A stretch of 64,000 nucleotides of DNA. It comes from a virus. Taxonomy: Duplodnaviria > Heunggongvirae > Uroviricota > Caudoviricetes. How positions within the stretch are numbered: the first letter of the stretch is position 1; each line of letters opens with the position of its first letter. The position numbers and the translations under genes were made by a program. The DNA lies in the IMG/VR virus record IMGVR_UViG_3300033463_000001, positions 211,298-275,297 of that record. One strand, given 5' to 3'. Positions 1 through 64,000 of this stretch are shown here, in pieces. A model generated the notes under the pieces. That model ran no database searches. It saw only the letters and a program-made list of their open reading frames with translations, and had not been told where the DNA came from.

Positions 1-2475
1 GTTAGTGTTGTTTATGACACAAAACTCGGTAAATATGTTTGGTATTACAAAAACAACCATAGTAACGTACTGAATTTCAACCTGTTTGAGGTTAAGTATA
101 AAAGCGTGAAGGTTTCCGGTGGTGATTGTGGTCTTGAATTGGATAGTTATGGCCACAGTACAACGGAGGCTGGCGGTAATGTAACTGTTAACGTAAGTGG
201 TATACAAGGCACACAGGGAGTAACCGGAACAACTGATTCTTCATGGCTACATGTAACGAAAAATAGTAATAGCCGTTTCACTGTATCGTTTGATGCAATG
301 ACTGGCTTTAACAAGTGGGCGGACGATGAAACGTTAAAGCTTAGCCGCACTGGAACTGTAACAATCGGAGAGGTCGACAGTAAGTATAGCGACTGTACGT
401 GTGAATTCAATGTAACGCAGACACTTACCAACTACATATTTGTTAGCCGGCCGTATCATAAAGAGAATGGTGTTAAAATATACGAACCAGGAACTACATC
501 GTTCACACTTAACTCTGGAATCCGTGATTATTTCATGGATGTATTAACCGATGCGACGACTTTCACTAAGAGTACACAATCAGGAGACTCAGGAAACTTT
601 ACTGTTGTGCCGAATGGTGTATCGAAACCGATTACAGTCACGTGTAATCCGAACTACGGCGTTAAGCGGCAAACAACATATGCATTCAGTATCGGGCGTT
701 CAGGGGTACATAATCAGGCGACGGTAACGCTTGTACAGGAAGCACAAACAAACTTATTCCATATTGAACCAGACGGTCCTAACGCATTCAGATTTGGTAA
801 TAGAGCTGGAACGAGTACGTATCACATCTCGTCATCAACTCCTGTTGCGCGGCCTACGTTGGTCACTGGTGTTAACTGGGGTACTATCTCAAGCTACACA
901 GATGTAACGCAGCCTGGCCAGGTTGATGACACAATCTATGAATACGACATGGCAATTTCATATACGGATAACGGAGACGGCGTTCACGACATTGATGGAC
1001 GTACCGGCACGTTGACGTTCATTGTTAACAGCAAAGAGGTGAAATACAATGTCGTTCAAGATGGGTTCCGTGAACCGAGGTTTGACATGGACTATACAAC
1101 ACCTGAGTTCTTTGTTGATGAGGCACTGACACGCCAGGACACATCCAAACATGAGTTTGAAAATGTCACACTTCATACGTTAGGACGAGGTGCGGATATT
1201 ACATTACCGCTTGATGATGAGTATTGGATTACATTGACTGCTCTTACGTCGTTTGATACAGTTGGTATTACTACTGATAGAAATGTAGACGGTATTAGCA
1301 TAGATGTTCGGACTACACAAATGGGTAATGGCAACTATCGATTAGAAGCCATAATTCACGTTGAGCCGCTTCCATTTAGCCACGAGTTACGTCCTGCGCA
1401 CGGTATATGGGAACATATCACTACTGGTGGTGCAATTGGCAAAGACGTTTATCTCAAACCTGGAGAGTGGGCTGATGTATATGGAGCATTCTATGTTGCA
1501 CGTTTCTATGACGGTCTTGAATACGAATATGTACCAATGACTAAGGATACAACGAGTGGTTTGTATCATGCTGCATATAGTGGAGATTTGTTTACTTCAT
1601 GCTGTTTTATGGTGTGCGCTGGCCAATTCAATGCACGGTTCCCTGAGACGAATGTATTGGAAAAGACTGGAGAACAGACTGTATTCGCAGGTGGCAACAC
1701 ATTCAAAATTACATCAGGATATAGGAACGTTACATACACTCTGTATAATACACTTGACGAAGAGAACGAGACAACGTACGAGACGATTAAACTGATGCAA
1801 CCGAACAGGAGATACTTGTCAATTGACCCTGCTCTTGATGACATCATATTTACGTCTCGTGGAGGTAAACAAACATATACAATGCATGCGGCACCTGTCG
1901 GGTATTACCTTGAGTTGGAATGCATGGATGATTGTGGATTAACTACAATGTATGGTGGAACATCTGGAACTAAAACATCAGTAAAGGTTCCAGCTAACGG
2001 TGAGGTAAAAGTTACTGTTGAAGCCATGGAGAACTTTGTAGGGTACGAGGTAGTTGGTGAGGCAGAAATTCAGTTTAAGCGTCATACGAGTGACATGGAT
2101 GTAATAACAAGCGCAGAGTTTGAGGTTACAATTCCGGAAGCACAACACTTGTGTACGTTGGATTATTTAGGTACGTCAGGTGTTACACTTAACCTAGCCA
2201 ATAGACACGTAACGAATATCCACTCACAGCGAGTACGCTCAAGCGATGACACATTCTCATCAACAAGTGATGTTCATTGTGTTGACTACACGCTAGATAC
2301 ATCGAAACAAGAAGTGACATTATTCCTGCTTCCAGGCACAAGAGACTTATTCGTAACAACCCTGAAATCAGGACAGACGGAACGTACATTTGACGTATCA
2401 TATTCGTATTACGCCACATTTGAAGAGGAAGAAACGTATTTCTCAGACAAAATACAATTAAGAGTAAAAACGTAA
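1..2475 (+). CDS. large virion surface/tail-associated protein, 5' end outside window
   Basis: Frame of ORF 106..2475 has no stop back to nt 1, so the gene starts upstream. 789+ aa, Thr/Ser/Gly/Val-rich. It heads a co-directional block of giant ORFs. Confidence 0.55.
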   Translation, partial: VSVVYDTKLGKYVWYYKNNHSNVLNFNLFEVKYKSVKVSGGDCGLELDSYGHSTTEAGGNVTVNVSGIQGTQGVTGTTDSSWLHVTKNSNSRFTVSFDAMTGFNKWADDETLKLSRTGTVTIGEVDSKYSDCTCEFNVTQTLTNYIFVSRPYHKENGVKIYEPGTTSFTLNSGIRDYFMDVLTDATTFTKSTQSGDSGNFTVVPNGVSKPITVTCNPNYGVKRQTTYAFSIGRSGVHNQATVTLVQEAQTNLFHIEPDGPNAFRFGNRAGTSTYHISSSTPVARPTLVTGVNWGTISSYTDVTQPGQVDDTIYEYDMAISYTDNGDGVHDIDGRTGTLTFIVNSKEVKYNVVQDGFREPRFDMDYTTPEFFVDEALTRQDTSKHEFENVTLHTLGRGADITLPLDDEYWITLTALTSFDTVGITTDRNVDGISIDVRTTQMGNGNYRLEAIIHVEPLPFSHELRPAHGIWEHITTGGAIGKDVYLKPGEWADVYGAFYVARFYDGLEYEYVPMTKDTTSGLYHAAYSGDLFTSCCFMVCAGQFNARFPETNVLEKTGEQTVFAGGNTFKITSGYRNVTYTLYNTLDEENETTYETIKLMQPNRRYLSIDPALDDIIFTSRGGKQTYTMHAAPVGYYLELECMDDCGLTTMYGGTSGTKTSVKVPANGEVKVTVEAMENFVGYEVVGEAEIQFKRHTSDMDVITSAEFEVTIPEAQHLCTLDYLGTSGVTLNLANRHVTNIHSQRVRSSDDTFSSTSDVHCVDYTLDTSKQEVTLFLLPGTRDLFVTTLKSGQTERTFDVSYSYYATFEEEETYFSDKIQLRVKT

Positions 2476-2479
2476 ATCA

Positions 2480-4642
2480 ATGGAAGATAGAATTGTCAAG
2501 AAAATATCTTTAGAACCGCTTAAATCAAGGGTTCCAGGTTCTCTTTGGTATATAGGCCAGGAGGACGCGATTGGTACGTTATGCGCTACAACTGTGGCAA
2601 AATCCGGCAATTACAATAAGATAATCAGCGATATTGAGATTCCGGAGGAGTTCGTCGACATCATACGAGACTTTACAGATATAGATATCCTTCTTCCTAA
2701 TCCTGATGAAGATGGTAAGTACTATAGTATTCAGCCGTACACACCGGAATACATGGAAGAACACAAAGATGACCAGATTGTTTATTACACGAAGGCTGTT
2801 GATGTGCTTTATCCTGCAAGTGTTCTGGAAGACGGAGGAAGTGGTGATGTTACCGTTCAGCAAATGCACATTTTCAGCAAAGAAAGCGGTTCCGGTGAAC
2901 AAATACACAAATATCTACGTTACTATACATTGCGTAAGTGGTATCAATTCTTTCTTGAGTACTACAAAATGCTCGACGTTGAAATCTGTAAGGACGGAAC
3001 GCGCAAAAAATACGATTCTTTTGCGACGCTGCGCGAGGAATACCCGGAGTTGACACGTGATTACACCTATGTTTTTATGAACAGGATGGACGACCTGTGT
3101 GAGATACGTGGCGGTCGCGACTTCTTTGAGTGGATGTGCGAGAAGTGTTTCAAGATGTATCGCATGCCTGACGGTACAAATTATCCAACGTATATGTACT
3201 ACTCCGAGATATCCGCAGAGATTGACTGGTTCGAGAAATACAATAAGAAATTCAGTGGTGTTACAACCATTGATGAATGTATAGCCAGCGATGATTGCTG
3301 TGTATGCCAGGCGTATCTTCGAAAAGGTGGATATGATACCTATTTGTGGATGATTAACCTTCCGGAACCTACACACGATATCGAAACAAAGGAGGCTGAG
3401 ATTACCATACCGTTCCTGCTACCAGTTCGCACAGAGAATCTAGGTAGCCTATCAATGTTTGCGAAGGAATGGGATGCAAACGAGGTTTATAATGTCAATG
3501 CGGACGGAGTGAAGAGTACTGGTAGACTTGTTCTTTTCCAAGGGATGAGTTATGCATTGTCTGCACTCGGTAAAACGAACGGAGGTTTCAATTATAGCGA
3601 AATATACAGGGAACGTATCTTTGGTAATTTGGATGCAACGAACTACAACGATGTAGAACGCAAATACGAGGAATTACCAGATAGTAAGAAACAATGGGAA
3701 GATGCTACAGACCTTGAGGGATATGCTTATGACCAAGATATTTTTGTCAGCGGTGTATGCGATAGCTCATCAAGCATGTTGGAGGACCCTATTTTCCCAA
3801 CTGACGATAGAGGACAGCAACTGCCTGGGTCTCTCAAGAAGAGATTGAATCCAGACGGTACTTTTAACGGTTTTATCAACCCAGGTTCATATGACACACT
3901 TGATATCACGTACCATGCAGGCAATGTGGCTTGCTTGGATGAACTATGTGTCCTTACAGGGGACAATTTTAAGAACTCCGGTCTACCCGTTTCGGACAGT
4001 GGTAAAACGCTTTACACGGGGCATATCATCGTAGGCATGCTTTTTGAAGTGGTTGCTTCGGATGGTACTGTTGTAGTCAGCGCAGCAACAACTCCTGATA
4101 ACTCATTCTTCGATATTGAGTCGTTCAGTAGTTACATGACCGGCAATTCGCTGCAATGTCAAATCTACTACCTTAAAAACGCACGCATATTGCGCTATGA
4201 TAATGGCGGATATTATAGCCCTGATGTAGTTTATAATGCAAATAACACAGTTAGTATTGAAAATTTACCAATTCACAATACATTGTATGTAGATACATTT
4301 GGTGTGTCGTTGTCGAAGTGGGTTTATAACCTTGCTGGTGGTATGAGTTATCCTATTTACTACTACAAGTTAACAGGTGATTCATCGTCAAATTGCATAT
4401 TTTATATGCATTCAACGTTTATGAGCCCGGACAATCACTACGGTGGGGTGATATTTATCCCTACTGTAAGAAACGAGGTTTATTTAGGTATTAGCAACCA
4501 GGAAAAACGAGACGTTGATATTTATATAGATAGAGGGCTTCATACTCTGTATGAGAAACAATTGAAGCTTGGCGAAGTGGCATCATTGGACGATTTGGTG
4601 CAGTACGGTAATGGATTTTATAATATATTGAGTGACAAGTAA
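2480..4642 (+). CDS. hypothetical structural protein (720 aa)
   Basis: Long ORF starting 5 nt after the upstream stop, same strand as the tail-fibre block. No recognisable catalytic motif. Confidence 0.55.
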   Translation: MEDRIVKKISLEPLKSRVPGSLWYIGQEDAIGTLCATTVAKSGNYNKIISDIEIPEEFVDIIRDFTDIDILLPNPDEDGKYYSIQPYTPEYMEEHKDDQIVYYTKAVDVLYPASVLEDGGSGDVTVQQMHIFSKESGSGEQIHKYLRYYTLRKWYQFFLEYYKMLDVEICKDGTRKKYDSFATLREEYPELTRDYTYVFMNRMDDLCEIRGGRDFFEWMCEKCFKMYRMPDGTNYPTYMYYSEISAEIDWFEKYNKKFSGVTTIDECIASDDCCVCQAYLRKGGYDTYLWMINLPEPTHDIETKEAEITIPFLLPVRTENLGSLSMFAKEWDANEVYNVNADGVKSTGRLVLFQGMSYALSALGKTNGGFNYSEIYRERIFGNLDATNYNDVERKYEELPDSKKQWEDATDLEGYAYDQDIFVSGVCDSSSSMLEDPIFPTDDRGQQLPGSLKKRLNPDGTFNGFINPGSYDTLDITYHAGNVACLDELCVLTGDNFKNSGLPVSDSGKTLYTGHIIVGMLFEVVASDGTVVVSAATTPDNSFFDIESFSSYMTGNSLQCQIYYLKNARILRYDNGGYYSPDVVYNANNTVSIENLPIHNTLYVDTFGVSLSKWVYNLAGGMSYPIYYYKLTGDSSSNCIFYMHSTFMSPDNHYGGVIFIPTVRNEVYLGISNQEKRDVDIYIDRGLHTLYEKQLKLGEVASLDDLVQYGNGFYNILSDK

Positions 4643-5544
4643 TGGCAAACGGACTTTACGGACAGACAATTCCGGCGAACATAACATCCAGAGATGTTGA
4701 GATATGGTACACGTACAGTGAAAACCATAATACTGTTAGTAGCGAATCGGGTATATGGAAACAGCTTGATTCGAATATTTTGCGTCAACAGACACGAGAT
4801 GTAAGCAACGGTGCGCCGGATGAGTTCCTTGAGGGTATGTATAAAATTAACCTTCCGGCAAGCGTGTTTAATAAGCCTGGATTCTACAGTGTCTACATTA
4901 AACCGCGCGAGATTCGTGCAACAATTGTTGACGTATCTGCATTGCGTGATTTCCCGGATGTACGTGGAATCGTTGTCAACGCAGAAGCCGTAGATGGTGA
5001 GTTCCGTTCGCTTTTCAACACAAATGATGGACTTGTTGGGTACCGCGTGTGCTATCTTGACACATCAACCGGAACAAGGCAGGATTATGTAAGGCTTGTA
5101 ACTAGTAACACAAAATGTGAACCAGTTATTAAGCAAGCCAGGAACAGCTCTGACCGTTCACGTATGTACGTTTACAACTCATCGTCCACGCTTACATTCA
5201 TTACACTTACTCCGTCTATGACAACGTCGTATTCGGCAGCGAATATTGTCCCGTACATTGGTGTTAAAGACCAGGAGGTTTTATTCATCAACACAAAGTT
5301 CACGCCGATACACTTCGATATACACATTGTTGAGAATGACGCAGATACTCTGACAACTCTCATCAAGGGTGACCAAGTTCTCAATATGGAGAATGGTCTC
5401 ACAACCATCTTCACAGATAATGGTGAACCGTTTACACAGTATCGCACTGTTACAATCAAGGATGAGTACACCGGTCAACCCGTTAAGCGTCAGCGTGTCA
5501 ATATGGGTGGCAACATCGATACAAGAGAGACAATTGATATGTAA
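4642..5544 (+). CDS. hypothetical structural protein (300 aa)
   Basis: ORF with start overlapping the upstream stop (ATGG/TAATGG coupling); long and gap-free. Confidence 0.5.
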   Translation: MANGLYGQTIPANITSRDVEIWYTYSENHNTVSSESGIWKQLDSNILRQQTRDVSNGAPDEFLEGMYKINLPASVFNKPGFYSVYIKPREIRATIVDVSALRDFPDVRGIVVNAEAVDGEFRSLFNTNDGLVGYRVCYLDTSTGTRQDYVRLVTSNTKCEPVIKQARNSSDRSRMYVYNSSSTLTFITLTPSMTTSYSAANIVPYIGVKDQEVLFINTKFTPIHFDIHIVENDADTLTTLIKGDQVLNMENGLTTIFTDNGEPFTQYRTVTIKDEYTGQPVKRQRVNMGGNIDTRETIDM

Positions 5545-8500
5545 TGGCTACAAAGAGTTATACACAATATAGCAAACGGACGAAACACCAAGTTGCTGGT
5601 AAATCTGTCATTTTCGAAACAGACCTGACCACATTGCAGGACATGTCGAGTGTAGAGAATGACAGTGTTCCTGTGTACTCTAGCGGTAATATTGTCATTA
5701 CAAAATCAAACGAACAACACTACCAGCGCTCACACAAGACGGCCGGATACCTAGAAAACCAGCATGGTGGCACAATATGGAACGGAGAGATACTTAATGA
5801 GCTTCCGGTTGACGCAAATAGTTGCTCTGCGACACAGATTCTCAAGCGTGACTATAATAAGTTACAGTCATTTGCATATTACGGTTCATGCATGGAGTTG
5901 TTCCGTGCGTCTCTGAACCACATTGTAGAGGCATTTCCGGGTGAAATTTTCGTTGAGGCGTTTCCATCAGGTAGCGGCATTGGTATCCCTCATAGAGATT
6001 CAACGGCAAACGGTACTCCGTTGAGTGGTACCACTTCGGATGGTCTTGTTGCCGACTGTATGTGCAGTAATCCATTCAACATTGATATATTCGCAACTTC
6101 GGTTAGCAAGGACTTGACGTTAAGTAATAAACTCAAATACTTTGCCAACGGAGGATGCCGCAATTATAATGTGATAAGGCCGGATGGTAGCAAATATGCT
6201 ATTGAAGAATGGAACGTTATCAACCGCAGCGACAAAGACTGTTTCATTCCTGGAGATATTGTATGTGAAGTTGAAATAGGCGCAGCCGTTAACGACTTGG
6301 GTATCAGCACAATGGAAATCAATAAGGATTTCGAGGTTGGCTTGGGTCACCAGGATGGCAACTTCATGCGTGTGCTTATTATCAAGACAGATAGCGGCTA
6401 TGGTATTTTTACCAATGAGAAATACCTTGGCTACCACATCCGTCCGAATGACGCGTGCATCAACGAAGCCTACTCAAAACTGTCTATATTTGAACAATAT
6501 CTTTTAAATAGAGAGACACTGCCGATGTATAAGGCAACGTTCGAGGTTATCTACGAGACTTCGACAGGATACGAGCGTGGCCTCGAATATTTCATTTTCC
6601 CGACAGACATTAGCGGTTACAACTTGGATATCACCGGCAACCAATACGACGTATATGCCGGTTCGCTCGCTAATCTTGGTGTTCTGTACGATGAGTTATA
6701 CTCTGACAACCTGTATCGTTCAATGACACATGAGGCCATCAGCAACATGGACTTCACAAAGATTGACGAAAACAGTGAGACAGAGTACACACTTGGTGTG
6801 GAGAAAATGAAGAAAGTTATCCGTGTCCTTGGTAGGTGCTTCGACGAGATAAAGGTCTATATTGACGGTATTGAGAATGTTCACACCATCTCTTACTCTA
6901 ATGCGGCCGGAACCAGTGACTATTCTCTTTCTGACGAGTTGGAGAATGACGGTTGGGATATCGCAAGCGTTGTTGCGTTACAAAAGAAAAACTACTACGA
7001 ACATACCGGAGAAACGTTCACTGAGGAAAGCACGATGCCTATCAATGACACAGATTTCATTGATAAGATAATTTACTACATCGGTGCAGACAATCACCAG
7101 TTTGAACACGGTAAGTTCTATAGGTGCACACAGGATACATCACGTATTCAAATAACAAACACGCGTAGTGGTTCTATCGACTTTGTTGACGGTGGAATCA
7201 TGAAGACATTGCGTACATGTTTGTCTAAACTTACTCCTGCTTGGAAACAATATCTGCCGCTTACATTGAAAAGAAGCAGTGGAAAGTGGCGCCTCACCAT
7301 GAGCAACGGTACTGAGTTGATGAATGCCGATACAATCGACGAGTTCAAGTTCGGTATCACACAAGACATGATTGTTGACACGCCTATTACTAGGTACGTC
7401 TTCAATATCACCATGTTCTTATGGGAGGAGAGTGTTCCGTATGCTGCCGGTGAAAAGGTTTACACTGATAAGGAGCCTTTTGATGTATGTACCAACCTTA
7501 TTGTTGACAGCAAGGGTGAAACACATACACTATACCGTGAGTTTTCTGAGGTTGACGCAGAATATAAGCCGTATGGCAATGAGAGTGATGCGAAGTTCCT
7601 GACTTGCTGTGGTGGAGAAGTTCCGGCTAACGGGCAACAACTCATGACTGAGATTGTGAAGTTTATCCACTACAATGGAAAGAAGTACATCCTTGACTGC
7701 AACGATGAACTGCGTGAACTTGTTAATGGTGAGGTTGTAACACATCCTATTGTAAACGGATGTATTGAGTTGCGCGGTGAGACTATTCCAGTTCAAAGCG
7801 AGAAACGCATCCTGCACACTGTAACGAGTTATTTCGACAATAAGACTTGGACGGCCAGTGAGATAAACTACGAGTTCCAGAAAAGGTTGAAGCTCAACTC
7901 TCGCGCCATTTTACGCAAGAAAGGTACGGCAAACGCAATTGAGTCGTTGCTTGCTCTGTGGGGAATGAAATCGGATAGGTTCGTTAGCAATAGTTCTAAC
8001 ACCGACCTTGTTTCTGACTACAGCATACGCGAGACATCCATCTATACAGATGCCATTAAAGACACGTACGAGCCTACCAGAGAGCTTCCGACGATGGATT
8101 GGTATAACTATATCAAAACATACACATACGACACTCCAAACGCAAGAATGAATATCTACGATGCATATCGTGGATTGCCGGTTACGTATGTACAATACTA
8201 CATCGACCCGACGGACGTAAGCGGCGAAGCCTACACAACCAACGCATACGACTACAAGAACACAAAGCGCAAGGAGGCGTTCCGTATGGTATATCCGTAT
8301 TTTGACAACACAGCAGAATACGACGGTGGTATGTACTACCAGATGTACGGTGGGTGGTTAAAGAAGACTCCGTACTGTTTCGGTGATAAGAACTTGATTC
8401 TTTGCGGTGAGACATTCACTGAGACACTGCGCAACATTCACTTAGTTGACAATATAGAAGCATTGAAAGGACTGCGCTATAACTCCTTGTACGATGGATT

Positions 8501-9878
8501 CGTTTGTGAGGTACGGGATAACAGCATTCCTTACATGAATATTAGCGGTGAGTTGCTTCCGGTGAAGACTGAGAGTGTGAAATTTGTCAATAACGGTGGC
8601 ATCCTGAATGAACGTACCATATTGTCTTATGTTGAGGTACCGATGTACTTTGACGGATTCACTGTTGGTAACGTAACATATAGCGGTGATGTAAAAATAT
8701 CCAATCCTTGCTTCGAAGACTTCGAGGAGATTATTGACCTCTACGACCTGCCTAGTGAGCGCCCGACAACGAAGAAGATATACCTATATTACACAAAGGA
8801 TGGTGAGAAATACCCTGTTGACATTTACAACCTTGAATCCGGCGTTACTGCTGATATGATTCACGTGGATATCGAGATGGATACGGATATGGGCGGCGAT
8901 GACCCGTCTGTTCTCATGTACGCTGTTAGCGAATACTTGGAACCAGGACAAAACTATTCAAACTACTGGGTACTGGACGACGTTGACAACTACCAGTCTT
9001 TCGCCATGTCTAATAACCCATACTACCAAATAGGTTGGACTAGACTCAAGGAAAACGACCCGCGCGCATTGACGCTTAACTCGATTAAGACCATCATAAC
9101 AGGTAATAACCCACACAGTGCACGTATTCCTTATGATGATGGTTCCGAGTACTTATATCGCTTCGTGAAACTGTTTAAATACCCGTACATGCATCGTGAC
9201 TTCGATGAGCGTTGTTTCCAGGATGTAGAGGCGGCGTATGATGAGATATACATGTATGGATTTGAGAATATCTTTACTGATAAGTACTCAACGTACATCA
9301 ATCCGACTCCGATTGCAGAATATCGTTACGAGGACATGTCCGGCGCAACTCCGGATGATGACGGGAAACTTGTGCGCTATATCGGCGAGACGCGTACGCA
9401 AGAACCTAAATATATCAAAGGTGCATTCTATCGCTATGCCAAGAGTAGTGATACGTGGAATTTCGAGGAACAGGAGAAGGTTTATATCAACGGCATCTAC
9501 GACACAAAGTGCCATGCCTTTGCAAATGTTAAACTGAGTGACGGTTCCGTATTAAAGTGGGGTGATGTTGGTAACCAGTTAACTGATATCGCAGCGTACG
9601 GAGACACTCCGTTCCCGAAACTGTATGACGACGACACAGATTCTAACCCGAACCGTATCATCAACACGAAGTATGTTGATATTGAGTTCCACAACGACAG
9701 TGCTGACATAGAATTGGTGAAGTACTATGATGTTGCATTGGTACACTATATTCAACAGTTGCTCCCGTCAACTATTATTGCGTCGATACGTTTCGGTCGT
9801 TACCGTGATTGTGGTATCGGATGTATGATGGTACCGTACATTGTTCCTATACATGAGGACGATTTCTTGGTGCGCTAA
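5544..9878 (+). CDS. giant virion/tail protein (1444 aa)
   Basis: 4.3 kb uninterrupted ORF, start coupled to the upstream stop (TAATGG). Size and position immediately before the fibre modules suggest a tail/baseplate component. Confidence 0.6.
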   Translation: MATKSYTQYSKRTKHQVAGKSVIFETDLTTLQDMSSVENDSVPVYSSGNIVITKSNEQHYQRSHKTAGYLENQHGGTIWNGEILNELPVDANSCSATQILKRDYNKLQSFAYYGSCMELFRASLNHIVEAFPGEIFVEAFPSGSGIGIPHRDSTANGTPLSGTTSDGLVADCMCSNPFNIDIFATSVSKDLTLSNKLKYFANGGCRNYNVIRPDGSKYAIEEWNVINRSDKDCFIPGDIVCEVEIGAAVNDLGISTMEINKDFEVGLGHQDGNFMRVLIIKTDSGYGIFTNEKYLGYHIRPNDACINEAYSKLSIFEQYLLNRETLPMYKATFEVIYETSTGYERGLEYFIFPTDISGYNLDITGNQYDVYAGSLANLGVLYDELYSDNLYRSMTHEAISNMDFTKIDENSETEYTLGVEKMKKVIRVLGRCFDEIKVYIDGIENVHTISYSNAAGTSDYSLSDELENDGWDIASVVALQKKNYYEHTGETFTEESTMPINDTDFIDKIIYYIGADNHQFEHGKFYRCTQDTSRIQITNTRSGSIDFVDGGIMKTLRTCLSKLTPAWKQYLPLTLKRSSGKWRLTMSNGTELMNADTIDEFKFGITQDMIVDTPITRYVFNITMFLWEESVPYAAGEKVYTDKEPFDVCTNLIVDSKGETHTLYREFSEVDAEYKPYGNESDAKFLTCCGGEVPANGQQLMTEIVKFIHYNGKKYILDCNDELRELVNGEVVTHPIVNGCIELRGETIPVQSEKRILHTVTSYFDNKTWTASEINYEFQKRLKLNSRAILRKKGTANAIESLLALWGMKSDRFVSNSSNTDLVSDYSIRETSIYTDAIKDTYEPTRELPTMDWYNYIKTYTYDTPNARMNIYDAYRGLPVTYVQYYIDPTDVSGEAYTTNAYDYKNTKRKEAFRMVYPYFDNTAEYDGGMYYQMYGGWLKKTPYCFGDKNLILCGETFTETLRNIHLVDNIEALKGLRYNSLYDGFVCEVRDNSIPYMNISGELLPVKTESVKFVNNGGILNERTILSYVEVPMYFDGFTVGNVTYSGDVKISNPCFEDFEEIIDLYDLPSERPTTKKIYLYYTKDGEKYPVDIYNLESGVTADMIHVDIEMDTDMGGDDPSVLMYAVSEYLEPGQNYSNYWVLDDVDNYQSFAMSNNPYYQIGWTRLKENDPRALTLNSIKTIITGNNPHSARIPYDDGSEYLYRFVKLFKYPYMHRDFDERCFQDVEAAYDEIYMYGFENIFTDKYSTYINPTPIAEYRYEDMSGATPDDDGKLVRYIGETRTQEPKYIKGAFYRYAKSSDTWNFEEQEKVYINGIYDTKCHAFANVKLSDGSVLKWGDVGNQLTDIAAYGDTPFPKLYDDDTDSNPNRIINTKYVDIEFHNDSADIELVKYYDVALVHYIQQLLPSTIIASIRFGRYRDCGIGCMMVPYIVPIHEDDFLVR

Positions 9879-9892
9879 TTATGTTGTGAAAG

Positions 9893-9901
9893 TATTTATT
9901 G
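9893..9901 (+). promoter_or_regulatory. TATTTATTG motif 13 nt upstream of ATG (recurring, 5 copies)
   Basis: Exact 9-mer shared with 14456, 32838, 33409 and 52065, always 13-19 nt upstream of a + strand structural gene start; consensus (G/A)TATTTATTGnTAG. Confidence 0.4.
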
Positions 9902-9914
9902 ATAAACGTTAGAA

Positions 9915-10631
9915 ATGGATACAATAGCGGATACACTACGTGGAACGATTTTGTCACTCAAGCAAATTAGTGATAGGCTGAAAAAGCTCGCTAATGCGCT
10001 TGGTGATATGCCATCTGGTACCACAATATACACATCAATCGAAGAGATAAATAATACAGTTTATGAAAGTGCCGCCTCTATTATCGAGTACCTTCAAGGC
10101 GAAGATAGTGGCGCTACAAACACTGCCATTTTGGAGGCTATTGGTGCAATTGAATTTGATAAGTCGGGATTAGCTACAGATATTCAAGCCAATGAAATAA
10201 TTAGCGACGTCAGTGGCCTACCAAGTGAATTACACACAGTATTGGAAACCGTGTCCGGTATAACTGGTTATGCCATACAGGGTAGTGGTACTCCTGAAGA
10301 TGTGAACCTCACTGTTGTAGATGACAAAATAGGAGACATTGCAGAAATTGTAAGTGCGATTACTGGTGGTGAGATTGATTGTACAATACCAGGTAACTAC
10401 GCTCTCGAAACAACACTTGTTAATGCTCGCGATTCAATCCTAAATGAAGTTAGTGGCGTAAGTCGCGAAATAGGTACAGACACAGACCAGGTTACAGTGC
10501 ATGAAAAACTAGATTGGCTCGTCGACTCAACGGGGGAATGCACATTTGTAAGAAACAACGATGGAACCGATACATGGACGCTTATTCTAGATAGGAGTGC
10601 GTCGATTAACAATAACACACTAAACGTATAG
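9915..10631 (+). CDS. fibre-like module protein, paralog family (copy 1 of 3)
   Basis: 238 aa. Shares block FDKxGLATDxQANEIIxDVSGLPxEL...VLExVSGITGYAxQGSGxxEDVNLTVVDxKIGD with ORFs 14483..15277 and 17871..18548, each preceding a DGR target gene. Confidence 0.6.
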   Translation: MDTIADTLRGTILSLKQISDRLKKLANALGDMPSGTTIYTSIEEINNTVYESAASIIEYLQGEDSGATNTAILEAIGAIEFDKSGLATDIQANEIISDVSGLPSELHTVLETVSGITGYAIQGSGTPEDVNLTVVDDKIGDIAEIVSAITGGEIDCTIPGNYALETTLVNARDSILNEVSGVSREIGTDTDQVTVHEKLDWLVDSTGECTFVRNNDGTDTWTLILDRSASINNNTLNV

Positions 10632-10639
10632 TCTAAGAT

Positions 10640-11944
10640 ATGGATGTAACAAAAATACAAAAAGGTAATACAACGTACAATATTTCTGTACAAGGTGTTG
10701 CAACACAAGTAGAACGTGCTGAGGCTGCTGCAAATCAAGCTACAGTTGCTGCCGTTGCTGCTCAACAGGCCGTGACATCAACACACGAGCTTGTCGGTGG
10801 TGAATATGTTCCTAGCTTCGACGCTACAGTAACTTATCATGTTGGTAATTTAGTATTCCATCGTAATAACGACGATGGTCATGTGTTCAGGTGTATTGCA
10901 GAGAGAGCTCCAGGGCCTTGGGTTGGTTCAACGGATGCTTCTTTCGTTCAGACATCTTGCTACGGTGAGATAATGGATATGCGTGGCCACGATATAAATA
11001 TTGAGAGTGTAACTGTTAAACTAAAACCGGACATGGTTAAAGAGTCTCTTGGTGGAGCACCTGCGCTTTCTGGTATCACTGTATTCTTAAAAACAGGAGT
11101 CGGTGATGAAGGCTCGACTTATTCCGGAGTAACAGATGAGAATGCAGAATATACTTTCTCAAACATCCCTTGGGGAACTCAGTATACAATTTTCACAGAA
11201 ACTGAAGCCGTATCTGGTTATGCAGACCCACGGCCGAAGTCTGTTCAATCTGCGAACATGTACCACCGAAACGTAACGCTTTTCTATAGGTTGCAAATGA
11301 CGGGATGGTATGTGATTACAAAGAGTAGTGTTGAACACATTGATATCGCAGACTGGGATACATCAAACAACGACCAGGCAGAGTTACTTGGTTATCAAAA
11401 TAGTCAGTTTAGGTTTGCTATTAAGATTAAAGGACGCGCAACTCAACAGGGCGCATGGTCTAATCCAGGAAACGTAGAAATTAATATTCCGAGCTTATAC
11501 TATGCAAGTACTAACTCTGCCACGTTCATGACAGATGCCTACCTTGCAGATGTTGAGTATCCGGCAGGTGGTGAAGTTTATAGCCGTCTCGCTTTCAACA
11601 CAAAGGCGATTCTTGATAATAAAGGTACACAAGGTGTTCAAGCTGCTACGTTCTGCCATAACGCTACAGTAGAAATCGGAGGTGAAACATATCATGGATG
11701 CTTGCCGCTGCTTGCTATGCTCAACCTGTTTACTAATGGTAGTGCGGAGCGTACTGAGTTCTATAACACCATGAACGAATACCTGACGTGGCTTGGTGGT
11801 ACGCCACTGTTTCTTCGCAGTGGCACCTGGTGGTCCAGCGAGCAGTACAATAACGAGCAAGCTTGGTACATCTACCATGGTAGTCTGAGCAACCACAACA
11901 AGACTAACACGAACAACGTTGCGGTGCCGTTTTACGACCTTTAA
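10640..11944 (+). CDS. DGR target protein 1 (putative receptor-binding protein) with C-terminal variable region
   Basis: 434 aa. The last ~42 codons (...TWWSSEQYNNEQAWYIYHGSLSNHNKTNTNNVAVPFYDL) match TR1 except at TR adenines. N-terminus is paralogous to the other two targets. Confidence 0.8.
   Translation: MDVTKIQKGNTTYNISVQGVATQVERAEAAANQATVAAVAAQQAVTSTHELVGGEYVPSFDATVTYHVGNLVFHRNNDDGHVFRCIAERAPGPWVGSTDASFVQTSCYGEIMDMRGHDINIESVTVKLKPDMVKESLGGAPALSGITVFLKTGVGDEGSTYSGVTDENAEYTFSNIPWGTQYTIFTETEAVSGYADPRPKSVQSANMYHRNVTLFYRLQMTGWYVITKSSVEHIDIADWDTSNNDQAELLGYQNSQFRFAIKIKGRATQQGAWSNPGNVEINIPSLYYASTNSATFMTDAYLADVEYPAGGEVYSRLAFNTKAILDNKGTQGVQAATFCHNATVEIGGETYHGCLPLLAMLNLFTNGSAERTEFYNTMNEYLTWLGGTPLFLRSGTWWSSEQYNNEQAWYIYHGSLSNHNKTNTNNVAVPFYDL
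11818..11943 (+). repeat. DGR variable region VR1
   Basis: ~126 nt nearly identical to 12513-12638. There are 6 mismatches, all A in the TR copy (A->C,G,T,C,G,C in VR), plus one G/C at the extreme 3' end. Confidence 0.85.
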
Positions 11945-11979
11945 TTTTTAGTTTAAAGCTGCTTGCAAGGCATATTGTA

Positions 11980-12450
11980 ATGCCGCCGCACAGCTATACA
12001 AAGAAATACAAAAAAAGACAATTCATAAAAACATCACACGCAGTGGCGCGGATAACTAAAGTTCAGATTTTTAACTCCGTTCTTGGCCTATTAAAGTACC
12101 TAGAACGTACAAAAGACCAGTTTCCGAAAGGCGCAGGACGCGAATATAAGGAACGGATATCACATATCGTGCTATACGAGCTGATTCCGTTTTTGAAAGA
12201 CGCGTACGAAAGCAAAGGAGACCAGAAACGGAGGTTGGATGCCCTGAAGTCGTTTAAGAACAGTTTGGATATTCTGAGCTATGTTTTGAAACTATGTTCG
12301 GATTTCCACTGGATTTCAGTTACACACATGGCGAAAATATCTCTTATGATAGATGATATTGAAACACAATGTAATAGCTGGATTAAACGAACGAAGGCAT
12401 CCGGGTCAGAGTCCGAAGACTTACTGGTCGACGGAGAGTGCCCTAAATAA
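11980..12450 (+). CDS. avd: accessory variability determinant-like small basic helical protein
   Basis: 156 aa ORF between target and TR/RT, the canonical Avd position. Basic and helix-rich, with an FPKGAGREYKERI segment resembling four-helix-bundle Avd family proteins. Confidence 0.55.
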   Translation: MPPHSYTKKYKKRQFIKTSHAVARITKVQIFNSVLGLLKYLERTKDQFPKGAGREYKERISHIVLYELIPFLKDAYESKGDQKRRLDALKSFKNSLDILSYVLKLCSDFHWISVTHMAKISLMIDDIETQCNSWIKRTKASGSESEDLLVDGECPK

Positions 12451-12512
12451 AGGTGGCAACATACTCACCCCCAGCAATGGAAGAGTTATATCGATAATTG
12501 TTGCAAAAACGA
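12451..12512 (+). other. conserved TR leader element (copy 1)
   Basis: AGGTGGCAACATACTCACCCCCAGCAATGG...AGTTATATCGATA immediately 5' of TR1. Homologous leaders precede TR3 (16988-17059) and TR2 (20588-20651). Confidence 0.5.
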
Positions 12513-12638
12513 CAGTGGCAACTGGTGGTCCAGCGAGCAGTACAATAACGAACAAGCTTGGTACATCAACAATGGTAGTCTGAACAACAACAACAAGACT
12601 AACACGAACAACGTTGCGGTGCCGTTTTACGAGCTTTA
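12513..12638 (+). repeat. DGR template region TR1
   Basis: Non-coding copy of VR1, rich in AAC (Asn) codons in the VR frame. It ends 3 nt before the RT start codon. Confidence 0.85.
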
Positions 12639-12641
12639 TTC

Positions 12642-13877
12642 ATGGAAAATAACGTAGTGGATATTGAAGAACTTTGGCTGGCAGAACAAGACTGTGCCAA
12701 GAGAAAAAGGAGTAGCACTGCGTGTGATGAATTTATGATAAACGAAGCCGCCAATGTGGCTAAGCTTTGGAAGGAACTAAACGACGGAACGTATGAGATA
12801 GGTTATAGCACAGCGTTTGTTGTAACAAGGCCTAAATTGCGAGAGGTGTTTGCGGCTGATTTTAGGGATAGGATTGCGCACCACTATATAATCAATAGGA
12901 CAATAAACCTGTTTGAAGCCCACTTTATTGAAGACAGCTACAATTGTCGTAAAGGAAAGGGCACGACATACGCAATTAAACGCATAGACGAACAGATACG
13001 CCAGATTTCCAATAACTTCACAACTGATTGTTGGATTCTGAAGTGTGATATCAAGAATTTTTTTATGAGCATCAACAAGAATATCCTTTGGAGAATGCTC
13101 GAAAAGTTCTTGATTGAAAACTACCAAGGAGACGATAAAGCATTTGTAATTAGCCTGACAAAGCAGATTGTAATGCATCGTCCGGAATTGAAATGTATCA
13201 GGCACGGTACGAATGACTTATGGGATGCGCTTGACACAGGGAAAAGTCTGTTTAACAGTCTACCGTACAAAGGTCTTGCAATAGGCAACCTGACCAGTCA
13301 GATATTTGCAAACTTCTACCTCTCGTATTTCGATAAGTGGATAATCAGCAAACCAGGACTTGGGTACGGAAGATATGTGGACGACTTCATCGTATTAGCA
13401 AAGACAAAAGAGGAGTTGTTATCTCTAATACACGAAATTAGAGCATACCTCAAGGATAATCTTGAACTCCAACTACACCCGAAGAAGTTCTACCTGCAGC
13501 ACTACACGAAGGGTGTGAAGTTCACAGGGTACGTCTGGAAGATGAATCGCATCTACACAAGCAACCGGACTGTAAACAATGCTATTATGATGGTTAGAGA
13601 ATGGAACATGCATCCAGGATTGCCTGGTATAGAGCGATACATACAGAGATATAACTCATTTATGGGTTTCTTGCTATACACGTGTTCGTATAATATACGC
13701 AAGCGAATATGGGAGATGCTTGATGCAAAAATAAAGGAATTGATATATATTGATAAAGATTACAAAGCCGTCCATATCAAGGACAGATTCAACCGAATAA
13801 ACCTAAGAGCAAATGCAATACGGAATCATAAACATAGAAAGCGAAAACTTCGCTCAGTCAAAAAAAATAGCCGATAA
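12642..13877 (+). CDS. DGR-type reverse transcriptase 1
   Basis: 411 aa; RT motifs including IGNLTSQIFANFYL (DGR-specific I/LGxxxSQ instead of QGxxxSP) and YGRYVDDFIV (YxDD catalytic box). Confidence 0.9.
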   Translation: MENNVVDIEELWLAEQDCAKRKRSSTACDEFMINEAANVAKLWKELNDGTYEIGYSTAFVVTRPKLREVFAADFRDRIAHHYIINRTINLFEAHFIEDSYNCRKGKGTTYAIKRIDEQIRQISNNFTTDCWILKCDIKNFFMSINKNILWRMLEKFLIENYQGDDKAFVISLTKQIVMHRPELKCIRHGTNDLWDALDTGKSLFNSLPYKGLAIGNLTSQIFANFYLSYFDKWIISKPGLGYGRYVDDFIVLAKTKEELLSLIHEIRAYLKDNLELQLHPKKFYLQHYTKGVKFTGYVWKMNRIYTSNRTVNNAIMMVREWNMHPGLPGIERYIQRYNSFMGFLLYTCSYNIRKRIWEMLDAKIKELIYIDKDYKAVHIKDRFNRINLRANAIRNHKHRKRKLRSVKKNSR

Positions 13878-14376
13878 CCTATATTTTATCCGCGTAAAAT
13901 TAGGCGAAGACGGTAGTGGTTTTACACAAGCAATTGAGGCCGTCGTAACGCACGAACCAACAGAAGAAGATTTTGCCGGCTTACTGAATAGCTATACCGA
14001 TGGTGTTAAGCGTCATAAGATTGACGACGTGGATACATACGATAAGTCAGATAATGTGAACGGTTTCATTATAAATGGCGAGCATGCTTGGTTTGATAAG
14101 ACGACGCGCATGGGAATTATCAATTTGTTAGAATGTCAACAAAAGACCGGTGAGACATTCACAACTATAGACATCAACGATAAGCTATATGAACTAACAA
14201 TCAGTAGAGGGCTTGAGATGATGCAACAATTGGAGGTGTACGCCGGACAGTGTTTCTTGCGCACGGCGATACACAAGAAGAATATACAAGCACTTGATTC
14301 CGTTAGTGACATTGTAGCATATGACATAACGGATGGCTATCCGGAGCAACTGGAGTTCACACTGGCAGCACTCTAA
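13813..14376 (+). CDS. DGR-module-associated ~187 aa protein, paralog family (copy 1 of 3)
   Basis: Shares NxFxINGxxAWxDKxTRxGxxNLL...LEVYAGQC...TxGYPExLEF with 17302..17868 and 21941..22501, each located at the 3' end of a module. Overlaps the RT 3' end by 65 nt in another frame. Confidence 0.55.
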   Translation: MQYGIINIESENFAQSKKIADNLYFIRVKLGEDGSGFTQAIEAVVTHEPTEEDFAGLLNSYTDGVKRHKIDDVDTYDKSDNVNGFIINGEHAWFDKTTRMGIINLLECQQKTGETFTTIDINDKLYELTISRGLEMMQQLEVYAGQCFLRTAIHKKNIQALDSVSDIVAYDITDGYPEQLEFTLAAL

Positions 14377-14390
14377 CTGACTGGATTTGG

Positions 14391-14424
14391 GCGAGAACAC
14401 GATGCGTTGTTCTCGCTTTCTTTG
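14391..14424. terminator. Rho-independent terminator
   Basis: GCGAGAACA-cgatgcg-TGTTCTCGC hairpin followed by TTTCTTTG. Confidence 0.6.
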
Positions 14425-14455
14425 TCTATGTCCGTGGACAAACGCAGCAATTTGA

Positions 14456-14464
14456 TATTTATTG
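14456..14464 (+). promoter_or_regulatory. TATTTATTG motif (copy 2)
   Basis: GATATTTATTGTTAG, 19 nt upstream of ATG 14483. Confidence 0.4.
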
Positions 14465-14482
14465 TTAGATGTAGATACAATT

Positions 14483-15277
14483 ATGACAATAACAGAGTTA
14501 TTTAGAAAAGCAATCATGAGTCTCTCCGGGATTTCTCAAGTCCTCAAAGAGCTCTATAACTGGTCACACGAGAGTGTTGCCACAAAGGAGTCTGTTCAAC
14601 AGGAGCTTACCAACAAGGCCACCAAGCAGAATGTGACGGATGCACAATCCGCTATTATTGGTGCAATCAACAGCAAACCTGTTACACCGGCTACTGACCT
14701 AACACCGGTTACACAGGTCTTGGGTAGCTATAACTCCAGCAAAGGTACTATTCAAGACCAAATCGGCAATATTGTATTCGATAAGAATGGACTCGCTACT
14801 GATGCGCAGGCTAATGAAATTATCGGAGATGTCAGTGGGCTACCTGGTGAGTTGAATGCCGTTTTGGAAAGTGTTTCTGGTATTACCGGATATGCTTACC
14901 AAGGAAGTGGGTCTTCAGAGGATGTTAATCTCACAGTAGTAGACAATAAGATTGGTGACGTACAGGAGGTAATCGACACAATTAACGGCGGAACGATGGA
15001 TATTAATATTCCATCGGATTACGTTCGCGACACAACGGTTACAAGTGCCAAAACTGAGATTCTTAGCGCTATTACTGCTGTTAGTGGCTCGGTTGGTGTT
15101 GACAATAGCGGCGTGACTGTACACGAAAAAGTTGATACAATAGAAGCAATGGTGCGATACCTGTTCAATGGGTGTAGCATTGTAGAGAATAGTGACGATG
15201 TCGGAACAGGAAATCAAGGATATACAGTAATACTTGACCAGACAGCATCGATTAACGACGGAATACTTACATTATAA
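14483..15277 (+). CDS. fibre-like module protein, paralog family (copy 2 of 3)
   Basis: ORF track begins at TTG 14462; first ATG is 14483 (MTITELFRK). Strong identity to 9915..10631 over FDKNGLATDAQANEIIGDVSGLPGEL...VHEKVD. Confidence 0.6.
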   Translation: MTITELFRKAIMSLSGISQVLKELYNWSHESVATKESVQQELTNKATKQNVTDAQSAIIGAINSKPVTPATDLTPVTQVLGSYNSSKGTIQDQIGNIVFDKNGLATDAQANEIIGDVSGLPGELNAVLESVSGITGYAYQGSGSSEDVNLTVVDNKIGDVQEVIDTINGGTMDINIPSDYVRDTTVTSAKTEILSAITAVSGSVGVDNSGVTVHEKVDTIEAMVRYLFNGCSIVENSDDVGTGNQGYTVILDQTASINDGILTL

Positions 15278-15278
15278 C

Positions 15279-16841
15279 ATGAGCGCGAATAAAATTACAA
15301 AATTTCAGAAGGGTAACGTTATATACGACCTGTTTGCTCCCGGATTGGATGAAGCAGTAGCAAGTGCTGCTACCGCACAGAATAACGCCGAGTATGCTGC
15401 CAACACGGCTTCGTACGCTGCGGCTATGACATACCATATGCTTGGACTTGAGAATGTTCCTTTGTGGAACCAGTCCGATGCCTATGCAAAGAATGACATT
15501 GTTCGTAAGACGGTTGTTTCTGGGGGCGTGTCCAGTGACCATATCTTCCGTGCCAACAACGAAATTGCTGCAGGAACGGCGTGGAATGATGACCTATGGA
15601 CGGATACATCTGTGTGGGGTGAGATTCAAAACATGAAGGTTGGTGCTTTGTCTGTTGAGACGGTGCGTGTTACAGGATATATGTTCCAGGATGGCTCACT
15701 TATACCGGTTCCGGAAGGAGAGGCATTGAATGTTGTCTATAACGAGACCAACCACTTTTATTCCTTTAAGGCAGGCCTATGTGAGTTCTCAGTACCGCGT
15801 GGTACGGAATATGGCATCATTTATAGCCCGATTAATGGTTACAATACTCCGTCTGCTGCCTACTATAACGCTAATATGTCAACGCGTAGTATCACAGCTA
15901 CATATCACTATCGTCAAAGTGGTTGGTTTGGTGTTAAGACTGTAACTACAACGGTTAACAACACATCAAGTGTAAGCATCGAAGAAGTTCCAATGTCAGA
16001 GTGGAACCAGGCTGATAATGATGCATCAATAGGTATTAAGTTCTACGGACCTCTTGGTCACTACTTCCTGCCGAAAAACTGGAAAGACTATAGAACAACA
16101 GGTGTTCAATTCTCTTCTCTAAATATTGAGTTCTCTACCACTACTGCGGCAAACATGGAAGCATTGGTTATTGACCGGTATTTCCGCATTGGAACAGAGC
16201 TAACCTATCAAAAGAGTGGTGGTGTTGCAACGTGCATCATTACAAAGGCACAGGCAGACACTTGGTATCAAGGCAACGACGTTACCGATACCGACGGTGA
16301 CTTAATTGTCAGCGGACTTTCTTCTGAGGATAAAACAGCGTATCAAGCAGTTATCACGGCTCGTTATGACTATGGATTGAGTCCTGCGGTTGGTGGACAT
16401 ACGTTAAGTTCTAACAATGCAACACTGACGAATGACTGGGATGCCTTTGATGCAACGCAACAACTTGTTGAGATGTGGCAGGCATTTGCCAGCTTTAACC
16501 TTCAATCATTAACTGCGTGCGCTGCAGTGTGGGCACGTGGTAAATCGCTAACCATTGGAGAGTCAACGTATTACGGAAACTTACCTACTGCCGGTATGGT
16601 TCTCAGCCTTAGTGGAAACAGAAGCCAAATTCAACAGCATCTCAAGACAATCGGCGTCGACGCAGCCTATGCTGAAGCGTTTACCATCGGTACGGCGTCG
16701 TGGGGTTCCGGCAGCGCCGGTAACACCTGGTCGTCCTCACAGTTTAATGCTAGCATCGCGTGGTGCTTGAATACGTCTGGGGCGTTGCTCAGCCACAACA
16801 AGAGCTACAGTTACTCGGCGGTGGCCGTGTTCGACCTATAA
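15279..16841 (+). CDS. DGR target protein 3 with C-terminal variable region
   Basis: ATG at 15279 (MSANKITKFQKGN), directly after the upstream stop; N-terminus paralogous to 10640 (MDVTKIQKGN). The last ~43 codons match the orphan TR3 except at TR adenines. Confidence 0.8.
   Translation: MSANKITKFQKGNVIYDLFAPGLDEAVASAATAQNNAEYAANTASYAAAMTYHMLGLENVPLWNQSDAYAKNDIVRKTVVSGGVSSDHIFRANNEIAAGTAWNDDLWTDTSVWGEIQNMKVGALSVETVRVTGYMFQDGSLIPVPEGEALNVVYNETNHFYSFKAGLCEFSVPRGTEYGIIYSPINGYNTPSAAYYNANMSTRSITATYHYRQSGWFGVKTVTTTVNNTSSVSIEEVPMSEWNQADNDASIGIKFYGPLGHYFLPKNWKDYRTTGVQFSSLNIEFSTTTAANMEALVIDRYFRIGTELTYQKSGGVATCIITKAQADTWYQGNDVTDTDGDLIVSGLSSEDKTAYQAVITARYDYGLSPAVGGHTLSSNNATLTNDWDAFDATQQLVEMWQAFASFNLQSLTACAAVWARGKSLTIGESTYYGNLPTAGMVLSLSGNRSQIQQHLKTIGVDAAYAEAFTIGTASWGSGSAGNTWSSSQFNASIAWCLNTSGALLSHNKSYSYSAVAVFDL
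16709..16838 (+). repeat. DGR variable region VR3
   Basis: 130 nt versus 17060-17189 at a constant offset of 351 nt. About 20 mismatches, all at TR adenines, plus one terminal G/C. Confidence 0.85.
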
Positions 16842-16987
16842 ATTTAGGTTCGCAAGTTACAGCATTGGGTCATTGCAGACACAATGCGCTATATAATACA
16901 TAAGTGAACATTGACATATACAGCAAGAGGTTAAATTCTCGACGCAATGTAAGCCAGCATGCTGATACTTACGGGTTAGGCAGCGCG

Positions 16988-17059
16988 CATTAATCATAGG
17001 TGGCCTACCACTTTCCCCCTGCTTGCAGGATAAGTTATATCGATAGAGTAGGCGTATAA
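16988..17059 (+). other. conserved TR leader element (copy for orphan TR3)
   Basis: AGGTGGCCTACCACTTTCCCCCTGCTTGCAGG...AGTTATATCGATAGAG, homologous to the leader 5' of TR1. Confidence 0.5.
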
Positions 17060-17189
17060 CGGCAACGCCGGTAACACCTGGTCGTCCTCACAGTATAATG
17101 CTAACAACGCGTGGTACTTGAATACGTCTGGGGCGTTGAACAACAACAACAAGAACAACAGTTACTCGGCGGTGGCCGTGTTCGAGCTA
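17060..17189 (+). repeat. DGR template region TR3 (orphan: no adjacent avd or RT)
   Basis: Intergenic, AAC-rich (aacaacaacaacaagaacaac) copy of VR3. Confidence 0.8.
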
Positions 17190-17192
17190 GGA

Positions 17193-17204
17193 ATGAAATG
17201 CTAA
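17193..17204 (+). pseudogene. vestigial RT start (ATG AAA TGC TAA) at the position where RT genes begin after TR1 and TR2
   Basis: In modules 1 and 3 an RT ATG lies 3-5 nt after the TR end. Here an ATG at the same offset is followed by a stop after 3 codons. Confidence 0.4.
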
Positions 17205-17301
17205 TAGCAGATTTAATTACATTGGCGTGCCGGAGACGGCTCGTTTAGGAAGGTCGAGAATACCTCTTTGCTGTATTTATTGTAAGACAAAAACATGTTA
17301 T

Positions 17302-17868
17302 ATGGAATATATAATTGAGAGATATGCGTCGGACGATTTCCGTACGTCAGAAAAGATTGGAAATAGGTACATCATACGCACAAAAATTGAAGACTTGCCG
17401 GAAAGTGAGTCTGTTCGCTGCGTCGAAAGTATCATTGACCATAGTCCGGCACAAGCAGATTATGATGCACAGGTAGCAAGCTACATAGGAGATGTGCAAC
17501 AGGAGAAACTGTCATGCATACGGCGCTATGATGTGTCGGATAACGTCAATATCTTCTACATTGATGAGCACGCAACATGGCTTGACAAAGATACTCGCGT
17601 CGGTCTGGACAACCTCATTAAGAAACAAAAGGAGGCCGGTGCTACAGAAACGACCTTGTGGTTAGCTGGTGTCAGCTTTGTTATCGAGATTGACCATGCA
17701 ATAGACCTTCTCAGACAACTTGAGATTTACGCAGGTCAATGCTACAACAAGACAGAGGAACATAAGGCAGCAGTTCTTGCAACTACAACAATAGCTGGCG
17801 TTGAGAACTACGACTACACAACAGGTTATCCGGAGCCACTGCACTTTACGATTAGTAATAATGAATAA
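17302..17868 (+). CDS. DGR-module-associated ~188 aa protein, paralog (copy 2 of 3)
   Basis: ORF track starts at 17227. Paralog alignment and ATG 17302 (MEYIIERYASDDF) give 188 aa. Conserved NIFYIDEHATWLDKDTRVGLDNL...LEIYAGQCYN...TTGYPEPLHF. Confidence 0.55.
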   Translation: MEYIIERYASDDFRTSEKIGNRYIIRTKIEDLPESESVRCVESIIDHSPAQADYDAQVASYIGDVQQEKLSCIRRYDVSDNVNIFYIDEHATWLDKDTRVGLDNLIKKQKEAGATETTLWLAGVSFVIEIDHAIDLLRQLEIYAGQCYNKTEEHKAAVLATTTIAGVENYDYTTGYPEPLHFTISNNE

Positions 17869-17870
17869 CC

Positions 17871-18548
17871 ATGCCAGAGTCTATTAGCCAATTGTTTAAC
17901 AAGACCATACTCAGTCTAACAGGGATATCTACATTCCTGAGTAATATCTACGCCTGGCTTACAAGCAACGTTGCTACGAAGAGTGACGTTTCTACAGCCA
18001 CGCAGAATGGTGCTACAAAGACAGACCTTAGCACATCAACCAATACCATTGTAACTGCTATCACGAATAAGCCAGTGACACAGATTGGACCTATAATGGA
18101 TGTGCTGGGTGACTTCAATGCAGGTAATGGTACAATACAAGACCAGATTGCAGACCTTGGAACTGCTGTTGGGCAGATTGAGTTTGATAAGACCGGGTTG
18201 GCAACAGAGAGTGGAACAACGAGCGCCGTTACGGCAGCGGCCGGGAGTGTTATCAATGCGCTACCAAAAGACTACGCACAGAGAGGGGAGAATAGTGGTG
18301 CAACTAATAGTGCAATTCTAAACGCTTTGAGCGATGATAGTGGAAATACTGTTGTTGATATTCTTACCGACGAAACAAGTGGCCTATCAGCCATAAGTAA
18401 TGCAGTTTCAGGACTGCCTGAAGTAATGAAAAATATGTATGCGGCACACTTTGAACAAAACGAAGATGGTGAGGATACGTATACAATGGTAATGCCGTTA
18501 ACAGCCATAGTTAGTGAAACCGGCGAAGCAATCACAATAAACATTTAA
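17871..18548 (+). CDS. fibre-like module protein, paralog family (copy 3 of 3, diverged)
   Basis: 225 aa; retains the IQDQI...FDKTGLATE block and the same position in the module. Confidence 0.5.
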   Translation: MPESISQLFNKTILSLTGISTFLSNIYAWLTSNVATKSDVSTATQNGATKTDLSTSTNTIVTAITNKPVTQIGPIMDVLGDFNAGNGTIQDQIADLGTAVGQIEFDKTGLATESGTTSAVTAAAGSVINALPKDYAQRGENSGATNSAILNALSDDSGNTVVDILTDETSGLSAISNAVSGLPEVMKNMYAAHFEQNEDGEDTYTMVMPLTAIVSETGEAITINI

Positions 18549-18556
18549 TACAATAT

Positions 18557-20128
18557 ATGTCAACACCTACAAAAATAGCTACTAGATTAAAATCAGCAAT
18601 AACCGGTGAAGAGTTCTTTATTGGAACTGTTGGTACTCAAGAAAAGGTTTCTGTATTATTGTCTGCACCTTCCAGTGTGGATTGGACACAATATTCCGTA
18701 GTAGTACAAAATATATCACAAACTGGTTCCCAGACTCTCAATTTAACATCTGAGGCATCTGGTGCAACAACCGTCGGTGTATGTGCTTTCAATATGCCAA
18801 TGGGCGTTATATACGAAGTGCAATTACCGACAATTACGGGATACGTATCTCCAATTAACCAGCGATTCTCAGCAACATCAGCAATGAGACAACTTATTCA
18901 TGAATACACAGCTGAAGGTGAGAAATTCGAACAAGTAACAATACTTGCATCCTTTGCATCTGCAGGAGGTACTGTTGCGTTATTGGAAAATATGACTGTT
19001 ACAGCGCTGTGCACCGATGGAACATCTTATTCAGGTATGTTTAATGCTAGTGGAATGTGTACTATTACCAATATCCCATATGGTAAAACATACACAATTC
19101 AATACCCGGATGTAATTAGTAGTGACGGGTCTATTCCATTTCATCATGACCGCAATAATGAACAGTTTACCGCCGGAGAACCATCAAGGATGCTTAATGT
19201 TACCTATTATGAGGGTATCATTGGTATTCATGGTGTTGACAGGTACGGAAACCTATTAAGTCTAGAAGAAATTGAATCTGGCATCACAAACGGAACGATA
19301 GTTGCTTCCGACATTATAGCAGGATATTACAATGATTCAAGGCTATCTCAGTCAACACGTGGTGATGGTTCAGGTATAGGTAATGCTGTTGTATGGAGTG
19401 TGTGGGATAATAAAATGCAAGGTTCCTGGATGAACCCGAATGGAAGCACTGTTAATGGCGTACCATTGAATAGCTCAGAAGGATATCACCTTGATAAATC
19501 GCGCTGTGCTGGAAAATATTATACGTTGCTAATCTCAGACTACGCAACAAGTAATAGCTATGCTTCAATCATTAAAGACTGTACCGCGCGAACTATAAGA
19601 GCACAAAAACTTTATGCTGTATATAACGATATTGTATATCGCCAAGTAGAATATAGTGACAATCAATGGAAATCTGTAACAGAGACCCCTGTTATTGTTT
19701 ATACTCATGATTCTATTACAAACCTTAACGGTGTAACAGGCGTGACTTTCTATAGCACTGCGCAAGGCGCAACTGATGAAGATAGTAGCGATATCGCATT
19801 TACTGCTGATGTTTTGAACTCTGCCGCAACAAAGAATGGTTTTACGGGTTCATACGCACAGATGAAAGGAATGGCAGACAACTGGGCTAATAACACAACC
19901 AATCCAGGTGCTTATACGGCGTACAGACTCTACAAAGCTTTAGGCATTGAGACTAAGATTACATCTGCTTCCAGCAACGCGACGTCTCACAACATCCGTA
20001 ACGGCTACTGGTGGACGTCTTGTCAGGCCAGTTCGACTTATGGAGTCTTACTGCTTAGTGGCTCCTTCGACATCGGCAACAAGTACTACGGTAGCTCTGT
20101 GTTGGTTTTGTTCGACCCTTTTGAATAA
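18557..20128 (+). CDS. DGR target protein 2 with C-terminal variable region
   Basis: 523 aa. C-terminus ...GYWWTSCQASSTYGVLLLSGSFDIGNKYYGSSVLVLFDPFE corresponds to TR2 (GNWWTSCQNSSTNGVKLNSGSFNNNNKNNSNSVLVLFEP). Confidence 0.8.
   Translation: MSTPTKIATRLKSAITGEEFFIGTVGTQEKVSVLLSAPSSVDWTQYSVVVQNISQTGSQTLNLTSEASGATTVGVCAFNMPMGVIYEVQLPTITGYVSPINQRFSATSAMRQLIHEYTAEGEKFEQVTILASFASAGGTVALLENMTVTALCTDGTSYSGMFNASGMCTITNIPYGKTYTIQYPDVISSDGSIPFHHDRNNEQFTAGEPSRMLNVTYYEGIIGIHGVDRYGNLLSLEEIESGITNGTIVASDIIAGYYNDSRLSQSTRGDGSGIGNAVVWSVWDNKMQGSWMNPNGSTVNGVPLNSSEGYHLDKSRCAGKYYTLLISDYATSNSYASIIKDCTARTIRAQKLYAVYNDIVYRQVEYSDNQWKSVTETPVIVYTHDSITNLNGVTGVTFYSTAQGATDEDSSDIAFTADVLNSAATKNGFTGSYAQMKGMADNWANNTTNPGAYTAYRLYKALGIETKITSASSNATSHNIRNGYWWTSCQASSTYGVLLLSGSFDIGNKYYGSSVLVLFDPFE
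20003..20119 (+). repeat. DGR variable region VR2
   Basis: 117 nt versus 20652-20768. About 20 mismatches, all at TR adenines, plus a terminal G/C. Confidence 0.85.
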
Positions 20129-20169
20129 TTAAAAGCGCTAGGACATTCCTGTCCAGCGCATAAACAGCA

Positions 20170-20583
20170 ATGGGAAAAATTGTAGATAAATACACAGACG
20201 GTAGGGAGATACCTCTATATAAAGCAACGGAAACATTGCTTTATGACGTTGATAATTTGATTAATTTTTTACAGAAAGATAGGAAGCATACTCTTGGACA
20301 ACACATGCTTCTCCTTGTTTTGGATATGCTGGATTGCGTGGCGGTAGCATACGATTTTCCAGAAAGAAAAGTTGAACAATTAAAGTTGTATATTTCGAAG
20401 TATAACAACTTGGCAACAATTCTTAAAATGTGTGAAATAAAGGGTTATCTAATGAACAATAATAAGAACTATTATGTTGAGATGATTAAACCTTTAGGAA
20501 ACGCATATAAACAAGCTAAAGGTTGGTTAGTATCCGCAAACAAAGAAGCCGGAGTCTGTATGGATAATACAGAGAGCGCGTAA
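20170..20583 (+). CDS. avd: accessory variability determinant-like protein
   Basis: 137 aa helical ORF between target 2 and TR2. The segment KDRKHTLGQHMLLLVLDML resembles the PRKHG region of known Avd proteins. Confidence 0.55.
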   Translation: MGKIVDKYTDGREIPLYKATETLLYDVDNLINFLQKDRKHTLGQHMLLLVLDMLDCVAVAYDFPERKVEQLKLYISKYNNLATILKMCEIKGYLMNNNKNYYVEMIKPLGNAYKQAKGWLVSANKEAGVCMDNTESA

Positions 20584-20587
20584 AATT

Positions 20588-20651
20588 TAGGGTGGCTATC
20601 TACTTTCTCCAGAAATGGGAAGTTAAGAATAAGATAATGATAGCGACATAC
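20588..20651 (+). other. conserved TR leader element (copy 3)
   Basis: AGGGTGGCTATCTACTTTCTCCAGAAATGGGAAGTTAAGAATAAGATAATGATAG; same architecture as the TR1 and TR3 leaders. Confidence 0.45.
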
Positions 20652-20768
20652 GGCAACTGGTGGACGTCTTGTCAGAACAGTTCGACTAATGGAGTCAAAC
20701 TGAATAGTGGCTCCTTCAACAACAACAACAAGAACAACAGTAACTCTGTGTTGGTTTTGTTCGAGCCT
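20652..20768 (+). repeat. DGR template region TR2
   Basis: AAC-rich copy of VR2 ending 4 nt before the RT2 ATG. The ORF-track 'protein' 20592..20780 is just its translation. Confidence 0.85.
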
Positions 20769-20772
20769 AAAT

Positions 20773-21996
20773 ATGAGTGAGTGGTGTACAATAGAAGAAG
20801 TATATGCTGCCTATCTTGACTGTAAAAAGCACAAAACAAGGTCTAGTTCATACGCAGAATTTGCTGCTAACGAAGCAATAAATTTGTATGAATTATGGCT
20901 TGATTTGAATAATCATACCTATAAAATTGGTTTAAGTGACGCATTTTGTGTTACACGGCCAAAAGTTAGGGAAGTATTCGCTGCTAGGTTTCGCGACCGT
21001 ATAGTTCACCATTTGGTGATTATGCGATTGTTGCCTATATTTGAACAACATTTTATTGAAGATACGTATAATTGCCGAAAAGGGAAGGGTACGGATTACG
21101 GAATTAATCGTGTATTGAATTTTACTAAAAACCACCCAAATGGTTGGATATTAAAGTATGATATAAGTTGTTTTTTCATGAGTATTAACAAAACTTTGTT
21201 AAACTCAATGCTGAAAACATTTATTTGCGATAATTATAGTAGGGATGACAAAGACGAGATTTTATCTTTGGTAGAAATGATTGTCATGCATCGCCCTGAA
21301 TTGCTTTGTATAAGGAAAGGTGATTTAAGCTTATGGAATCAATTACAAAAAGGAAAATCTTTATTTCGCAGCGACGGAAATCACGGCCTTGCAATTGGCA
21401 ACCTTACAAGCCAGATATTTGCGAATTTCTACATGTCGCAAATAGATAAATGGCTAGCAAGTATTGATGGTGTAGAATATGGAAGGTATGTTGATGATGC
21501 AATTTTAGTATCTGACGATAAAAATTTATTACTATCTATACTCCCCAAACTGCGTGAGCGATTAAGCGTTGAGCTTGATTTAGAACTACATAAAAAGAAA
21601 ATATACATACAACCAGTCAGGCATGGCGTTTCGTTTTTAGGGAGCGTAATTAAGAATGGGCGTTTATATGCAGGAAATCATACAGTTACAAATGCATTTA
21701 ATATAACGAAAGAGTTTGCGTGTAGGTTAGATAAGGAGAGTTGCGTTGAAAAATTTGCACAGCGATACAATTCTTATATGGGATATCTAATACATCGTAA
21801 AACATACGCAATCCGATGGAATCTATGGAATAATGTAGATGAAGAAACAAAAAAGTTTGTATACTTAACAAAACGCATGGGTTTAATGCGTGTAAGGGAT
21901 GTGTACAAAGAGAAAACTAAGCTAAAAAGTCAATATAAACATGATAAAAGAAACATTAGCAATAAACGACTGGGAGGAGTTGTCAAAGGCTTTTAA
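20773..21996 (+). CDS. DGR-type reverse transcriptase 2
   Basis: Start moved to ATG 20773 (MSEWCTIEEV), downstream of TR2. Motifs IGNLTSQIFANFYM and YGRYVDDAILV. About 50% identical to RT1 by eye. Confidence 0.9.
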   Translation: MSEWCTIEEVYAAYLDCKKHKTRSSSYAEFAANEAINLYELWLDLNNHTYKIGLSDAFCVTRPKVREVFAARFRDRIVHHLVIMRLLPIFEQHFIEDTYNCRKGKGTDYGINRVLNFTKNHPNGWILKYDISCFFMSINKTLLNSMLKTFICDNYSRDDKDEILSLVEMIVMHRPELLCIRKGDLSLWNQLQKGKSLFRSDGNHGLAIGNLTSQIFANFYMSQIDKWLASIDGVEYGRYVDDAILVSDDKNLLLSILPKLRERLSVELDLELHKKKIYIQPVRHGVSFLGSVIKNGRLYAGNHTVTNAFNITKEFACRLDKESCVEKFAQRYNSYMGYLIHRKTYAIRWNLWNNVDEETKKFVYLTKRMGLMRVRDVYKEKTKLKSQYKHDKRNISNKRLGGVVKGF

Positions 21997-22501
21997 GGTT
22001 GGTAATAAGCAATTCTATTACTTACGCATGTTCAAAAAAGACCTGCCTGGTGATTTGTGTGTTTGCTACACCGAATTAGTTGACCACCAACCAACACAAG
22101 AAGAAAAGGATGAGTTGTATGCAGCTTATCTTGCCGGAATGAAAAATATGGTAATAGACGAGATTGTCGCATATGATTCTTCTAGTGCCGTAAACAAATT
22201 CTATATCAACGGTATTGAAGCGTGGCTGGATAAACAGACTCGTGTTGGATTAGTGAACCTTCTGGAATCGCAAAAGAAAACAGAACACACTCGCACAACA
22301 CTTTGGTTTAATGGAACACCAATCGAGTTAGATATTGAAACAGCGCTCAATATGTTGTATGAGCTTGAGGTATACGCTGGCTTATGTTATAACCAAACGG
22401 AATTACATAAAGCCAATGTGTTAGCTTTAGTAAATATTGATGACGTCGAAAACTATGGCTACACAACAGGATATCCTGAATACCTCGAATTTGAGGTGTG
22501 A
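21941..22501 (+). CDS. DGR-module-associated ~186 aa protein, paralog (copy 3 of 3)
   Basis: KFYINGIEAWLDKQTRVGLVNLL...LEVYAGLCYN...TTGYPEYLEF. Confidence 0.55.
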   Translation: MIKETLAINDWEELSKAFKVGNKQFYYLRMFKKDLPGDLCVCYTELVDHQPTQEEKDELYAAYLAGMKNMVIDEIVAYDSSSAVNKFYINGIEAWLDKQTRVGLVNLLESQKKTEHTRTTLWFNGTPIELDIETALNMLYELEVYAGLCYNQTELHKANVLALVNIDDVENYGYTTGYPEYLEFEV

Positions 22502-22583
22502 GTATTATAGAAACGGCCTTGTTATTAAATTCATAGGCGGAACGCTAGTAGCAGAATGGAATCGAAATGATTCGGAATAATAA

Positions 22584-22618
22584 AAACCGGTACCTCAATC
22601 GAGATGCCGGTTTTCTTG
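22584..22618. terminator. bidirectional Rho-independent terminator between convergent genes
   Basis: AACCGGTA-cctcaatcgaga-TGCCGGTT hairpin, A-run on the 5' side and TTTTCTTGTTG on the 3' side. Confidence 0.6.
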
Positions 22619-22621
22619 TTG

Positions 22622-23008
22622 TTAGTACACAACCTCTTCGCAGTTGTATCCCTGTTTCCTAATCCAGTCAGCAACGAGATGCCTATGACAGAAGTCGCCT
22701 GGTTTCTCGTAGCACAAGAGCGTTAATTCATCAAGCGCTACGCCATCGGAACCGTAGAATTCATTCAAATCGAACAGGACGTTGAGTATATCCAATTTCG
22801 ATAACACCTCATTGTTAAACCTGCGTGTATACAGTTCCGTGTCTCCTTTTTCAACTCCACCATTTTTGTAAGCATTCAAGATGCTATATGTCGGTGCTAG
22901 CTTCTTATATTCAGGTTTTCCTAGTGCTGTGTACCACACAGGTGCTTTCGCTGCGATAGAGACGGGATATTTGATTTGTTTTAACTTTGCAAAATAACTG
23001 GTTTTCAT
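22622..23008 (-). CDS. DUF488-family protein
   Basis: 128 aa with the conserved ...EKPGDFCHRHLVADWI... block typical of DUF488. Last gene of the NAD operon. Confidence 0.5.
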   Translation of the reverse strand: MKTSYFAKLKQIKYPVSIAAKAPVWYTALGKPEYKKLAPTYSILNAYKNGGVEKGDTELYTRRFNNEVLSKLDILNVLFDLNEFYGSDGVALDELTLLCYEKPGDFCHRHLVADWIRKQGYNCEEVVY

Positions 23009-23754
23009 AGTCCATAGAGTTTATGTTCATGCATGTACCTGAGCGACTCCTTGTAGTTTGGCAACCACTGTTGTAAATTTTTCTTATTTACATCAAACTG
23101 TATGCTTGCGTTAGGAATGCTTCCGATACATCTCCTCAGTTCTGTTGACGATATCTCCTGGATGTTGATATTCTCAGCGTAGATGCAGTTGTCATTCAGC
23201 AAGCGCCTATCAACCTCGTATCCTTTGCGTGGGATGATGATTATCTTAACAATGCCGGAGTTCAATAACCAGTTGTAGTCCTTGAACTTTTCTATACTAT
23301 TAAAGCTATCAACACCCATCACAAAGTAATACTGGTTCTCATTGAAGACGTTCTCACAGACGATGCGCTTCAATGTATCAACAGTATATGCACATTGCGC
23401 GGTGCCGAAGTGAACAATCTCGTAAGGACTTATAACAATTTTATCCTTGAACCAGTCACGAATGAACTGAGGGTACTCCGGATTTAATGTCATTTGTTTT
23501 AGTGCAATGTCACACAACTTGCACCGGTGGTATGCATCAACAGTTTCTGAGTTACCTGTCTTGAACGGACTACACGGAGAAGGGAGGACATAAACCTTTT
23601 GCACAAGGACAGGATTCTCACGTTGCCCATCCCCAAGCAATGCCATTACCGTCTGTACGTGCCCAGCATGGATAGGATTGAATGAACCACCGTATATGGC
23701 GATTTTCGTACACCTATCCACACCTGGATGCATTAAGCCGTCAACTTCCAACAT
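23005..23754 (-). CDS. nadD: nicotinate/nicotinamide-mononucleotide adenylyltransferase
   Basis: GGSFNPIHAGH (HxGH nucleotidyltransferase motif), ...SPYEI..., FVMGVDSF and ISSTELR blocks match the NadD pattern. Confidence 0.8.
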   Translation of the reverse strand: MLEVDGLMHPGVDRCTKIAIYGGSFNPIHAGHVQTVMALLGDGQRENPVLVQKVYVLPSPCSPFKTGNSETVDAYHRCKLCDIALKQMTLNPEYPQFIRDWFKDKIVISPYEIVHFGTAQCAYTVDTLKRIVCENVFNENQYYFVMGVDSFNSIEKFKDYNWLLNSGIVKIIIIPRKGYEVDRRLLNDNCIYAENINIQEISSTELRRCIGSIPNASIQFDVNKKNLQQWLPNYKESLRYMHEHKLYGL

Positions 23755-23756
23755 AG

Positions 23757-24287
23757 TTAGTCAATATGTAGTTGGCGTGCCATGAACGGAACATGTTTGT
23801 AGAACATCTCCGGAATCAACTCTTCGTGGCCGAAAGCCCAGTCGTATGAATCTCTATCACCGAACGGAACCCATTTAATGCCTGCAATCTCGTCCACCTC
23901 AGAGTTCGTGTCGTTGAAGGTGAAATCACTTGTTACCTTATCGTTGATAACGGTTACATAACGCAGTGTGACATTCTGGTCTTTCTTCTTACTGAAGGAT
24001 ATCGAGTCAAATACCATCTGTTCTGGCTTCAACCCAACGCCTGTCTCCTCGAAGATTTCGCGAACAACTGCCTCGTTGCCATTCTCATCGAAGTCCAGGA
24101 ATCCGCACGGTGCGTTCCACTTGAAGTTCTCATCGGGACAACCGGCACCACGCTGATTAGCAAGCACGCACCATGTACCATCTTTGTCACGACAGAAAAC
24201 GAATCCTACAACTGCTACTGAACGACTACGCCAGTATGTCTGCCCGTCCACTTCGAACGGGAAATTTTTCATTATTCTCTCACCCAT
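23757..24287 (-). CDS. Nudix hydrolase (candidate ADP-ribose/NAD(H) pyrophosphatase)
   Basis: Perfect Nudix box GFLDFDENGNEAVVREIFEETGV (Gx5Ex7REUxEExGU). Confidence 0.8.
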   Translation of the reverse strand: MGERIMKNFPFEVDGQTYWRSRSVAVVGFVFCRDKDGTWCVLANQRGAGCPDENFKWNAPCGFLDFDENGNEAVVREIFEETGVGLKPEQMVFDSISFSKKKDQNVTLRYVTVINDKVTSDFTFNDTNSEVDEIAGIKWVPFGDRDSYDWAFGHEELIPEMFYKHVPFMARQLHID

Positions 24288-24288
24288 A

Positions 24289-25446
24289 CTATTGCTTAAT
24301 ATCTAATTCTTTCATCGCAACCTCCAACTCCTCAGGAAGACCCATCATCTTTCCCTTATCGTCGGAAATCTTCACACAATAGTTCCACTTCCAACCTCTG
24401 AACTGGCAGCGATTTAACTTCATAACGATGTTCATAGGCTTGTAACCGGTATCGTTTGTTAAATTTGTTCCGATGCCGGCGCTACACATGATTTTTCCAC
24501 TGCAGTACTCAGCAATCTCCTTGTACTTTGGGAAATCCAGCGCATTCGAGAAAACAATCGTCTTCGTTGTCGGGTCAATGCCATAGCTCTTGTAGAAGGC
24601 AACAACCTTATCAACGAATTCATACTCGTCACCGCTATCCTGGCGCACACCGTCGAACAGCTTTGCCTGCTTCAGCGTGAAGTTATTCAGGAAAGCATCC
24701 AATCCCCACGTATCGGTCAGTGCGATGCCAAGGTCACCGTCATAGGTGCGTACCCAGTTCTCGTATGCCTCGAAGTTGGCGTTGCGATAGCCGTACAGTG
24801 CACCGTGCATCATTATCCATTCGTGAGCAACAGTACCGATTGGCTTCATATCATATTTCCATGCCAGATGTACATTTGATGTACCAACACAATAGGCTGC
24901 GTAGTCTTTCAAGTACTCAACCACCATATCCTGTACCTCGTAACTGAAGCGACGGCGTGTTCCAAACTCAGAGAAGAGGAGGTTGTTGGTATTGGAGAGC
25001 ATAACCTTTGCCTCCAGGCGGCTCATCACTTCTTGCTTGTCAAGCTTGTTGTGATGGTTGCATGCCTCAGAAACGATTGCGAGGATGGGAACTTCGTACA
25101 GCGTGGCCTTGTACATGAGGTCTGTAACGGAGATATGAAGATGGCGCTGCTCGTCAACCCACAGGTCGATTTTATCTGACTCGAAACGGAATCCGGATAG
25201 CCACTCCCAGTAGAAAGCAGGGATGTACGGCATTTTCTCGATTGCCCATTCCTTCATATCCGGGGACATGGAAACCTTTTCCAGGTCGAACATCGCCATT
25301 TTAATGCGTGCAACCGTAGCGGCGTCGTACTCAGTATTATTGCGGTCGTTAAACACAAACTCACCCACCACATTAGGGAAGAGTTTCATATAAGCGTAGC
25401 CCATGCTAAACTTATACAAGTCATTATCAAGAAGGCTTTGAATCAT
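24289..25446 (-). CDS. pncB: nicotinate phosphoribosyltransferase family enzyme (PncB-like; NadV/Namat-like not excluded)
   Basis: N-terminal LLDNDLYKFSMGYAY (compare PncB LLDTDAYKLHM) and FGTRRR motif. Start moved to the MIQSLL Met (ORF track 25554 gives an N-extension). Confidence 0.75.
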   Translation of the reverse strand: MIQSLLDNDLYKFSMGYAYMKLFPNVVGEFVFNDRNNTEYDAATVARIKMAMFDLEKVSMSPDMKEWAIEKMPYIPAFYWEWLSGFRFESDKIDLWVDEQRHLHISVTDLMYKATLYEVPILAIVSEACNHHNKLDKQEVMSRLEAKVMLSNTNNLLFSEFGTRRRFSYEVQDMVVEYLKDYAAYCVGTSNVHLAWKYDMKPIGTVAHEWIMMHGALYGYRNANFEAYENWVRTYDGDLGIALTDTWGLDAFLNNFTLKQAKLFDGVRQDSGDEYEFVDKVVAFYKSYGIDPTTKTIVFSNALDFPKYKEIAEYCSGKIMCSAGIGTNLTNDTGYKPMNIVMKLNRCQFRGWKWNYCVKISDDKGKMMGLPEELEVAMKELDIKQ

Positions 25447-25711
25447 GTAAATAAAGTTGTTTAAAGTTTTCGTTATATTCTGCAATCTCCTTTTCGAGAC
25501 GTGCAATGCGTTCATCGCTGTATCCGGATATATCGTATACCTGACGGTCACCAATCACTTCGTCAACTGGCATGTAGAGCACTTTAACGGTATCATCAAA
25601 CTCAGAAGATATATGCTTGATGACATGTTCTACAAACTCAGGAACGTCGCCACGGTTAACGCCACCGATGTAAATCTGGATAACGATAATGCGTTTTTCT
25701 TTATCAGTCAT
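25427..25711 (-). CDS. hypothetical protein (94 aa)
   Basis: Compact ORF coupled to neighbours inside the operon; acidic C-terminus; no motif recognised. Confidence 0.45.
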   Translation of the reverse strand: MTDKEKRIIVIQIYIGGVNRGDVPEFVEHVIKHISSEFDDTVKVLYMPVDEVIGDRQVYDISGYSDERIARLEKEIAEYNENFKQLYLHDSKPS

Positions 25712-26540
25712 CGTTACAAATGATTAATGAATCAACAAAGGCACGGCCAGCACCGGTAAGGATAGGCATTTCAGTATCTACATACCATTGCGTGCGGACA
25801 GTCTCCTCACCGTGCTGGTTAGTAAACGATACACCCCTCTTGATGCATGCAGAACCACGCTTCTGCGGAATTGGTAGGTCATTCCAGTTAATACCTTTCT
25901 CCGTGAAGAGCTTATCTTGCAGCTTATTGCAGTTCAAGCCGAACATCTCCTTGTGTGAGAAATGTGCCTGTGCCAATGCCTGAATAGAGTTGCGTGTTGC
26001 ATCTTGCTGGCGCCAGAGGATATTATTGGTTACATCCTCTTTCGGAACATTGAACGCGCGACAGTCGAAGATGGCACCATCCAGTGTTACACGGTCATAT
26101 GCGTTATATACCTTGCGGAAATTATCCGTAGTAACGGTCAGGTCAACCACTTCTTTGGAACAGATGGCCATATTTGCTACGAAGTACGAGTTAAAGGCCT
26201 TGGTTGCCATGGATGCAGCAACGGAGCACATTTTCTGTACTTCATTATCGAACCATGCAGATGAGTTGAGTTTCTTGTAGTCTACAAGGATAAGCGTTAT
26301 CTCATCCGACTGTGTATAGCCGAATACACAACCTTGTATATGCTCACAGAGATACTTCATGGTATCCTGCATGGTTTTCATCATGACCGGGTCAAACGGT
26401 TTGATAAAGCCACGGGTTGTCGTGTGGAAGTGACACCCGTCGAGACGCAGAATAACCGGCATACGAGGAACAAGAGACGTCTTGCTGACCGCCTCGTACT
26501 TCTTCATTCTATCGCCGAGTGAATCGTTTTTGTTTGCCAT
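25704..26540 (-). CDS. tRNA-His guanylyltransferase (Thg1)-like 3'-5' nucleotidyltransferase
   Basis: VILRLDGCHFH...KPFD...GYTQSDEITLIL and ...LWRQQD... align with Thg1 family signatures (RLDGRNFH, AYGQSDE, SWRQAD). Confidence 0.75.
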   Translation of the reverse strand: MANKNDSLGDRMKKYEAVSKTSLVPRMPVILRLDGCHFHTTTRGFIKPFDPVMMKTMQDTMKYLCEHIQGCVFGYTQSDEITLILVDYKKLNSSAWFDNEVQKMCSVAASMATKAFNSYFVANMAICSKEVVDLTVTTDNFRKVYNAYDRVTLDGAIFDCRAFNVPKEDVTNNILWRQQDATRNSIQALAQAHFSHKEMFGLNCNKLQDKLFTEKGINWNDLPIPQKRGSACIKRGVSFTNQHGEETVRTQWYVDTEMPILTGAGRAFVDSLIICNDD

Positions 26541-26566
26541 AGTTGTAATAGTTTTTCAAATTCGCC

Positions 26567-26617
26567 CACAAAGATATGTAAAATTTTTGATATATACAAA
26601 TCCTGTGGACGAATTTT
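26567..26617 (-). promoter_or_regulatory. Bacteroidota-type promoter (TTTG-N20-TATCTTTG) within a 50 nt conserved repeat, copy 1 of 3
   Basis: Minus-strand read: AAAATTCGTCCACAGGATTTG-tatatatcaaaaattttaca-TATCTTTG, 22 nt before the Thg1 start. Near-identical copies at 44485-44535 and 51899-51949. Confidence 0.6.
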
Positions 26618-26619
26618 CA

Positions 26620-27198
26620 TTACTCTGCAGCAGCTGCGGCGCGTTTTGCCTTCTTTTCGGCAATCTTCGCCAGCTGTGCTGCCTTACGTTCTGCGCGCTC
26701 TTTCTCTTTTGCTTCGCGACGAGTTTTGAGGTAGGCTTGTTTCTTCTCGCGCTTTTCTGCACGAGCCTTCTCGTCGGCTTCCTCCTGTTTTTTCTTCTGC
26801 TCCTCTGCTTTCTCAATTCGCTCTTTGCGCTTTGCAGCGAAGTCCTTGAAGTTCTGAATTTGCTCGTCAACAATCTCACGCAGGAAGACCTTGCCTTCAT
26901 CCGTTCCGTTGAGGAATGTAATGAATCCGCGTACTGCAGAACTGAGCGTGCTGGTCTTGTTCTCACATGCAGCAACCTCTTGTTCGAGAGAGCTCTTGGA
27001 ATTCATAATTCGTTCAACAAGAAGAGAAACTTCTTTGCGGAAACTGTAGGTAAGCGTCATCTTGGTATAGTAATGACTATACTCTTCCGGCGTCATTCCG
27101 TTGTGTTCTTTCTTGAAACGCTCCAGCGCCTCTTGGGATAACTGTTGAACATCGTCCAACGTCTCCATGGTGTTACCGTTTACACTTTTAATTGCCAT
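26620..27198 (-). CDS. hypothetical protein with Lys/Glu/Ala-rich coiled-coil tail
   Basis: 192 aa; C-terminal 70 aa low-complexity KEKRAE repeats. Confidence 0.5.
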   Translation of the reverse strand: MAIKSVNGNTMETLDDVQQLSQEALERFKKEHNGMTPEEYSHYYTKMTLTYSFRKEVSLLVERIMNSKSSLEQEVAACENKTSTLSSAVRGFITFLNGTDEGKVFLREIVDEQIQNFKDFAAKRKERIEKAEEQKKKQEEADEKARAEKREKKQAYLKTRREAKEKERAERKAAQLAKIAEKKAKRAAAAAE

Positions 27199-27211
27199 GT
27201 GTTCTCATTTG

Positions 27212-27400
27212 TTAATCGTCAATTACCTGCCAATCCTCGCGGTTAACGAACTTGTCAAACCACGGGCTGTTATCAATGGTACCTTCTTTTGTGCGTACGT
27301 AGAACAGATTATCATCGCCTACGAACCACCAGCCTTCCCACTCTGGGAGCTTAATCTTTTTGCCACTATATGCTGCGGCCAGCGCTAATCTAAAGTTCAT
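27212..27400 (-). CDS. small hypothetical protein (62 aa)
   Basis: Compact ORF between the coiled-coil gene and prs on the same strand. Confidence 0.4.
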   Translation of the reverse strand: MNFRLALAAAYSGKKIKLPEWEGWWFVGDDNLFYVRTKEGTIDNSPWFDKFVNREDWQVIDD

Positions 27401-27412
27401 ATCCTTTATTGT

Positions 27413-28309
27413 TTATACATTTGCGATTACATGTACCTTCGGATTCTTACCTGTGTAGATGCTATCCGTTGTGTAGATACCGGACAGTTCACCAACCAAC
27501 AGAGCGTCGAGAAGTTTTGTGTTCTCTGGGTGTGCATCTTTGTCTATGTAGCTGTTCTCAAGGTGTGTGCAGTATGCGAAGATATTCTTGAAACCACACT
27601 CACGCAGTTCCGATGCGCTCAGCACAACTGTTTCTCCCGTAGAGATAATATCATCGATGATGAGAGCTACCTTGTTTGCGAAGTACTCCGGCGTTGTGAT
27701 ACCTTCTGTGCCACGATGCTGGTGTAACCCGAACTCAACAATCTCCCTGGTATCGAAGTTTCGCAGTTTCTTACCGTAGAATACCGTAGATGCCAACTCA
27801 GTATCATTTGCGATATCCTTGTAGCGCTCCATGGCACCCATATCCGGGAAACAGAGTACGACGTCTCGATTGATGTAGGTCTTAATACCTTCAATTACCT
27901 TGCGGATGTATGTGTCAGGCGACATGACCTGAACGTTGTTAATCAACTCGCATGCCTTTGCAGAGTGAGGGTCAAGGAAATAAACCTTGGTGAAATGTAG
28001 TGAGTTAATGACATCAGCGAAATGCTTCAGTGTAAATACCTGCTTCTCATCCTCAACACGGTCGAGTCGTGCGTTCGGCATGTACGGCACTGTAAGCGTG
28101 ATTTGCGGGCAGCGCTTATCCATGTTTTTAAACGTGTCACGGATGTGTTTAACGAGATAGATGATTGTGATTAGTTCACCTTCGTTTTCGTACGTCCAGT
28201 GAATATCCTGAACACCATGGTAGCGCACTGCAACGTTGAACATCTTCAGTGTTCCGTCGGCAAAGTGTTCGTTGCCGACAACTAATTCTCCATTATAAAG
28301 TGTTATCAT
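27413..28309 (-). CDS. prs: ribose-phosphate pyrophosphokinase family enzyme (PRPP synthetase or ADPR-PP synthetase-like)
   Basis: VPYMPNARLDR (compare IPYFGYARQDR), FLDPHS (DLH), VALIIDDIISTGETV (PRPP-binding loop), NIFAYCTHL. Divergent from housekeeping Prs. Confidence 0.75.
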   Translation of the reverse strand: MITLYNGELVVGNEHFADGTLKMFNVAVRYHGVQDIHWTYENEGELITIIYLVKHIRDTFKNMDKRCPQITLTVPYMPNARLDRVEDEKQVFTLKHFADVINSLHFTKVYFLDPHSAKACELINNVQVMSPDTYIRKVIEGIKTYINRDVVLCFPDMGAMERYKDIANDTELASTVFYGKKLRNFDTREIVEFGLHQHRGTEGITTPEYFANKVALIIDDIISTGETVVLSASELRECGFKNIFAYCTHLENSYIDKDAHPENTKLLDALLVGELSGIYTTDSIYTGKNPKVHVIANV

Positions 28310-29061
28310 ACTGTTTGTGTTGTGTACATTGTGTTAGGTTGTAACGAATTTGGTTCGCTTACAGGCTCTTTGTATTTCTCTGCCTTTTTGAAGTCTTCGT
28401 TGAACTCGATGTAAGCTGCTTTCCATTTGTCGAACTCTTCTTGAGTGATAGGGTAGATAGCGTACTTGTCAGCCATGTACATGAATCCTGCCTCGCCGGC
28501 CATGCACTTATCGTCACCTTCTTTCAACGGGTGTCCGATGAAGATGTGGCCAAGGTGTGCTTCGTGGAAGCTTGCAATACAATTAATTTCCTCATCCGGA
28601 CGGAACGAACGTGTGAATACAAATCTGTTTACAGTTCCGGCGTATTGTTTATTGAGTCCGAATGCAACCAAGTAAGCCTCGTTTTCTTCTTTGTATGCGT
28701 GGCCACCAATCTTGACGAGCTTCTTCGCATCTTCGTTTCCGATGATATATTCAACGAAATATTCAGCCTCTACCGTAGAAACAGTAGCCGTTGGAATGTC
28801 GATACCGTTCACCTCAGTGATTGTTTCAATCTTGAGTTTATAGATATCGTTTTCTACATCGTGCTCCACTTCAAGAACCTTATCGAACAAGCGCATGCAC
28901 GCGCCGTTTTGGAACTTGTTGGTGTGGAATACCGTACCAGGCACAACTGCCTCACAGAATTTCTGAACGAGCTTACCCTGCTTGTAGAGTGCAATTAACT
29001 CACGTGCCATGAATATCAACATGATAACAATGGCTACAATAAAGACAATCTTTACAGTCAT
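28306..29061 (-). CDS. hypothetical membrane-anchored protein
   Basis: 251 aa; N-terminal hydrophobic helix (IVFIVAIVIMLIFMA); start overlaps the pncA stop. Confidence 0.5.
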   Translation of the reverse strand: MTVKIVFIVAIVIMLIFMARELIALYKQGKLVQKFCEAVVPGTVFHTNKFQNGACMRLFDKVLEVEHDVENDIYKLKIETITEVNGIDIPTATVSTVEAEYFVEYIIGNEDAKKLVKIGGHAYKEENEAYLVAFGLNKQYAGTVNRFVFTRSFRPDEEINCIASFHEAHLGHIFIGHPLKEGDDKCMAGEAGFMYMADKYAIYPITQEEFDKWKAAYIEFNEDFKKAEKYKEPVSEPNSLQPNTMYTTQTV

Positions 29062-29657
29062 ACAGCATCTGATTTAATGACTTTAATCTGGCAACTTTTC
29101 ATCACGTCCAGCGCCTCTGCGTGTTTCTCCGGTGTTGTTCCAGCACTCAGGTCTTCAATGACACGAATAACAGCGTCAGGATAGGTTGCGCGCAGGATAA
29201 GTGCATTGCTTACAACACAAATATCGGTACATACACCCATTATATCAATCACGTATCCTTCTCCGGCGAAATCATCATTGTTTTTCCTGATAGGGATAAT
29301 GTCGAGCAGGTCATACATCCAGTGTATGTTGCCGAAGGTGTTTTTCTCAATACGACGGCATGACAGTTCGCTGAACTTATCTGCTACCTCGTTAATCTGA
29401 TGATTTAACGCATGACCCCACGAACCCTTGATGCAGTGCTCAACCGGCAGGTTTATACCTTCCAACGTCTCAAGATAGTTTTTCTCGTGCGTATCGAGAG
29501 TGAAAACGGTCATCTCGTAGTCCTTGTGTGTGCGTTCCAGGAAATCAGCCATCTTCTCTACAATGGCAACCGTATCCTTATTTGCGAGTGTTCCGGTCTG
29601 TGAACAGAAGTCGTTTTGCATGTCAACGACAACCAGTAAATGTTTTGATTTAGACAT
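29058..29657 (-). CDS. pncA: nicotinamidase (isochorismatase family)
   Basis: LLVVVDMQNDFC, DTH, PVEHCIKGSWGHAL, IEK, MGVCTDICV match the PncA catalytic Asp/Lys/Cys and metal-binding positions. Confidence 0.8.
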   Translation of the reverse strand: MSKSKHLLVVVDMQNDFCSQTGTLANKDTVAIVEKMADFLERTHKDYEMTVFTLDTHEKNYLETLEGINLPVEHCIKGSWGHALNHQINEVADKFSELSCRRIEKNTFGNIHWMYDLLDIIPIRKNNDDFAGEGYVIDIMGVCTDICVVSNALILRATYPDAVIRVIEDLSAGTTPEKHAEALDVMKSCQIKVIKSDAV

Positions 29658-29669
29658 ATGCGTGCTGTG

Positions 29670-30542
29670 TTATCCGATGTTATACGAAGGAGCCAGTTCT
29701 GGTACCAATGAATCATTTACAGAGAAAAGGTAACGACCGTCACATAAAGTCGGCGTATCCTCTGTTTCAAATACAGTGTTATCCATGTCATACAAGAGTC
29801 CGGGAGCCGGTTGGAACATTGGAACAGGCATCAGCTTGAACAGGTTCTTGTTGTGACGATTGGTGATATTTTCAAGGTCTGTCTGCGATGCGCATTCGCC
29901 TGTACGGATATACTTATCAAGTGTTGCGTAGGTAAAACCGAACTTCTCTTCATCCGTAGCGCCAACGAGTCCATCAGCTGGAGCTTTCTCGATAAAGCGC
30001 TTATCAAGGCCGAGTTCATAGCCGATTTCCTTCACCTCACTTGCTGTTAGGAGTGCGAACGGCATTACGTCACCAACGGAGTCTCCCCAACGGGTCATCC
30101 ATCCAACCCAATCCTCAGAGTAGTTACTGGTGTTCACAACGCGGCCATTGCAAGACTGAGCCACTGCATATAGTACAGACATACGCAATCTCGGAGGCAA
30201 GTTCCACTTTGTCTGGTCAGTGATAGAGATGCCTGCGTCATCAATTCCTGCGAGGATGGCGTCGTATGCGCAACGTATATTAACCGTTACGTTCTGTATT
30301 CCAAGCGTTTTACACAGGTCTTGCGATACGTTAATGTCAGATTGTACACCATTCGGAATGAGAACACCGAGAACATTCTCCTTACCGATAGCAGCACAGC
30401 ACAACGCGGCCATGATACTTGAATCCTTGCCACCAGAGATACCGATGACGAGTTTACAACCTTTTGCGTTGGCCTCGTACCATGTAATCAGGAACCTCTT
30501 GAGTGATTCACATGTTTCTTTTCGATTGAAATTATAATTCAT
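29670..30542 (-). CDS. nadE: NH3-dependent NAD+ synthetase
   Basis: PP-loop VIGISGGKDSS plus LIPNGVQ, TVNI and C-terminal KAP.DGL...DE..FGFTY blocks align with NadE. Confidence 0.85.
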   Translation of the reverse strand: MNYNFNRKETCESLKRFLITWYEANAKGCKLVIGISGGKDSSIMAALCCAAIGKENVLGVLIPNGVQSDINVSQDLCKTLGIQNVTVNIRCAYDAILAGIDDAGISITDQTKWNLPPRLRMSVLYAVAQSCNGRVVNTSNYSEDWVGWMTRWGDSVGDVMPFALLTASEVKEIGYELGLDKRFIEKAPADGLVGATDEEKFGFTYATLDKYIRTGECASQTDLENITNRHNKNLFKLMPVPMFQPAPGLLYDMDNTVFETEDTPTLCDGRYLFSVNDSLVPELAPSYNIG

Positions 30543-30585
30543 ACAACGTGTATTTTCTTAAACTCAATACTAATATAGTCCTTTT

Positions 30586-31167
30586 TTAGGAATCTTGACT
30601 CTTTTCTACGTACAATTTGCAACAACAACGGTTCTTTGTACGATATCCCTCACATGGACAATGTAAATCTCCGTCATTCTCCGGGTGTTTGCACGGACAG
30701 TTGCCATCACAGCGTTGGATTCCCTTATAGATACCCTTTCGAACTGCTATATTGTCAGTCAGCTTAAATCCGTCCAACTCAGTGACAGGAACTAGGTACG
30801 TCGGTGCCTGTAGTTCAACGCGCTCTCCGTTTGGCTTATAGATGATGAACGCGAATGAGTAGCCATCCGTCTCGAAACCACGTATATCTCCGTACTCACC
30901 ATCCGGAAGTAGGTAGTCGCGACGTGTGTCTGCTTCATTTATGACGGTGTCAATCCACTCTTGCGCTCCTGCCGGAAGGTACTTGTTGTCGTTGATGAAT
31001 AAACCTTGTGCGTATGCCAGTTCCATCTGGTAGAAGAGCCTGCGCTCAGTGATATACTCTCCGCGAAGATACGGTTGCTCAATACGCAGGATAACCTTGT
31101 TGCCTTTACCGTATTTGCGCATCAGTTTCTTGAATATGCGTGCGTCTTTAGTAATATATGTTTTCAT
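30586..31167 (-). CDS. hypothetical protein with Cys-rich C-terminus
   Basis: 193 aa; C-terminal CDGNCPCKHPENDGDLHCPCEGYRTKNRCCC cluster suggests metal binding. Confidence 0.5.
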   Translation of the reverse strand: MKTYITKDARIFKKLMRKYGKGNKVILRIEQPYLRGEYITERRLFYQMELAYAQGLFINDNKYLPAGAQEWIDTVINEADTRRDYLLPDGEYGDIRGFETDGYSFAFIIYKPNGERVELQAPTYLVPVTELDGFKLTDNIAVRKGIYKGIQRCDGNCPCKHPENDGDLHCPCEGYRTKNRCCCKLYVEKSQDS

Positions 31168-31174
31168 GCGTGTG

Positions 31175-31226
31175 TTAAAAAATAGGAGGAATGTAGCCAG
31201 GACATTCCGTCAGCATACATTCCTCC
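31175..31226 (-). terminator. Rho-independent terminator downstream of the flotillin-like gene
   Basis: Perfect 10 bp inverted repeat GGAGGAATGT...ACATTCCTCC. On the minus strand it is followed by TATTTTTTAA. Confidence 0.6.
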
Positions 31227-31243
31227 ACCAATGATAGTAGTGA

Positions 31244-32752
31244 TTACTTACCCTGTTGTCCCAGGTCAACACTTGCCGTTGCAACAGTAGAGTTGTCTTG
31301 CATGATTCGACTCAGGTCAACGCCGGTAGCTTCTTTAACGACGTCCATGGTCTGTTTCATCAGCACTGGGACGTTCCCAGAAAGTCCGGAAACCTCATTA
31401 CCGGTTGTTCCATAGACACGTACATCACCAATCTGACTCAGCGGGCTTGCAACCTTCTCGGCAACCTCAGGAAGAACGTGTACCATCATCTCTGCAAGTG
31501 CTGCAGGACCGTATTTCTTGAATGCCTCAGCCTTCTTGTCCATTGCGGCTGCTTCTGCCTCACCTTTAGCCTTGATGGCTGCGGCTTCTGCCTTACCGAC
31601 AGCCTCGATACCGGCTGCTTTCTGTTGTTGAGCGAAGAGGTCTGCCTCTGCCTTTGCCTTGATGGCGCGTGCTTGTTGCTCTGCCTCGTATGCTTCGGCC
31701 TCGGCTTTACGCTTGCGTTGCTCCAGTTCAGCTGCTGCGGCTTGCTCTTTCTGATACTTCTCAGCATCGGCTTGCTTGTTAACCTTTGCAGCGAGGGTCT
31801 TCTCCTGGATGGCAATCTCTTGCTCTTTGAGCTGTTGCTGTTGTTTTGCCTTCTCAACCTCTGCCTCAACGGCCTTGCGGTTAATAAGGAGTTGCTGCTC
31901 CTGAATACGAATCTCCTTTGCGGTAGAAGCCTCAACCGTCTTGACGTTAATGTCCTTTGCTTGCTCTTGTTTCTGAATCTCATAAGCTGCGTCAGCGATA
32001 GCCTTTTGTTTATCGGCCTTGCTTTTCAACTCAGACTGTTTGATGGACAGTTCAGTGTTCTTCTCGGCAATCTGCGTCTCTGCCTCAACGCGTGCATCGT
32101 TAGCCTCTTTCTGTGCAAGTGCTTTTGCAATAGCAACGTCGCGCTCTGCGTTAGCCTTGTTGATGGATGCATCTTTTGTAATCCTGCATGTGTTGTCAGC
32201 ACCGAGGGCGTAGATGAGACCGTCGTTGTCCTTAATGGTTTGAATGTTGCAAGAGATAATCTTGATACCCAGTTCTGTCATGTCCGGAGCTGCCTTTGCC
32301 TGAATCTGGTTAGAGAATCCGTCACGGTCAGTGTTCAACGAGCGTAGGTCTTGCGTACCGATAATCTCACGCATGTTACCTTGCAAGGAGTCACGAATTT
32401 CCTCTGCGATTTCCTCACGCGACTTATTAAGGAAGTTTGCAGCGGCAATGTCAATACAGTCACGGTCAATACTTACTTTGGCAACTGCGTCGACGTCAAC
32501 ATTGATAAAGTCGGATGTCGGAACGGGTGTACCTGTTTTGATGTCAACAGACAATTGTCCGAGATAGAGGGTATCAACACGATGCAATCCAGGGATACGG
32601 AATCCACCGGTACCAGTTAAATACCTCGGCTTTTTCAACGGCCAACCAGATACAACCAACGCTTTGTTTGGTCCAACTTTCACATAGCAGACTGCGAAGA
32701 ATAGCATCGCCAGTCCAAGCACTACAAGTGCAATAATTAATCCAGTACTCAT
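31244..32752 (-). CDS. flotillin-like SPFH/band-7 membrane protein
   Basis: 502 aa. N-terminal TM helix, SPFH-like core, then a >150 aa Ala/Glu/Lys/Gln coiled coil (EAEVEKAKQQQQLKEQE...), the classic flotillin (FloT/YqiK) architecture. Confidence 0.7.
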   Translation of the reverse strand: MSTGLIIALVVLGLAMLFFAVCYVKVGPNKALVVSGWPLKKPRYLTGTGGFRIPGLHRVDTLYLGQLSVDIKTGTPVPTSDFINVDVDAVAKVSIDRDCIDIAAANFLNKSREEIAEEIRDSLQGNMREIIGTQDLRSLNTDRDGFSNQIQAKAAPDMTELGIKIISCNIQTIKDNDGLIYALGADNTCRITKDASINKANAERDVAIAKALAQKEANDARVEAETQIAEKNTELSIKQSELKSKADKQKAIADAAYEIQKQEQAKDINVKTVEASTAKEIRIQEQQLLINRKAVEAEVEKAKQQQQLKEQEIAIQEKTLAAKVNKQADAEKYQKEQAAAAELEQRKRKAEAEAYEAEQQARAIKAKAEADLFAQQQKAAGIEAVGKAEAAAIKAKGEAEAAAMDKKAEAFKKYGPAALAEMMVHVLPEVAEKVASPLSQIGDVRVYGTTGNEVSGLSGNVPVLMKQTMDVVKEATGVDLSRIMQDNSTVATASVDLGQQGK

Positions 32753-32837
32753 AATTTAATTTAGTGTGTTTTGTGAATTTCGTATCTAATATAGTCCGGA
32801 TAATCCGATTCTTGTAACGAATACTTGATTATTTTAG

Positions 32838-32846
32838 TATTTATTG
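32838..32846 (+). promoter_or_regulatory. TATTTATTG motif (copy 3)
   Basis: AGTATTTATTGTCAG, 19 nt upstream of ATG 32866. Confidence 0.4.
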
Positions 32847-32865
32847 TCAGATAATATATTATAAC

Positions 32866-33354
32866 ATGACGAAGTTGAATGAGAAAAATAAAGCTGTACG
32901 CGTAACGGAGGCTCAGCTGAATGAGATTACACGTATGACTGTCAGTCGCATGCTCAAGGAGGAAATTGCAAGTCAGAAGCACTCGATGGAGGAGCAACTG
33001 CAGGAAGCTATTGATACAATTGTATTCGGTCTCCTGGATGAAGCATGTGGTAAGAAAAAGGCAAACCTTGAGGAATACGGACCTGAGAATCTTTTCGCAA
33101 AGGACAGCCGCATTGCCGCTAATGGTTATGTAAACAAATCCGTTAACATGCCGAACCCTCACCAGCAATCCTACTACAGTGGTAACCCGTATCTTGGAGA
33201 CACAGACTCCAACCGTATGCAACAGGATATCGAGGACTTCAACCAAAAGATTAAGCGTAGCGCTCACAACAACTTGATGCGTGCATTGAAAGCCGCAGAC
33301 AAGCGTCCTCTTTATGGCAAAGATGCATTGAATAACGTCGGTGCACAGGCTTAA
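32866..33354 (+). CDS. hypothetical protein (162 aa)
   Basis: ORF with upstream TATTTATTG motif; helical N-terminus, Asn/Gln-rich C-terminus. Confidence 0.5.
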   Translation: MTKLNEKNKAVRVTEAQLNEITRMTVSRMLKEEIASQKHSMEEQLQEAIDTIVFGLLDEACGKKKANLEEYGPENLFAKDSRIAANGYVNKSVNMPNPHQQSYYSGNPYLGDTDSNRMQQDIEDFNQKIKRSAHNNLMRALKAADKRPLYGKDALNNVGAQA

Positions 33355-33408
33355 TTTGGATAAATTCCTAATTCTTGTTTGAGAACTGCCAAGAATTAAA
33401 AACTTGGC

Positions 33409-33417
33409 TATTTATTG
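33409..33417 (+). promoter_or_regulatory. TATTTATTG motif (copy 4)
   Basis: GCTATTTATTGGTAG, 16 nt upstream of ATG 33434; identical TATTTATTGGTAG at 52065. Confidence 0.4.
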
Positions 33418-33433
33418 GTAGAAAGAACTGTAC

Positions 33434-34798
33434 ATGGCACGCGTATCAAAAGAAGACTTGTGGGAGTTGTTCCGAAACGGAGATAAACCGAATGAGGAAG
33501 ATTTCTTAACCCTATTAAACGAATGTTATAACGATGGGATTGACCCTATCGCTATGATTACGTCTTTTGGTACCCCTCCGGAGAATCCGGTTGAGGGTGA
33601 CATGTATATTGCTCTTGGTGTTGGCGGTGCACGCGACAGACTCTATCAATGGGATATTGTTGACGGTGTTTGGCAATGGGTTGAAGTTGCGATAGAGCAG
33701 GATAAGTTCTACAAGGTTGTTGGTACTTCCGAGGTATATATCTACGATGGTAGGTATTTTGATGTTATCGCCGGTTGCCCTGATAATGGTGTTAAGCGAT
33801 GGCTTGATGGTGACGTAGAAGAGATTCTCGGTGCTAGCGACGAGATGACCTCCGGTGAGACTCTCGTACAAAAACAGAATTTCCGTGACTTCTGGAATGG
33901 TGCTTTGTGGGTTGTTGGTGACCGCATGAAGATAAAAAACAGGGGAAAAACGTATATTATCTCCAATGTTCATGAGTCCATTACCCCTGCAGACCCTGTA
34001 TTCTCACCAAGTGGCACAACAGACAGCGTTTACAACCAATTGGTTTATATGTCCAGTTCGCCTGCCGGATATAACATCTACTACACAACGGACGGTTCTA
34101 CACCTACCACTGCAAGCACGAAATATACAAGCGCTGGTGTTACGTTAAGCCAGGATAAGAATGTTTCCGGCAAAACATACACTGTTAAGGCTATTGCTGA
34201 GTTGAACGGTGAATTGTCGGATAGTGCAACGACTGGTACGTATACGATACTTAGGCGCTTAGATGCTCCTGGTATTAGTTTTAACGGTAATGAGTATAGC
34301 TCTGCGCGTACGTGTACCTTAACCAGTAGTGACTCAGCAGACAAAATCTACTACACAACAGACGGCACAGACCCGACCAGTGGAAGCTCTGTATACCCAA
34401 GCGGTGGATTCGTTGTCTATTCATCATGTACGGTTAAGGCGATGTGCGTTAAGAGTGGCTGGGTGGACTCTTTGGTATCATCTACAGCTGTTACTCTTAA
34501 TACTAAGACGATGTACTACGGTATCGTTGATAACGCACCGACTGCAGAATCTGGTATTACCGCATTGCATAGGCTGGAAGCTAAGACTTTGCCACAGACA
34601 ATTGAAATCCTGGATAGTGGTATTAAGAAGGTATGTTTTGCATACGCTAAGACGATTAAGGACGTTACCTCAATCAAGGATGCAAGCGGACAGCAGTACT
34701 GGCCGGTTAACTTTACCAAGACAACGGTTGGTGATTACAAGGTATATACCATGAATAGTCCGGCTGACCAATATCAGATGAAATATACATTCTCATAA
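33434..34798 (+). CDS. virion fibre/structural protein with repeated IYYTTDGSxPT (chitobiase-C/CHB_HEX_C-like) modules
   Basis: 454 aa. Two copies of the motif (NIYYTTDGSTPTTAS and KIYYTTDGTDPTSGS). N-terminus resembles ORF 52093. Confidence 0.55.
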   Translation: MARVSKEDLWELFRNGDKPNEEDFLTLLNECYNDGIDPIAMITSFGTPPENPVEGDMYIALGVGGARDRLYQWDIVDGVWQWVEVAIEQDKFYKVVGTSEVYIYDGRYFDVIAGCPDNGVKRWLDGDVEEILGASDEMTSGETLVQKQNFRDFWNGALWVVGDRMKIKNRGKTYIISNVHESITPADPVFSPSGTTDSVYNQLVYMSSSPAGYNIYYTTDGSTPTTASTKYTSAGVTLSQDKNVSGKTYTVKAIAELNGELSDSATTGTYTILRRLDAPGISFNGNEYSSARTCTLTSSDSADKIYYTTDGTDPTSGSSVYPSGGFVVYSSCTVKAMCVKSGWVDSLVSSTAVTLNTKTMYYGIVDNAPTAESGITALHRLEAKTLPQTIEILDSGIKKVCFAYAKTIKDVTSIKDASGQQYWPVNFTKTTVGDYKVYTMNSPADQYQMKYTFS

Positions 34799-34811
34799 AC
34801 ACAGTTGAGAT

Positions 34812-35114
34812 ATGCCAAAGATAGGTGCCAATTTTACATACACAGCCTACGAGCCGAACTTCACGCGCGACCAATATGCAACGCTTGAAGACATGAGTGG
34901 TGTGACCATTATGGATGAAGGCCACCTTGCTTATTGTAAAGAAACGAAGAAAACCTACCGATTCCAACCATATAGCGAATTCGTTGCTCCGGTCGGGTAC
35001 TGGCGAGAATGGGAAGCGGAGAATATTATCGATGATAACTCGCGAAGTACAAATAAGACATGGAGTGCGCATAAGCTAAGTGCGATGGAACTAATGATTT
35101 ACGCTGCGATGTAA
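34812..35114 (+). CDS. hypothetical protein (100 aa)
   Basis: Compact ORF 13 nt after the upstream stop. Confidence 0.45.
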   Translation: MPKIGANFTYTAYEPNFTRDQYATLEDMSGVTIMDEGHLAYCKETKKTYRFQPYSEFVAPVGYWREWEAENIIDDNSRSTNKTWSAHKLSAMELMIYAAM

Positions 35115-35115
35115 C

Positions 35116-35550
35116 ATGAGGTATAGAATAAACACATATGATGTCAACAAGACGGAAGATAGCGTTCGGTTGTTGATTAAAGCTCCGGAAGATGCCACCA
35201 TTGAGGGCATCCGACTGGTTATTGACGAATCGAAAACCTTACCTCTTGTTAGCTCGATGCAGAAGGGTAATGCAACGCTGGAGTCTGGTGTCACTGGCGG
35301 AGATTTTACACATGCCATTATTATACAAAGTGGTGTTGTTGACGAGGTTGGATTAAAGCTTGGCATAGCCAGCGCCTTTACTTTTGTAGAGGAGAGTGAT
35401 GAGTTTACCATTGAGGTAGACTGGGGAGATAAACTAGAAGATGTCATTGATTTAATAGGAGACCTAAACGAAATCTTGGAGGCTATTAATGGAGACACAG
35501 TTGACGGAATAGTTGCGGATTATCTAGAAGAACATCCAATAACTCCGTAA
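35116..35550 (+). CDS. hypothetical protein (144 aa)
   Basis: ORF 1 nt after the upstream stop; acidic. Confidence 0.45.
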   Translation: MRYRINTYDVNKTEDSVRLLIKAPEDATIEGIRLVIDESKTLPLVSSMQKGNATLESGVTGGDFTHAIIIQSGVVDEVGLKLGIASAFTFVEESDEFTIEVDWGDKLEDVIDLIGDLNEILEAINGDTVDGIVADYLEEHPITP

Positions 35551-35561
35551 TAAACAAAAAA

Positions 35562-35592
35562 CCGATGCCATTCACGGACATCGGTTTTCTTT
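35562..35592. terminator. bidirectional Rho-independent terminator
   Basis: AAAAAA-CCGATGcc-attcacgga-CATCGG-TTTTCTTTTT between convergent genes. Confidence 0.65.
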
Positions 35593-36090
35593 TTAGTTGA
35601 CATTAATAAACATTTTATGTGGCGCGCGAGATTTACCACCGAAGTAGAAGCCAAGCGTTGTTAGGAAACATGCGCTAGACCTCATATCAGAGAACAAAGA
35701 TACCTCATTTCCGTCAATCAGAAATCTAAATGTATAGTCTCCAAGAACTTCACTTATGCGATTTACTTCGATTCTATACGTATGCTGTTCACCAACATTT
35801 AAAGAAGCAATTTTGTTCTTTGTGAGTACTCCATTTTTGTATATGTAGCTCCAAATATAGATACTATTCATATACTCATTGTACGTCCATCCGAATCGTA
35901 TCGAGTTCTTATGCACACCGAAACCAAAACAGAATCCAAATAGTTTATTCACACAGCTCGGCTCGTCAATACTATATTTGCATGACTCATCGAATGCAAT
36001 AGTGCGCTCCATATAGAAGTATGAACTTGGTCTTTTGAACCACGGAATGAAGGTTGAATAGTGACAACCTTTAAATATTGTTTGCCTCAT
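35593..36090 (-). CDS. hypothetical protein (165 aa)
   Basis: ORF at the start of a minus-strand block; aromatic-rich; no motif. Confidence 0.45.
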   Translation of the reverse strand: MRQTIFKGCHYSTFIPWFKRPSSYFYMERTIAFDESCKYSIDEPSCVNKLFGFCFGFGVHKNSIRFGWTYNEYMNSIYIWSYIYKNGVLTKNKIASLNVGEQHTYRIEVNRISEVLGDYTFRFLIDGNEVSLFSDMRSSACFLTTLGFYFGGKSRAPHKMFINVN

Positions 36091-36091
36091 A

Positions 36092-37210
36092 TTATATCTC
36101 GTTTAATACAACAACCACACTCATAATGATGCACGTTATAATGGAAGATAGGACGACAAAAAACCATCCTGTTGATGTGACTGGTGTCTCGATGTAGTCG
36201 AAGTCTGCAAACTCCTTGCGTTTCCATTGTTTCGGAACGTTCTCAAGCAGATATCGCTCCAATACCATTAAATCCAGCGTCTCACCTTCTTCGTAGATGT
36301 GATTACACCCAACACTCATGTACGGTGTATCCTCCCAACTAAAAGAGTTGACCCATTGCACGTTATCAGTTTCGTCGATTGATATACATACAATCAACTC
36401 ATTCTTGTTGCCACCGATAAGGAAGTTCTTTTGTTCCTCCACAATACTCATTGGTTTATTCCTGTATACAAAGACAAAACACCTGAACTGATATGGCGCA
36501 CCGTAATAGGCATTAACATATTTGAATGAGTCAATTACGCTTTCACCAGGATTATAGCCAACGATTGGGTTCTGGTCGCGCACAACCGGCGGGTAATCGT
36601 ATAATCCGAGTGAATCAGCTTTATCCTCTCCAACCTCTGAGAAATTGAAGATAGACATACTGTTCTTAACCTTGTTCTTATACCTGTGCGTCAGTGTGAC
36701 TGTGTACATATGGTTCCTGTCACCGTTGAATGAGCACGTGTATTTGTCGCCATCCTTGGTGTAGTAATGCCGGTGCATATCAACGAAGACCTTTGGTGTT
36801 CCGAACCTGCACACAATCTCATCATATTCGCGCTGTGATATTTCCAATGTCCTGCCGTTGCTAAGTATCATCTCCCAGTACTCACGGTGCTCCTTTACAT
36901 ATGAACAGTCATAGGTCTCGGTGTGATACTTTGCATTTCCATCTTCATCTCTTCCGTCATACACCTCCCTTGTGCAGGTCTTATGGATATACTCATTCCA
37001 AGGCTCGTAGTAGGCAACCTGTGTTGTGTAGTAGCCAAGATACTCAGTATCTGATGATACGTACGATTTGATTGAGATATACACAATCACCGGAACTAAT
37101 ATACCTGGTATCAATACCAATAGATATTCAAGCGGGCGTACCCATTCCCGAAAGAAAACGAGAAGGAGCGCACACGCAAGAATAGGTATGAGGAAGACAA
37201 GTGCTATCAT
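36092..37210 (-). CDS. hypothetical membrane protein (N- and C-terminal TM helices)
   Basis: 372 aa; hydrophobic helices at both ends. Confidence 0.5.
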   Translation of the reverse strand: MIALVFLIPILACALLLVFFREWVRPLEYLLVLIPGILVPVIVYISIKSYVSSDTEYLGYYTTQVAYYEPWNEYIHKTCTREVYDGRDEDGNAKYHTETYDCSYVKEHREYWEMILSNGRTLEISQREYDEIVCRFGTPKVFVDMHRHYYTKDGDKYTCSFNGDRNHMYTVTLTHRYKNKVKNSMSIFNFSEVGEDKADSLGLYDYPPVVRDQNPIVGYNPGESVIDSFKYVNAYYGAPYQFRCFVFVYRNKPMSIVEEQKNFLIGGNKNELIVCISIDETDNVQWVNSFSWEDTPYMSVGCNHIYEEGETLDLMVLERYLLENVPKQWKRKEFADFDYIETPVTSTGWFFVVLSSIITCIIMSVVVVLNEI

Positions 37211-37215
37211 AGCTT

Positions 37216-37833
37216 TTAGTGATTAAACAGTTCAACCGAGTCGTCGATTCCTGTTGTGATGGTGGATTTTGTTTTTGTTGATGAGATGACTGTGTATTCA
37301 ATCGGTTCCTTGTTCTGAATGAACCACTTCGCCGGCATAGATTCACAGAGTGTTGTGTGTTGCCTAATGATGTCCAGCATGCGATACTGTGCATTAGCAA
37401 ATGAGAGACGCTGTGCCTCAATGCTCTGCATCAAGTGTTTGTAAAGCGACGTGTCGAAGTTTGGGTTTTGCTCTTGAATCCACTTCATGAGAGAACCATC
37501 TCCTTGAGAGTAGCGACCTTCGATAATAGCCGGATAGATTTCTTTGAAGGCGTTCTTGTACTCGTCAGCAACCTGTGCTTCCTGGTTGATGATTTTCCAC
37601 ATTGCGTCGAAGTTGGTTTCGATTTTACCACGTTGTGCCTCTGCTTGATTGCGCAGTGATACTTCTGTGTTGTTGTACGAGAAGTACATGATGCCGGCCG
37701 TTGCGCCAAAGAGAACTCCTAGGCCGAGAATGATTGCCGCGATGATTGCGACGATAAATGATGAATTGTTTTCCATTGTTGTTATTGTTGTTTTAGTTAG
37801 TGACCGTAGTCGTATGATATTTCTTTTCCACAT
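37216..37833 (-). CDS. LemA-family-like membrane protein
   Basis: N-terminal TM helix followed by ...SLRNQAEAQRGKIETNFDAMWKIINQEAQVADEYKNAFKEI..., reminiscent of the LemA topology and conserved core. Confidence 0.45.
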   Translation of the reverse strand: MWKRNIIRLRSLTKTTITTMENNSSFIVAIIAAIILGLGVLFGATAGIMYFSYNNTEVSLRNQAEAQRGKIETNFDAMWKIINQEAQVADEYKNAFKEIYPAIIEGRYSQGDGSLMKWIQEQNPNFDTSLYKHLMQSIEAQRLSFANAQYRMLDIIRQHTTLCESMPAKWFIQNKEPIEYTVISSTKTKSTITTGIDDSVELFNH

Positions 37834-38015
37834 TCAACCGTAATGATTACGTTTCTTGCGATGCCACGGATGCCTTGTTTTGTTGAGTAGTGTTTTCCGT
37901 CAAGGTAGCGTGTGAAGACGTAACCTGAGTGCTCGCCATAATATGCTCCGTCAGGCAGTTCTGTGATTTTTGATGTTATTTCAGGATTCATATTCCGTAT
38001 TTGATTAGTTCCCAT
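37797..38015 (-). CDS. small hypothetical protein (72 aa)
   Basis: ORF coupled to neighbours on the same strand. Confidence 0.35.
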   Translation of the reverse strand: MGTNQIRNMNPEITSKITELPDGAYYGEHSGYVFTRYLDGKHYSTKQGIRGIARNVIITVECGKEISYDYGH

Positions 38016-38275
38016 ATGTTATAACGGAAGAATTGAACAAGTCCTTTGAGAGACCGCCATATTACTTTCAGCAATGATATCAACAAACAGATAGTCATTG
38101 CTACCACATATGCGGCAATAGTTACAGGCCAGAAGAGCACTTTTGCCATTGATATTTCATCATTCCTGTCATCCGCAAACCACCCAAATAGTCCGCCGAG
38201 ACACCAGAATGCAAATCCAGCGATGCCATATATGATAAGTGCTGCGACAACGCATCCAATTGTTTCAAGCGTCAT
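37988..38275 (-). CDS. small membrane protein (95 aa, two TM helices)
   Basis: Two hydrophobic helices (IGCVVAALIIYGIAGFAFWCLGGLFGWF and FWPVTIAAYVVAMTICLLISLL). Confidence 0.45.
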   Translation of the reverse strand: MTLETIGCVVAALIIYGIAGFAFWCLGGLFGWFADDRNDEISMAKVLFWPVTIAAYVVAMTICLLISLLKVIWRSLKGLVQFFRYNIWELIKYGI

Positions 38276-38792
38276 TGTCTTCAGTGATTTTAGAGAAGTC
38301 CAACTCAGATATAATGTGTAACAGTCGTTCCAGCTCGAAGTTTCGGTAAGCCGTCATTGCGTAGGTGCGAGGATTGGAGTGGTTGTAACCAAATCGCTCG
38401 ATGTATTCTTTGCAAGCGCGTTTTGTGAGGAAAGCACCGGTGTTCATGCTAATGAAATCCTCTTGGCGAGTTGAGATGAGCCGTGCCTCGTCTACGCCAC
38501 ACATGTCGTTATAGAAATCGATAACACTCTCAATATCTGATTTATCAACATCACACCAAGCAATCCCCTCTTCTTGACCGTCAACGTACTCGTCCACGTG
38601 TTCTACAAACTCGTCACATGTGTATGTTCTATCGTCGCAGACGACCATTTCGTCATCTCCGCAGCCTTCCGGAACGCCGACTGTTTTTGTTTCAAGAACT
38701 CCCCAGTATACAGGTGATGCGTTACCGTCATTCGTCTGAGTGTTGAGTTCGTGCTGTAAATCCTTCAGGAATTCAATATCTTCTTTTTTCAT
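38265..38792 (-). CDS. hypothetical acidic protein (175 aa)
   Basis: ORF, Cys/Asp-rich. Confidence 0.45.
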   Translation of the reverse strand: MKKEDIEFLKDLQHELNTQTNDGNASPVYWGVLETKTVGVPEGCGDDEMVVCDDRTYTCDEFVEHVDEYVDGQEEGIAWCDVDKSDIESVIDFYNDMCGVDEARLISTRQEDFISMNTGAFLTKRACKEYIERFGYNHSNPRTYAMTAYRNFELERLLHIISELDFSKITEDNDA

Positions 38793-38802
38793 AATGTTAG
38801 TT

Positions 38803-39294
38803 TTATTGGATTGGCATCCAGTGAGTGATTAAACCTTGCAATATCTTCGCAGGACACCAAGTCTTTGTCGCATGGTCATACCTGGCTGATGTTCCGTCAC
38901 CTTTGTATGTCTTTACGAAAACTGTTTTTGATAATAATGTTTTATGACTATCATCTATTTCCGGAAGACGGTCATCTACACTAATCCATCTGTCGCGCAG
39001 TATAGCATTTTCAACTGACGCCATATCTACAGCTGTTGAGTAGGCAGCTATTCGCTTATCGCGCAGTGCCACGGAATCTTCCAAACGTCTGTTTGCAACG
39101 GATAGTTTTTCACACATATCTTGGAGCCTTTTGATTTCTGCATCACGACTGTGTGCTCCTGCAATAAAGGCCTTTTCACTAACAGCATGACACATGTTAC
39201 TGCCAGAATGGTCAGTATAATCGTGTTTATCATACTCACCATAATTATCTATTGCGTACTCTAATGCATTTTGTTTAATTTGTTCTTCTGCCAT
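38803..39294 (-). CDS. DUF551-like protein fused to shared N-terminal 'MTDEQIRQNA...AGAHSRD' module
   Basis: C-terminal RWISVDDRLPE...THWMPIQ. N-terminus MAEEQIKQNALEY...FIAGAHSRDAEI matches standalone ORFs 40663 and 41600. Confidence 0.55.
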   Translation of the reverse strand: MAEEQIKQNALEYAIDNYGEYDKHDYTDHSGSNMCHAVSEKAFIAGAHSRDAEIKRLQDMCEKLSVANRRLEDSVALRDKRIAAYSTAVDMASVENAILRDRWISVDDRLPEIDDSHKTLLSKTVFVKTYKGDGTSARYDHATKTWCPAKILQGLITHWMPIQ

Positions 39295-39578
39295 AGTTCT
39301 TTTAGGTAATTAACGTATCGTTGCTGCTCATCAAGCACCTTCTCCTCGCGTTCAATGACTTTCTCAATTGATATTAACGCAACATTGTTTGCAGCGCACT
39401 CATAATGCAGCTCCTTGGGTAGTCGGCAACCGTTATATCCAGCAAAAGCACAGTGTCGGCAGTGCGAGTAATCTGGATTCTGCTCCTCACACAGATATTT
39501 CTTATCATTAATAATAACGACGTCGCCGTGGTTGAGGTATTTTTCCCCTGTTAATTCGTCCGTATCCATATTGTTCAA
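39261..39578 (-). CDS. hypothetical protein (105 aa) with CxxC pairs
   Basis: ORF containing ...CEEQNPDYSHCRHCAFAGYNGC... Confidence 0.4.
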   Translation of the reverse strand: MNNMDTDELTGEKYLNHGDVVIINDKKYLCEEQNPDYSHCRHCAFAGYNGCRLPKELHYECAANNVALISIEKVIEREEKVLDEQQRYVNYLKELWQKNKLNKMH

Positions 39579-39931
39579 TGCTTCTTTTGGTTAGGCCGTT
39601 TTCCGTTATGTGTCTCGCGGTAGTCCATGTCAATGTAGTCAAGGAGCCTTATAAGGAATGGGATTTCGTTTTCTACATCTGTTAACTCGTTCGCTTCAAA
39701 TCCAATGACTGTCCTGTAGTCTTGCGCTTTGAGATAAAGCTTGAGTCCGAATTCGTTACCACTGATTATGTCAAAACAAGCGTTAAACGTTCCGAACGGC
39801 TGGAGGTAGTGTATTATCGTTTCACCAGTCAGTTCAAACTTACCATTCTCGAAATACTCTGCGATATTACGCATAAGGCGCTGCTTAATTGGTAGCAGTT
39901 GGTTTTGGTATTTTTTACTTGGTAAACTCAT
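39575..39931 (-). CDS. hypothetical protein (118 aa)
   Basis: ORF; start overlaps the upstream stop. Confidence 0.45.
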   Translation of the reverse strand: MSLPSKKYQNQLLPIKQRLMRNIAEYFENGKFELTGETIIHYLQPFGTFNACFDIISGNEFGLKLYLKAQDYRTVIGFEANELTDVENEIPFLIRLLDYIDMDYRETHNGKRPNQKKH

Positions 39932-39941
39932 AGTGTTTTAT

Positions 39942-40232
39942 TTAAAAATTCACCCAAATTACTTTATATATCATGCGATACCTATTGCGCCTTGTTAAGA
40001 CGGTGTACCGCCAATGTTTCTTAGACGAATCAAAATACTCATCGCGAATATATCTTGAATCGCCATCAGAGATGACGCTTGTTTCGCCGTTGTTTTTGCG
40101 TATCATTTCTCCGGGGAGTGGAACGCGCTCTGCGTAGGAATACCAACGTTGTTTTCCGTTAAGGAACTTAGCAATCTCTTTACTGTTCATCACGTACTTC
40201 TCCACTGTGACAGGAATAACTTCGTATGCCAT
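39942..40232 (-). CDS. hypothetical protein (96 aa)
   Basis: ORF, basic. Confidence 0.4.
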   Translation of the reverse strand: MAYEVIPVTVEKYVMNSKEIAKFLNGKQRWYSYAERVPLPGEMIRKNNGETSVISDGDSRYIRDEYFDSSKKHWRYTVLTRRNRYRMIYKVIWVNF

Positions 40233-40250
40233 AATTAACTGTTTTTATTT

Positions 40251-40658
40251 TTAATAACCAAGCAAAAGAGCTAAACATTTCCTAATTCCTTCCTCTAGTG
40301 CATACTCATACGTAAGGAAATTACCTTCTGAATAGGCGAAGTTAGCCATATTGATTACACCTTGTATACTGTATTCGTATTCTCTGTTTTCAAATGAGGC
40401 GATTTTACCATTACTCAGGATTACATGCCATTTTACAATGACTTCAATCCCCTTAACTTCTCTTAACCATCGTTGTGCTACAGCAAGCGTTGGTGCTGAT
40501 TTCAGAAGGTCTTCCTCGTTGAGATTGCATGCGTCGTACTCTTCGTTCGATAGCGTTGGTTGGTTATTGAAATAAGCATATTCACAATCCCAGTTGAAAC
40601 CAATTTCTTTCAGTAGGGATGCAGTTGCTAATGATACGTAACTTTCGTGTTTAGTCAT
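40251..40658 (-). CDS. paralog family A protein (HESYVS...SAPTLAVAQRWL), copy 1 of 4
   Basis: MTKHESYVSLATASLLKEIGFNW...SAPTLAVAQRWLREV...YEYALEEGIRKCL shared with 41182, 42396 and 45754. Confidence 0.55.
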   Translation of the reverse strand: MTKHESYVSLATASLLKEIGFNWDCEYAYFNNQPTLSNEEYDACNLNEEDLLKSAPTLAVAQRWLREVKGIEVIVKWHVILSNGKIASFENREYEYSIQGVINMANFAYSEGNFLTYEYALEEGIRKCLALLLGY

Positions 40659-40662
40659 GTTA

Positions 40663-40914
40663 TTAGTTGTTTAAGAATTTACGTGGAAGCATCATCCTGT
40701 CGCTAGCATAATCTTTCAACTCTTCGTAACGTTTGCGCAATGCGTCCAGTTCTTCGTTGCGACTGTTTGCTCCGGCAATAAATGCCCTTACTAACGGTTC
40801 CTCGTGGAATCCATCCAACGGTTCCTCACCATCCAGAAGCCGCTGCAGCTCGTATTTGTCATATCCGACTCCGATATAACTGATGGCATTGTCTCTTATT
40901 TCCTTATCTGTCAT
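40663..40914 (-). CDS. paralog family C small protein (MTD.EIR.NA...AGA.SR), standalone copy
   Basis: MTDKEIRDNAISY...AFIAGANSRNEELDAL; same module as the N-termini of 38803 and 44545. Confidence 0.5.
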   Translation of the reverse strand: MTDKEIRDNAISYIGVGYDKYELQRLLDGEEPLDGFHEEPLVRAFIAGANSRNEELDALRKRYEELKDYASDRMMLPRKFLNN

Positions 40915-41195
40915 TTCTTATCCTCCTTATCTTTCCACTTGAGTTTGTAGGTGTGCGTTGTGTCGCCATTGAGAATATGTGTCGTTTCAATGTAGACGGC
41001 GCGACCTTCGATAACGTCGGTGTCGTTAGGCGTTTCTGTTAACTCGATGATTGCCGGAATGGTCAGGAAGAACAAGAAAATTGAAAAGATACATCTTGGG
41101 TCTTCTTTAGCAAAGCCAACGCAAACGAGTACAACAAATAAAGCACAAATTGTGCAGATTAACGTAATTGCTGATGCCATATTATTTTTGTTCAA
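40911..41195 (-). CDS. small membrane protein (94 aa)
   Basis: Single long hydrophobic helix (AITLICTICALFVVLVCVGF...). Confidence 0.4.
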   Translation of the reverse strand: MNKNNMASAITLICTICALFVVLVCVGFAKEDPRCIFSIFLFFLTIPAIIELTETPNDTDVIEGRAVYIETTHILNGDTTHTYKLKWKDKEDKK

Positions 41196-41598
41196 TTAAC
41201 ATCGTTAAACATTTTTGAATGCCTTCCTCCAAAGCGTCTTCATATGTATTTGCTCTACCCATGTGGTAAAACACTTTAATGAATTCATTCTTAGCATTTG
41301 CAATCTCAGCTTCTTCTTTGGACGGAATGTAATCACATATATATTGAAAGAATCCAATGAAAGGTTCTACAAAAACGTGTAATTTGAATGTTTCTCTTAA
41401 CCACCGTTGAGCAACTGCAAGAGTTGGTGCCGATAGGCCATATTTTTTACTATTATGATTTCTTCCATCTGGGAAAAAAGACATTAAAAACGTTTTTTCA
41501 TCCCATAACTCATAGCAGTAGTTTGTATTCCAATCGAATCCGGCGTCTTTTAAGAGTTTAGCTGTTTCCTCACTAACATATGATTCGTGTGTTGTCAT
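41182..41598 (-). CDS. paralog family A protein, copy 2 of 4
   Basis: MTTHESYVSEETAKLLKDAGFDW...SAPTLAVAQRWLRE...YEDALEEGIQKCL. Confidence 0.55.
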   Translation of the reverse strand: MTTHESYVSEETAKLLKDAGFDWNTNYCYELWDEKTFLMSFFPDGRNHNSKKYGLSAPTLAVAQRWLRETFKLHVFVEPFIGFFQYICDYIPSKEEAEIANAKNEFIKVFYHMGRANTYEDALEEGIQKCLTMLIEQK

Positions 41599-41599
41599 T

Positions 41600-41809
41600 T
41601 TAATATTCCAATTCGGTAATTCTTAATTGAAGTTTTTGAACCAAAGCCCTATACTTTGCGATTTCCTCATCGCGGCTATGAGCACCCTTGATATAGGCGA
41701 CCTCAGCAGCCGTATGTATCGCTAAAGGGATACCATTATTTTGTTCCGTAATAGGAGCAGCTTTGTTAGCGTACTCCTCTGCGTTTTGTCTAATTTGTTC
41801 GTCTGTCAT
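41600..41809 (-). CDS. paralog family C small protein, standalone copy
   Basis: MTDEQIRQNAEEYA...AYIKGAHSRDEEIAKY. Confidence 0.5.
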   Translation of the reverse strand: MTDEQIRQNAEEYANKAAPITEQNNGIPLAIHTAAEVAYIKGAHSRDEEIAKYRALVQKLQLRITELEY

Positions 41810-41811
41810 AG

Positions 41812-42393
41812 TTATTTACCCTTCCAATTTTCCTGTATATACCAATTTGCCGCTTCGAGCGCCTCTTCTTTTGTATTCCATTTTTGATTGCCATCTTTAT
41901 CTACGACGTCCAGACTTCCTATTTTTGCATAGTAATGAACTCCACCAGGCCAAACAAGCACCCTAATATCAGAAGCAGAAGGTTTTTCTTCATCCGGGAA
42001 AGTTAGTGTTTCTTTTTCCACTTCGGCAATTACCTCGGATACTCTCTCATCGAAAAGCATTACTTGCATTCCATGGGTTAGGTAAATTTCTTTATCGCCA
42101 CATGATTTGATTCGAGATTGAAACGCTTCGTTTTCGACGCAAACAAGTGCTGTACGCAAATCTGTGCCTGTAGCAGCCATATATACTTCAACTGCTCGTT
42201 CAAAGTCGTTATTACAATGCCCGATAACACTTTTCAATACTTTCCTTACAAGGTGATGCGTGCCTTCTTTGATTACCGACGCAGGATATTTATACCAGTG
42301 TTCAACGACCTGTGCAACATCTTTTGGTTTAAACAACCAATATTCGTTGTTGCCATTAATTTTTTGTTTTATTTTAACAAACGTGTAAGACAT
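41812..42393 (-). CDS. hypothetical protein (193 aa)
   Basis: ORF 2 nt after the upstream stop. Confidence 0.45.
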   Translation of the reverse strand: MSYTFVKIKQKINGNNEYWLFKPKDVAQVVEHWYKYPASVIKEGTHHLVRKVLKSVIGHCNNDFERAVEVYMAATGTDLRTALVCVENEAFQSRIKSCGDKEIYLTHGMQVMLFDERVSEVIAEVEKETLTFPDEEKPSASDIRVLVWPGGVHYYAKIGSLDVVDKDGNQKWNTKEEALEAANWYIQENWKGK

Positions 42394-42395
42394 AC

Positions 42396-42806
42396 TTATT
42401 TCTCAAGTAAAATGGTTAAACATTTCTTGATACCTGCTTCAAGAGCCAATTCATAAGTATCAAAATTTTCAGGTGTAAGTGCAATGCCACCAACGTCTTC
42501 ATGCAAAAGCCAAAAGTCTTTAGCAATTAAAGGTGTCCATTTTTTACTGCCTGATAATGGTGATGCTATTATTTGAATATTCTTCACTTCTATCAACCAC
42601 CTCTGAGCAACTGCGAGGGTCGGCGCGGAGAAAAATTCATAAGGTGTATTTACCTCGTAGCTTTTTGCGTTAAAATTGTCCTGGAGGCCATCTGTTTTGT
42701 GCACAAGCTCACCATCTCTATACGCTGAGTCTATAAACCACTTAAAACCTGCTTGTTTTAGAAGTTTAGATGTTTCAAGACTTACATATGTTTCGTGTTG
42801 GTTCAT
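42396..42806 (-). CDS. paralog family A protein, copy 3 of 4
   Basis: MNQHETYVSLETSKLLKQAGFKW...SAPTLAVAQRWLIEV...YELALEAGIKKCL. Confidence 0.55.
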   Translation of the reverse strand: MNQHETYVSLETSKLLKQAGFKWFIDSAYRDGELVHKTDGLQDNFNAKSYEVNTPYEFFSAPTLAVAQRWLIEVKNIQIIASPLSGSKKWTPLIAKDFWLLHEDVGGIALTPENFDTYELALEAGIKKCLTILLEK

Positions 42807-42809
42807 AAT

Positions 42810-43535
42810 TTATTCAGGATTATTAGTTGTACCTACCAAGCGTTCATTGCCTTCGTATGGAATACAATATTTATAATCATTTGCGCAGCAACGATATGGA
42901 TAGTCCTTTGGATAGTTGCCGTCATAATAGCGAAATATATCTGGCACCCATTTTCCTTCACTATTATCCCTCACTAACACCTTATCAAACGGCTTAAACT
43001 CATATTTCTCTTTATAGTGTTTTAATTTTCTGAGTTCTACTTTAGAACATCCACATGTCCCATCTGCGAATATCAAGGCTTTATCGTTTTTAATTTCTTT
43101 TATAGTCCATATAATCTCACTACCACTTTTTGTAACTTTATCCCCAACCTTGAAATTATGTGTCCATACATCATATTTACGTTCTGTGCAATCATTAGTA
43201 CATGAATGACATTGCCCGTCACAACCTGCCAAGCCATTCAACTGCTCTGATGGCTCTTCTGGGAGTTCAATGAATAAATCAGTAGGATGCTCATCAATAA
43301 CTGCATTAAAACCATTTCTTCCATCTTTTGTAAAATTATATATAACATCCTGTTTTTCTTCAGGTAATACAATAATACCAACTATCGGATGAAATGGGTG
43401 TTTAAAATCAAAACATAGTATTTTGACGTTATATCCGCTTCTTGTTACAATTCTACCTTCAACCTCTCCTGATTGAATCTTCTTTGCTAGTTCAATAGTG
43501 AATGGCAGTTGTTTCAATTGTTTATTTTCTTCCAT
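42810..43535 (-). CDS. hypothetical Cys-rich protein (241 aa)
   Basis: ORF with CDGQCHSCTNDC and CGCS clusters. Confidence 0.45.
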   Translation of the reverse strand: MEENKQLKQLPFTIELAKKIQSGEVEGRIVTRSGYNVKILCFDFKHPFHPIVGIIVLPEEKQDVIYNFTKDGRNGFNAVIDEHPTDLFIELPEEPSEQLNGLAGCDGQCHSCTNDCTERKYDVWTHNFKVGDKVTKSGSEIIWTIKEIKNDKALIFADGTCGCSKVELRKLKHYKEKYEFKPFDKVLVRDNSEGKWVPDIFRYYDGNYPKDYPYRCCANDYKYCIPYEGNERLVGTTNNPE

Positions 43536-43554
43536 TTTTTTTTCTCGTAGTGTT

Positions 43555-43872
43555 TTAGTTTTTGTTTATATAACTTTCCATTGCTTTGTTGATGCCACCG
43601 AAATTTTCTACGATATTATCACACCAATCAATATTAAGTTCGTCAATATAGTCAGGAGCATCTTCGATACTGTAATACGTATGGATTAGAGGTATCATTT
43701 GTGTAGTGGTAAAACTGTATACACCTCCGACTTTTGTTGCGTGGAAACACCATGCTTCTTTGTTGTTGTATGCGCAAAGAAGTTTTGTTGCCATAACGGG
43801 TTCACCTTTGAGTGTATGTTCTTCGTACAATGGCGCGTTTTTTAATGCTCGTAGAATATCTTCTTTTGTCAT
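43555..43872 (-). CDS. hypothetical protein (105 aa)
   Basis: ORF, no motif. Confidence 0.4.
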   Translation of the reverse strand: MTKEDILRALKNAPLYEEHTLKGEPVMATKLLCAYNNKEAWCFHATKVGGVYSFTTTQMIPLIHTYYSIEDAPDYIDELNIDWCDNIVENFGGINKAMESYINKN

Positions 43873-43910
43873 ATTCCTAATGGTTCTTCAGCAAAGATAA
43901 TATATTGATT

Positions 43911-44261
43911 TTACTTATCAAGGAATTCTTGTATTTGTTTTACTGTCTCATCGTGCGTTTCTTTTGTGTATGGGAACACTCTCATAACTTTACTCGCTGG
44001 TGATGTGTTGCAAGCGTATGTTAGTGTGTACAGGTATTCGTTCAGGTATGCACCTTGTAGCCCTGTAGAGTCAAACACAACGAGTATTCTGTATGGTGCG
44101 CCTTTTCCCTCTGCGATGATGCGCGTAGTTCTAGCGTAAGAGCCTAGTGTGTTTCTATTATTGACATTGATACGGTGGGCTTCTTTGAAACTTGTAATGT
44201 TGAGTGATTTGATAAATGCATCACCAGTTTCAGCTCTGTCCGTTACGATGTAGAGGTTCAT
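43911..44261 (-). CDS. hypothetical protein (116 aa)
   Basis: ORF, no motif. Confidence 0.4.
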   Translation of the reverse strand: MNLYIVTDRAETGDAFIKSLNITSFKEAHRINVNNRNTLGSYARTTRIIAEGKGAPYRILVVFDSTGLQGAYLNEYLYTLTYACNTSPASKVMRVFPYTKETHDETVKQIQEFLDK

Positions 44262-44460
44262 AGTGCTCCTTTCTCTTTAAGTTTGTTTGCGAGTCGATTT
44301 GTTTTGACAATTTTATACCATATTCCATCAAATGTTGTATTTTCTCTCGTTCCTCTTTTGAAAACTGTTTCGGAGGCTTTCCACAGACCATTGGTGGGTA
44401 GTCAACAATTATAAGACCAGTCTTTTCGTACGCCCAGACGTTATTTCCTAAACTAAACAT
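44230..44460 (-). CDS. small hypothetical protein (76 aa; start moved)
   Basis: ORF-track start 44487 would fall inside the -7 box of promoter 44485-44535. The next ATG (44460, MFSLGNN) leaves a ~20 nt leader. Confidence 0.4.
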   Translation of the reverse strand: MFSLGNNVWAYEKTGLIIVDYPPMVCGKPPKQFSKEEREKIQHLMEYGIKLSKQIDSQTNLKRKEHYEPLHRNGQS

Positions 44461-44484
44461 AATACATAGTTCGTTAAAATCCGA

Positions 44485-44535
44485 CACAAAGGTAAGTAAA
44501 ATTTTTCAATTTTGCAAATCCTTTAGATGAATTTT
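44485..44535 (-). promoter_or_regulatory. Bacteroidota-type promoter within a 50 nt conserved repeat, copy 2 of 3
   Basis: Minus-strand read: AAAATTCATCTAAAGGATTTG-caaaattgaaaaattttac-TTACCTTTG (TTTG ... TAccTTTG). Confidence 0.55.
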
Positions 44536-44544
44536 ACAAACTTA

Positions 44545-44988
44545 TCACTTATTCATTGTAAATCTTGGTATTGGCATCCAGTGTGTGAACCCATCAAAAT
44601 CAACTTCACCATGTATGGTGTGCCAGCAATGGTTTTCGTTTAAATCACCAATGTTATACTCACCTTCATCTGGTTTATGAAAATCGCCTAAAATAACAGT
44701 GTCACTACATTTACCGTCACTACATGTACACTCTAGCATCGGTGTTTGTTCTTGTACAGAAATCCACCTACCTAACGCGAGTTGGTTATATCTTGACTCT
44801 AGCTCACTAATGTATGTGCGTAACGCTTCGATTTCTTTATCTCTGCTTCTGTACCCATCAACATATCCTCTGGCTGCTTGGTAATTCAGAGCGTGTTGGA
44901 AATGGTTTCCAATTTGAGTAACAGGAGAAACTTTATCCGCATACTCTTCAGAAGCGGTTACGACTTTTTCAAATTCTTCTTCCGTCAT
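44545..44988 (-). CDS. DUF551-like protein fused to family C N-terminal module
   Basis: MTEEEFEKVVTASEEYA...GYRSRDKEIEAL N-terminus. C-terminus RWISVQEQTPM...FTHWMPIPRF. Confidence 0.55.
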   Translation of the reverse strand: MTEEEFEKVVTASEEYADKVSPVTQIGNHFQHALNYQAARGYVDGYRSRDKEIEALRTYISELESRYNQLALGRWISVQEQTPMLECTCSDGKCSDTVILGDFHKPDEGEYNIGDLNENHCWHTIHGEVDFDGFTHWMPIPRFTMNK

Positions 44989-45010
44989 AATATGGCAATT
45001 GTTATTCAGA

Positions 45011-45253
45011 TTAATCCCACGAAATCATCCACTCGTTGTAGTCGCATTCTTCAACCTTGAAGCCGTCTTCTTTCAAACGGTTCTTAGTTTGCCATGTGCA
45101 TATCCAATCCGGTTTGAAACCGTCGAATCCCTCTATACCAACTATGATATTGCTTTCTCCATTCTGCATAGCCTCTTTGATGTGCTCCTGGATGATATCA
45201 TAGTTGTTTTCGTTGGTAATTGCGTACTTACGCAACATTTCGTCTTTTGTCAT
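45011..45253 (-). CDS. hypothetical protein (80 aa)
   Basis: ORF; ATGA overlap with the small ORF upstream. Confidence 0.4.
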   Translation of the reverse strand: MTKDEMLRKYAITNENNYDIIQEHIKEAMQNGESNIIVGIEGFDGFKPDWICTWQTKNRLKEDGFKVEECDYNEWMISWD

Positions 45254-45402
45254 GCTTTAGCTTGTTTTTCGTTCCACTGTTTATCACTTCCGTATTCGTG
45301 AAGCCGATTGGCTAATTCACATATTTGTGAACCGCTCAATCTTTGAGATACGACATAGTTGTATAACTCCTCAGTTATTTTCGAACTAAAACCCTTACTC
45401 AT
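45250..45402 (-). CDS. small ORF (50 aa) not in the ORF track
   Basis: ATG 4 nt after the upstream stop. MSKGFSSKITEELYNYVVSQRLSGSQICELANRLHEYGSDKQWNEKQAKA; its TGA overlaps the ATG of 45253 (ATGA coupling). It fills an otherwise empty 140 nt gap. Confidence 0.35.
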   Translation of the reverse strand: MSKGFSSKITEELYNYVVSQRLSGSQICELANRLHEYGSDKQWNEKQAKA

Positions 45403-45757
45403 AATCTTTCAATTTTGAAAAATCCATGTCACACGTACCGATAATCGTAATCAACTGTTCTATTAAAGGCTTATCGCTATAGAATAAATCCCAACTTCTG
45501 CTCTTACGAACTCTGCATGTTTTAATGATTTCAATCAGTCTTCCTGCAGACCATGCTGGTGTGTATAAACTAGAAGTTCTAAAATAATCCAGTATTACCT
45601 GTCTGTGTTCATCATCTGGCATGAGCTGTAATGTGTCGTTATTACGCCCCCAACCAACTCCTGAATAATAACAATCTACACTATATAATGGTACGCCAAT
45701 ATCCACTAGACGTTGTGATTGTTCCATAGTGGTAAATCCGTTTTGAATTGATTTCAT
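45395..45757 (-). CDS. paralog family D protein (TPEQSKRLLDLGVP...PCWSAGRLIEIYEIC), copy 1 of 3
   Basis: Start moved to MKSIQNGFTTMEQSQRLVDIGVP by paralog alignment with 48278 and 49166. This gives an ATGA-type 4 nt overlap with the upstream gene. Confidence 0.5.
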   Translation of the reverse strand: MKSIQNGFTTMEQSQRLVDIGVPLYSVDCYYSGVGWGRNNDTLQLMPDDEHRQVILDYFRTSSLYTPAWSAGRLIEIIKTCRVRKSRSWDLFYSDKPLIEQLITIIGTCDMDFSKLKDYE

Positions 45758-46191
45758 TGTTTCGTCATTACGTATATTAAACATTGTTGTAAGCCAACTT
45801 CGAGCGCCTCTTCGTACGAAGGAAAAGTCCACTTATCTGGTTCGCCTAATGGTACATCATCAGCTTCGATATCAGTATCAGTAGCAGCGGATTGCCACAT
45901 CATGCGCCATGTATCCTCACCTTTATCTACCAGCTCAAATCCTGGACATGTGTACACTGCGATGTGTTTAGACTCAAGAAGCCATTTTTGTGCAACCGCC
46001 AAGGTCGGTGCAGAATAGTATTCTACGTCCGGATTAACAGACGCAGTTGCGTTTGCGTTCCAGTCTGATTCATATCCACGGAGGATAAACTTGCCATCTT
46101 TATTGTAATGCGCTGGGCATTCCCAGTCAAAACCAACGGCTTTTAATTGTTTCGCGGTATCGAAACTAACGTATGATTCATGTTTACTCAT
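45754..46191 (-). CDS. paralog family A protein, copy 4 of 4
   Basis: Start moved to MSKHESYVSFDTAKQLKAVGFDW by paralog alignment. ...SAPTLAVAQKWLLE...YEEALEVGLQQCL. Confidence 0.55.
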   Translation of the reverse strand: MSKHESYVSFDTAKQLKAVGFDWECPAHYNKDGKFILRGYESDWNANATASVNPDVEYYSAPTLAVAQKWLLESKHIAVYTCPGFELVDKGEDTWRMMWQSAATDTDIEADDVPLGEPDKWTFPSYEEALEVGLQQCLIYVMTKQ

Positions 46192-46269
46192 ATCACTCTG
46201 TATTTTATATTGCTGTACGCATGAAATCGACAGCATTCTCTAACAATTCTGTTGGTGTCATCCTTTACA

Positions 46270-46569
46270 TCATTTTGGTAATTCTGGGATAGGCATCCAA
46301 TGCGTACATTTATATCCTGAATACCCAAGAAATCTTTTCTCTTTGTTGAGGTCAGTAACGTGCATCGCAGTATATCCAACTAACCCAATAAAGCGCACAA
46401 ATACAAAGTCTCCCTTTTCAGGAAGTTTATCTTCTACACTTATCCACGGGTTCTGCGGATGAGCATCTGCCCATTTGGCACCTTCCGTAAAGTACTCCAT
46501 AGGGTACTTATGGTACATTTCTCCATAGTACGCCTTTGCAACTTGTTTTATTTCTTCTTCGCGTGTCAT
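46270..46569 (-). CDS. DUF551-like protein (99 aa)
   Basis: MTREEEIKQ...NPWISVEDKLPEKGD...CTHWMPIPELPK. Confidence 0.55.
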   Translation of the reverse strand: MTREEEIKQVAKAYYGEMYHKYPMEYFTEGAKWADAHPQNPWISVEDKLPEKGDFVFVRFIGLVGYTAMHVTDLNKEKRFLGYSGYKCTHWMPIPELPK

Positions 46570-46585
46570 AATTCAGTTATCCTTT

Positions 46586-46909
46586 CTATAATTGGGGTAT
46601 CGGCATCCAGTGGGTTACAAATTCTCCATCTTCAAAATCAAGTGTTTCTGGTTCTTCAGAGAAAAACCAATCTTTATTGTTATAATCATATTGCCCCTTA
46701 AACCAATATCCAATATTTGTAAGGGCAATGACTGCTTTCGAAATATTGTCTTTATCCTTTATTGGTAGTTCTTTGCTTGCATCACGCCACGGATTAACCG
46801 GGTGCTCGTCTGCCCATTTGCACGCATCTTGCCATGTAGTACGTTCAGAACAGTCTAAGTCATCCCTCCATTGTTCGTATGCTTTATTTATTTCTTCTTC
46901 GCGCGTCAT
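46586..46909 (-). CDS. DUF551-like protein (107 aa)
   Basis: MTREEEINKAYEQW...NPWRDASKELPIKD...VTHWMPIPQL; adjacent tandem paralog of 46270. Confidence 0.55.
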   Translation of the reverse strand: MTREEEINKAYEQWRDDLDCSERTTWQDACKWADEHPVNPWRDASKELPIKDKDNISKAVIALTNIGYWFKGQYDYNNKDWFFSEEPETLDFEDGEFVTHWMPIPQL

Positions 46910-46923
46910 AATCAGCCATTTCT

Positions 46924-47196
46924 TTAGTCAATCGGTTTTCCGTGCTTCAACTTCTCGGATGCCTCGTTAATCCACTTGATAATCTCGTCGCTCTTCATAA
47001 TGCGTATAGCATACTCATGGATTCGGGCAGACGGTTTCATAAGGTAGTCGTCATAATAATCTAGCACCTCCTCTGTGAAGCCATGTGCCCATTCTGTCGT
47101 CTTGCTAATGATTATCAACAGGATGGCGATTGGGAACAGAATTGCCATTAGGATATAATGGCACAGCATAATTGGTACCACCAATAACTTTTTCAT
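46924..47196 (-). CDS. small membrane protein (90 aa)
   Basis: MKKLLVVPIMLCHYILMAILFPIAILLIIIS hydrophobic N-terminus; first ATG is at 47196 (the ORF track used GTG 47202). Confidence 0.45.
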   Translation of the reverse strand: MKKLLVVPIMLCHYILMAILFPIAILLIIISKTTEWAHGFTEEVLDYYDDYLMKPSARIHEYAIRIMKSDEIIKWINEASEKLKHGKPID

Positions 47197-47198
47197 TT

Positions 47199-47375
47199 TC
47201 ACTCCTCCAATTTTAGTTTTTTAAGATTAAGTAACATAATTTTATCTTCTCCGCATGTTGCAATATCCAATCTCGCATCAGTTACTTCACAATCGCAATA
47301 ATCATGATTGAAATATAATGGGATGTTCTCTACATTATATTTTTGCGCAAATTCATATAATTCTTTTGCTGTCAT
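47199..47375 (-). CDS. small ORF (58 aa) not in the ORF track
   Basis: MTAKELYEFAQKYNVENIPLYFNHDYCDCEVTDARLDIATCGEDKIMLLNLKKLKLEE. ATG 2 nt after the upstream stop; its stop abuts the next start. It fills a 175 nt gap. Confidence 0.35.
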   Translation of the reverse strand: MTAKELYEFAQKYNVENIPLYFNHDYCDCEVTDARLDIATCGEDKIMLLNLKKLKLEE

Positions 47376-47377
47376 AA

Positions 47378-47797
47378 TTACTCCCTCGATATTTCTATTG
47401 CCAGTCCTTTTTCAATTAAACCTCTGTAATCAAAATGGTGTTCATTAAGCCAATCTATTGCTTCGTATGGTATGTACCATGTTTCGTTGTTAAAGTTATG
47501 GTAAACAGTTACGTATCCATATTCCTCTGTATGTCTTCCATTATCCTCTTCTCTAACGTCTATACAGAACTCTTGTTTAAGTTCTTCTTTTTCTTCATCA
47601 GTCATACTTGACAATGGCCGAAGATATGGTTTAATTTCCATACCTGCACACCGATTATACAATACACTCAGGTTTAACTCAGTATCATAAGGCTCACGTT
47701 CATCATAGAATACGTCATGTTCAATATGCACTGTTGGTTTATATGGTAATCTTGCACATAAATCTTTGTATAATATGGTCAAATCTTCCTTTGTCAT
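47378..47797 (-). CDS. hypothetical protein (139 aa)
   Basis: ORF, acidic. Confidence 0.45.
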   Translation of the reverse strand: MTKEDLTILYKDLCARLPYKPTVHIEHDVFYDEREPYDTELNLSVLYNRCAGMEIKPYLRPLSSMTDEEKEELKQEFCIDVREEDNGRHTEEYGYVTVYHNFNNETWYIPYEAIDWLNEHHFDYRGLIEKGLAIEISRE

Positions 47798-48069
47798 AAT
47801 TTTTGACTTACAATTACAAATTTAATATGGTCTGATGGGAATCCAATTGTTTTTTCGTTTTCGATATATGGCTTACGTTCACAGTATCCATACAATCCGC
47901 TTTTTTCAACGGTTACTACCATCTTTAATGTCTTTGGTTTTTCAATAAATTCTTTAACAATTCCAGTCATTACAAAAGAATTACCGGTTGTCCATCCATC
48001 AGACATTACAATTCTATCACCAATTTTTGGTGTCTTTCCGTTTAAATCATATATATCATTAATTGTCAT
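47794..48069 (-). CDS. hypothetical protein (91 aa)
   Basis: ORF; start overlaps the upstream stop. Confidence 0.4.
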   Translation of the reverse strand: MTINDIYDLNGKTPKIGDRIVMSDGWTTGNSFVMTGIVKEFIEKPKTLKMVVTVEKSGLYGYCERKPYIENEKTIGFPSDHIKFVIVSQKL

Positions 48070-48080
48070 AATTGAGCTAT

Positions 48081-48248
48081 TTAATTTCCTAATGCAATTT
48101 CTATTGCTCTTTCAGCAGCACTAAGACTAACTACATATGAACATTCTGTATATTCTCGACAATCTGGTCCATATGATTTTTCTATGTGATGCATTTTGAA
48201 CATATTAAGATAATCCAATGCTTTCTTTTTTCTGTCTTCCTTTTTCAT
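48081..48248 (-). CDS. small ORF (55 aa) not in the ORF track
   Basis: MKKEDRKKKALDYLNMFKMHHIEKSYGPDCREYTECSYVVSLSAAERAIEIALGN; occupies the 48070-48277 gap on the coding strand of the block. Confidence 0.3.
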   Translation of the reverse strand: MKKEDRKKKALDYLNMFKMHHIEKSYGPDCREYTECSYVVSLSAAERAIEIALGN

Positions 48249-48277
48249 ATTTTATTTGTTTTCATTGTTTGTCATAT

Positions 48278-48613
48278 TCACTCATCCAATTTTAAAAAGT
48301 CAAACCTATATTTTTTCTCCACATCTTCAAAATCTTCGAGTAGCATATCAATTTTTGAATAATTTTCAATAATTTCGTTTTGCCACACTTGTCCGGTACA
48401 GATTTCATACACCTCAATCAGTTGGCCAACCGACCAACAAGGAGTAAATCTGGTGTATGTGTCAAAGAATGAACTTTCTAACTTACCGTATACTCGAACT
48501 TCTAAATTCTTGTAATGGTCATAATAGCAATCCGCACTATCAGCCGGAACGCCTAAATCCAACAGCCGTTTTGACTGCTCTGGTGTTGTGAAATTACTTC
48601 GTAGCTTCTTCAT
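48278..48613 (-). CDS. paralog family D protein, copy 2 of 3
   Basis: MKKLRSNFTTPEQSKRLLDLGVPADSADCYY...PCWSVGQLIEVYEIC. Confidence 0.5.
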   Translation of the reverse strand: MKKLRSNFTTPEQSKRLLDLGVPADSADCYYDHYKNLEVRVYGKLESSFFDTYTRFTPCWSVGQLIEVYEICTGQVWQNEIIENYSKIDMLLEDFEDVEKKYRFDFLKLDE

Positions 48614-49169
48614 GTTTCAAATTTCTTCTAAATTCAATTTCATCACGATATTGTGGTGGGATAATAGCTGTTACCAACGCTTCACCAAATTCAATTTGGT
48701 TGTAAGGTTTAATATCTTTCCCATCTTTATGGCCACATCCGAGACTGAATCCCATGCTGAAATAGTATTCCAGCATGCTTGCAAGTCTACGTTGAGCTGC
48801 GAAGACGAAATCGCCAGGAATACGATGGTTATGCCTAGCTATACTGGGGAAAACTTCCTCAACATCTTTGTCACGTGCAATTTGAAAATCGGGATGATTC
48901 TCGTATTTTTTTGCGTGGTCGAAATGCATTTCATATTCCCTTTGTATACGTGCAGCTATTTCACGGTACGCATCCTCTTTTCCCATGAAATATGAGATTT
49001 GGTCTGCTTCATTGTGCCTATCGTAATGCTCCAGAACCAGTTTCCATTGTGCATTTTTGCAGTTATCAGCGATGTTATCGAGAGCTGTCATCAATTCACT
49101 ATAAAACTTCGCATAAAGCTCAAGTGCGTACGGCAATGCTATATCAAATTCTTCTTTTGTCATGGTCAT
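48594..49169 (-). CDS. hypothetical protein (191 aa)
   Basis: ORF coupled on both sides; His-rich segments. Confidence 0.45.
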   Translation of the reverse strand: MTMTKEEFDIALPYALELYAKFYSELMTALDNIADNCKNAQWKLVLEHYDRHNEADQISYFMGKEDAYREIAARIQREYEMHFDHAKKYENHPDFQIARDKDVEEVFPSIARHNHRIPGDFVFAAQRRLASMLEYYFSMGFSLGCGHKDGKDIKPYNQIEFGEALVTAIIPPQYRDEIEFRRNLKHEEATK

Positions 49170-49525
49170 TCCTCTAGTTTTGAAAGGTCGAGTCTATGAT
49201 TCAGGAATGCAGATTCCATTGTCGTGTAGATGTCTGCGAAAACGCCATATACGTCAAGTCGAGTGAAAATCTTTCCAGAACAGATTTCGTAGATTTCAAT
49301 GAGTCGCCCGGCAGACCAACAAGGTCGCATGTTAGGCGCTATCTCATATGTAAATGCTGTTGTGAGTTGTTCCGAATAGGTTTGGTCGCCACAGTGGAAT
49401 ATTCTTGACAGTTCCTTGCGCCTATTCTCGTGGAAATAGCAATCAGCAGTATCTTCCGGGAGGCCTAACTCTAAGAGCCGTTTCGCTTGCTCCGGTGTTG
49501 TGTAGTTATTTTGTAATTTTCTCAT
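49166..49525 (-). CDS. paralog family D protein, copy 3 of 3
   Basis: MRKLQNNYTTPEQAKRLLELGLPEDTADCYF...PCWSAGRLIEIYEIC. Confidence 0.5.
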   Translation of the reverse strand: MRKLQNNYTTPEQAKRLLELGLPEDTADCYFHENRRKELSRIFHCGDQTYSEQLTTAFTYEIAPNMRPCWSAGRLIEIYEICSGKIFTRLDVYGVFADIYTTMESAFLNHRLDLSKLEE

Positions 49526-49527
49526 AA

Positions 49528-50175
49528 TCAGTCAACTAGTTCGAATTCGTAAACAAATACAATTGGGTTATACGGTTCGCACGGAAGATTCCGATACGCT
49601 TTCTTTGGTTTTTTCCGGATTTTATCCATGAGTAATAGAAATGCCTCGCGGGCGGTCGGCTTCCACTCTTCGATTGTTCCATGGCTAAATATATACGCGA
49701 CCTTGGAACCGTTTTCGCAGTAGTTTACCTCATGAATACCTTCCCTAAGAGCATCCTCTTCGCTGATATCTTGTAACTCTTGTGCTGTGATGCTTGTGAT
49801 GCGGATATGGTGTGGCATGTATTTTGCCTTAGCAAAGAGTTTATTGTTCCAACCTGTGAGAATACCTTCTCCACTGCATACAGCTTCTCTGTAACACATA
49901 CACGGAACGTCTTTGTACTTTTGTGCAACAGCTACAATCTCACCAACATGGTACTGCGAGCGGATGTACTGCTCCGGCTCATATGAGAACTCGTCCGGGT
50001 CGAGCACTTCGATGAACAGGTACTGTCCATCGCCTACGACCTTTCCTGCTGGCCATCGATAGAAGCCGATTTCCTTTTTGCCACGATAGCGAGCCACACG
50101 GCGCGTCATTGTTTTCTTTCCTTTCAGTACAGCATCTGTTAGTCTGTACTTATCGTTGAACATTATCTTTTTCAT
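49528..50175 (-). CDS. ASCH (PUA-like) domain protein
   Basis: N-terminal FNDKYRLTDAVLKGKKTMTRR resembles the ASCH GxKxxExR beta-barrel start; later ISEEDALREG. Confidence 0.45.
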   Translation of the reverse strand: MKKIMFNDKYRLTDAVLKGKKTMTRRVARYRGKKEIGFYRWPAGKVVGDGQYLFIEVLDPDEFSYEPEQYIRSQYHVGEIVAVAQKYKDVPCMCYREAVCSGEGILTGWNNKLFAKAKYMPHHIRITSITAQELQDISEEDALREGIHEVNYCENGSKVAYIFSHGTIEEWKPTAREAFLLLMDKIRKKPKKAYRNLPCEPYNPIVFVYEFELVD

Positions 50176-50178
50176 AAT

Positions 50179-50742
50179 TTACCTCCATTCGTGATGACAG
50201 TCGAGACATTCGAACCGGTCTGCAAACATGCCAGGATAACAGTGTATATTTGTCGAACCGCACTTTGGGCAGCATTCCAAGTTGTTAACTTCTATTTTTC
50301 CATAATCTCGCAGCTGTTTCAATCTTGAACAAAACTCAGTTTGCGTTAGTACGGTTTTTGTTTTATCATTTTTTCCGATTGAGTGTGTAAGCGTACACCC
50401 TTTTGTTGCTTCTAGTGCATTCCTGAACCCAGCATTCTCGTATAATGCATTGTATGCTCTATCTAGTAATACTTGATATTCTTTAGATTGACGAGCAATC
50501 GCTTTACCCTGCCAATACAAAGTTTGTGTTTTCCACCACTTTTTATTTTTACCCTTAAATTTGGCGGCTTTTCCAACAAGCGTACATACATATTTCTGCA
50601 TATCTACCGATTCAAACTTGAGAGACTGTAAAAAGCCTTCCATTGAATTGCACTGGACTCCATCTATTACAAACGGGTGCGGTGCAAAATTCGATAGAGC
50701 AGAACTTGGATAACTATTTCCACTTCCTATATCCATTACCAA
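50179..50742 (-). CDS. NADAR (YbiA/DUF1768) domain protein with C-terminal zinc ribbon
   Basis: ...SALSNFAPHPFVIDGVQCNSMEGFLQSLKF... aligns with E. coli YbiA FSNFAAWPIKVDGKTWPTSEHYFQAQKF. C-terminal CCPKCGS...CLDCHH. Confidence 0.7.
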   Translation of the reverse strand: MVMDIGSGNSYPSSALSNFAPHPFVIDGVQCNSMEGFLQSLKFESVDMQKYVCTLVGKAAKFKGKNKKWWKTQTLYWQGKAIARQSKEYQVLLDRAYNALYENAGFRNALEATKGCTLTHSIGKNDKTKTVLTQTEFCSRLKQLRDYGKIEVNNLECCPKCGSTNIHCYPGMFADRFECLDCHHEWR

Positions 50743-51149
50743 TTATATTTTAATACTCGCTCAATTTTTCTATTTCCGTACGTTCCAAAGATGCGCCCAA
50801 CCACTATACGAGCTCCTTCCTTCTGCGTGTGTATATCATATAAGGTGACTGCCAAAGTGTTGTCCTGTACATCTGAAACGATTCCGTAGTGATATCTTGG
50901 AGAATTGGCCGAGTCGTTCATAATGTAGAGAACGTGGTCTCCTCGATGCAGCTTATACGACTTGATATCAGTCCAATCTGTTTCCTTAACTTCGTCATCA
51001 GTGTCTTCCGGTGGAAACAGGTCTACAACAGCGAAGTCATTATCAACCATTACGTCACCTACGAGCGCACTCTCTTCGTTTATCGTCATCTGAACCGAGT
51101 AGTTATTCGGAACAGAGTCGAGACGTTGTATAAGTTCTTGTTTTGTCAT
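50736..51149 (-). CDS. hypothetical protein (137 aa)
   Basis: ORF; start overlaps the upstream stop. Confidence 0.45.
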   Translation of the reverse strand: MTKQELIQRLDSVPNNYSVQMTINEESALVGDVMVDNDFAVVDLFPPEDTDDEVKETDWTDIKSYKLHRGDHVLYIMNDSANSPRYHYGIVSDVQDNTLAVTLYDIHTQKEGARIVVGRIFGTYGNRKIERVLKYNW

Positions 51150-51544
51150 TCTTCTGTGTATTTGTGGAAATATTCGTTTACGAACGGCGACCCGTCTTCC
51201 TTTTGTATCTCCTCACACCTGTGAGCCCATGCTACGAATCTATGAATAGGCCAAATATCGGAATACATTCCTATAGGACAATCAATATCATTGTAGTGCA
51301 TGTGGTAGTGATGTACACAGCCGCCAATGAGCTGCATCCATTCACCTTCACTATCCTCCTCAATTTTACCACCAGAGAGTACGTAGTCAATCATTTCTTG
51401 AGCCGTGTGAAAATAACCACACAATTCCATGCGTTCATACTTTTCCTGCTTACGCTCTTCCTCACGTCTTTTCATTTCAGCATCATATTGAGCTGCAAGT
51501 TCCTCAAGAGTCTTACCACTCTTTTTTCCGTACTTGACTTCCAT
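51146..51544 (-). CDS. hypothetical protein (132 aa)
   Basis: ORF; charged N-terminus; His/Cys cluster (CVHHYHMHYNDIDC). Confidence 0.45.
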   Translation of the reverse strand: MEVKYGKKSGKTLEELAAQYDAEMKRREEERKQEKYERMELCGYFHTAQEMIDYVLSGGKIEEDSEGEWMQLIGGCVHHYHMHYNDIDCPIGMYSDIWPIHRFVAWAHRCEEIQKEDGSPFVNEYFHKYTEE

Positions 51545-51548
51545 ATTA

Positions 51549-51881
51549 TTATTCTTCTAGTTGGTCAATAATTTCTAATCCGTTATTTGTGCTGGCCTCA
51601 CAAAAGTTCCGCAAGCCTTGTTCAAACTCGTCCATATCGAACTTGCTGCCAGTACTAGTGTGACATCTGAATTTGTAGTGGCATTCCGGGCATTCAAACA
51701 CAGCCATCAATCCCCAACTTGTTTCACACCAGCCGATGATGTTTGCTTTGATGTATCTACCCTCTTTATCCCACGCCGCATATGCCAAGTCGCAACGTCC
51801 ACATTTACAGTTTAATCCTGCGGAATATGGAATAGTTTCCCATTGGGTGATTTTCGGTAAAATATCAGTAATTCTTTTCAT
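51549..51881 (-). CDS. hypothetical Cys-rich (zinc-finger-like) protein (110 aa)
   Basis: CKCGRC...CPECHYKFRC pairs. First gene after promoter 51899-51949. Confidence 0.45.
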   Translation of the reverse strand: MKRITDILPKITQWETIPYSAGLNCKCGRCDLAYAAWDKEGRYIKANIIGWCETSWGLMAVFECPECHYKFRCHTSTGSKFDMDEFEQGLRNFCEASTNNGLEIIDQLEE

Positions 51882-51898
51882 GCGCTTTCAAATTTCGG

Positions 51899-51949
51899 TG
51901 CAAAGATATGTAAAAATTTTGAATTTTGCAAATCCTTTGGACGATTTTT
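51899..51949 (-). promoter_or_regulatory. Bacteroidota-type promoter within a 50 nt conserved repeat, copy 3 of 3
   Basis: Minus-strand read: AAAATCGTCCAAAGGATTTG-caaaattcaaaatttttaca-TATCTTTG, 13 nt before ATG 51881. Divergent from the + strand fibre genes. Confidence 0.6.
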
Positions 51950-52064
51950 GGCTATTATCCATGGATTTGCATGTCTCGCTACTAATATAGTCCCGGTGAA
52001 CGGTACTTTGTACCACAATCGTTGATTTTTATCTGGCATAAGGTATGAAACCGTTGAAATACGT

Positions 52065-52073
52065 ATTTATTGG
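52065..52073 (+). promoter_or_regulatory. TATTTATTG motif (copy 5)
   Basis: ACGTATTTATTGGTAGTAG, 19 nt upstream of ATG 52093. Confidence 0.4.
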
Positions 52074-52092
52074 TAGTAGATTGCTATAGCAA

Positions 52093-53238
52093 ATGTTTGA
52101 GCACGAATATACAATAGAACAACTTAAAAGCTACTTCCTAACCGGTTTAAAACCAACTGAGGAACAGTTTGCCAGATTCATCAAAGAGTGTTACAATAAC
52201 GACGAAGAGGTTATTGCCGCACTTCAGTCATGGACAACGGATGAACTAAATGCGTTAAAGAGTTACGTCGATGAGGCCGACCAGGAAATCATCGATATGA
52301 TTAACCGCATCGCCGCACGTATTGACCATGATTTCGATGTTTCGTACAATATCGGTGGGTATAACCAAGGTGATATCATCACAAGCGGCACCACTGTTCA
52401 AGATGTAGTAGAGCATCTATTGCATACAGTATTCCAAGCAGAGGCTGCAATCGAACCGTCTGCTGTTGTAAGCATTAACGGAACCAGTGGCGACACATAC
52501 TATGTTGAGGTTGGTACAACATTTACACCGACGATTGAGTCTATCTATAATGACGGAAAATTGCTGACGTGGAATCACTATACAAGCGGCTACACAGACA
52601 GTCTTAACTCGGTTTCTACACATTATCCACAATTCTACATTGACGGTGAGTTACAAACCGGAACTGGTATGCAATGCCGCGTGCCAATTACTGTTCCTAA
52701 ACCGTCCAGTGTCACACAAGAGTCTATTGTTCCTGTTTATACAGTGCAAGAGTACGACACGTCTACAGGTGTTGCTAAAAACTCTGACGATACTGTAGGT
52801 ACTGCTGCGGTATTCCCTGCTTCTGAGTGCACTGCTCAAACAATGAATATCGTTGGTCGCTTCATGTATTTCGGCGGGTACACCACGAAGGCAGGATATG
52901 ATGCGATTATCGACTCGGATAGTGTTCGTGCATTAACCACATTCAGCGGATTCATTGATAGGAATGGTGTTGAAGTTACACGTTTCAATGAGCGCCAGTA
53001 CACCAGAACAGATGGTAGTGAGTTCTACCTTGTTGTGGCAGTTCCTGACGGATATGGTGTTAGTGTTGATAACGAAGCAAGTATGGAAACACCGATGTCA
53101 TACAGTGCAGGAACAATTGCTGTGTATACAGGTGGTGGTATGGATAAATCAAATCCTTCACTGCAACAGCAGTATCGCCTATTCTTCACACCGCAGAATG
53201 GTGCAACATTTAGAAATCTATATATCTACAAAGAATAA
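52093..53238 (+). CDS. tail fibre-associated protein (381 aa)
   Basis: N-terminus (...LKSYFLTGLKPTEEQFARFIKECYNND) resembles that of ORF 33434 (...LWELFRNGDKPNEEDFLTLLNECYNDG). Precedes the giant fibre. Confidence 0.5.
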   Translation: MFEHEYTIEQLKSYFLTGLKPTEEQFARFIKECYNNDEEVIAALQSWTTDELNALKSYVDEADQEIIDMINRIAARIDHDFDVSYNIGGYNQGDIITSGTTVQDVVEHLLHTVFQAEAAIEPSAVVSINGTSGDTYYVEVGTTFTPTIESIYNDGKLLTWNHYTSGYTDSLNSVSTHYPQFYIDGELQTGTGMQCRVPITVPKPSSVTQESIVPVYTVQEYDTSTGVAKNSDDTVGTAAVFPASECTAQTMNIVGRFMYFGGYTTKAGYDAIIDSDSVRALTTFSGFIDRNGVEVTRFNERQYTRTDGSEFYLVVAVPDGYGVSVDNEASMETPMSYSAGTIAVYTGGGMDKSNPSLQQQYRLFFTPQNGATFRNLYIYKE

Positions 53239-53246
53239 TACAATCC

Positions 53247-56200
53247 ATGGCTGATAGCAAATATTCATTACTTCGCGGTTACGAATTTTGTGACCAAACG
53301 ACATTAGATGTTGCTCAAACGGTGAGAATGACCGTGCGGGCTCCTCATGTTGCGAATCGAATCTTCCAGACACTTGCACAGGCACAGGCATATGTGAATA
53401 TCTACGACGATACAGCTACCGCCGTACGTGGCCTCGTTCTATCGGTTTATGACGATGATATTTCTGCAGACAACAATGGACTGTACCTCGTAAAGAAAGT
53501 TAAAACCAACGCAAGTGATTCAGATGGTATCTTGCAGCCAATCGGTCGTAATGACTGCTGCCTGCCAACCATCGTGATTGCCGACTACAACACAGACCTT
53601 GACGACTATCATAACGACGACATCTATTTCTGTATCTTGTCTGGTTCTCCTGAGGTCGCCACAACAACGTATATCTTTATTGTAGACAATATGGAAAACC
53701 AACTACTTTGGTATAACAAAGGCTACGGTACGCGTTGGTATAATAGCGTTGATGGCGTGTGGAGCGCATGGAAATGGGTCACATACCTTGACAGCACACA
53801 CAAGCACGTTTCTGCTGATATCATCGACTCTTTGTCATCGCTTCCGTATCAGATTGGCGATGAGGAGAAATTAGTACAAGCACAGGCTATTCAATCCTAC
53901 CTTGACGGAATAGGTGCACAGGAGGTTCCTACAGTTGACCACATGTTGATTTACTGTGAGGATAACAAGACACTTATTGCGAAGGAGTTCATGCTTCCAT
54001 ATGTGTACGTTGTTGACAACATGGAAGATGAGCTGGCTTGTTTATCACCTGCCGGCGTCAGGACGGATACAGACCGTATATTGAAAGAATGGCGCGCGTA
54101 CTCCAACTCTCAGAACATGCCGGAATTCGGTGGAGGTGTATCATGGGATGCTGATGCATATACTCCTGTTGGTTACTGTCAGGGTTATGGCAATTGGACG
54201 GTTGAACCTCGTACGAAGGCCTTGATGAGCGGTGGGCAAATGGTTGAGACGAACGGTTACATGTCTCCTTCTCCATTTGCTGAGTTAAAACTGGAGGCTT
54301 ACGTTGGTTGCAGTGATAACACATCATCCAATATACAAAACGACCACTCTAGAGGCATCTGGGTTCTCAATATGAAGGACGCAACACCTGCTAGTGTTTC
54401 TGACGGCACGATTACCTATTACCGCAACACAATGTACGATAAGGAGAACAAGACAGTTAGTTCTCCATGGAAGGCGTGGGCGTCACTTCCGGATGCAAGC
54501 GGTATCACTCGTGTTATCTACGGTGGGCAAAGCAGCACAAATACAGTGAACGAGCATGGTACTAGTGGTCCTATCACGGCTATTAGTAACGCTTTCTATC
54601 AAGATGTGTTCCCGTCCGGTAATACATACTCGTTGTTTAGTGGTAGTTCGTATGAGGATAGGCATACGCCGATTTGTACCATAACAGGGACGGATATCAA
54701 CACATCTCTCAACATGGGCGCTAGCGGTACGATTAGTGCTATTGAGGTTGACATTGACAACTTCGCTATTTCGCGTAACTCAAAAACAATTACCGTTAAG
54801 AGCCATGTGTTTGATTTAGACTCGAAATTCGTTGGCCGTATCTATTGCGATGCAGAGGATAATAGGGGTTCACAAACAGTAGTTTCAACTGACGATGAGA
54901 ATGAGGACATGTCATTCGCACACACCATCATCAATGAGACAGAGGGTAAGACGGTTGTTCCGTTCAATGTAGACGCATTTACGAACGGACAGACATCTCT
55001 CGTAAAGAGCCTTGTTGAATACAAGAATGGTGTACTGAAATTGTCATTCAGTGACGTACAAACAGACCTGACGGCGAACCTTATCCCGCAACTTAACAAC
55101 AGCAGCAACGTTGAATACAACGGTGCCAGCATTACCATTGACTTTAACACAGAAAGTGTACGCATTGTTGATACTGACGGAAATATAACAACGAAAGCGC
55201 TCCCGGCTGATGGTAGTCTGTGGGACGACTTTAAGACTGGTGAAGAAGTGAATGTGATGTACGAGAACCGTGGTTGCAAGACCAGCGTGTTTAAGTCGAC
55301 AAACAGTTCAATTCCTCACAATATCATTCTGAATGTCAACGAGACGTCACCGCATATCACGTGGTTCAATGAAGAAACGTGGATGTACGAGACAGTTGTG
55401 ACTCCGAGACCTATTGACTATATGCACGGTTCTCATATGGCATATAACGACATTACCGGTACTCTGTGGTATAGTAATGGTACGGAGATATTCCCAATTG
55501 TCATCATGCCGAAACATCACACACATGTGTCGGCTGACATCATTGACTCTGTAAGTGCTATTACTGATGAGAATAGTGCGTCAACTTGCCTTGTTGAGAC
55601 ACGTGCAGTTTATAACTACATCGACAATACCATTCCGAAGGAGTATCACGAGTTGATTTACACAGAGGATGTTGTACATGAGATTCCTGGTGGTGGACAG
55701 GTTACTAAGAAAGAGTTGGTTCCAAGAGGATTCATGTATGATGGTGGTATATATGCAAATAACGAGAAGATTTACGTTGTTAATACAAAGAAAGACCTCG
55801 ATGATTGTAAGGGTGAACAGGTTGATGAGCCAGATATCCTGCAAGAATGGAGGCAGTTCTCATATTCTCAATATTCTCCAGAATACAACACTGGTAAAAA
55901 ACCACTAGATACTGGGTCTGACGGATTTGGTTATGGACGATGGGGCGGAGTTGCAGGACATCCTGGTATTATTACAAATCCAGTAAATTCATATGATTAC
56001 ATGGGCTATATTGATGAGTCAAGAGTTAAAAACTTATCAGTAGAGTCTGTAATTGGCTGCTCGTATGCACAAACAACTGGTGACCTCCTAGGATGTGCAC
56101 TTATCAATACTGACAATGCACAACCACGTCGTGTAGTAACTACTGGAGGTGATACGTATAACCGCGATACGCTCTATGACATTACATCCGGATATACAGC

Positions 56201-58241
56201 TAGCGCAAATACAGGAACATACGAAGCAGCTTGGGTTTGTGAGAAAAACGGTATAGCTTACGTAGTGTATAGTAAAGGCGGGCAAGGATATCCAACGGAA
56301 ACATGGCCTGATTCGTCTTCTACAATCTATAGAGCTGCTGGCACACAGGATAGTGCAAAGAGAAAAAGTGTATCGCCGACAGAAAATACTCTAGGAACAA
56401 GAACGGAGGTAAATCCAAGTGGTTATATCACAACATTAAATATAATGACCGTTAACTCAACTGACATTAGTTGGGGAAGTATTGGCAGTGGGTATGGTAG
56501 TACAGGTACTGTTTATGTGTTTACACAGGTATATTCTCTTGATTCAAGAGACGGAACGTATTATGACATGAACCTGAATACGTATTATCCGTTTAGTAAA
56601 AACCAGACTCGTGCAATTATTAACGGTAACTCAGGTAGAACAGGTTCTGATTCTGGAGCTATTATGGTTCCTTACGTATCAAACCTTGACCAGACTACCA
56701 AAGGCACTAGATACTCATTTATTAAGTCAAATGTAGTATTCGATGGTGATGTTCTACAAGTCGCATTTAGTGATGTTACATCTGGAAAAACAAGTGGTGG
56801 TACACTAGAGTCATACGATTCATTCCTGGATAAACACAGCAACAGTACTGACATGCCATATAATGGGTCTGTATTAACTATCAACTTACCTGAAAGGAAG
56901 TACACTCTCATTGGACGCAAAAATGATGATAACACACAAGAGAAATATGAAGATGTAGCACTTGGTAATATGGACGTAAATGTGTATAATCCAAGTACTA
57001 ACTCATATGACACTATCAATGTGCTCGACACATTCAGTGGGAACACGAAAATCATGTATTTTGCTCAATCAGAAGCATATTTAGCCATCAAGAGTAGTGC
57101 TGTTAAATTCCAGGATAGACTTATCATTGACCTTGGTAATGAAGAGGAGTCTAGGCCGTACGCAGTATGGAGATACAACCCTTCTACTAAAACATATGAC
57201 AATATAACCGAAAGTGATAACGTTCAGCCGCTTGATGTATTCCTTGGCTCACACATGGCGTACAATGATGTCACCGGAATTCTGTGGTATAGCAACGGTA
57301 GTGAGATTTACCCGCTTACACAGAAGATGACCATCGGAATGAGTGGTTACACCGCAACAGATGTTGGTGTACTCGATGGAAACTCTCTCATTAAGGAAAG
57401 TGATACACTGAGTGAGATTTTACAGCGCATATTGTTTAAGACGTTTGAGGCAGAACTGATATCTACACCGAAGATTCAACTATCAACAGCTGCAGGTGCA
57501 AGCGCATTTGACACATACGAAGCATATTCAACTGTCAATACTACGTTGGCCATTGCGTATACTGACGCTAAATTCAAGTCATATATCAATGCGTCTACTC
57601 ATACTACAATCGATGGTGGATGCCCGCGTAAAAACACCACATTTACATATGGTTCAAACACGAATACAACGTCAGGCACAACGGCTTCAGTTAACATTAC
57701 ATTGGGAGACCATGCAACCACTGTTCTTTGTTCGGCACAGACACAATATGGTGCATCAACCGTATATCCGAAGAACTCTGATGGCCAGCAAAACACAGGA
57801 ATAACAGTTGCATCCGGCTCGTGCTCTGATTCAAGCGCGAACTATACATTCAAGGCTTCATACAAATACTTTATTGGTTATAAATCTGATGCTGACTTTG
57901 CTGGAGCAACTGACTGGTCTGCATTCGTAAGAGGACTCAGTGAGCATACTGGTTTCGTAACAAAAACAAAGGGTAGTTACGAAGGTGGTGAGTTACTTAC
58001 AACTAAAGATGCAATTTATACTGCAACTAAATATTGGTTGGTAATTGCTTTCCCGTATAATGGTAGTTATAAATATAAACCGCGCGTATGGGCAGACCTT
58101 GGAACTGAGTACTCGGAGGTGCGTAATTTCGGCGATAAGTCAGTGAAGTTGGGTGATGGTACAACAACCGCAACATACAGAATATACCGTATCGCAATCA
58201 ATAATGCGAAATACAAGAATATTACAATACAAGCAGATTAA
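53247..58241 (+). CDS. giant tail fibre protein (1664 aa) built from two duplicated ~450 aa units
   Basis: Internal repeats (HKHVSADIIDSLSS.../HHTHVSADIIDSVSA...; EWRAYSNSQNMPEFGGG/EWRQFSYSQYSPEYNTG; HMAYNDITGTLWYSNGTEIFPI/HMAYNDVTGILWYSNGSEIYPL). N-terminus paralogous to 58251. Confidence 0.65.
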   Translation: MADSKYSLLRGYEFCDQTTLDVAQTVRMTVRAPHVANRIFQTLAQAQAYVNIYDDTATAVRGLVLSVYDDDISADNNGLYLVKKVKTNASDSDGILQPIGRNDCCLPTIVIADYNTDLDDYHNDDIYFCILSGSPEVATTTYIFIVDNMENQLLWYNKGYGTRWYNSVDGVWSAWKWVTYLDSTHKHVSADIIDSLSSLPYQIGDEEKLVQAQAIQSYLDGIGAQEVPTVDHMLIYCEDNKTLIAKEFMLPYVYVVDNMEDELACLSPAGVRTDTDRILKEWRAYSNSQNMPEFGGGVSWDADAYTPVGYCQGYGNWTVEPRTKALMSGGQMVETNGYMSPSPFAELKLEAYVGCSDNTSSNIQNDHSRGIWVLNMKDATPASVSDGTITYYRNTMYDKENKTVSSPWKAWASLPDASGITRVIYGGQSSTNTVNEHGTSGPITAISNAFYQDVFPSGNTYSLFSGSSYEDRHTPICTITGTDINTSLNMGASGTISAIEVDIDNFAISRNSKTITVKSHVFDLDSKFVGRIYCDAEDNRGSQTVVSTDDENEDMSFAHTIINETEGKTVVPFNVDAFTNGQTSLVKSLVEYKNGVLKLSFSDVQTDLTANLIPQLNNSSNVEYNGASITIDFNTESVRIVDTDGNITTKALPADGSLWDDFKTGEEVNVMYENRGCKTSVFKSTNSSIPHNIILNVNETSPHITWFNEETWMYETVVTPRPIDYMHGSHMAYNDITGTLWYSNGTEIFPIVIMPKHHTHVSADIIDSVSAITDENSASTCLVETRAVYNYIDNTIPKEYHELIYTEDVVHEIPGGGQVTKKELVPRGFMYDGGIYANNEKIYVVNTKKDLDDCKGEQVDEPDILQEWRQFSYSQYSPEYNTGKKPLDTGSDGFGYGRWGGVAGHPGIITNPVNSYDYMGYIDESRVKNLSVESVIGCSYAQTTGDLLGCALINTDNAQPRRVVTTGGDTYNRDTLYDITSGYTASANTGTYEAAWVCEKNGIAYVVYSKGGQGYPTETWPDSSSTIYRAAGTQDSAKRKSVSPTENTLGTRTEVNPSGYITTLNIMTVNSTDISWGSIGSGYGSTGTVYVFTQVYSLDSRDGTYYDMNLNTYYPFSKNQTRAIINGNSGRTGSDSGAIMVPYVSNLDQTTKGTRYSFIKSNVVFDGDVLQVAFSDVTSGKTSGGTLESYDSFLDKHSNSTDMPYNGSVLTINLPERKYTLIGRKNDDNTQEKYEDVALGNMDVNVYNPSTNSYDTINVLDTFSGNTKIMYFAQSEAYLAIKSSAVKFQDRLIIDLGNEEESRPYAVWRYNPSTKTYDNITESDNVQPLDVFLGSHMAYNDVTGILWYSNGSEIYPLTQKMTIGMSGYTATDVGVLDGNSLIKESDTLSEILQRILFKTFEAELISTPKIQLSTAAGASAFDTYEAYSTVNTTLAIAYTDAKFKSYINASTHTTIDGGCPRKNTTFTYGSNTNTTSGTTASVNITLGDHATTVLCSAQTQYGASTVYPKNSDGQQNTGITVASGSCSDSSANYTFKASYKYFIGYKSDADFAGATDWSAFVRGLSEHTGFVTKTKGSYEGGELLTTKDAIYTATKYWLVIAFPYNGSYKYKPRVWADLGTEYSEVRNFGDKSVKLGDGTTTATYRIYRIAINNAKYKNITIQAD

Positions 58242-58250
58242 TAGCAAGTT

Positions 58251-60221
58251 ATGGCAGTAGATAATTCATATGGAGTTTATAGTGGTGTTACTGAAGGTTA
58301 TATCATTCAAAACCAAGGTAATACACCATGGGCGCAGACGTTTAGGATGACTATCCAGGCACCGGCTATTGCGAACCGTATCTTTGATACCAAGGCACAC
58401 GCAGAGGCTTTTATTAACGATAGTGCGACAACGGCAAGTGCTGTCGTTGGCCTTGTGTTGTCTGTGATTGGTGATTCAGACGAGGGAAATAACTGCATTT
58501 GGCGTGTTAAATCTGTCTATAATCCAACAACACATGCACTTGGTGAATTGGAGAAGGTAGGAACATCATTGCCTGCTGTACAACATGAGCTGATTTACTC
58601 TGACGACAATAAAACGCACACAACAAAACAGTTGATGTATGAGGAAGGTATTGTTGTTGATAACCCAACCGATTTAGCATTTTGTAAAGGACAAAATGAT
58701 TTCTCATTCCTTGAAGTTAAAGACACCTGGCCAACCGAGGTTATTTCCGATACTACTTCTGATATTTCAAGCGAAGGAATGCTAGAGCCAGGTGGAATTA
58801 CAGTACCATCCAACGCATTTTGGTATTACAATGAAACAGAACACACGTTAGATGCAAAATTTAACGATGATTCATATTCAAGGTTAGCTTTTTTACACGA
58901 CCCAAGTGGTGTTACTGATATGTATCACGATGCTCTCTATGGTTTTTACGACAATATAAGCACAAATGATACTATAGGGTGTAGTTTTATTGGTTTTGGC
59001 ACAACACCAATCCAAAGAGAGGGAGATGCAACACCATGGCTACCAACAGTAACACTAACCTTTAATATTGACCCGAAATATAAAAACAATACGTTTACTG
59101 CATGTAATATGGGATTTGGTGTGCGAAAACGCAAGGTAATATGGACTGATAAACGTAGCAAATATGTAGACAGGACTGCTCCATACGGGTTTGGAATTAT
59201 TGGAAGTTCTGGGTCTGAAGTTGTATCTGGAACTAGTGTAGAATATGGAAAATGCGTCGTTAAAAACACATCACTTATTAACCAACCATGGCATAGCTCA
59301 TACTACGGACCTTCCTATGTACGCGTTGTAACAGAAAAAAAAGGTGGCGTAATCACATGGACTTTTTCACAAATTGTCACATCACCAACAACAATACCAG
59401 ACTTAATTAATGGTACAAAAGTACAAATTGACCTGGTAAATTATAAAGTACGGTATATTCAAGCCTCTTTGTCTGGATGGAAAGAATTTACTGTTGGCGA
59501 CGAATATCATCAATTTTTTGATATTCTTCGTAATGATGCTCATTTTGCGTTTCACCAATCATCAACAGAATATGGACGTGTGTATAATGTTTCGTTGATT
59601 GACCATAGATTAATTCTTGATATTGATACTGAACAAGTATGGAAAAATACAGATGGCACTTGGTCTATTGAGACTGGAAAATATCCTAGGGAATTATTTA
59701 CTGGTTCTAGGCTTAATTATAATGACAAGACAAAAAAGCTATGGTATTCTAGTGGGCGACAGATATATGAGATAGGTAGTTCTGGAGCAACACCTGTTGA
59801 TGTTAGTGGTTATTTACCATTGTCAGGTGGAACAATGACAGGAACCATCCTAGCAGATGACACTGGTACGGCTCCAGACATTGGTAGTAGTACTGCTCCA
59901 TTCGGTAATATGTATGCCGGCGCATTCTATCAAACGTCAGATAGAAATAAAAAGGATATTATTTCACCGATATCGCTTGAGAAGGCATACGATGCTATTT
60001 GTGGATGTAATGCTGTACTATACACACTCAAAGATGATATAACAAAGCGAGAGCAAATCGGTCTTATTGCACAGGAAGTAGAGAAGTTCTTCCCGGAGCT
60101 TGTTATGACTGATGAAAATGGTGTTAAATCACTTGATTATGCTCGCCTGACCGTGTTGACGTTTAGTGTGTTGAAAGATTTGATTGGGCGCGTAAATGCA
60201 CTAGAAAATAAAACTGTGTAA
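58251..60221 (+). CDS. tail fibre/tailspike with C-terminal intramolecular chaperone (peptidase S74-like) domain
   Basis: N-terminus RMTIQAPAIANRIFDT...GLVLSV matches 53247 (RMTVRAPHVANRIFQT...GLVLSV). C-terminus LPLSGGTMTGT...SDRNKKDI...IGLIAQEVEKFFPELV...DYARLTVLTFSVLKDLIGRVNALE is the autoproteolytic chaperone signature. Confidence 0.75.
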   Translation: MAVDNSYGVYSGVTEGYIIQNQGNTPWAQTFRMTIQAPAIANRIFDTKAHAEAFINDSATTASAVVGLVLSVIGDSDEGNNCIWRVKSVYNPTTHALGELEKVGTSLPAVQHELIYSDDNKTHTTKQLMYEEGIVVDNPTDLAFCKGQNDFSFLEVKDTWPTEVISDTTSDISSEGMLEPGGITVPSNAFWYYNETEHTLDAKFNDDSYSRLAFLHDPSGVTDMYHDALYGFYDNISTNDTIGCSFIGFGTTPIQREGDATPWLPTVTLTFNIDPKYKNNTFTACNMGFGVRKRKVIWTDKRSKYVDRTAPYGFGIIGSSGSEVVSGTSVEYGKCVVKNTSLINQPWHSSYYGPSYVRVVTEKKGGVITWTFSQIVTSPTTIPDLINGTKVQIDLVNYKVRYIQASLSGWKEFTVGDEYHQFFDILRNDAHFAFHQSSTEYGRVYNVSLIDHRLILDIDTEQVWKNTDGTWSIETGKYPRELFTGSRLNYNDKTKKLWYSSGRQIYEIGSSGATPVDVSGYLPLSGGTMTGTILADDTGTAPDIGSSTAPFGNMYAGAFYQTSDRNKKDIISPISLEKAYDAICGCNAVLYTLKDDITKREQIGLIAQEVEKFFPELVMTDENGVKSLDYARLTVLTFSVLKDLIGRVNALENKTV

Positions 60222-61375
60222 TGTCAAGAGCTTCTAGTGGAATATCAACAATTGAGGATGCCTGGAAATATGCGGCAGAGGAAGAGGAACGTCCTTCCGG
60301 GTTAACCACAGACTATCCAGACAATCGATGCTTACCAAACGTGGCAAGCATCCTTTCCTTGTGTAATGTTTCCATTCGCACAGGTGTAACATATGAAACA
60401 AACCAACTTGTTAAGTATGAAGATTTGTTAGTCGCGCCGCGAGATTTGAAGTTTAAGATTATCGGACAAACAAACCAACTTGGTACAACTGTGGATGTTC
60501 TACCGTCGTTTATCACTTCAATGGAAATTAATGATGGCGCAATCACGCCAAGTAATATCTACAACTCTGCAACTAAAGAATATACTTTAACGAATTTCCA
60601 AAATACACGTATACATCTTGAGATAGAGGCAGAATATGCAACGCAGTCGATAACATATAGGAAAGAAGACAACGAATATACATTCAAGGCGTTGAATGGT
60701 AGTACAATTTATCTAATGAATGTGGATAGCCCTCCGTGTACACAATTGAAATACACATGGAAAGTTGCAAGTCGTGATATTGACTTGAATTTCTTTGTTA
60801 TCAAAAAAAGTGGAGATACGTATACAACACTAGGCATGTTTGGATATGACGAAAATGCTAGTAGTCATGCTGATTATTGGCCAGTTAGGTCAAATGGGAC
60901 ATTGGCTCCTGGTGTCGATACAATTCCATCTGGTGACACATATGATTTGTGTTTATCACTGGATGTGGATGACACCGGAAGTGGAAACTGGGTAGAAGTT
61001 TTAACAATTTATCCTATTGGAAAAACATGGGCGCAATTAATGCAAGAATATAATTTTGTATATGCTGCAATTGATTATCGTGGCGAACATGGAATGTCTG
61101 GTATGACTGCAACTGCACGTAGTGACGCAGACCCAAGTATTCAAGAAGAATTTCAAATAGAACCACCTGATGGTGTTACATTTGACAATATTAATGCTTG
61201 GTTAATTTGTCGTTTTGGTGTATCCACAAATGGCCGTGTTGTTGAATACAGAGGTGATGATAATAAAAGTATTGTTTATAGTGGTAACAATAACATCACA
61301 GTTGATGCGGACGTAAGTAAAGTTGGCACATCACTACTACTTAAAAAGGGTTCTTCATGGACACCATCATCATAA
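60221..61375 (+). CDS. hypothetical virion/fibre-associated protein (384 aa)
   Basis: ORF; start overlaps the upstream stop (TAATG). Last gene of the + strand fibre block. Confidence 0.5.
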   Translation: MSRASSGISTIEDAWKYAAEEEERPSGLTTDYPDNRCLPNVASILSLCNVSIRTGVTYETNQLVKYEDLLVAPRDLKFKIIGQTNQLGTTVDVLPSFITSMEINDGAITPSNIYNSATKEYTLTNFQNTRIHLEIEAEYATQSITYRKEDNEYTFKALNGSTIYLMNVDSPPCTQLKYTWKVASRDIDLNFFVIKKSGDTYTTLGMFGYDENASSHADYWPVRSNGTLAPGVDTIPSGDTYDLCLSLDVDDTGSGNWVEVLTIYPIGKTWAQLMQEYNFVYAAIDYRGEHGMSGMTATARSDADPSIQEEFQIEPPDGVTFDNINAWLICRFGVSTNGRVVEYRGDDNKSIVYSGNNNITVDADVSKVGTSLLLKKGSSWTPSS

Positions 61376-61382
61376 ACAAAAA

Positions 61383-61414
61383 AAGCGGGCTACAATAGCT
61401 CGCTTTCTTTTTCT
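61383..61414. terminator. bidirectional Rho-independent terminator
   Basis: AAAAAA-AGCGGGCT-acaat-AGCTCGCT-TTCTTTTTCTC (one G-U wobble) between convergent genes. Confidence 0.6.
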
Positions 61415-61416
61415 CA

Positions 61417-61716
61417 TTATCGCGTTGGATAGATAATCACCACACTATCATTTGTCGTTACGGTTTGAACTGTACTGTCTTTGCGAAGTAAATGGAATGT
61501 TCCACCGCGCACGCCGGTTATCTTAACACTATCGGCCTTAAACACTGTATCATTCCCATGAATAATGTACATACTAACCAAATCGGTCTGTTCTCTACGC
61601 GAAATGTGATTGTGCTGACAGTTGAGTGTTAAAAGCCCAACTACAATCGCAAAAATCGTCGCAAAGCATGCAAACACCGAGATGGCAACCGTGGTTGATA
61701 CAGTACGTCTTATCAT
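61417..61716 (-). CDS. small membrane protein (99 aa)
   Basis: N-terminal helix VAISVFACFATIFAIVVGLLTL. Confidence 0.45.
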   Translation of the reverse strand: MIRRTVSTTVAISVFACFATIFAIVVGLLTLNCQHNHISRREQTDLVSMYIIHGNDTVFKADSVKITGVRGGTFHLLRKDSTVQTVTTNDSVVIIYPTR

Positions 61717-62693
61717 AATGTGACAGGTTTTACTTCGATACCATCAACATGGAATGCGGAACCATATTTCTCCAGGTCAACCTTAGCAGCCAACTTGTGC
61801 CCACCTAGTCCAAATTGAGTGGCTATTTTCGATAGGTCTAATTCATCACCAATCGCACGCAGTGAACCTCCGTCAGGCTCTGAAATCAAGATGAAATCTT
61901 CTTCCGGATGCGTTTCTCTCAATATCTGTGCAATCAACGACTGGTAATAGTTTCCATCCTCGCAGTAGATAAAGGATAAACGTCCATATGCCTCTGTATC
62001 AACCCAGCCTGTTTTCTTTCCGCGAATAACATTAACGATAGTCATGAGTTGTTTATCGTTGTATTTGCGAATACGGTTCATATCCGTCTTTGAGAACATA
62101 TGCGGCTCAGAACCGGATAGATAAGCCATAATATTACTTTCAAATCTGCTCGTAGATAGCATTCCATTTGCATTTGAAAGCAGTAACGGTTTGTTTTTGT
62201 ACAAATACGTTCTATCGTACTTATCCGGGTTCGTCCATGTCCACAAATCCCACTGGTTTACCAAATCCAAATATGATTTAACACGGCGATGAACATAGTG
62301 ACGTTCGTAGTAATCGGTAGGTGCGTTTTTCAAAAGCATTTCAAAGAGAAGAACAGCGCCACACTTATCACCATCAGCAACGCAGTTACAGTGGTGACCC
62401 TTCCACGGTAAGAAGATGTCATTCATCCATGTTGACGTCATATGGTGGTCTGCGATGAATACCTCGTGCTTTGACAAAAGCTCAATAGTAATATCAGAGC
62501 ATTCCTGTGAGTATGATATATCAGATATCAGCACACGAGCGGAGTGGTGATGTTTAGCCAACTCCTCTCGCATGATATCGTTAACCTCGTGATAGTTGCA
62601 GTAGAACACCTTTACGTTTGGGTAAAAGAGTTTTGCGACAATCGCGCACGATATACCATCAAGGTCTGTGTGTGTAAATAATAGTGTTTTCAT
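61713..62693 (-). CDS. DHH-DHHA1 family phosphoesterase (NrnA/oligoribonuclease-like)
   Basis: Motifs HTDLDGISCA (DxD), LISDIS, FIADHHM (DHH) and C-terminal FGLGGHKLAAK (GGGH-like DHHA1). Likely start MKTLLFTHTDLDG; the ORF track's 62792 start adds a 33 aa extension. Confidence 0.7.
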   Translation of the reverse strand: MKTLLFTHTDLDGISCAIVAKLFYPNVKVFYCNYHEVNDIMREELAKHHHSARVLISDISYSQECSDITIELLSKHEVFIADHHMTSTWMNDIFLPWKGHHCNCVADGDKCGAVLLFEMLLKNAPTDYYERHYVHRRVKSYLDLVNQWDLWTWTNPDKYDRTYLYKNKPLLLSNANGMLSTSRFESNIMAYLSGSEPHMFSKTDMNRIRKYNDKQLMTIVNVIRGKKTGWVDTEAYGRLSFIYCEDGNYYQSLIAQILRETHPEEDFILISEPDGGSLRAIGDELDLSKIATQFGLGGHKLAAKVDLEKYGSAFHVDGIEVKPVTL

Positions 62694-62833
62694 ATTAAAT
62701 TGGTTCGGCTGTACCGCAATCTCTATCGCATCCTTCGTTCCATGCGTCTTTGATGACGTGTCTATCCCAGAAGCATTGGAGCTCGCGGCCAACCAACATT
62801 GTATCAGGACATATACGACAGTGGCTTTTCATA

Positions 62834-63931
62834 TTACTCCTGTGCGAATAAACTAATAAGCGTGTCTTTCTCCGGTGCTGTCAAGTCAACTGCAACATCC
62901 TCACCTTCCTCTGCCTGGTGCATTCCGCATTCCTTCAGCAAAGTTTCCATGTCGATGACATGTTTCAGACGGTATGCAAGCGACAGTGTCAGCTCCGCAC
63001 GGTACTTCGACGGGATGCGCGTGTTACCAGATGCGATATTGGTAATATACAGGATGCTGTCCTTGATAATACCAATATTCATGGTGCGTTCATCCGCAGT
63101 CAACTCCGCGTCGATGATGATGTGGTTCGGATTGCAGGTATAGTTGCGCGAAAGAGTATCAACTTCCTCGTTCGTGAAGAACACCCTAAACATAGAGTTC
63201 GGGCGACCATGGTACATACTTACTGAAAGTACAGAATCCGGCATTTCTACCTTATTGCAGTAGATGAGTTCTGTAGCCTCAGGGTCTGCATTAGTCATAT
63301 CACCTGAATAGATATACCCAGGATTGTTCATATCATACTTGTGGTAGTAACCAGCGTTCCAACCGATATGATTACCCTTAGTGTCATGGAGGTGTAAGTC
63401 AAAGTCATGTGCTCCCCACTCGTTGCGCCAGTATATACCGATGATGTTAGCTCCGGCACCGTTAATGCTGGTTCCAATCGGGTAGTTACCGATGAAATTT
63501 TTCTCCGACGTAGGAGCTGCTACCTTCACAAGTGGATTGACGCGATAAGCCTTAGACGGAAGTTTCTCAATGTTCTTAGTGAGAACTGTCTTAATATAGC
63601 CTATCAAGAAGGCCTCAAGACTTTCATACCACAAGTCGTTAAACTCTTCCGGTTGGTAGTTGGTATCCACAAATAACTTACCGTTACGAATGAGATAGGA
63701 TTTCGTAGTATTCTCGTCCTCTACACGGTGCATAGATGCGCGCAACTCATTCAAGAGTGCAATTGCCTTGTACACAGTAAGAGAAGGAAGGTGTGCCTCC
63801 ATATCCTCGTAGCTTGCCGGGAATGCAATGATGTTCTGCCAGAATCCTGGCTTCATCGGCTTGTGCATAGTCTTTGCATAGCGGCGAATAACGTTCACAG
63901 GGTGTACGTTAGCCTTCGATGCGCGTCTCAT
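62834..63931 (-). CDS. hypothetical protein (365 aa)
   Basis: Long ORF at the window end; no motif recognised. Confidence 0.45.
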   Translation of the reverse strand: MRRASKANVHPVNVIRRYAKTMHKPMKPGFWQNIIAFPASYEDMEAHLPSLTVYKAIALLNELRASMHRVEDENTTKSYLIRNGKLFVDTNYQPEEFNDLWYESLEAFLIGYIKTVLTKNIEKLPSKAYRVNPLVKVAAPTSEKNFIGNYPIGTSINGAGANIIGIYWRNEWGAHDFDLHLHDTKGNHIGWNAGYYHKYDMNNPGYIYSGDMTNADPEATELIYCNKVEMPDSVLSVSMYHGRPNSMFRVFFTNEEVDTLSRNYTCNPNHIIIDAELTADERTMNIGIIKDSILYITNIASGNTRIPSKYRAELTLSLAYRLKHVIDMETLLKECGMHQAEEGEDVAVDLTAPEKDTLISLFAQE

Positions 63932-64000
63932 GGCAAGGAACAGTGGCTTGTACCTGTAAAAGATACAGGCAAGCGTGCGCAGGTGTTTGTCTTCGAGGCA

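What the first reader, a model, noticed from the sequence alone, without database searches (positions are those of the whole stretch)
38803..49525. Array of multi-copy small-gene families in the minus-strand early block
At least four families recur among ~35 small genes:
- A: 4 copies at 40251, 41182, 42396 and 45754 (HESYVS..TAKLLK..GF.W ... SAPTLAVAQRWL ... YE.ALE.GI.KCL).
- B, DUF551-like: 4 copies at 38803, 44545, 46270 and 46586 (PWISV.D.LPE ... THWMPIP).
- C: a ~70 aa MTDEQIRQNA..Y...A.I.GAHSRDEEI module, standalone at 40663 and 41600.
- D: 3 copies at 45395, 48278 and 49166 (TPEQSKRLLDLGVP..DCYY ... PCWSAGRLIEIYEIC).

The pair C-then-A occurs twice in tandem (41809-41182 and 40914-40251), indicating duplication of a two-gene unit. 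Such diversified paralog arrays are typical of host-takeover and anti-defence loci and are good places to look for new inhibitors.
Basis: seen in the sequence. Interest (0 to 1): 0.6.

Follow-up and report, generated by a model that had tools for sequence, protein, structure and literature searches.

The report
Expanded small-gene families in jumbo phage
A 327-kb gut or rumen phage of Bacteroidales carries a recombination-prone block in which 13 of 30 small genes belong to four widespread protein families of unknown function; they are reasonable but unproven candidates for proteins that bind host proteins.

Summary
Formal statistics confirm all four families at the stated coordinates: A x4, DUF551 (B) x4, C module x2 standalone, D x3. 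That is 13 of 30 genes.

Corrections:
- The C module is also the N-terminus of two of the DUF551 proteins.
- Two gene starts move, to 46191 and 45757.
- The copies are old. Each has closer relatives in other phages than in its own genome, so a recent duplication of a C-A unit is not supported.

The window is part of a ~327-kb jumbo phage. A second array elsewhere in that genome holds 8 more D and 2 more A genes behind the same host-type promoter element.

Families A and D are very large (D has 2,090 clusters at 50% identity), have no Pfam entry, and occur in Bacteroidales phages. They encode small, acidic, soluble, stand-alone proteins. Both have three near-invariant blocks separated by two hypervariable ones. 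D has no structural relative.

Most shared genes are under purifying selection. A closely related strain differs by whole-gene gains or losses and carries a chimeric A gene.

The function is unproven. My best guess (~0.4) is that these are host-protein binders acting in counter-defence or host takeover. An AdfN homologue lies in the same block and fits that reading. Overall this is an ordinary kind of locus with well-documented but uncharacterised content.

The parts
51901..51932 (-). Promoter-like element P1 (TTTG, 20 nt, TATCTTTG) just upstream of the ATG at 51881, at the head of the minus-strand block
   Evidence: It matches the Bacteroidota -33 TTTG / -7 TAnnTTTG consensus (from my own knowledge). 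The 20-nt core occurs 3 times in the window against 0.05 expected by chance, always on the minus strand and upstream of minus-strand genes. It lies inside the 53-aa ORF 51878-52039, which is therefore doubtful as a gene.
50179..50742 (-). Homologue of T4 gp30.3/AdfN (NADAR-type anti-DarTG1 factor) with a C-terminal zinc-ribbon-like tail; context gene in the same transcription unit
   Evidence: Pfam Phage_30_3 PF08010, 200 bits against a cut-off of 36. Function of the T4 protein: PMC11825919.
49166..49525 (-). Family D copy (119 aa)
   Evidence: BLASTP against 48278 gives 3e-26; family HMM 2e-42.
48278..48613 (-). Family D copy (111 aa); this copy was modelled
47199..47375 (-). 58-aa gene with a paralogue in the second array (L087:3987-4172); a minor fifth family
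   Evidence: BLASTP 37% identity, E 2e-5.
46586..46909 (-). Short DUF551-like protein (107 aa)
   Evidence: BLASTP against 46270 gives 2e-12. Pfam DUF551 scores 16.1 bits, below the cut-off of 22. Hits to phrog_7704 and phrog_924.
46270..46569 (-). Short DUF551 protein (99 aa); its first ~25 residues resemble the C module
   Evidence: Pfam DUF551 40.2 bits; C-module HMM E 1.8e-5 on residues 1-25.
45754..46191 (-). Family A copy (145 aa; start corrected from 46236 to 46191)
45395..45757 (-). Family D copy (120 aa; start corrected from 45832 to 45757), immediately after the A copy with a 4-nt overlap
   Evidence: P0122 is identical to it.
44545..44988 (-). Fusion protein: C module, coiled-coil-like linker, DUF551 (147 aa)
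   Evidence: Pfam DUF551 22.5 bits. N-terminus against 41600 gives 3e-10. Domain HMMs.
44487..44518 (-). Promoter-like element P2, an internal copy of P1 (the 60-nt repeat 44476-44535 is 80% identical to 51890-51949)
   Evidence: The same element is kept in strain L088.
42810..43535 (-). 241-aa cysteine-rich protein with a shorter paralogue in the second array (L087:8924-9388); a minor sixth family
   Evidence: BLASTP: C-terminal part 51% identity, E 2e-15; N-terminal part 34%, E 3e-6.
42396..42806 (-). Family A copy (136 aa); this copy was modelled
41600..41809 (-). Stand-alone C module (69 aa), directly upstream of an A copy
41182..41598 (-). Family A copy (138 aa)
   Evidence: Identical to P0004, which lies on the 327-kb contigs.
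40663..40914 (-). Stand-alone C module (83 aa), directly upstream of an A copy
   Evidence: dN/dS 0.04 against strain L088.
40251..40658 (-). Family A copy (135 aa)
   Evidence: dN/dS 0.03 against strain L088.
38803..39294 (-). Fusion protein: C module, coiled-coil-like linker, DUF551 (163 aa)
   Evidence: Pfam DUF551 27.2 bits. N-terminus against 41600 gives 2e-8.
35556..35590 (-). Intrinsic-terminator-like hairpin (14-bp stem followed by a T run) right after the last minus-strand gene (35593-36090); marks the end of the block

Best explanation
**What is shown**

The region is the central part of a plastic accessory block (about 51.9 to 35.6 kb, minus strand) of a ~327-kb jumbo phage that infects Bacteroidales. 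The block carries two near-identical promoter-like elements, at its head and in its middle, that match the host-type promoter consensus. It ends at a strong terminator.

Thirteen of its 30 central genes belong to three evolutionary units:
- Family A (phrog_12005).
- Family D, which has no Pfam or PHROG entry and may share its N-terminal ~75-residue domain with A.
- A two-module family built from the C module and DUF551, present here both fused and split.

These families are common in Bacteroidales phages. In the smaller phages sampled, family A is a single copy per ~20-kb locus, lying in the region after the replication and DNA-methyltransferase genes. In this genome they have accumulated to at least 6 A and at least 11 D copies, in two arrays headed by the same promoter element.

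The copies are old and diverged. Between near-identical strains, genes are gained, lost and recombined within the paralogous coding sequences.

**What is inferred**

The products are small, acidic, soluble, stand-alone proteins. In A and D, three near-invariant blocks, mostly helical, are separated by two hypervariable stretches. I infer that these proteins act by binding, not catalysis. They would be made from host-RNA-polymerase promoters early in infection and would bind host proteins in fixed ratios, as counter-defence or host-takeover factors. Each paralogue would cover a different target or target variant.
For: - **Families are real:**
- **Genome identity:** the window is 100% identical to a 327,292-bp JGI contig. 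An independent ENA assembly gives 327,291 bp.
- **Second array:** 8 D and 2 A copies just after the B-family DNA polymerase gene, on a contig that carries P0029; that protein is also on the 327-kb contigs.
- **Shared promoter element:** 3 copies in the window against 0.05 expected, plus one copy heading the second array. Terminator.
- **Family sizes and hosts:** A has at least 2,499 homologues. D has 2,090 clusters at 50% identity, and the best 150 are all stand-alone proteins of 108-157 aa. A occurs in Bacteroides gallinarum, Barnesiella, Prevotellaceae and Muribaculaceae assemblies, often near D.
- **Usual copy number:** one A copy in each of 80 viral loci. A DUF551-like gene lies upstream on the same strand in 44 of them. 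The region follows the replication-initiator and DNA-methyltransferase genes.
- **Real genes:** dN/dS is 0.02-0.17 for most genes shared with strain L088, including one A copy (0.03) and one C copy (0.04).
- **Plasticity:** L088 lacks five genes (47794-46192). It has one chimeric A gene, P0005, in place of eight genes (44299-41249).
- **Protein properties:** pI 4.4-6.4 and no membrane segments.
- **Block structure:** the commonest residue has a frequency of 0.8-0.9 in the conserved blocks and 0.22 in the variable ones. Variable stretches range from 12 to 60 residues.
- **No catalytic or nucleic-acid-binding family match**.
- **Context:** an AdfN homologue lies in the same block (PMC11825919). 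A full NAD-salvage cluster follows another copy of the same promoter element.
Against: - Nothing links any of the four families to a defence system or to any host target. There is no sequence or fold match to a characterised inhibitor.
- The conserved blocks contain many invariant polar residues (for example H4, E5, Y7 in A and Q5, N7, T9, T10, E12 in D). These could form an active site or bind a conserved phage partner.
- In two jumbo phages the A genes lie just downstream of the DNA polymerase gene. In small phages they follow the replication genes. Both also fit a role in DNA metabolism.
- Acidic small proteins are common in phages generally, so the charge argument is weak.
- 'Early' timing rests only on the resemblance of the promoter element to the host consensus.
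- Many of the 80 viral loci come from one sample and are not independent.
Confidence: 0.4

Rival explanations
1. Families A and D are accessory factors of phage DNA replication or DNA metabolism. They would bind the replisome or nucleic acids, and the paralogues would serve different steps or templates.
For: - The second array starts right after the B-family DNA polymerase gene.
- In a 365-kb phage the single A gene also lies about 2.4 kb downstream of the polymerase gene on the same strand.
- In small phages A follows the replication-initiator and DNA-methyltransferase genes.
Against: - All copies are acidic (pI 4.5-5.4).
- The helix that would correspond to the RNA-binding KKxAK motif (from my own knowledge) reads YEEALEAGI in family A.
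- Copies are gained and lost between near-identical strains, which is unusual for replication factors.
- Six to eleven copies diverged to 26-45% identity are hard to explain for a core process.
Confidence: 0.15
2. The proteins built from the C module and DUF551 are developmental or stress regulators of the Ea22/YfdS type. They would form oligomers through the N-terminal and coiled-coil part and use DUF551 as a portable partner-binding domain. Stand-alone C proteins would modulate them by forming mixed oligomers. This applies to families B and C only and is compatible with the main explanation.
For: - DUF551 is described as a portable C-terminal domain in Ea22 variant V2 of Shiga-toxin phages, behind an N-terminal segment and a coiled coil, and in YfdS of prophage CPS-53 (PMC10834534, PMC4776307).
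- Here, 51 of the 120 best C-module homologues carry a DUF551-like C-terminus and 68 do not.
- The linkers of 38803 and 44545 look like coiled coils and give weak hits to coiled-coil Pfam families.
Against: - No match to any Ea22-type Pfam family at E <= 1, so the resemblance is in architecture only.
- The function of Ea22 and of DUF551 is itself unknown.
- Mixed oligomers between stand-alone C proteins and the fusions are pure inference.
- A 327-kb phage is not known to be temperate.
Confidence: 0.15
3. The arrays act in competition between phages or mobile elements, for example as superinfection exclusion or as immunity-like proteins against toxins of rival elements. They would not act against host defence systems.
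For: - Arrays of diverged, small, acidic paralogues resemble the immunity-gene arrays of polymorphic toxin systems (from my own knowledge).
- Strain-level gain and loss of genes fits any arms race.
Against: - No cognate toxin genes are seen next to the arrays in the window or in L087.
- No Pfam immunity family is matched.
Confidence: 0.1
4. The copies are functionless passengers that spread by recombination in a permissive part of a very large genome.
For: - High gene turnover between strains, and a chimeric copy.
- One A copy (45754) has dN/dS of about 1.0, but this rests on few substitutions.
Against: - Most shared array genes show dN/dS of 0.02-0.17.
- The conserved blocks are kept near-invariant across hundreds of homologues at about 40% overall identity.
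- All reading frames are intact, and no fragments are found.
Confidence: 0.05

Closest known systems
Hyperplastic regions of T4-type phages (PMC2839356, PMC4122927)
   Same: Clusters of small, mostly unknown, early-transcribed genes lie between conserved core genes. Closely related phages differ by insertion, deletion and replacement of whole genes. Repeated promoter-containing elements are present.
   Different: Here a large share of the genes (13 of 30) belong to a few paralogous families. Recombination breakpoints fall inside the paralogous coding sequences (the chimeric P0005), not at promoter plus stem-loop cassettes. Only two promoter repeats occur in about 16 kb. The host is a Bacteroidales bacterium and the genome is 327 kb.
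Ea22 variant V2 of Shiga-toxin phages, and YfdS of prophage CPS-53 (DUF551 proteins)
   Same: DUF551 is a C-terminal portable domain placed behind an N-terminal segment and a coiled coil. The genes lie in an early accessory region. The function is unknown.
   Different: The N-terminal C module does not match any Ea22-type Pfam family. There are four copies per block instead of one, and the C module also occurs as a separate gene.
phrog_12005 (PHROGs family of unknown function)
   Same: All four A copies match it over its full length (E 1e-9 to 8e-13).
   Different: Family A was a single copy in each of the 80 smaller viral loci sampled. This genome has at least six copies.
Multigene families of large DNA viruses (the poxvirus 'genomic accordion', giant-virus repeat-protein families; from my own knowledge)
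   Same: Expansion of host-interaction gene families in very large viral genomes, and copy-number differences between strains.
   Different: The copies here are ancient (26-45% identity) and are not each other's closest relatives. That points to long-term retention or repeated acquisition, not recent amplification. The folds are unrelated to ankyrin, BTB or F-box domains.
Double-stranded-RNA-binding domain fold
   Different: There is no sequence similarity, the canonical basic RNA-binding motif is absent, the protein is acidic, and an extra N-terminal subdomain is present.

Membership tests
DUF551 (Pfam PF04448) | Score at or above the Pfam gathering threshold (22 bits) | tested here: met
   46270 scores 40.2 bits, 38803 scores 27.2 and 44545 scores 22.5. 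46586 scores 16.1, below the threshold. It is joined to the family by BLASTP against 46270 (2e-12) and by hits to phrog_7704 and phrog_924.
phrog_12005 | Significant full-length match to the PHROG profile | tested here: met
   All four A copies: E 1e-9 to 8e-13, covering profile positions 2-131 of 137.
Ea22-like proteins of lambdoid phages | Match to an Ea22-type N-terminal and coiled-coil Pfam family | tested here: not met
   No such Pfam hit at E <= 1 for 38803, 44545, 40663 or 41600. Only the overall architecture (N-terminal module, coiled coil, DUF551) is similar (PMC10834534).
Known anti-defence proteins (anti-CRISPR, anti-restriction and similar) | Homology to a characterised inhibitor | tested here: not met
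Known anti-defence proteins (anti-CRISPR, anti-restriction and similar) | Demonstrated inhibition of a defence system | not testable with these tools
   This needs expression and plating assays in a Bacteroidales host.
T4-type hyperplastic region | A cluster of small variable genes that differs by whole-gene gains and losses between close relatives | tested here: met
   Strain L088 is 95-98% identical in the flanks but lacks 5 genes, and has 1 chimeric gene in place of 8.
T4-type hyperplastic region | Promoter plus stem-loop cassettes at the boundaries of the exchanged genes | tested here: not met
   Only two promoter-like repeats occur in the block. The mapped breakpoints lie inside coding sequence, for example within the A genes at about 42629/42408 and 41249.
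Double-stranded-RNA-binding domain | Helix, three strands, helix fold together with basic RNA-binding motifs | tested here: inconclusive
Recent tandem duplication (paralogues created in place) | Copies in the same genome are each other's closest relatives | tested here: not met
   Paralogues rank 14th to 120th of about 123 homologues for every A and D copy.
A common superfamily for A and D (proposed here) | Significant profile-profile similarity and the same fold in the N-terminal ~75 residues | tested here: inconclusive
   hhalign P is 0.0099 for full-length profiles, 0.0034 for the N-terminal domain and 0.0014 with the loops removed. Both conserved blocks align in the same order. The order of helices and strands in the two AF2 models is identical. 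The two families are often adjacent. No pairwise superposition of the two models could be run.

The most novel reading that the evidence does not exclude
Families A and D may form one previously undescribed superfamily of two-faced adaptor proteins. The near-invariant, mostly helical blocks would dock onto one common partner, either a host machine or a phage enzyme. The two hypervariable stretches (12-60 residues, close to random in sequence) would recognise different targets. The 17 or more copies in this jumbo phage would then be a hard-wired recognition repertoire. That would parallel the F-box and BTB adaptor families of large eukaryotic viruses, and would sit in the same genome as three diversity-generating retroelements.
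Probability: 0.12. Interest if true: 0.7.

Novelty: new member of a known kind. Interest (0 to 1): 0.38.

Why it matters
**What is ordinary.** Plastic accessory regions full of small unknown genes are a familiar feature of large phages. The existence of the array is therefore not surprising.

**What is useful.**
- Two very large protein families of Bacteroidales phages have no Pfam entry. Family D has 2,090 clusters at 50% identity and no structural relative.
- This genome concentrates at least 17 diverged copies behind one promoter type.
- The copies lie next to genes with known or plausible counter-defence roles: an AdfN homologue and a full NAD-salvage cluster.

Together this gives a compact, ready-made panel for binding-partner and anti-defence screens in gut Bacteroidales, where few phage counter-defence factors are known.

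**A structural lead.** The pattern of invariant blocks alternating with hypervariable ones, shared by A and D, is a concrete hypothesis that structural work can test.

Tried and rejected
- **DNA similarity to known phages.** Megablast of the whole region against 50,697 GenBank phage records found no match.
- **Pfam scans.** Nothing was found for families A and D or for six neighbouring genes, apart from a weak ASCH hit and the Phage_30_3 hit.
- **PHROGs scans.** Nothing was found for D or for the stand-alone C modules.
- **Sequence search of the PDB with family profiles.** No hit.
- **Sigma-70 promoter scan.** 50 sites were found against 53 expected, so it was uninformative, as expected for a Bacteroidota host. 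The loose pattern TTTG-N17-23-TAnnTTTG alone was not above chance (5 found against 2.3 expected). Only the extended 20-nt element was.
- **C-then-A as a conserved cassette.** Rejected, because it was not seen in other loci.
- **A or D fused to other domains.** None was found among 240 homologues or among the best 150 D representatives.
- **More family members among the other 17 genes of the block.** None was found at E < 0.01, apart from a partial C match in 46270 and a borderline one in 48081.
- **Literature search for paralogue expansions in jumbo phages.** Nothing relevant came back.
- **dsRNA binding for family A.** Considered, then set aside because the proteins are acidic and lack the motif.

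Full report

I called ORFs across the window and ran an all-versus-all BLASTP of 80 proteins.

- **Family A** (40251, 41182, 42396, 45754): E 7e-15 to 4e-24, 32-42% identity over the full length.
- **Family D** (45395, 48278, 49166): E 2e-12 to 3e-26.
- **Family B:** Pfam DUF551 (PF04448, gathering score 22 bits) is passed by 46270 (40.2 bits), 38803 (27.2) and 44545 (22.5). Gene 46586 falls short at 16.1 bits but matches 46270 at 2e-12.
- **Family C:** the four members are linked at 8e-4 to 3e-10.

A tblastn search with all family members finds no further copies or fragments in the window.

Corrections:
- There are 30 genes between 38803 and 49525, and 13 of them are family members.
- The C module is not only stand-alone. 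It also forms the N-terminal ~65 residues of the two longer DUF551 proteins (38803 and 44545). Their architecture is C, then a coiled-coil-like linker, then DUF551.
- Two gene starts are later than the longest ORF suggests: 46191 for the A copy and 45757 for the D copy.

**2. Where the window comes from**

Two window proteins are identical to database proteins found on contigs of about 327.3 kb. The window is 100% identical over 20.4 kb to JGI contig Ga0265301_10000011 (327,292 bp). An independent ENA assembly of the same genome is 327,291 bp long. This is therefore a jumbo phage genome.

Family A occurs in assemblies of Bacteroides gallinarum and Barnesiella, and in Prevotellaceae and Muribaculaceae MAGs. 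The repeated promoter-like element described below matches the Bacteroidota consensus (-33 TTTG, -7 TAnnTTTG; from my own knowledge). The host is therefore very probably a member of the Bacteroidales.

**3. Anatomy of the block**

The minus-strand genes from about 51.9 kb down to 35.6 kb are tightly packed. Most gaps are shorter than 40 nt.

A 60-nt repeat (80% identical) occurs at 51890-51949 and at 44476-44535. Its core reads TTTG, then 20 nt, then TA(T/C)CTTTG. The 20-nt core element occurs three times in the window against 0.05 expected. All three copies are on the minus strand and upstream of minus-strand genes (51901, 44487, 26569).

A 14-bp-stem terminator follows the last gene, at 35590-35556. 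The block therefore looks like two co-regulated transcription units under host-type promoters. This gives some support to the label 'early', but only by inference.

The block also contains a clear homologue of T4 gp30.3 (Pfam Phage_30_3, 200 bits). In T4 this protein is AdfN, a NADAR enzyme that counters the DarTG1 defence system (PMC11825919).

**4. What the families are**

*Family A.* It equals phrog_12005, of unknown function. It has at least 2,499 homologues and no Pfam domain.

*Family D.* It has no Pfam or PHROG match. An exhaustive profile search finds 2,090 clusters at 50% identity with E <= 1e-3. All of the best 150 are stand-alone proteins of 108-157 aa.

*The C module.* It has 198 detectable homologues. 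Of the best 120, 51 carry a DUF551-like C-terminus and 68 do not. 'C plus DUF551' is therefore a recurrent two-module protein, and the stand-alone C protein is a common form in its own right, not a local truncation.

*DUF551 in the literature.* It is described as a portable C-terminal domain in Ea22 variant V2 of Shiga-toxin phages, behind an N-terminal segment and a coiled coil, and in YfdS of prophage CPS-53. Its function is unknown (PMC10834534, PMC4776307).

*Fusions.* No fusion of A or D to any other domain was seen.

*Protein properties.* All thirteen proteins are acidic (pI 4.4-6.4) and lack membrane segments.

**5. Structure**

The first ~75 residues of A and D have the same order of helices and strands. 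Their conserved blocks align with each other:
- YVSLETAKLLKeAGF (A) with FTTPEQSKRLLELGV (D).
- sAPTLxVAQRWLRE (A) with lPCWSVGRLIEI (D).

The hhalign P value is 0.0099 for full-length profiles, 0.0034 for the N-terminal domain and 0.0014 with the loops removed. This is suggestive of a shared domain, not proof.

Both families show the same striking five-part pattern: conserved N block, hypervariable stretch, conserved core, hypervariable stretch, conserved C block. The commonest residue has a frequency of 0.8-0.9 in the conserved blocks and about 0.22 in the variable ones. The variable stretches range from 12 to 60 residues.

**6. Distribution and history**

In 80 viral contigs of 3-89 kb (mostly 30-70 kb), family A is a single copy within about 10 kb on each side. 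A DUF551-like gene lies on the same strand upstream in 44 of them. In one example the region follows a replication-initiator gene and DNA-methyltransferase genes. This placement recalls the accessory regions of lambdoid phages. Many of these contigs come from one sample and are not independent.

A and D co-occur in 7 of 15 loci from Bacteroidales and mis-binned assemblies.

The present genome is exceptional. A contig carrying P0029, a protein also found on the 327-kb contigs, shows a second array with 8 D and 2 A copies within 10 kb. It starts right after the B-family DNA polymerase gene and is headed by the same 20-nt promoter element. Two more small families are shared between the two arrays: 47199 with h3987, and 42810 with h8924. 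The genome therefore has at least 6 A and at least 11 D genes.

The copies are not recent. For every A and D copy, the paralogues in the same genome rank 14th to 120th among about 123 homologues, and some copies have relatives at 62-71% identity elsewhere. The two C-then-A pairs are compatible with an ancient duplication, since 40251 and 41182 are each other's nearest in-genome paralogue at 42% identity. But the two stand-alone C copies show no special affinity, and the adjacency is not seen in other loci. I therefore do not accept the two-gene duplication as shown.

**7. Plasticity and selection**

A related strain (L088, from JGI sample 3300041717) is 95-98% identical in the flanks. It lacks window 47794-46192, which holds five genes including both short DUF551 genes. 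In place of window 44299-41249 (eight genes) it has a single chimeric A gene, P0005. The N-terminal half of P0005 is novel, its middle is identical to 42396, and its tail matches 41182.

Several family members have been replaced by diverged alleles (50-81% amino-acid identity), while their neighbours are 97-100% identical.

Genes shared by both strains mostly show dN/dS of 0.02-0.17, including an A copy (0.03) and a C copy (0.04). They are therefore real, constrained genes. One A copy (45754) has dN/dS of about 1.0, based on few changes.

**8. How it most likely works**

*Shown:* the families, their architecture, their expansion, their plasticity, the purifying selection and the shared promoter element.

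*Inferred:* these are non-enzymatic binding proteins made early from host-type promoters. They would act on host proteins in counter-defence or host takeover. The multiple diverged copies would broaden the range of targets or target variants.

I give this about 0.4. The main rivals are:
- a role in replication or DNA metabolism (0.15; position next to replication genes, dsRBD-like half of A);
- Ea22/YfdS-type regulators for the C and DUF551 proteins (0.15; compatible with the main idea);
- competition between phages or mobile elements (0.1);
- functionless passengers (0.05; contradicted by the selection data).

The invariant polar residues in the conserved blocks leave open an enzymatic function, or an adaptor function in which the invariant face binds one common partner and the variable face binds many targets.

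**9. Comparison with what is known, and novelty**

The closest known analogue of the locus is the hyperplastic region of T4-type phages (PMC2839356, PMC4122927). It shares the small variable early genes and the whole-gene differences between close strains. It differs because here paralogous families dominate and the breakpoints lie inside paralogous coding sequence, not at promoter plus stem-loop cassettes.

The families themselves are DUF551 (a known domain of unknown function), phrog_12005 (catalogued, function unknown) and D (not in Pfam or PHROGs).

I rate this a new member of a known kind, of moderate interest. The locus is a well-defined panel of candidates, not a new mechanism.

**10. 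Dead ends**

These are listed in the separate field 'tried and rejected'. In particular, no DNA similarity to GenBank phages was found, the afdb50 fold library was unavailable, and no structural superposition of A and D could be run.

Noticed in passing
window 9900-22000 (+ strand): There are three diversity-generating retroelement cassettes. The variable/template repeat pairs are 11818-11943 / 12513-12638 (94% identical), 16709-16843 / 17060-17194 (90%) and 20001-20119 / 20650-20768 (86%). Almost all mismatches fall at template adenines (6 of 7, 11 of 14, 16 of 17). The variable repeats lie at the 3' ends of three paralogous target genes (10640-11944, 15234-16841, 18557-20128). Two reverse transcriptases are present (12642-13877 and 20707-21996, 48% identical).
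   Followed up: partly
window 50179-50742 (-): A homologue of T4 gp30.3/AdfN, the NADAR enzyme that counters the DarTG1 defence system (Pfam Phage_30_3, 200 bits). It has an extra cysteine-rich, zinc-ribbon-like C-terminal tail.
   Followed up: partly
window 22622-30542 (-): A cluster of NAD-salvage and NAD-synthesis genes: NAD synthase (29670), an isochorismatase/nicotinamidase-like gene (29058), a phosphoribosyltransferase (27413), a Thg1-like gene (25704), NAPRTase (24289), NUDIX (23757), a cytidylyltransferase/NMNAT-like gene (23005) and DUF488-N3a (22622). A copy of the same promoter-like element lies at 26569-26600. The cluster may rebuild NAD to counter NAD-depleting host defences.
   Followed up: partly
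L087:3604-13323 (another region of the same genome, downstream of the B-family DNA polymerase gene): A second and larger array holds 8 family-D and 2 family-A genes, with D-then-A adjacent twice. It also holds an internal pair of 70-aa paralogues (7765 and 8701, 50% identical) and a small acetyltransferase. It is headed by the same promoter element, at L087:3559-3578.
   Followed up: yes
L088 (JGI 3300041717, 34-kb contig) compared with window 31117-48070: This is a near-identical strain with whole-gene differences in the array and a chimeric family-A gene, P0005. The part of the D copy 45395 that aligns by BLASTN is ~98% identical, but its product is only 63% identical overall and its N-terminal part does not align. 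This suggests allele replacement by recombination.
   Followed up: yes
window 51878-52039 (-): This 53-aa ORF (pI 10.4) overlaps the promoter-like element P1, and I see no gene matching it in either external gene-call table. It is probably not a gene.
   Followed up: no
window 31244-32752 (-) and 33434-34798 (+): A Band_7/flotillin-like protein (502 aa) and a protein with CHB_HEX_C_1 and Fn3_assoc carbohydrate-binding-type repeats (454 aa) flank the end of the array. These annotations come from precomputed Pfam hits.
   Followed up: no
window 52093-61375 (+): These are large tail-fibre-like proteins with internal paralogy: 53247-58241 (1,664 aa) against 58251-60221 (656 aa) and 52093-53238. 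The C-terminus of 58251 matches many tail-fibre PHROGs.
   Followed up: no
L091/L092 (contig CAMEJC010000001.1, 83.6 kb, labelled as a Tenericutes MAG) and L098 (labelled Bathyarchaeota): These are phage-like contigs that carry family A (three copies plus one D on the 83.6-kb contig). They are binned into MAGs of implausible taxa and are probably mis-binned phage contigs.
   Followed up: no

Follow-up and report, generated by a model that had tools for sequence, protein, structure and literature searches.

A gp30.3/AdfN-type NADAR protein with a predicted C-terminal zinc ribbon encoded by a 327-kb jumbo phage

The locus described here lies in a 64-kb window, by which we mean the whole stretch of phage DNA that was analyzed (64,000 nucleotides). 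It comprises two adjoining genes on the minus strand, encoding a NADAR protein and an ASCH-fold protein, and a possible promoter box further upstream. Its features are as follows.

50179..50736, minus strand: gp30.3/AdfN-type phage NADAR gene with a predicted C-terminal zinc ribbon, complete (185 aa plus stop codon)
50296..50736, minus strand: NADAR catalytic core, residues 1-147
50638-50640, minus strand: NADAR catalytic E33, aligned with T4 E36
50617-50619, minus strand: NADAR K40, aligned with T4 K43
50383-50385, minus strand: phage-type His of the NADAR, H118, aligned with the T4 His in LKHSIA
50182..50295, minus strand: zinc-ribbon extension predicted from the sequence, 38 aa, residues 148-185
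49528..50175, minus strand: ASCH-fold protein gene, 215 aa
51901..51908, minus strand: TATCTTTG, Bacteroidetes-type -7 promoter box found by pattern match

The two adjoining minus-strand ORFs of the original prediction were recovered, and the NADAR start was moved from 50742 to the ATG at 50736 because the homologues all begin with MDIGSG and an identical database protein, P0001, has 185 aa. The TTG at 50742 is simply the mechanical limit of the ORF (50179-50742, minus strand), while the ATG overlaps the TAA stop codon of the ORF upstream (TAATG; TGGTAATGGATATAGG). The motif that had been quoted for this protein, LSNFAPHPFVIDGVQCNSMEGFLQSLKF, is present in it. The ORF with its tail was found in the JGI and ENA assemblies, on contigs of 327,292 and 327,291 bp, respectively, and the gene belongs to a 327-kb jumbo phage.

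The 185-aa protein almost certainly belongs to the gp30.3/AdfN-type family of phage NADARs. Its score for the Pfam profile PF08010 (Phage_30_3) was 200 bits, the cut-off being 36 (E = 1.7e-59), with residues 11-146 covering the full profile (positions 2-138 of 138), and it matched phrog_652 at E = 1.8e-49. The Pfam NADAR profile (PF08719) gave no direct match to the protein, and the domain call made previously thus stands by way of PF08010, the members of which are regarded as NADARs on the grounds of fold comparison and the literature. The comparison of folds was needed because searches of PDB sequences with the NADAR and ASCH proteins and their family profiles yielded nothing useful. The AlphaFold model of the NADAR protein (pLDDT 82.5, the core being mostly at 80-96) is predicted to adopt the NADAR (YbiA) fold and matched exactly three solved structures above noise, the next match scoring 3.6; in BFVD, gp30.3-like proteins of phages came first among the matches, and proteins of giant viruses named "NADAR domain" came next.

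In total, 4521 homologues were collected, and an alignment of 40 sequences contained 59 invariant positions. A tblastn search against cultured phages found a homologue in 1505 records, mostly Straboviridae of enterobacteria, Aeromonas, Acinetobacter, and Vibrio, and the phage range of the family extends over T4-like phages and jumbo myoviruses. Between 48000 and 52000, the NADAR gene alone has DNA matches in cultured phages, with a nucleotide identity of 67-69% to the gp30.3 genes of RB43-like and other T4-like phages, and the NADAR showed 61-71% identity to cultured Pseudotevenvirus, Enterobacter/Kosakonia, and Vibrio phages.

The reference protein of this family is T4 gp30.3 (152 aa; 8308-8766 of locus L090), which is 42% identical to the present NADAR by direct alignment. 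It strips ADP-ribose from guanine, not from thymine, in DNA in vitro (Toxins 2024; PMC11125620), and has been renamed AdfN, for anti-DarT factor NADAR (Johannesman et al., Nat Commun 2025; PMC11825919). AdfN is necessary and sufficient for the resistance of T-even phages to DarTG1; the E36A and K43A substitutions impair rescue, E36A abolishes de-ADP-ribosylation in vitro, and an allele of RB69 without the last helix is defective (PMC11825919). In the present protein, the C-terminal helix, which was predicted at residues 132-145 and aligns with the T4 C-terminus, is intact, and E33, K40, and H118 are invariant in the 40 homologues. H118 lies in LTHSIG beside E117, the single beta residue modelled near the C-terminus of the core; the residue of the last strand is His in phage NADARs, Glu in YbiA, and Asp in DarG1 (PMC11125620; PMC12945103). 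All phage NADARs tested so far are specific for guanine-ADPr (PMC11825919), and the hydrolysis of G-ADPr DNA or rescue from DarTG1 is known for the T4, Bas32, and Bas60 NADARs only (PMC11825919; PMC11125620).

Known phage NADARs have been described to "consist solely of the core domain" (PMC12945103), and the present protein carries 38 further residues. The C-terminal Cys/His cluster that the original prediction had read as a zinc ribbon is present, with two knuckles, C156-P-K-C159-G and C177-L-D-C180, separated by a spacer of 17 residues, and the further residues C155, H165, C166, H181, and H182. When all six frames of the 64-kb window were scanned for ORFs of 40 aa or more, the tail was the only place with a CxxC-(8-25)-CxxC motif. 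Its similarity to Zn_ribbon_IS1595 in Pfam is weak and below the threshold (E = 0.026), and a Foldseek match to a 36-aa viral zinc-ribbon protein was likewise weak (rank 50). The AlphaFold2 model of the tail has short strands and low confidence (pLDDT 55-72) because one sequence alone covers the region; this sequence comes from one 327-kb contig present in the two assemblies. With 3 K+R versus 6 D+E, the tail has a net acidic composition, and the core is basic (22 versus 12); a protein-docking or stabilizing role is accordingly favored over DNA binding. The lineage-specific tail most likely serves as a small module for structure or protein docking and, being acidic, is not an obvious DNA clamp. 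Since the core-tail junction is without an internal start codon, the tail is a true fusion, which probably arose between a NADAR gene and one of the small zinc-ribbon ORFs that are common in such phages.

The tail was absent from the 120 closest clusters of the 4521 homologues, the lengths of which were 143-179 aa, with the exception of the identical P0001, and the nearest relatives, at 85-88% identity, end at …LRDNGKL. The full ORFs at 87 other NADAR loci were 146-164 aa with no CxxC in the tail, and the proteins of cultured Pseudotevenvirus phages end without one at …LRDLL (146 aa). Among the best 150 representatives at 50% identity, none aligned past query residue 157 or contained CxxC…CxxC, and many bore other extensions (BspA-type LRR, YpsA/SLOG, or Lgt). 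A homologue search with a 44-aa tail query returned nothing, even for the parent protein, and was uninformative rather than negative. Apparent relatives of the tail were rejected. The tblastn coverage of Pseudotevenvirus to query residues 165-169 was due to alignments that crossed stop codons into unrelated sequence; the similarity over 11 residues (FECPECHYKFR, E = 0.039) in the ORF at 51549-51881 was judged to be that of a generic knuckle; and small zinc-ribbon ORFs located just downstream of the NADAR at a few other loci (L022, L084, and L048) were not related to the tail.

Two side observations concern zinc ribbons and fusions in general. The gene at 51549-51881 (minus strand), the first of the gene run described below, encodes a 110-aa Cys-rich protein with zinc-ribbon-like motifs (C25-x-C27-x-x-C30 … C64-P-E-C67-H), the second knuckle of which weakly resembles the NADAR tail (FECPECHYKFR versus FECLDCHHEWR). 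Some gp30.3-type NADARs were also found fused to BspA-type leucine-rich repeats, YpsA/SLOG, Lgt, and an FtsW-like region (P0281, P0336, P0366, P0294, and P0313); the SLOG-NADAR fusion is in keeping with an NAD/ADPr theme, and others may be gene-calling artefacts.

The NADAR and ASCH genes are part of a co-directional run of approximately 45 small minus-strand genes over approximately 17 kb (35.6-51.9 kb), in which the spacing ranges from short overlaps, mostly of 1-4 nt, to gaps of a few nt. The distance from the NADAR stop codon to the ASCH start codon is 3 nt, with GGAGG just upstream of the ASCH ATG. The co-transcription of the two genes, as had been proposed, is plausible because of this gap; however, the same applies to the whole tight run from approximately 51881 to approximately 47378, and the link is not specific to these two genes. 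The TATCTTTG box lies approximately 20 nt upstream of the first gene and is weakly suggested as a possible promoter for the whole run; the motif TAnnTTTG was not enriched in the window (52 found versus 56.5 expected). No minus-strand terminator-like site was detected between 51881 and 47163, this signal being weak, and a sigma-70 promoter and terminator scan of the window performed at chance level.

The run at 35600-51900 also contains expanded families of paralogues. One, with the signature HESYVS..AKLLK..GF.W, occurs at 40251, 41182, 42396, 45754, and other positions; another, with TTPEQ.KRLL.LG.P, at 45395, 48278, and 49166; and DUF551 proteins at 38803, 46270, and 46586. Small proteins related to those of the run also flank members of the ASCH family in Bacteroides phages.

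The ASCH domain of the 215-aa neighbor (PF04266), which the original prediction had named, scored 19.2 bits and thus fell below the Pfam threshold of 21.2 bits, whereas a comparison of folds identified the ASCH beta-barrel. An hhalign comparison aligned its octapeptide, G19-K-K21-T-M-T24-R-R26, with G19-R-K21-T-I-T24-I-R26 of YqfB, so that the positions K21, T24, and R26 of the motif GxKxxTxR are identical; in a weak, ungapped local alignment, E145 corresponds to the catalytic E74 of YqfB and D141 to H70. In 45 family sequences, K21 and E145 were invariant, and T24 and R26 were at least 90% conserved. The K21A, T24A, and R26A mutants of YqfB are inactive, and E74A is impaired by 100- to 1000-fold (PMC6972931), while diverse ASCH proteins deacetylate ac4C in tRNA (bioRxiv 10.64898/2026.02.27.708502). 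Based on these findings, a YqfB-type hydrolase is the best guess for the neighbor, which is a candidate YqfB-like amidohydrolase, possibly acting on N4-acyl-cytidine-type substrates.

This ASCH family comprises more than 7,800 clusters and was seen in Bacteroides genomes, in phages of Bacteroides and Porphyromonas, and in one crAss-like phage. Its usual setting is viral contigs of 35-80 kb, together with YopX-like, HNH, and PAPS-reductase-like accessory genes. Judging from the relatives of the ASCH protein, the host of the present phage appears to be a Bacteroidales bacterium; a literature search on DarTG in Bacteroides yielded nothing decisive.

Elsewhere in the window, a compact cluster for NAD+ salvage and synthesis occupies 23005-30542 (minus strand) and resembles the NAD-reconstitution pathways of phages that counter NAD-depleting defences. 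Its genes are as follows.

23005-23754, minus strand: cytidylyltransferase-like/NMNAT-like
23757-24287, minus strand: Nudix
24289-25554, minus strand: NAPRTase
25704-26540, minus strand: Thg1-like guanylyltransferase
27413-28309, minus strand: phosphoribosyltransferase/Prs-like
29058-29657, minus strand: isochorismatase/PncA-like
29670-30542, minus strand: NAD synthase

In the closest IMG/VR relative of the NADAR (L010, 88% identity, on a 380-kb contig), a Thg1-like gene (5297-6127) lies 0.85 kb downstream of the NADAR, while the Thg1-like gene of the present phage is instead located inside the NAD cluster, which suggests a pool of accessory genes common to such jumbo phages. The window further encodes a 502-aa protein with SPFH/Band-7 and flotillin domains (31244-32752, minus strand). 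Diversity-generating retroelements with two reverse transcriptases are located at 10640-21996 (plus strand); 33 of the 38 VR/TR mismatches fall at template adenines.

12642-13877 and 20707-21996, plus strand: reverse transcriptases (phrog_1423)
VR 11818-11943 and TR 12513-12638, plus strand: VR at the 3' end of the ORF at 10640-11944
VR 16709-16843 and TR 17060-17194, plus strand: VR at the 3' end of the ORF at 15234-16841
VR 20001-20119 and TR 20650-20768, plus strand: VR at the 3' end of the ORF at 18557-20128

The family membership, the NADAR fold, the intact Glu/Lys/His, and the intact C-terminal helix are established in the present analysis; we infer the substrate and the counter-defence role from the characterized homologue, T4 gp30.3. 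By this analogy, the protein probably hydrolyzes guanine-ADP-ribose that a DarT1-like toxin of the host would set on phage DNA, using the active site formed by E33, K40, and H118. It would be produced early in infection from the long accessory gene run, while a DarT1-like or other guanine-specific ADP-ribosyltransferase of the host would mark the replicating phage DNA; the NADAR would then cut the N-glycosidic bond joining ADP-ribose to guanine and remove the marks, which would restore replication and defeat an abortive-infection defence. The anti-DarT role suggested in the original prediction would thus be right in kind by homology, since AdfN of T4 defeats DarTG1 (PMC11825919; PMC11125620). 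This function of phage NADARs was already published in 2024-2025. It also accords with the frequency of NADARs in jumbo phages, where they are accompanied by NAD-salvage genes (PMC9503650) such as those that the present phage carries at 23005-30542. AdfN of T4 functions only during infection with T-even phages (PMC11825919; PMC11125620), and activity in vivo may accordingly depend on partners. RNA G-ADPr is likewise a substrate of the T4 protein and of further NADARs (PMC12945103), so that DNA need not be the sole one.

The alternative that survives best, which we nevertheless regard as unlikely, takes up this last point: the protein may free RNA from ADP-ribose on guanine or another base, or may do so for DNA or RNA marked by a transferase other than DarT, such as a pierisin/ScARP-like or YarT-like toxin or a phage-encoded ART, with the zinc ribbon docking the enzyme to the target or the toxin. 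RNA G-ADPr is removed in vitro by the T4 NADAR and all NADAR families (PMC12945103), the non-DarT ART YarT is neutralized by a YbiA-type NADAR (PMC11125620), and T4-like phages express NADARs together with phage ARTs (PMC9503650); moreover, the acidic tail resembles a protein-binding module more than a DNA-binding one. On the other hand, a scan of genes in the window, which represents 64 kb of 327 kb, detected no ART; it covered a minority of the small minus-strand ORFs. In addition, AdfN of T4 shows no stable interaction with DarT1 (PMC11825919). Neither an ART nor any Pfam domain was found in the genes next to the NADAR, in disagreement with a DarG1-type arrangement, and the PADLOC defence models gave no match.

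It is similarly doubtful, and ranks just behind, that the main substrates of the NADAR are small-molecule ADP-ribose derivatives rather than ADP-ribosylated DNA, for example immune signals or compounds left over from RNA repair or NAD turnover, the enzyme working in concert with the NAD-salvage genes of the phage. Iyer et al. (2022) proposed soluble ADPr derivatives as the targets of most phage NADARs and noted the occurrence of these enzymes with NAD-salvage genes (PMC9503650); the NMNAT-like, Nudix, NAPRTase, Prs-like, PncA-like, and NadE genes at 23005-30542 fit this proposal. However, the NADAR gene is located 20 kb away from this cluster in a separate gene run, T4 gp30.3, the sole member of its family to be characterized by experiment, has G-ADPr nucleic acid as its substrate and overcomes DarTG1, and no soluble substrate has been demonstrated for the gp30.3 family.

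Returning to the removal of guanine-ADP-ribose from phage DNA as the preferred function, a more speculative extension concerns the tail. AdfN of T4 needs a further T-even phage factor in vivo (PMC11825919; PMC11125620), and there is a slim chance that the zinc ribbon supplies the function of this factor and makes the present AdfN self-sufficient. The tail might then dock the replisome or a single-stranded DNA-binding protein, or bind a DarT-like toxin directly. If true, this would represent a new autonomous anti-ADP-ribosylation architecture in Bacteroidales jumbo phages and provide a handle on the T4 cofactor. In a weaker version, the adjoining YqfB-like ASCH enzyme could erase a second host-imposed nucleobase modification.

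The neighborhood of the two genes bears on the idea that they form a two-enzyme cassette, in which the NADAR would clear ADP-ribose and the ASCH protein an N-acyl-type adduct from host-modified bases. The 3-nt gap with its GGAGG, the predicted activity of both proteins as hydrolases on modified nucleobases, and one other phage contig (L025) with both genes within 2 kb are consistent with a cassette. Nevertheless, an ASCH homologue was located within 4 kb of the NADAR at only one of the 87 other gp30.3-type loci (the same contig, at 1.8 kb), a gp30.3-type NADAR was located within 4 kb of the ASCH gene at none of the 80 ASCH-family loci, and the immediate neighbor genes of the closest NADAR relatives are unrelated. 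The phage ranges also differ, T4-like phages and jumbo myoviruses for the NADAR against Bacteroidales phages of 35-80 kb for the ASCH protein, and all genes of the 17-kb run are packed equally tightly. A dedicated cassette is thus very improbable, and the "pair" of the original prediction is not upheld: the ASCH gene is an independent accessory gene that lies beside the NADAR by chance. Least probable of all is a role as a YbiA-type N-glycosidase in the detoxification of intermediates of the riboflavin pathway, which is effectively refuted by the family assignment, with a TIGR02464 score of 18.3 bits against a cut-off of 73.7, His and not Glu on the last strand, the fit to PF08010, and the absence of riboflavin genes from the window, so that the grouping with YbiA orthologues that would have spoken against the original prediction was not found.

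The NADAR falls into a counter-defence family that is already known and departs slightly from it in architecture; the present finding adds one more metagenomic example to a family whose mechanism was published in 2024-2025. AdfN-type NADARs at 70-88% identity are in circulation beyond the enterobacterial T-even phages as well, in phages of very large size (contigs of 170-500 kb). They stem from similar samples, in a series shared with the ASCH family of Bacteroidales phages, which implies that guanine ADP-ribosylating defences also matter in the hosts of these phages. The predicted zinc-ribbon fusion, found in no other homologue examined, represents a natural experiment on the limits of AdfN activity outside its native phage. 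The ASCH family of Bacteroidales phages, with the YqfB catalytic set in more than 7,800 clusters, may merit a separate study.

Among known systems, E. coli YqfB and the ac4C amidohydrolases are the closest reference for the ASCH neighbor, which is double their size and differs from YqfB by two large insertions (approximately residues 27-75 and 88-110), by an invariant Asp (D141) where YqfB has H70, and by belonging to a family specific to Bacteroidales phages (phrog_874). Regarding the NADAR, E. coli YbiA (TIGR02464) is set apart by the score of the present protein below the threshold of that family, the replacement of Glu by His, and the phage setting. In comparison with DarG1, represented by the Geobacter lovleyi NADAR (8BAT), no DarT toxin adjoins the present gene, the last strand has His where DarG1 has Asp, and the N-terminal elements that form the electropositive DNA channel of DarG1 are lacking, an acidic, predicted zinc ribbon being present at the C-terminus instead. 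The closest likeness is to AdfN of T4, with which the protein shares PF08010 over the full profile, the NADAR fold, the catalytic Glu and Lys, the phage-specific His, the C-terminal helix, and the setting of a small gene in an early/accessory run of a large myovirus-like phage. It differs from AdfN in the 38-aa predicted zinc-ribbon tail and in its genome, a 327-kb metagenomic jumbo phage with Bacteroidales-type neighbors rather than a T-even phage.
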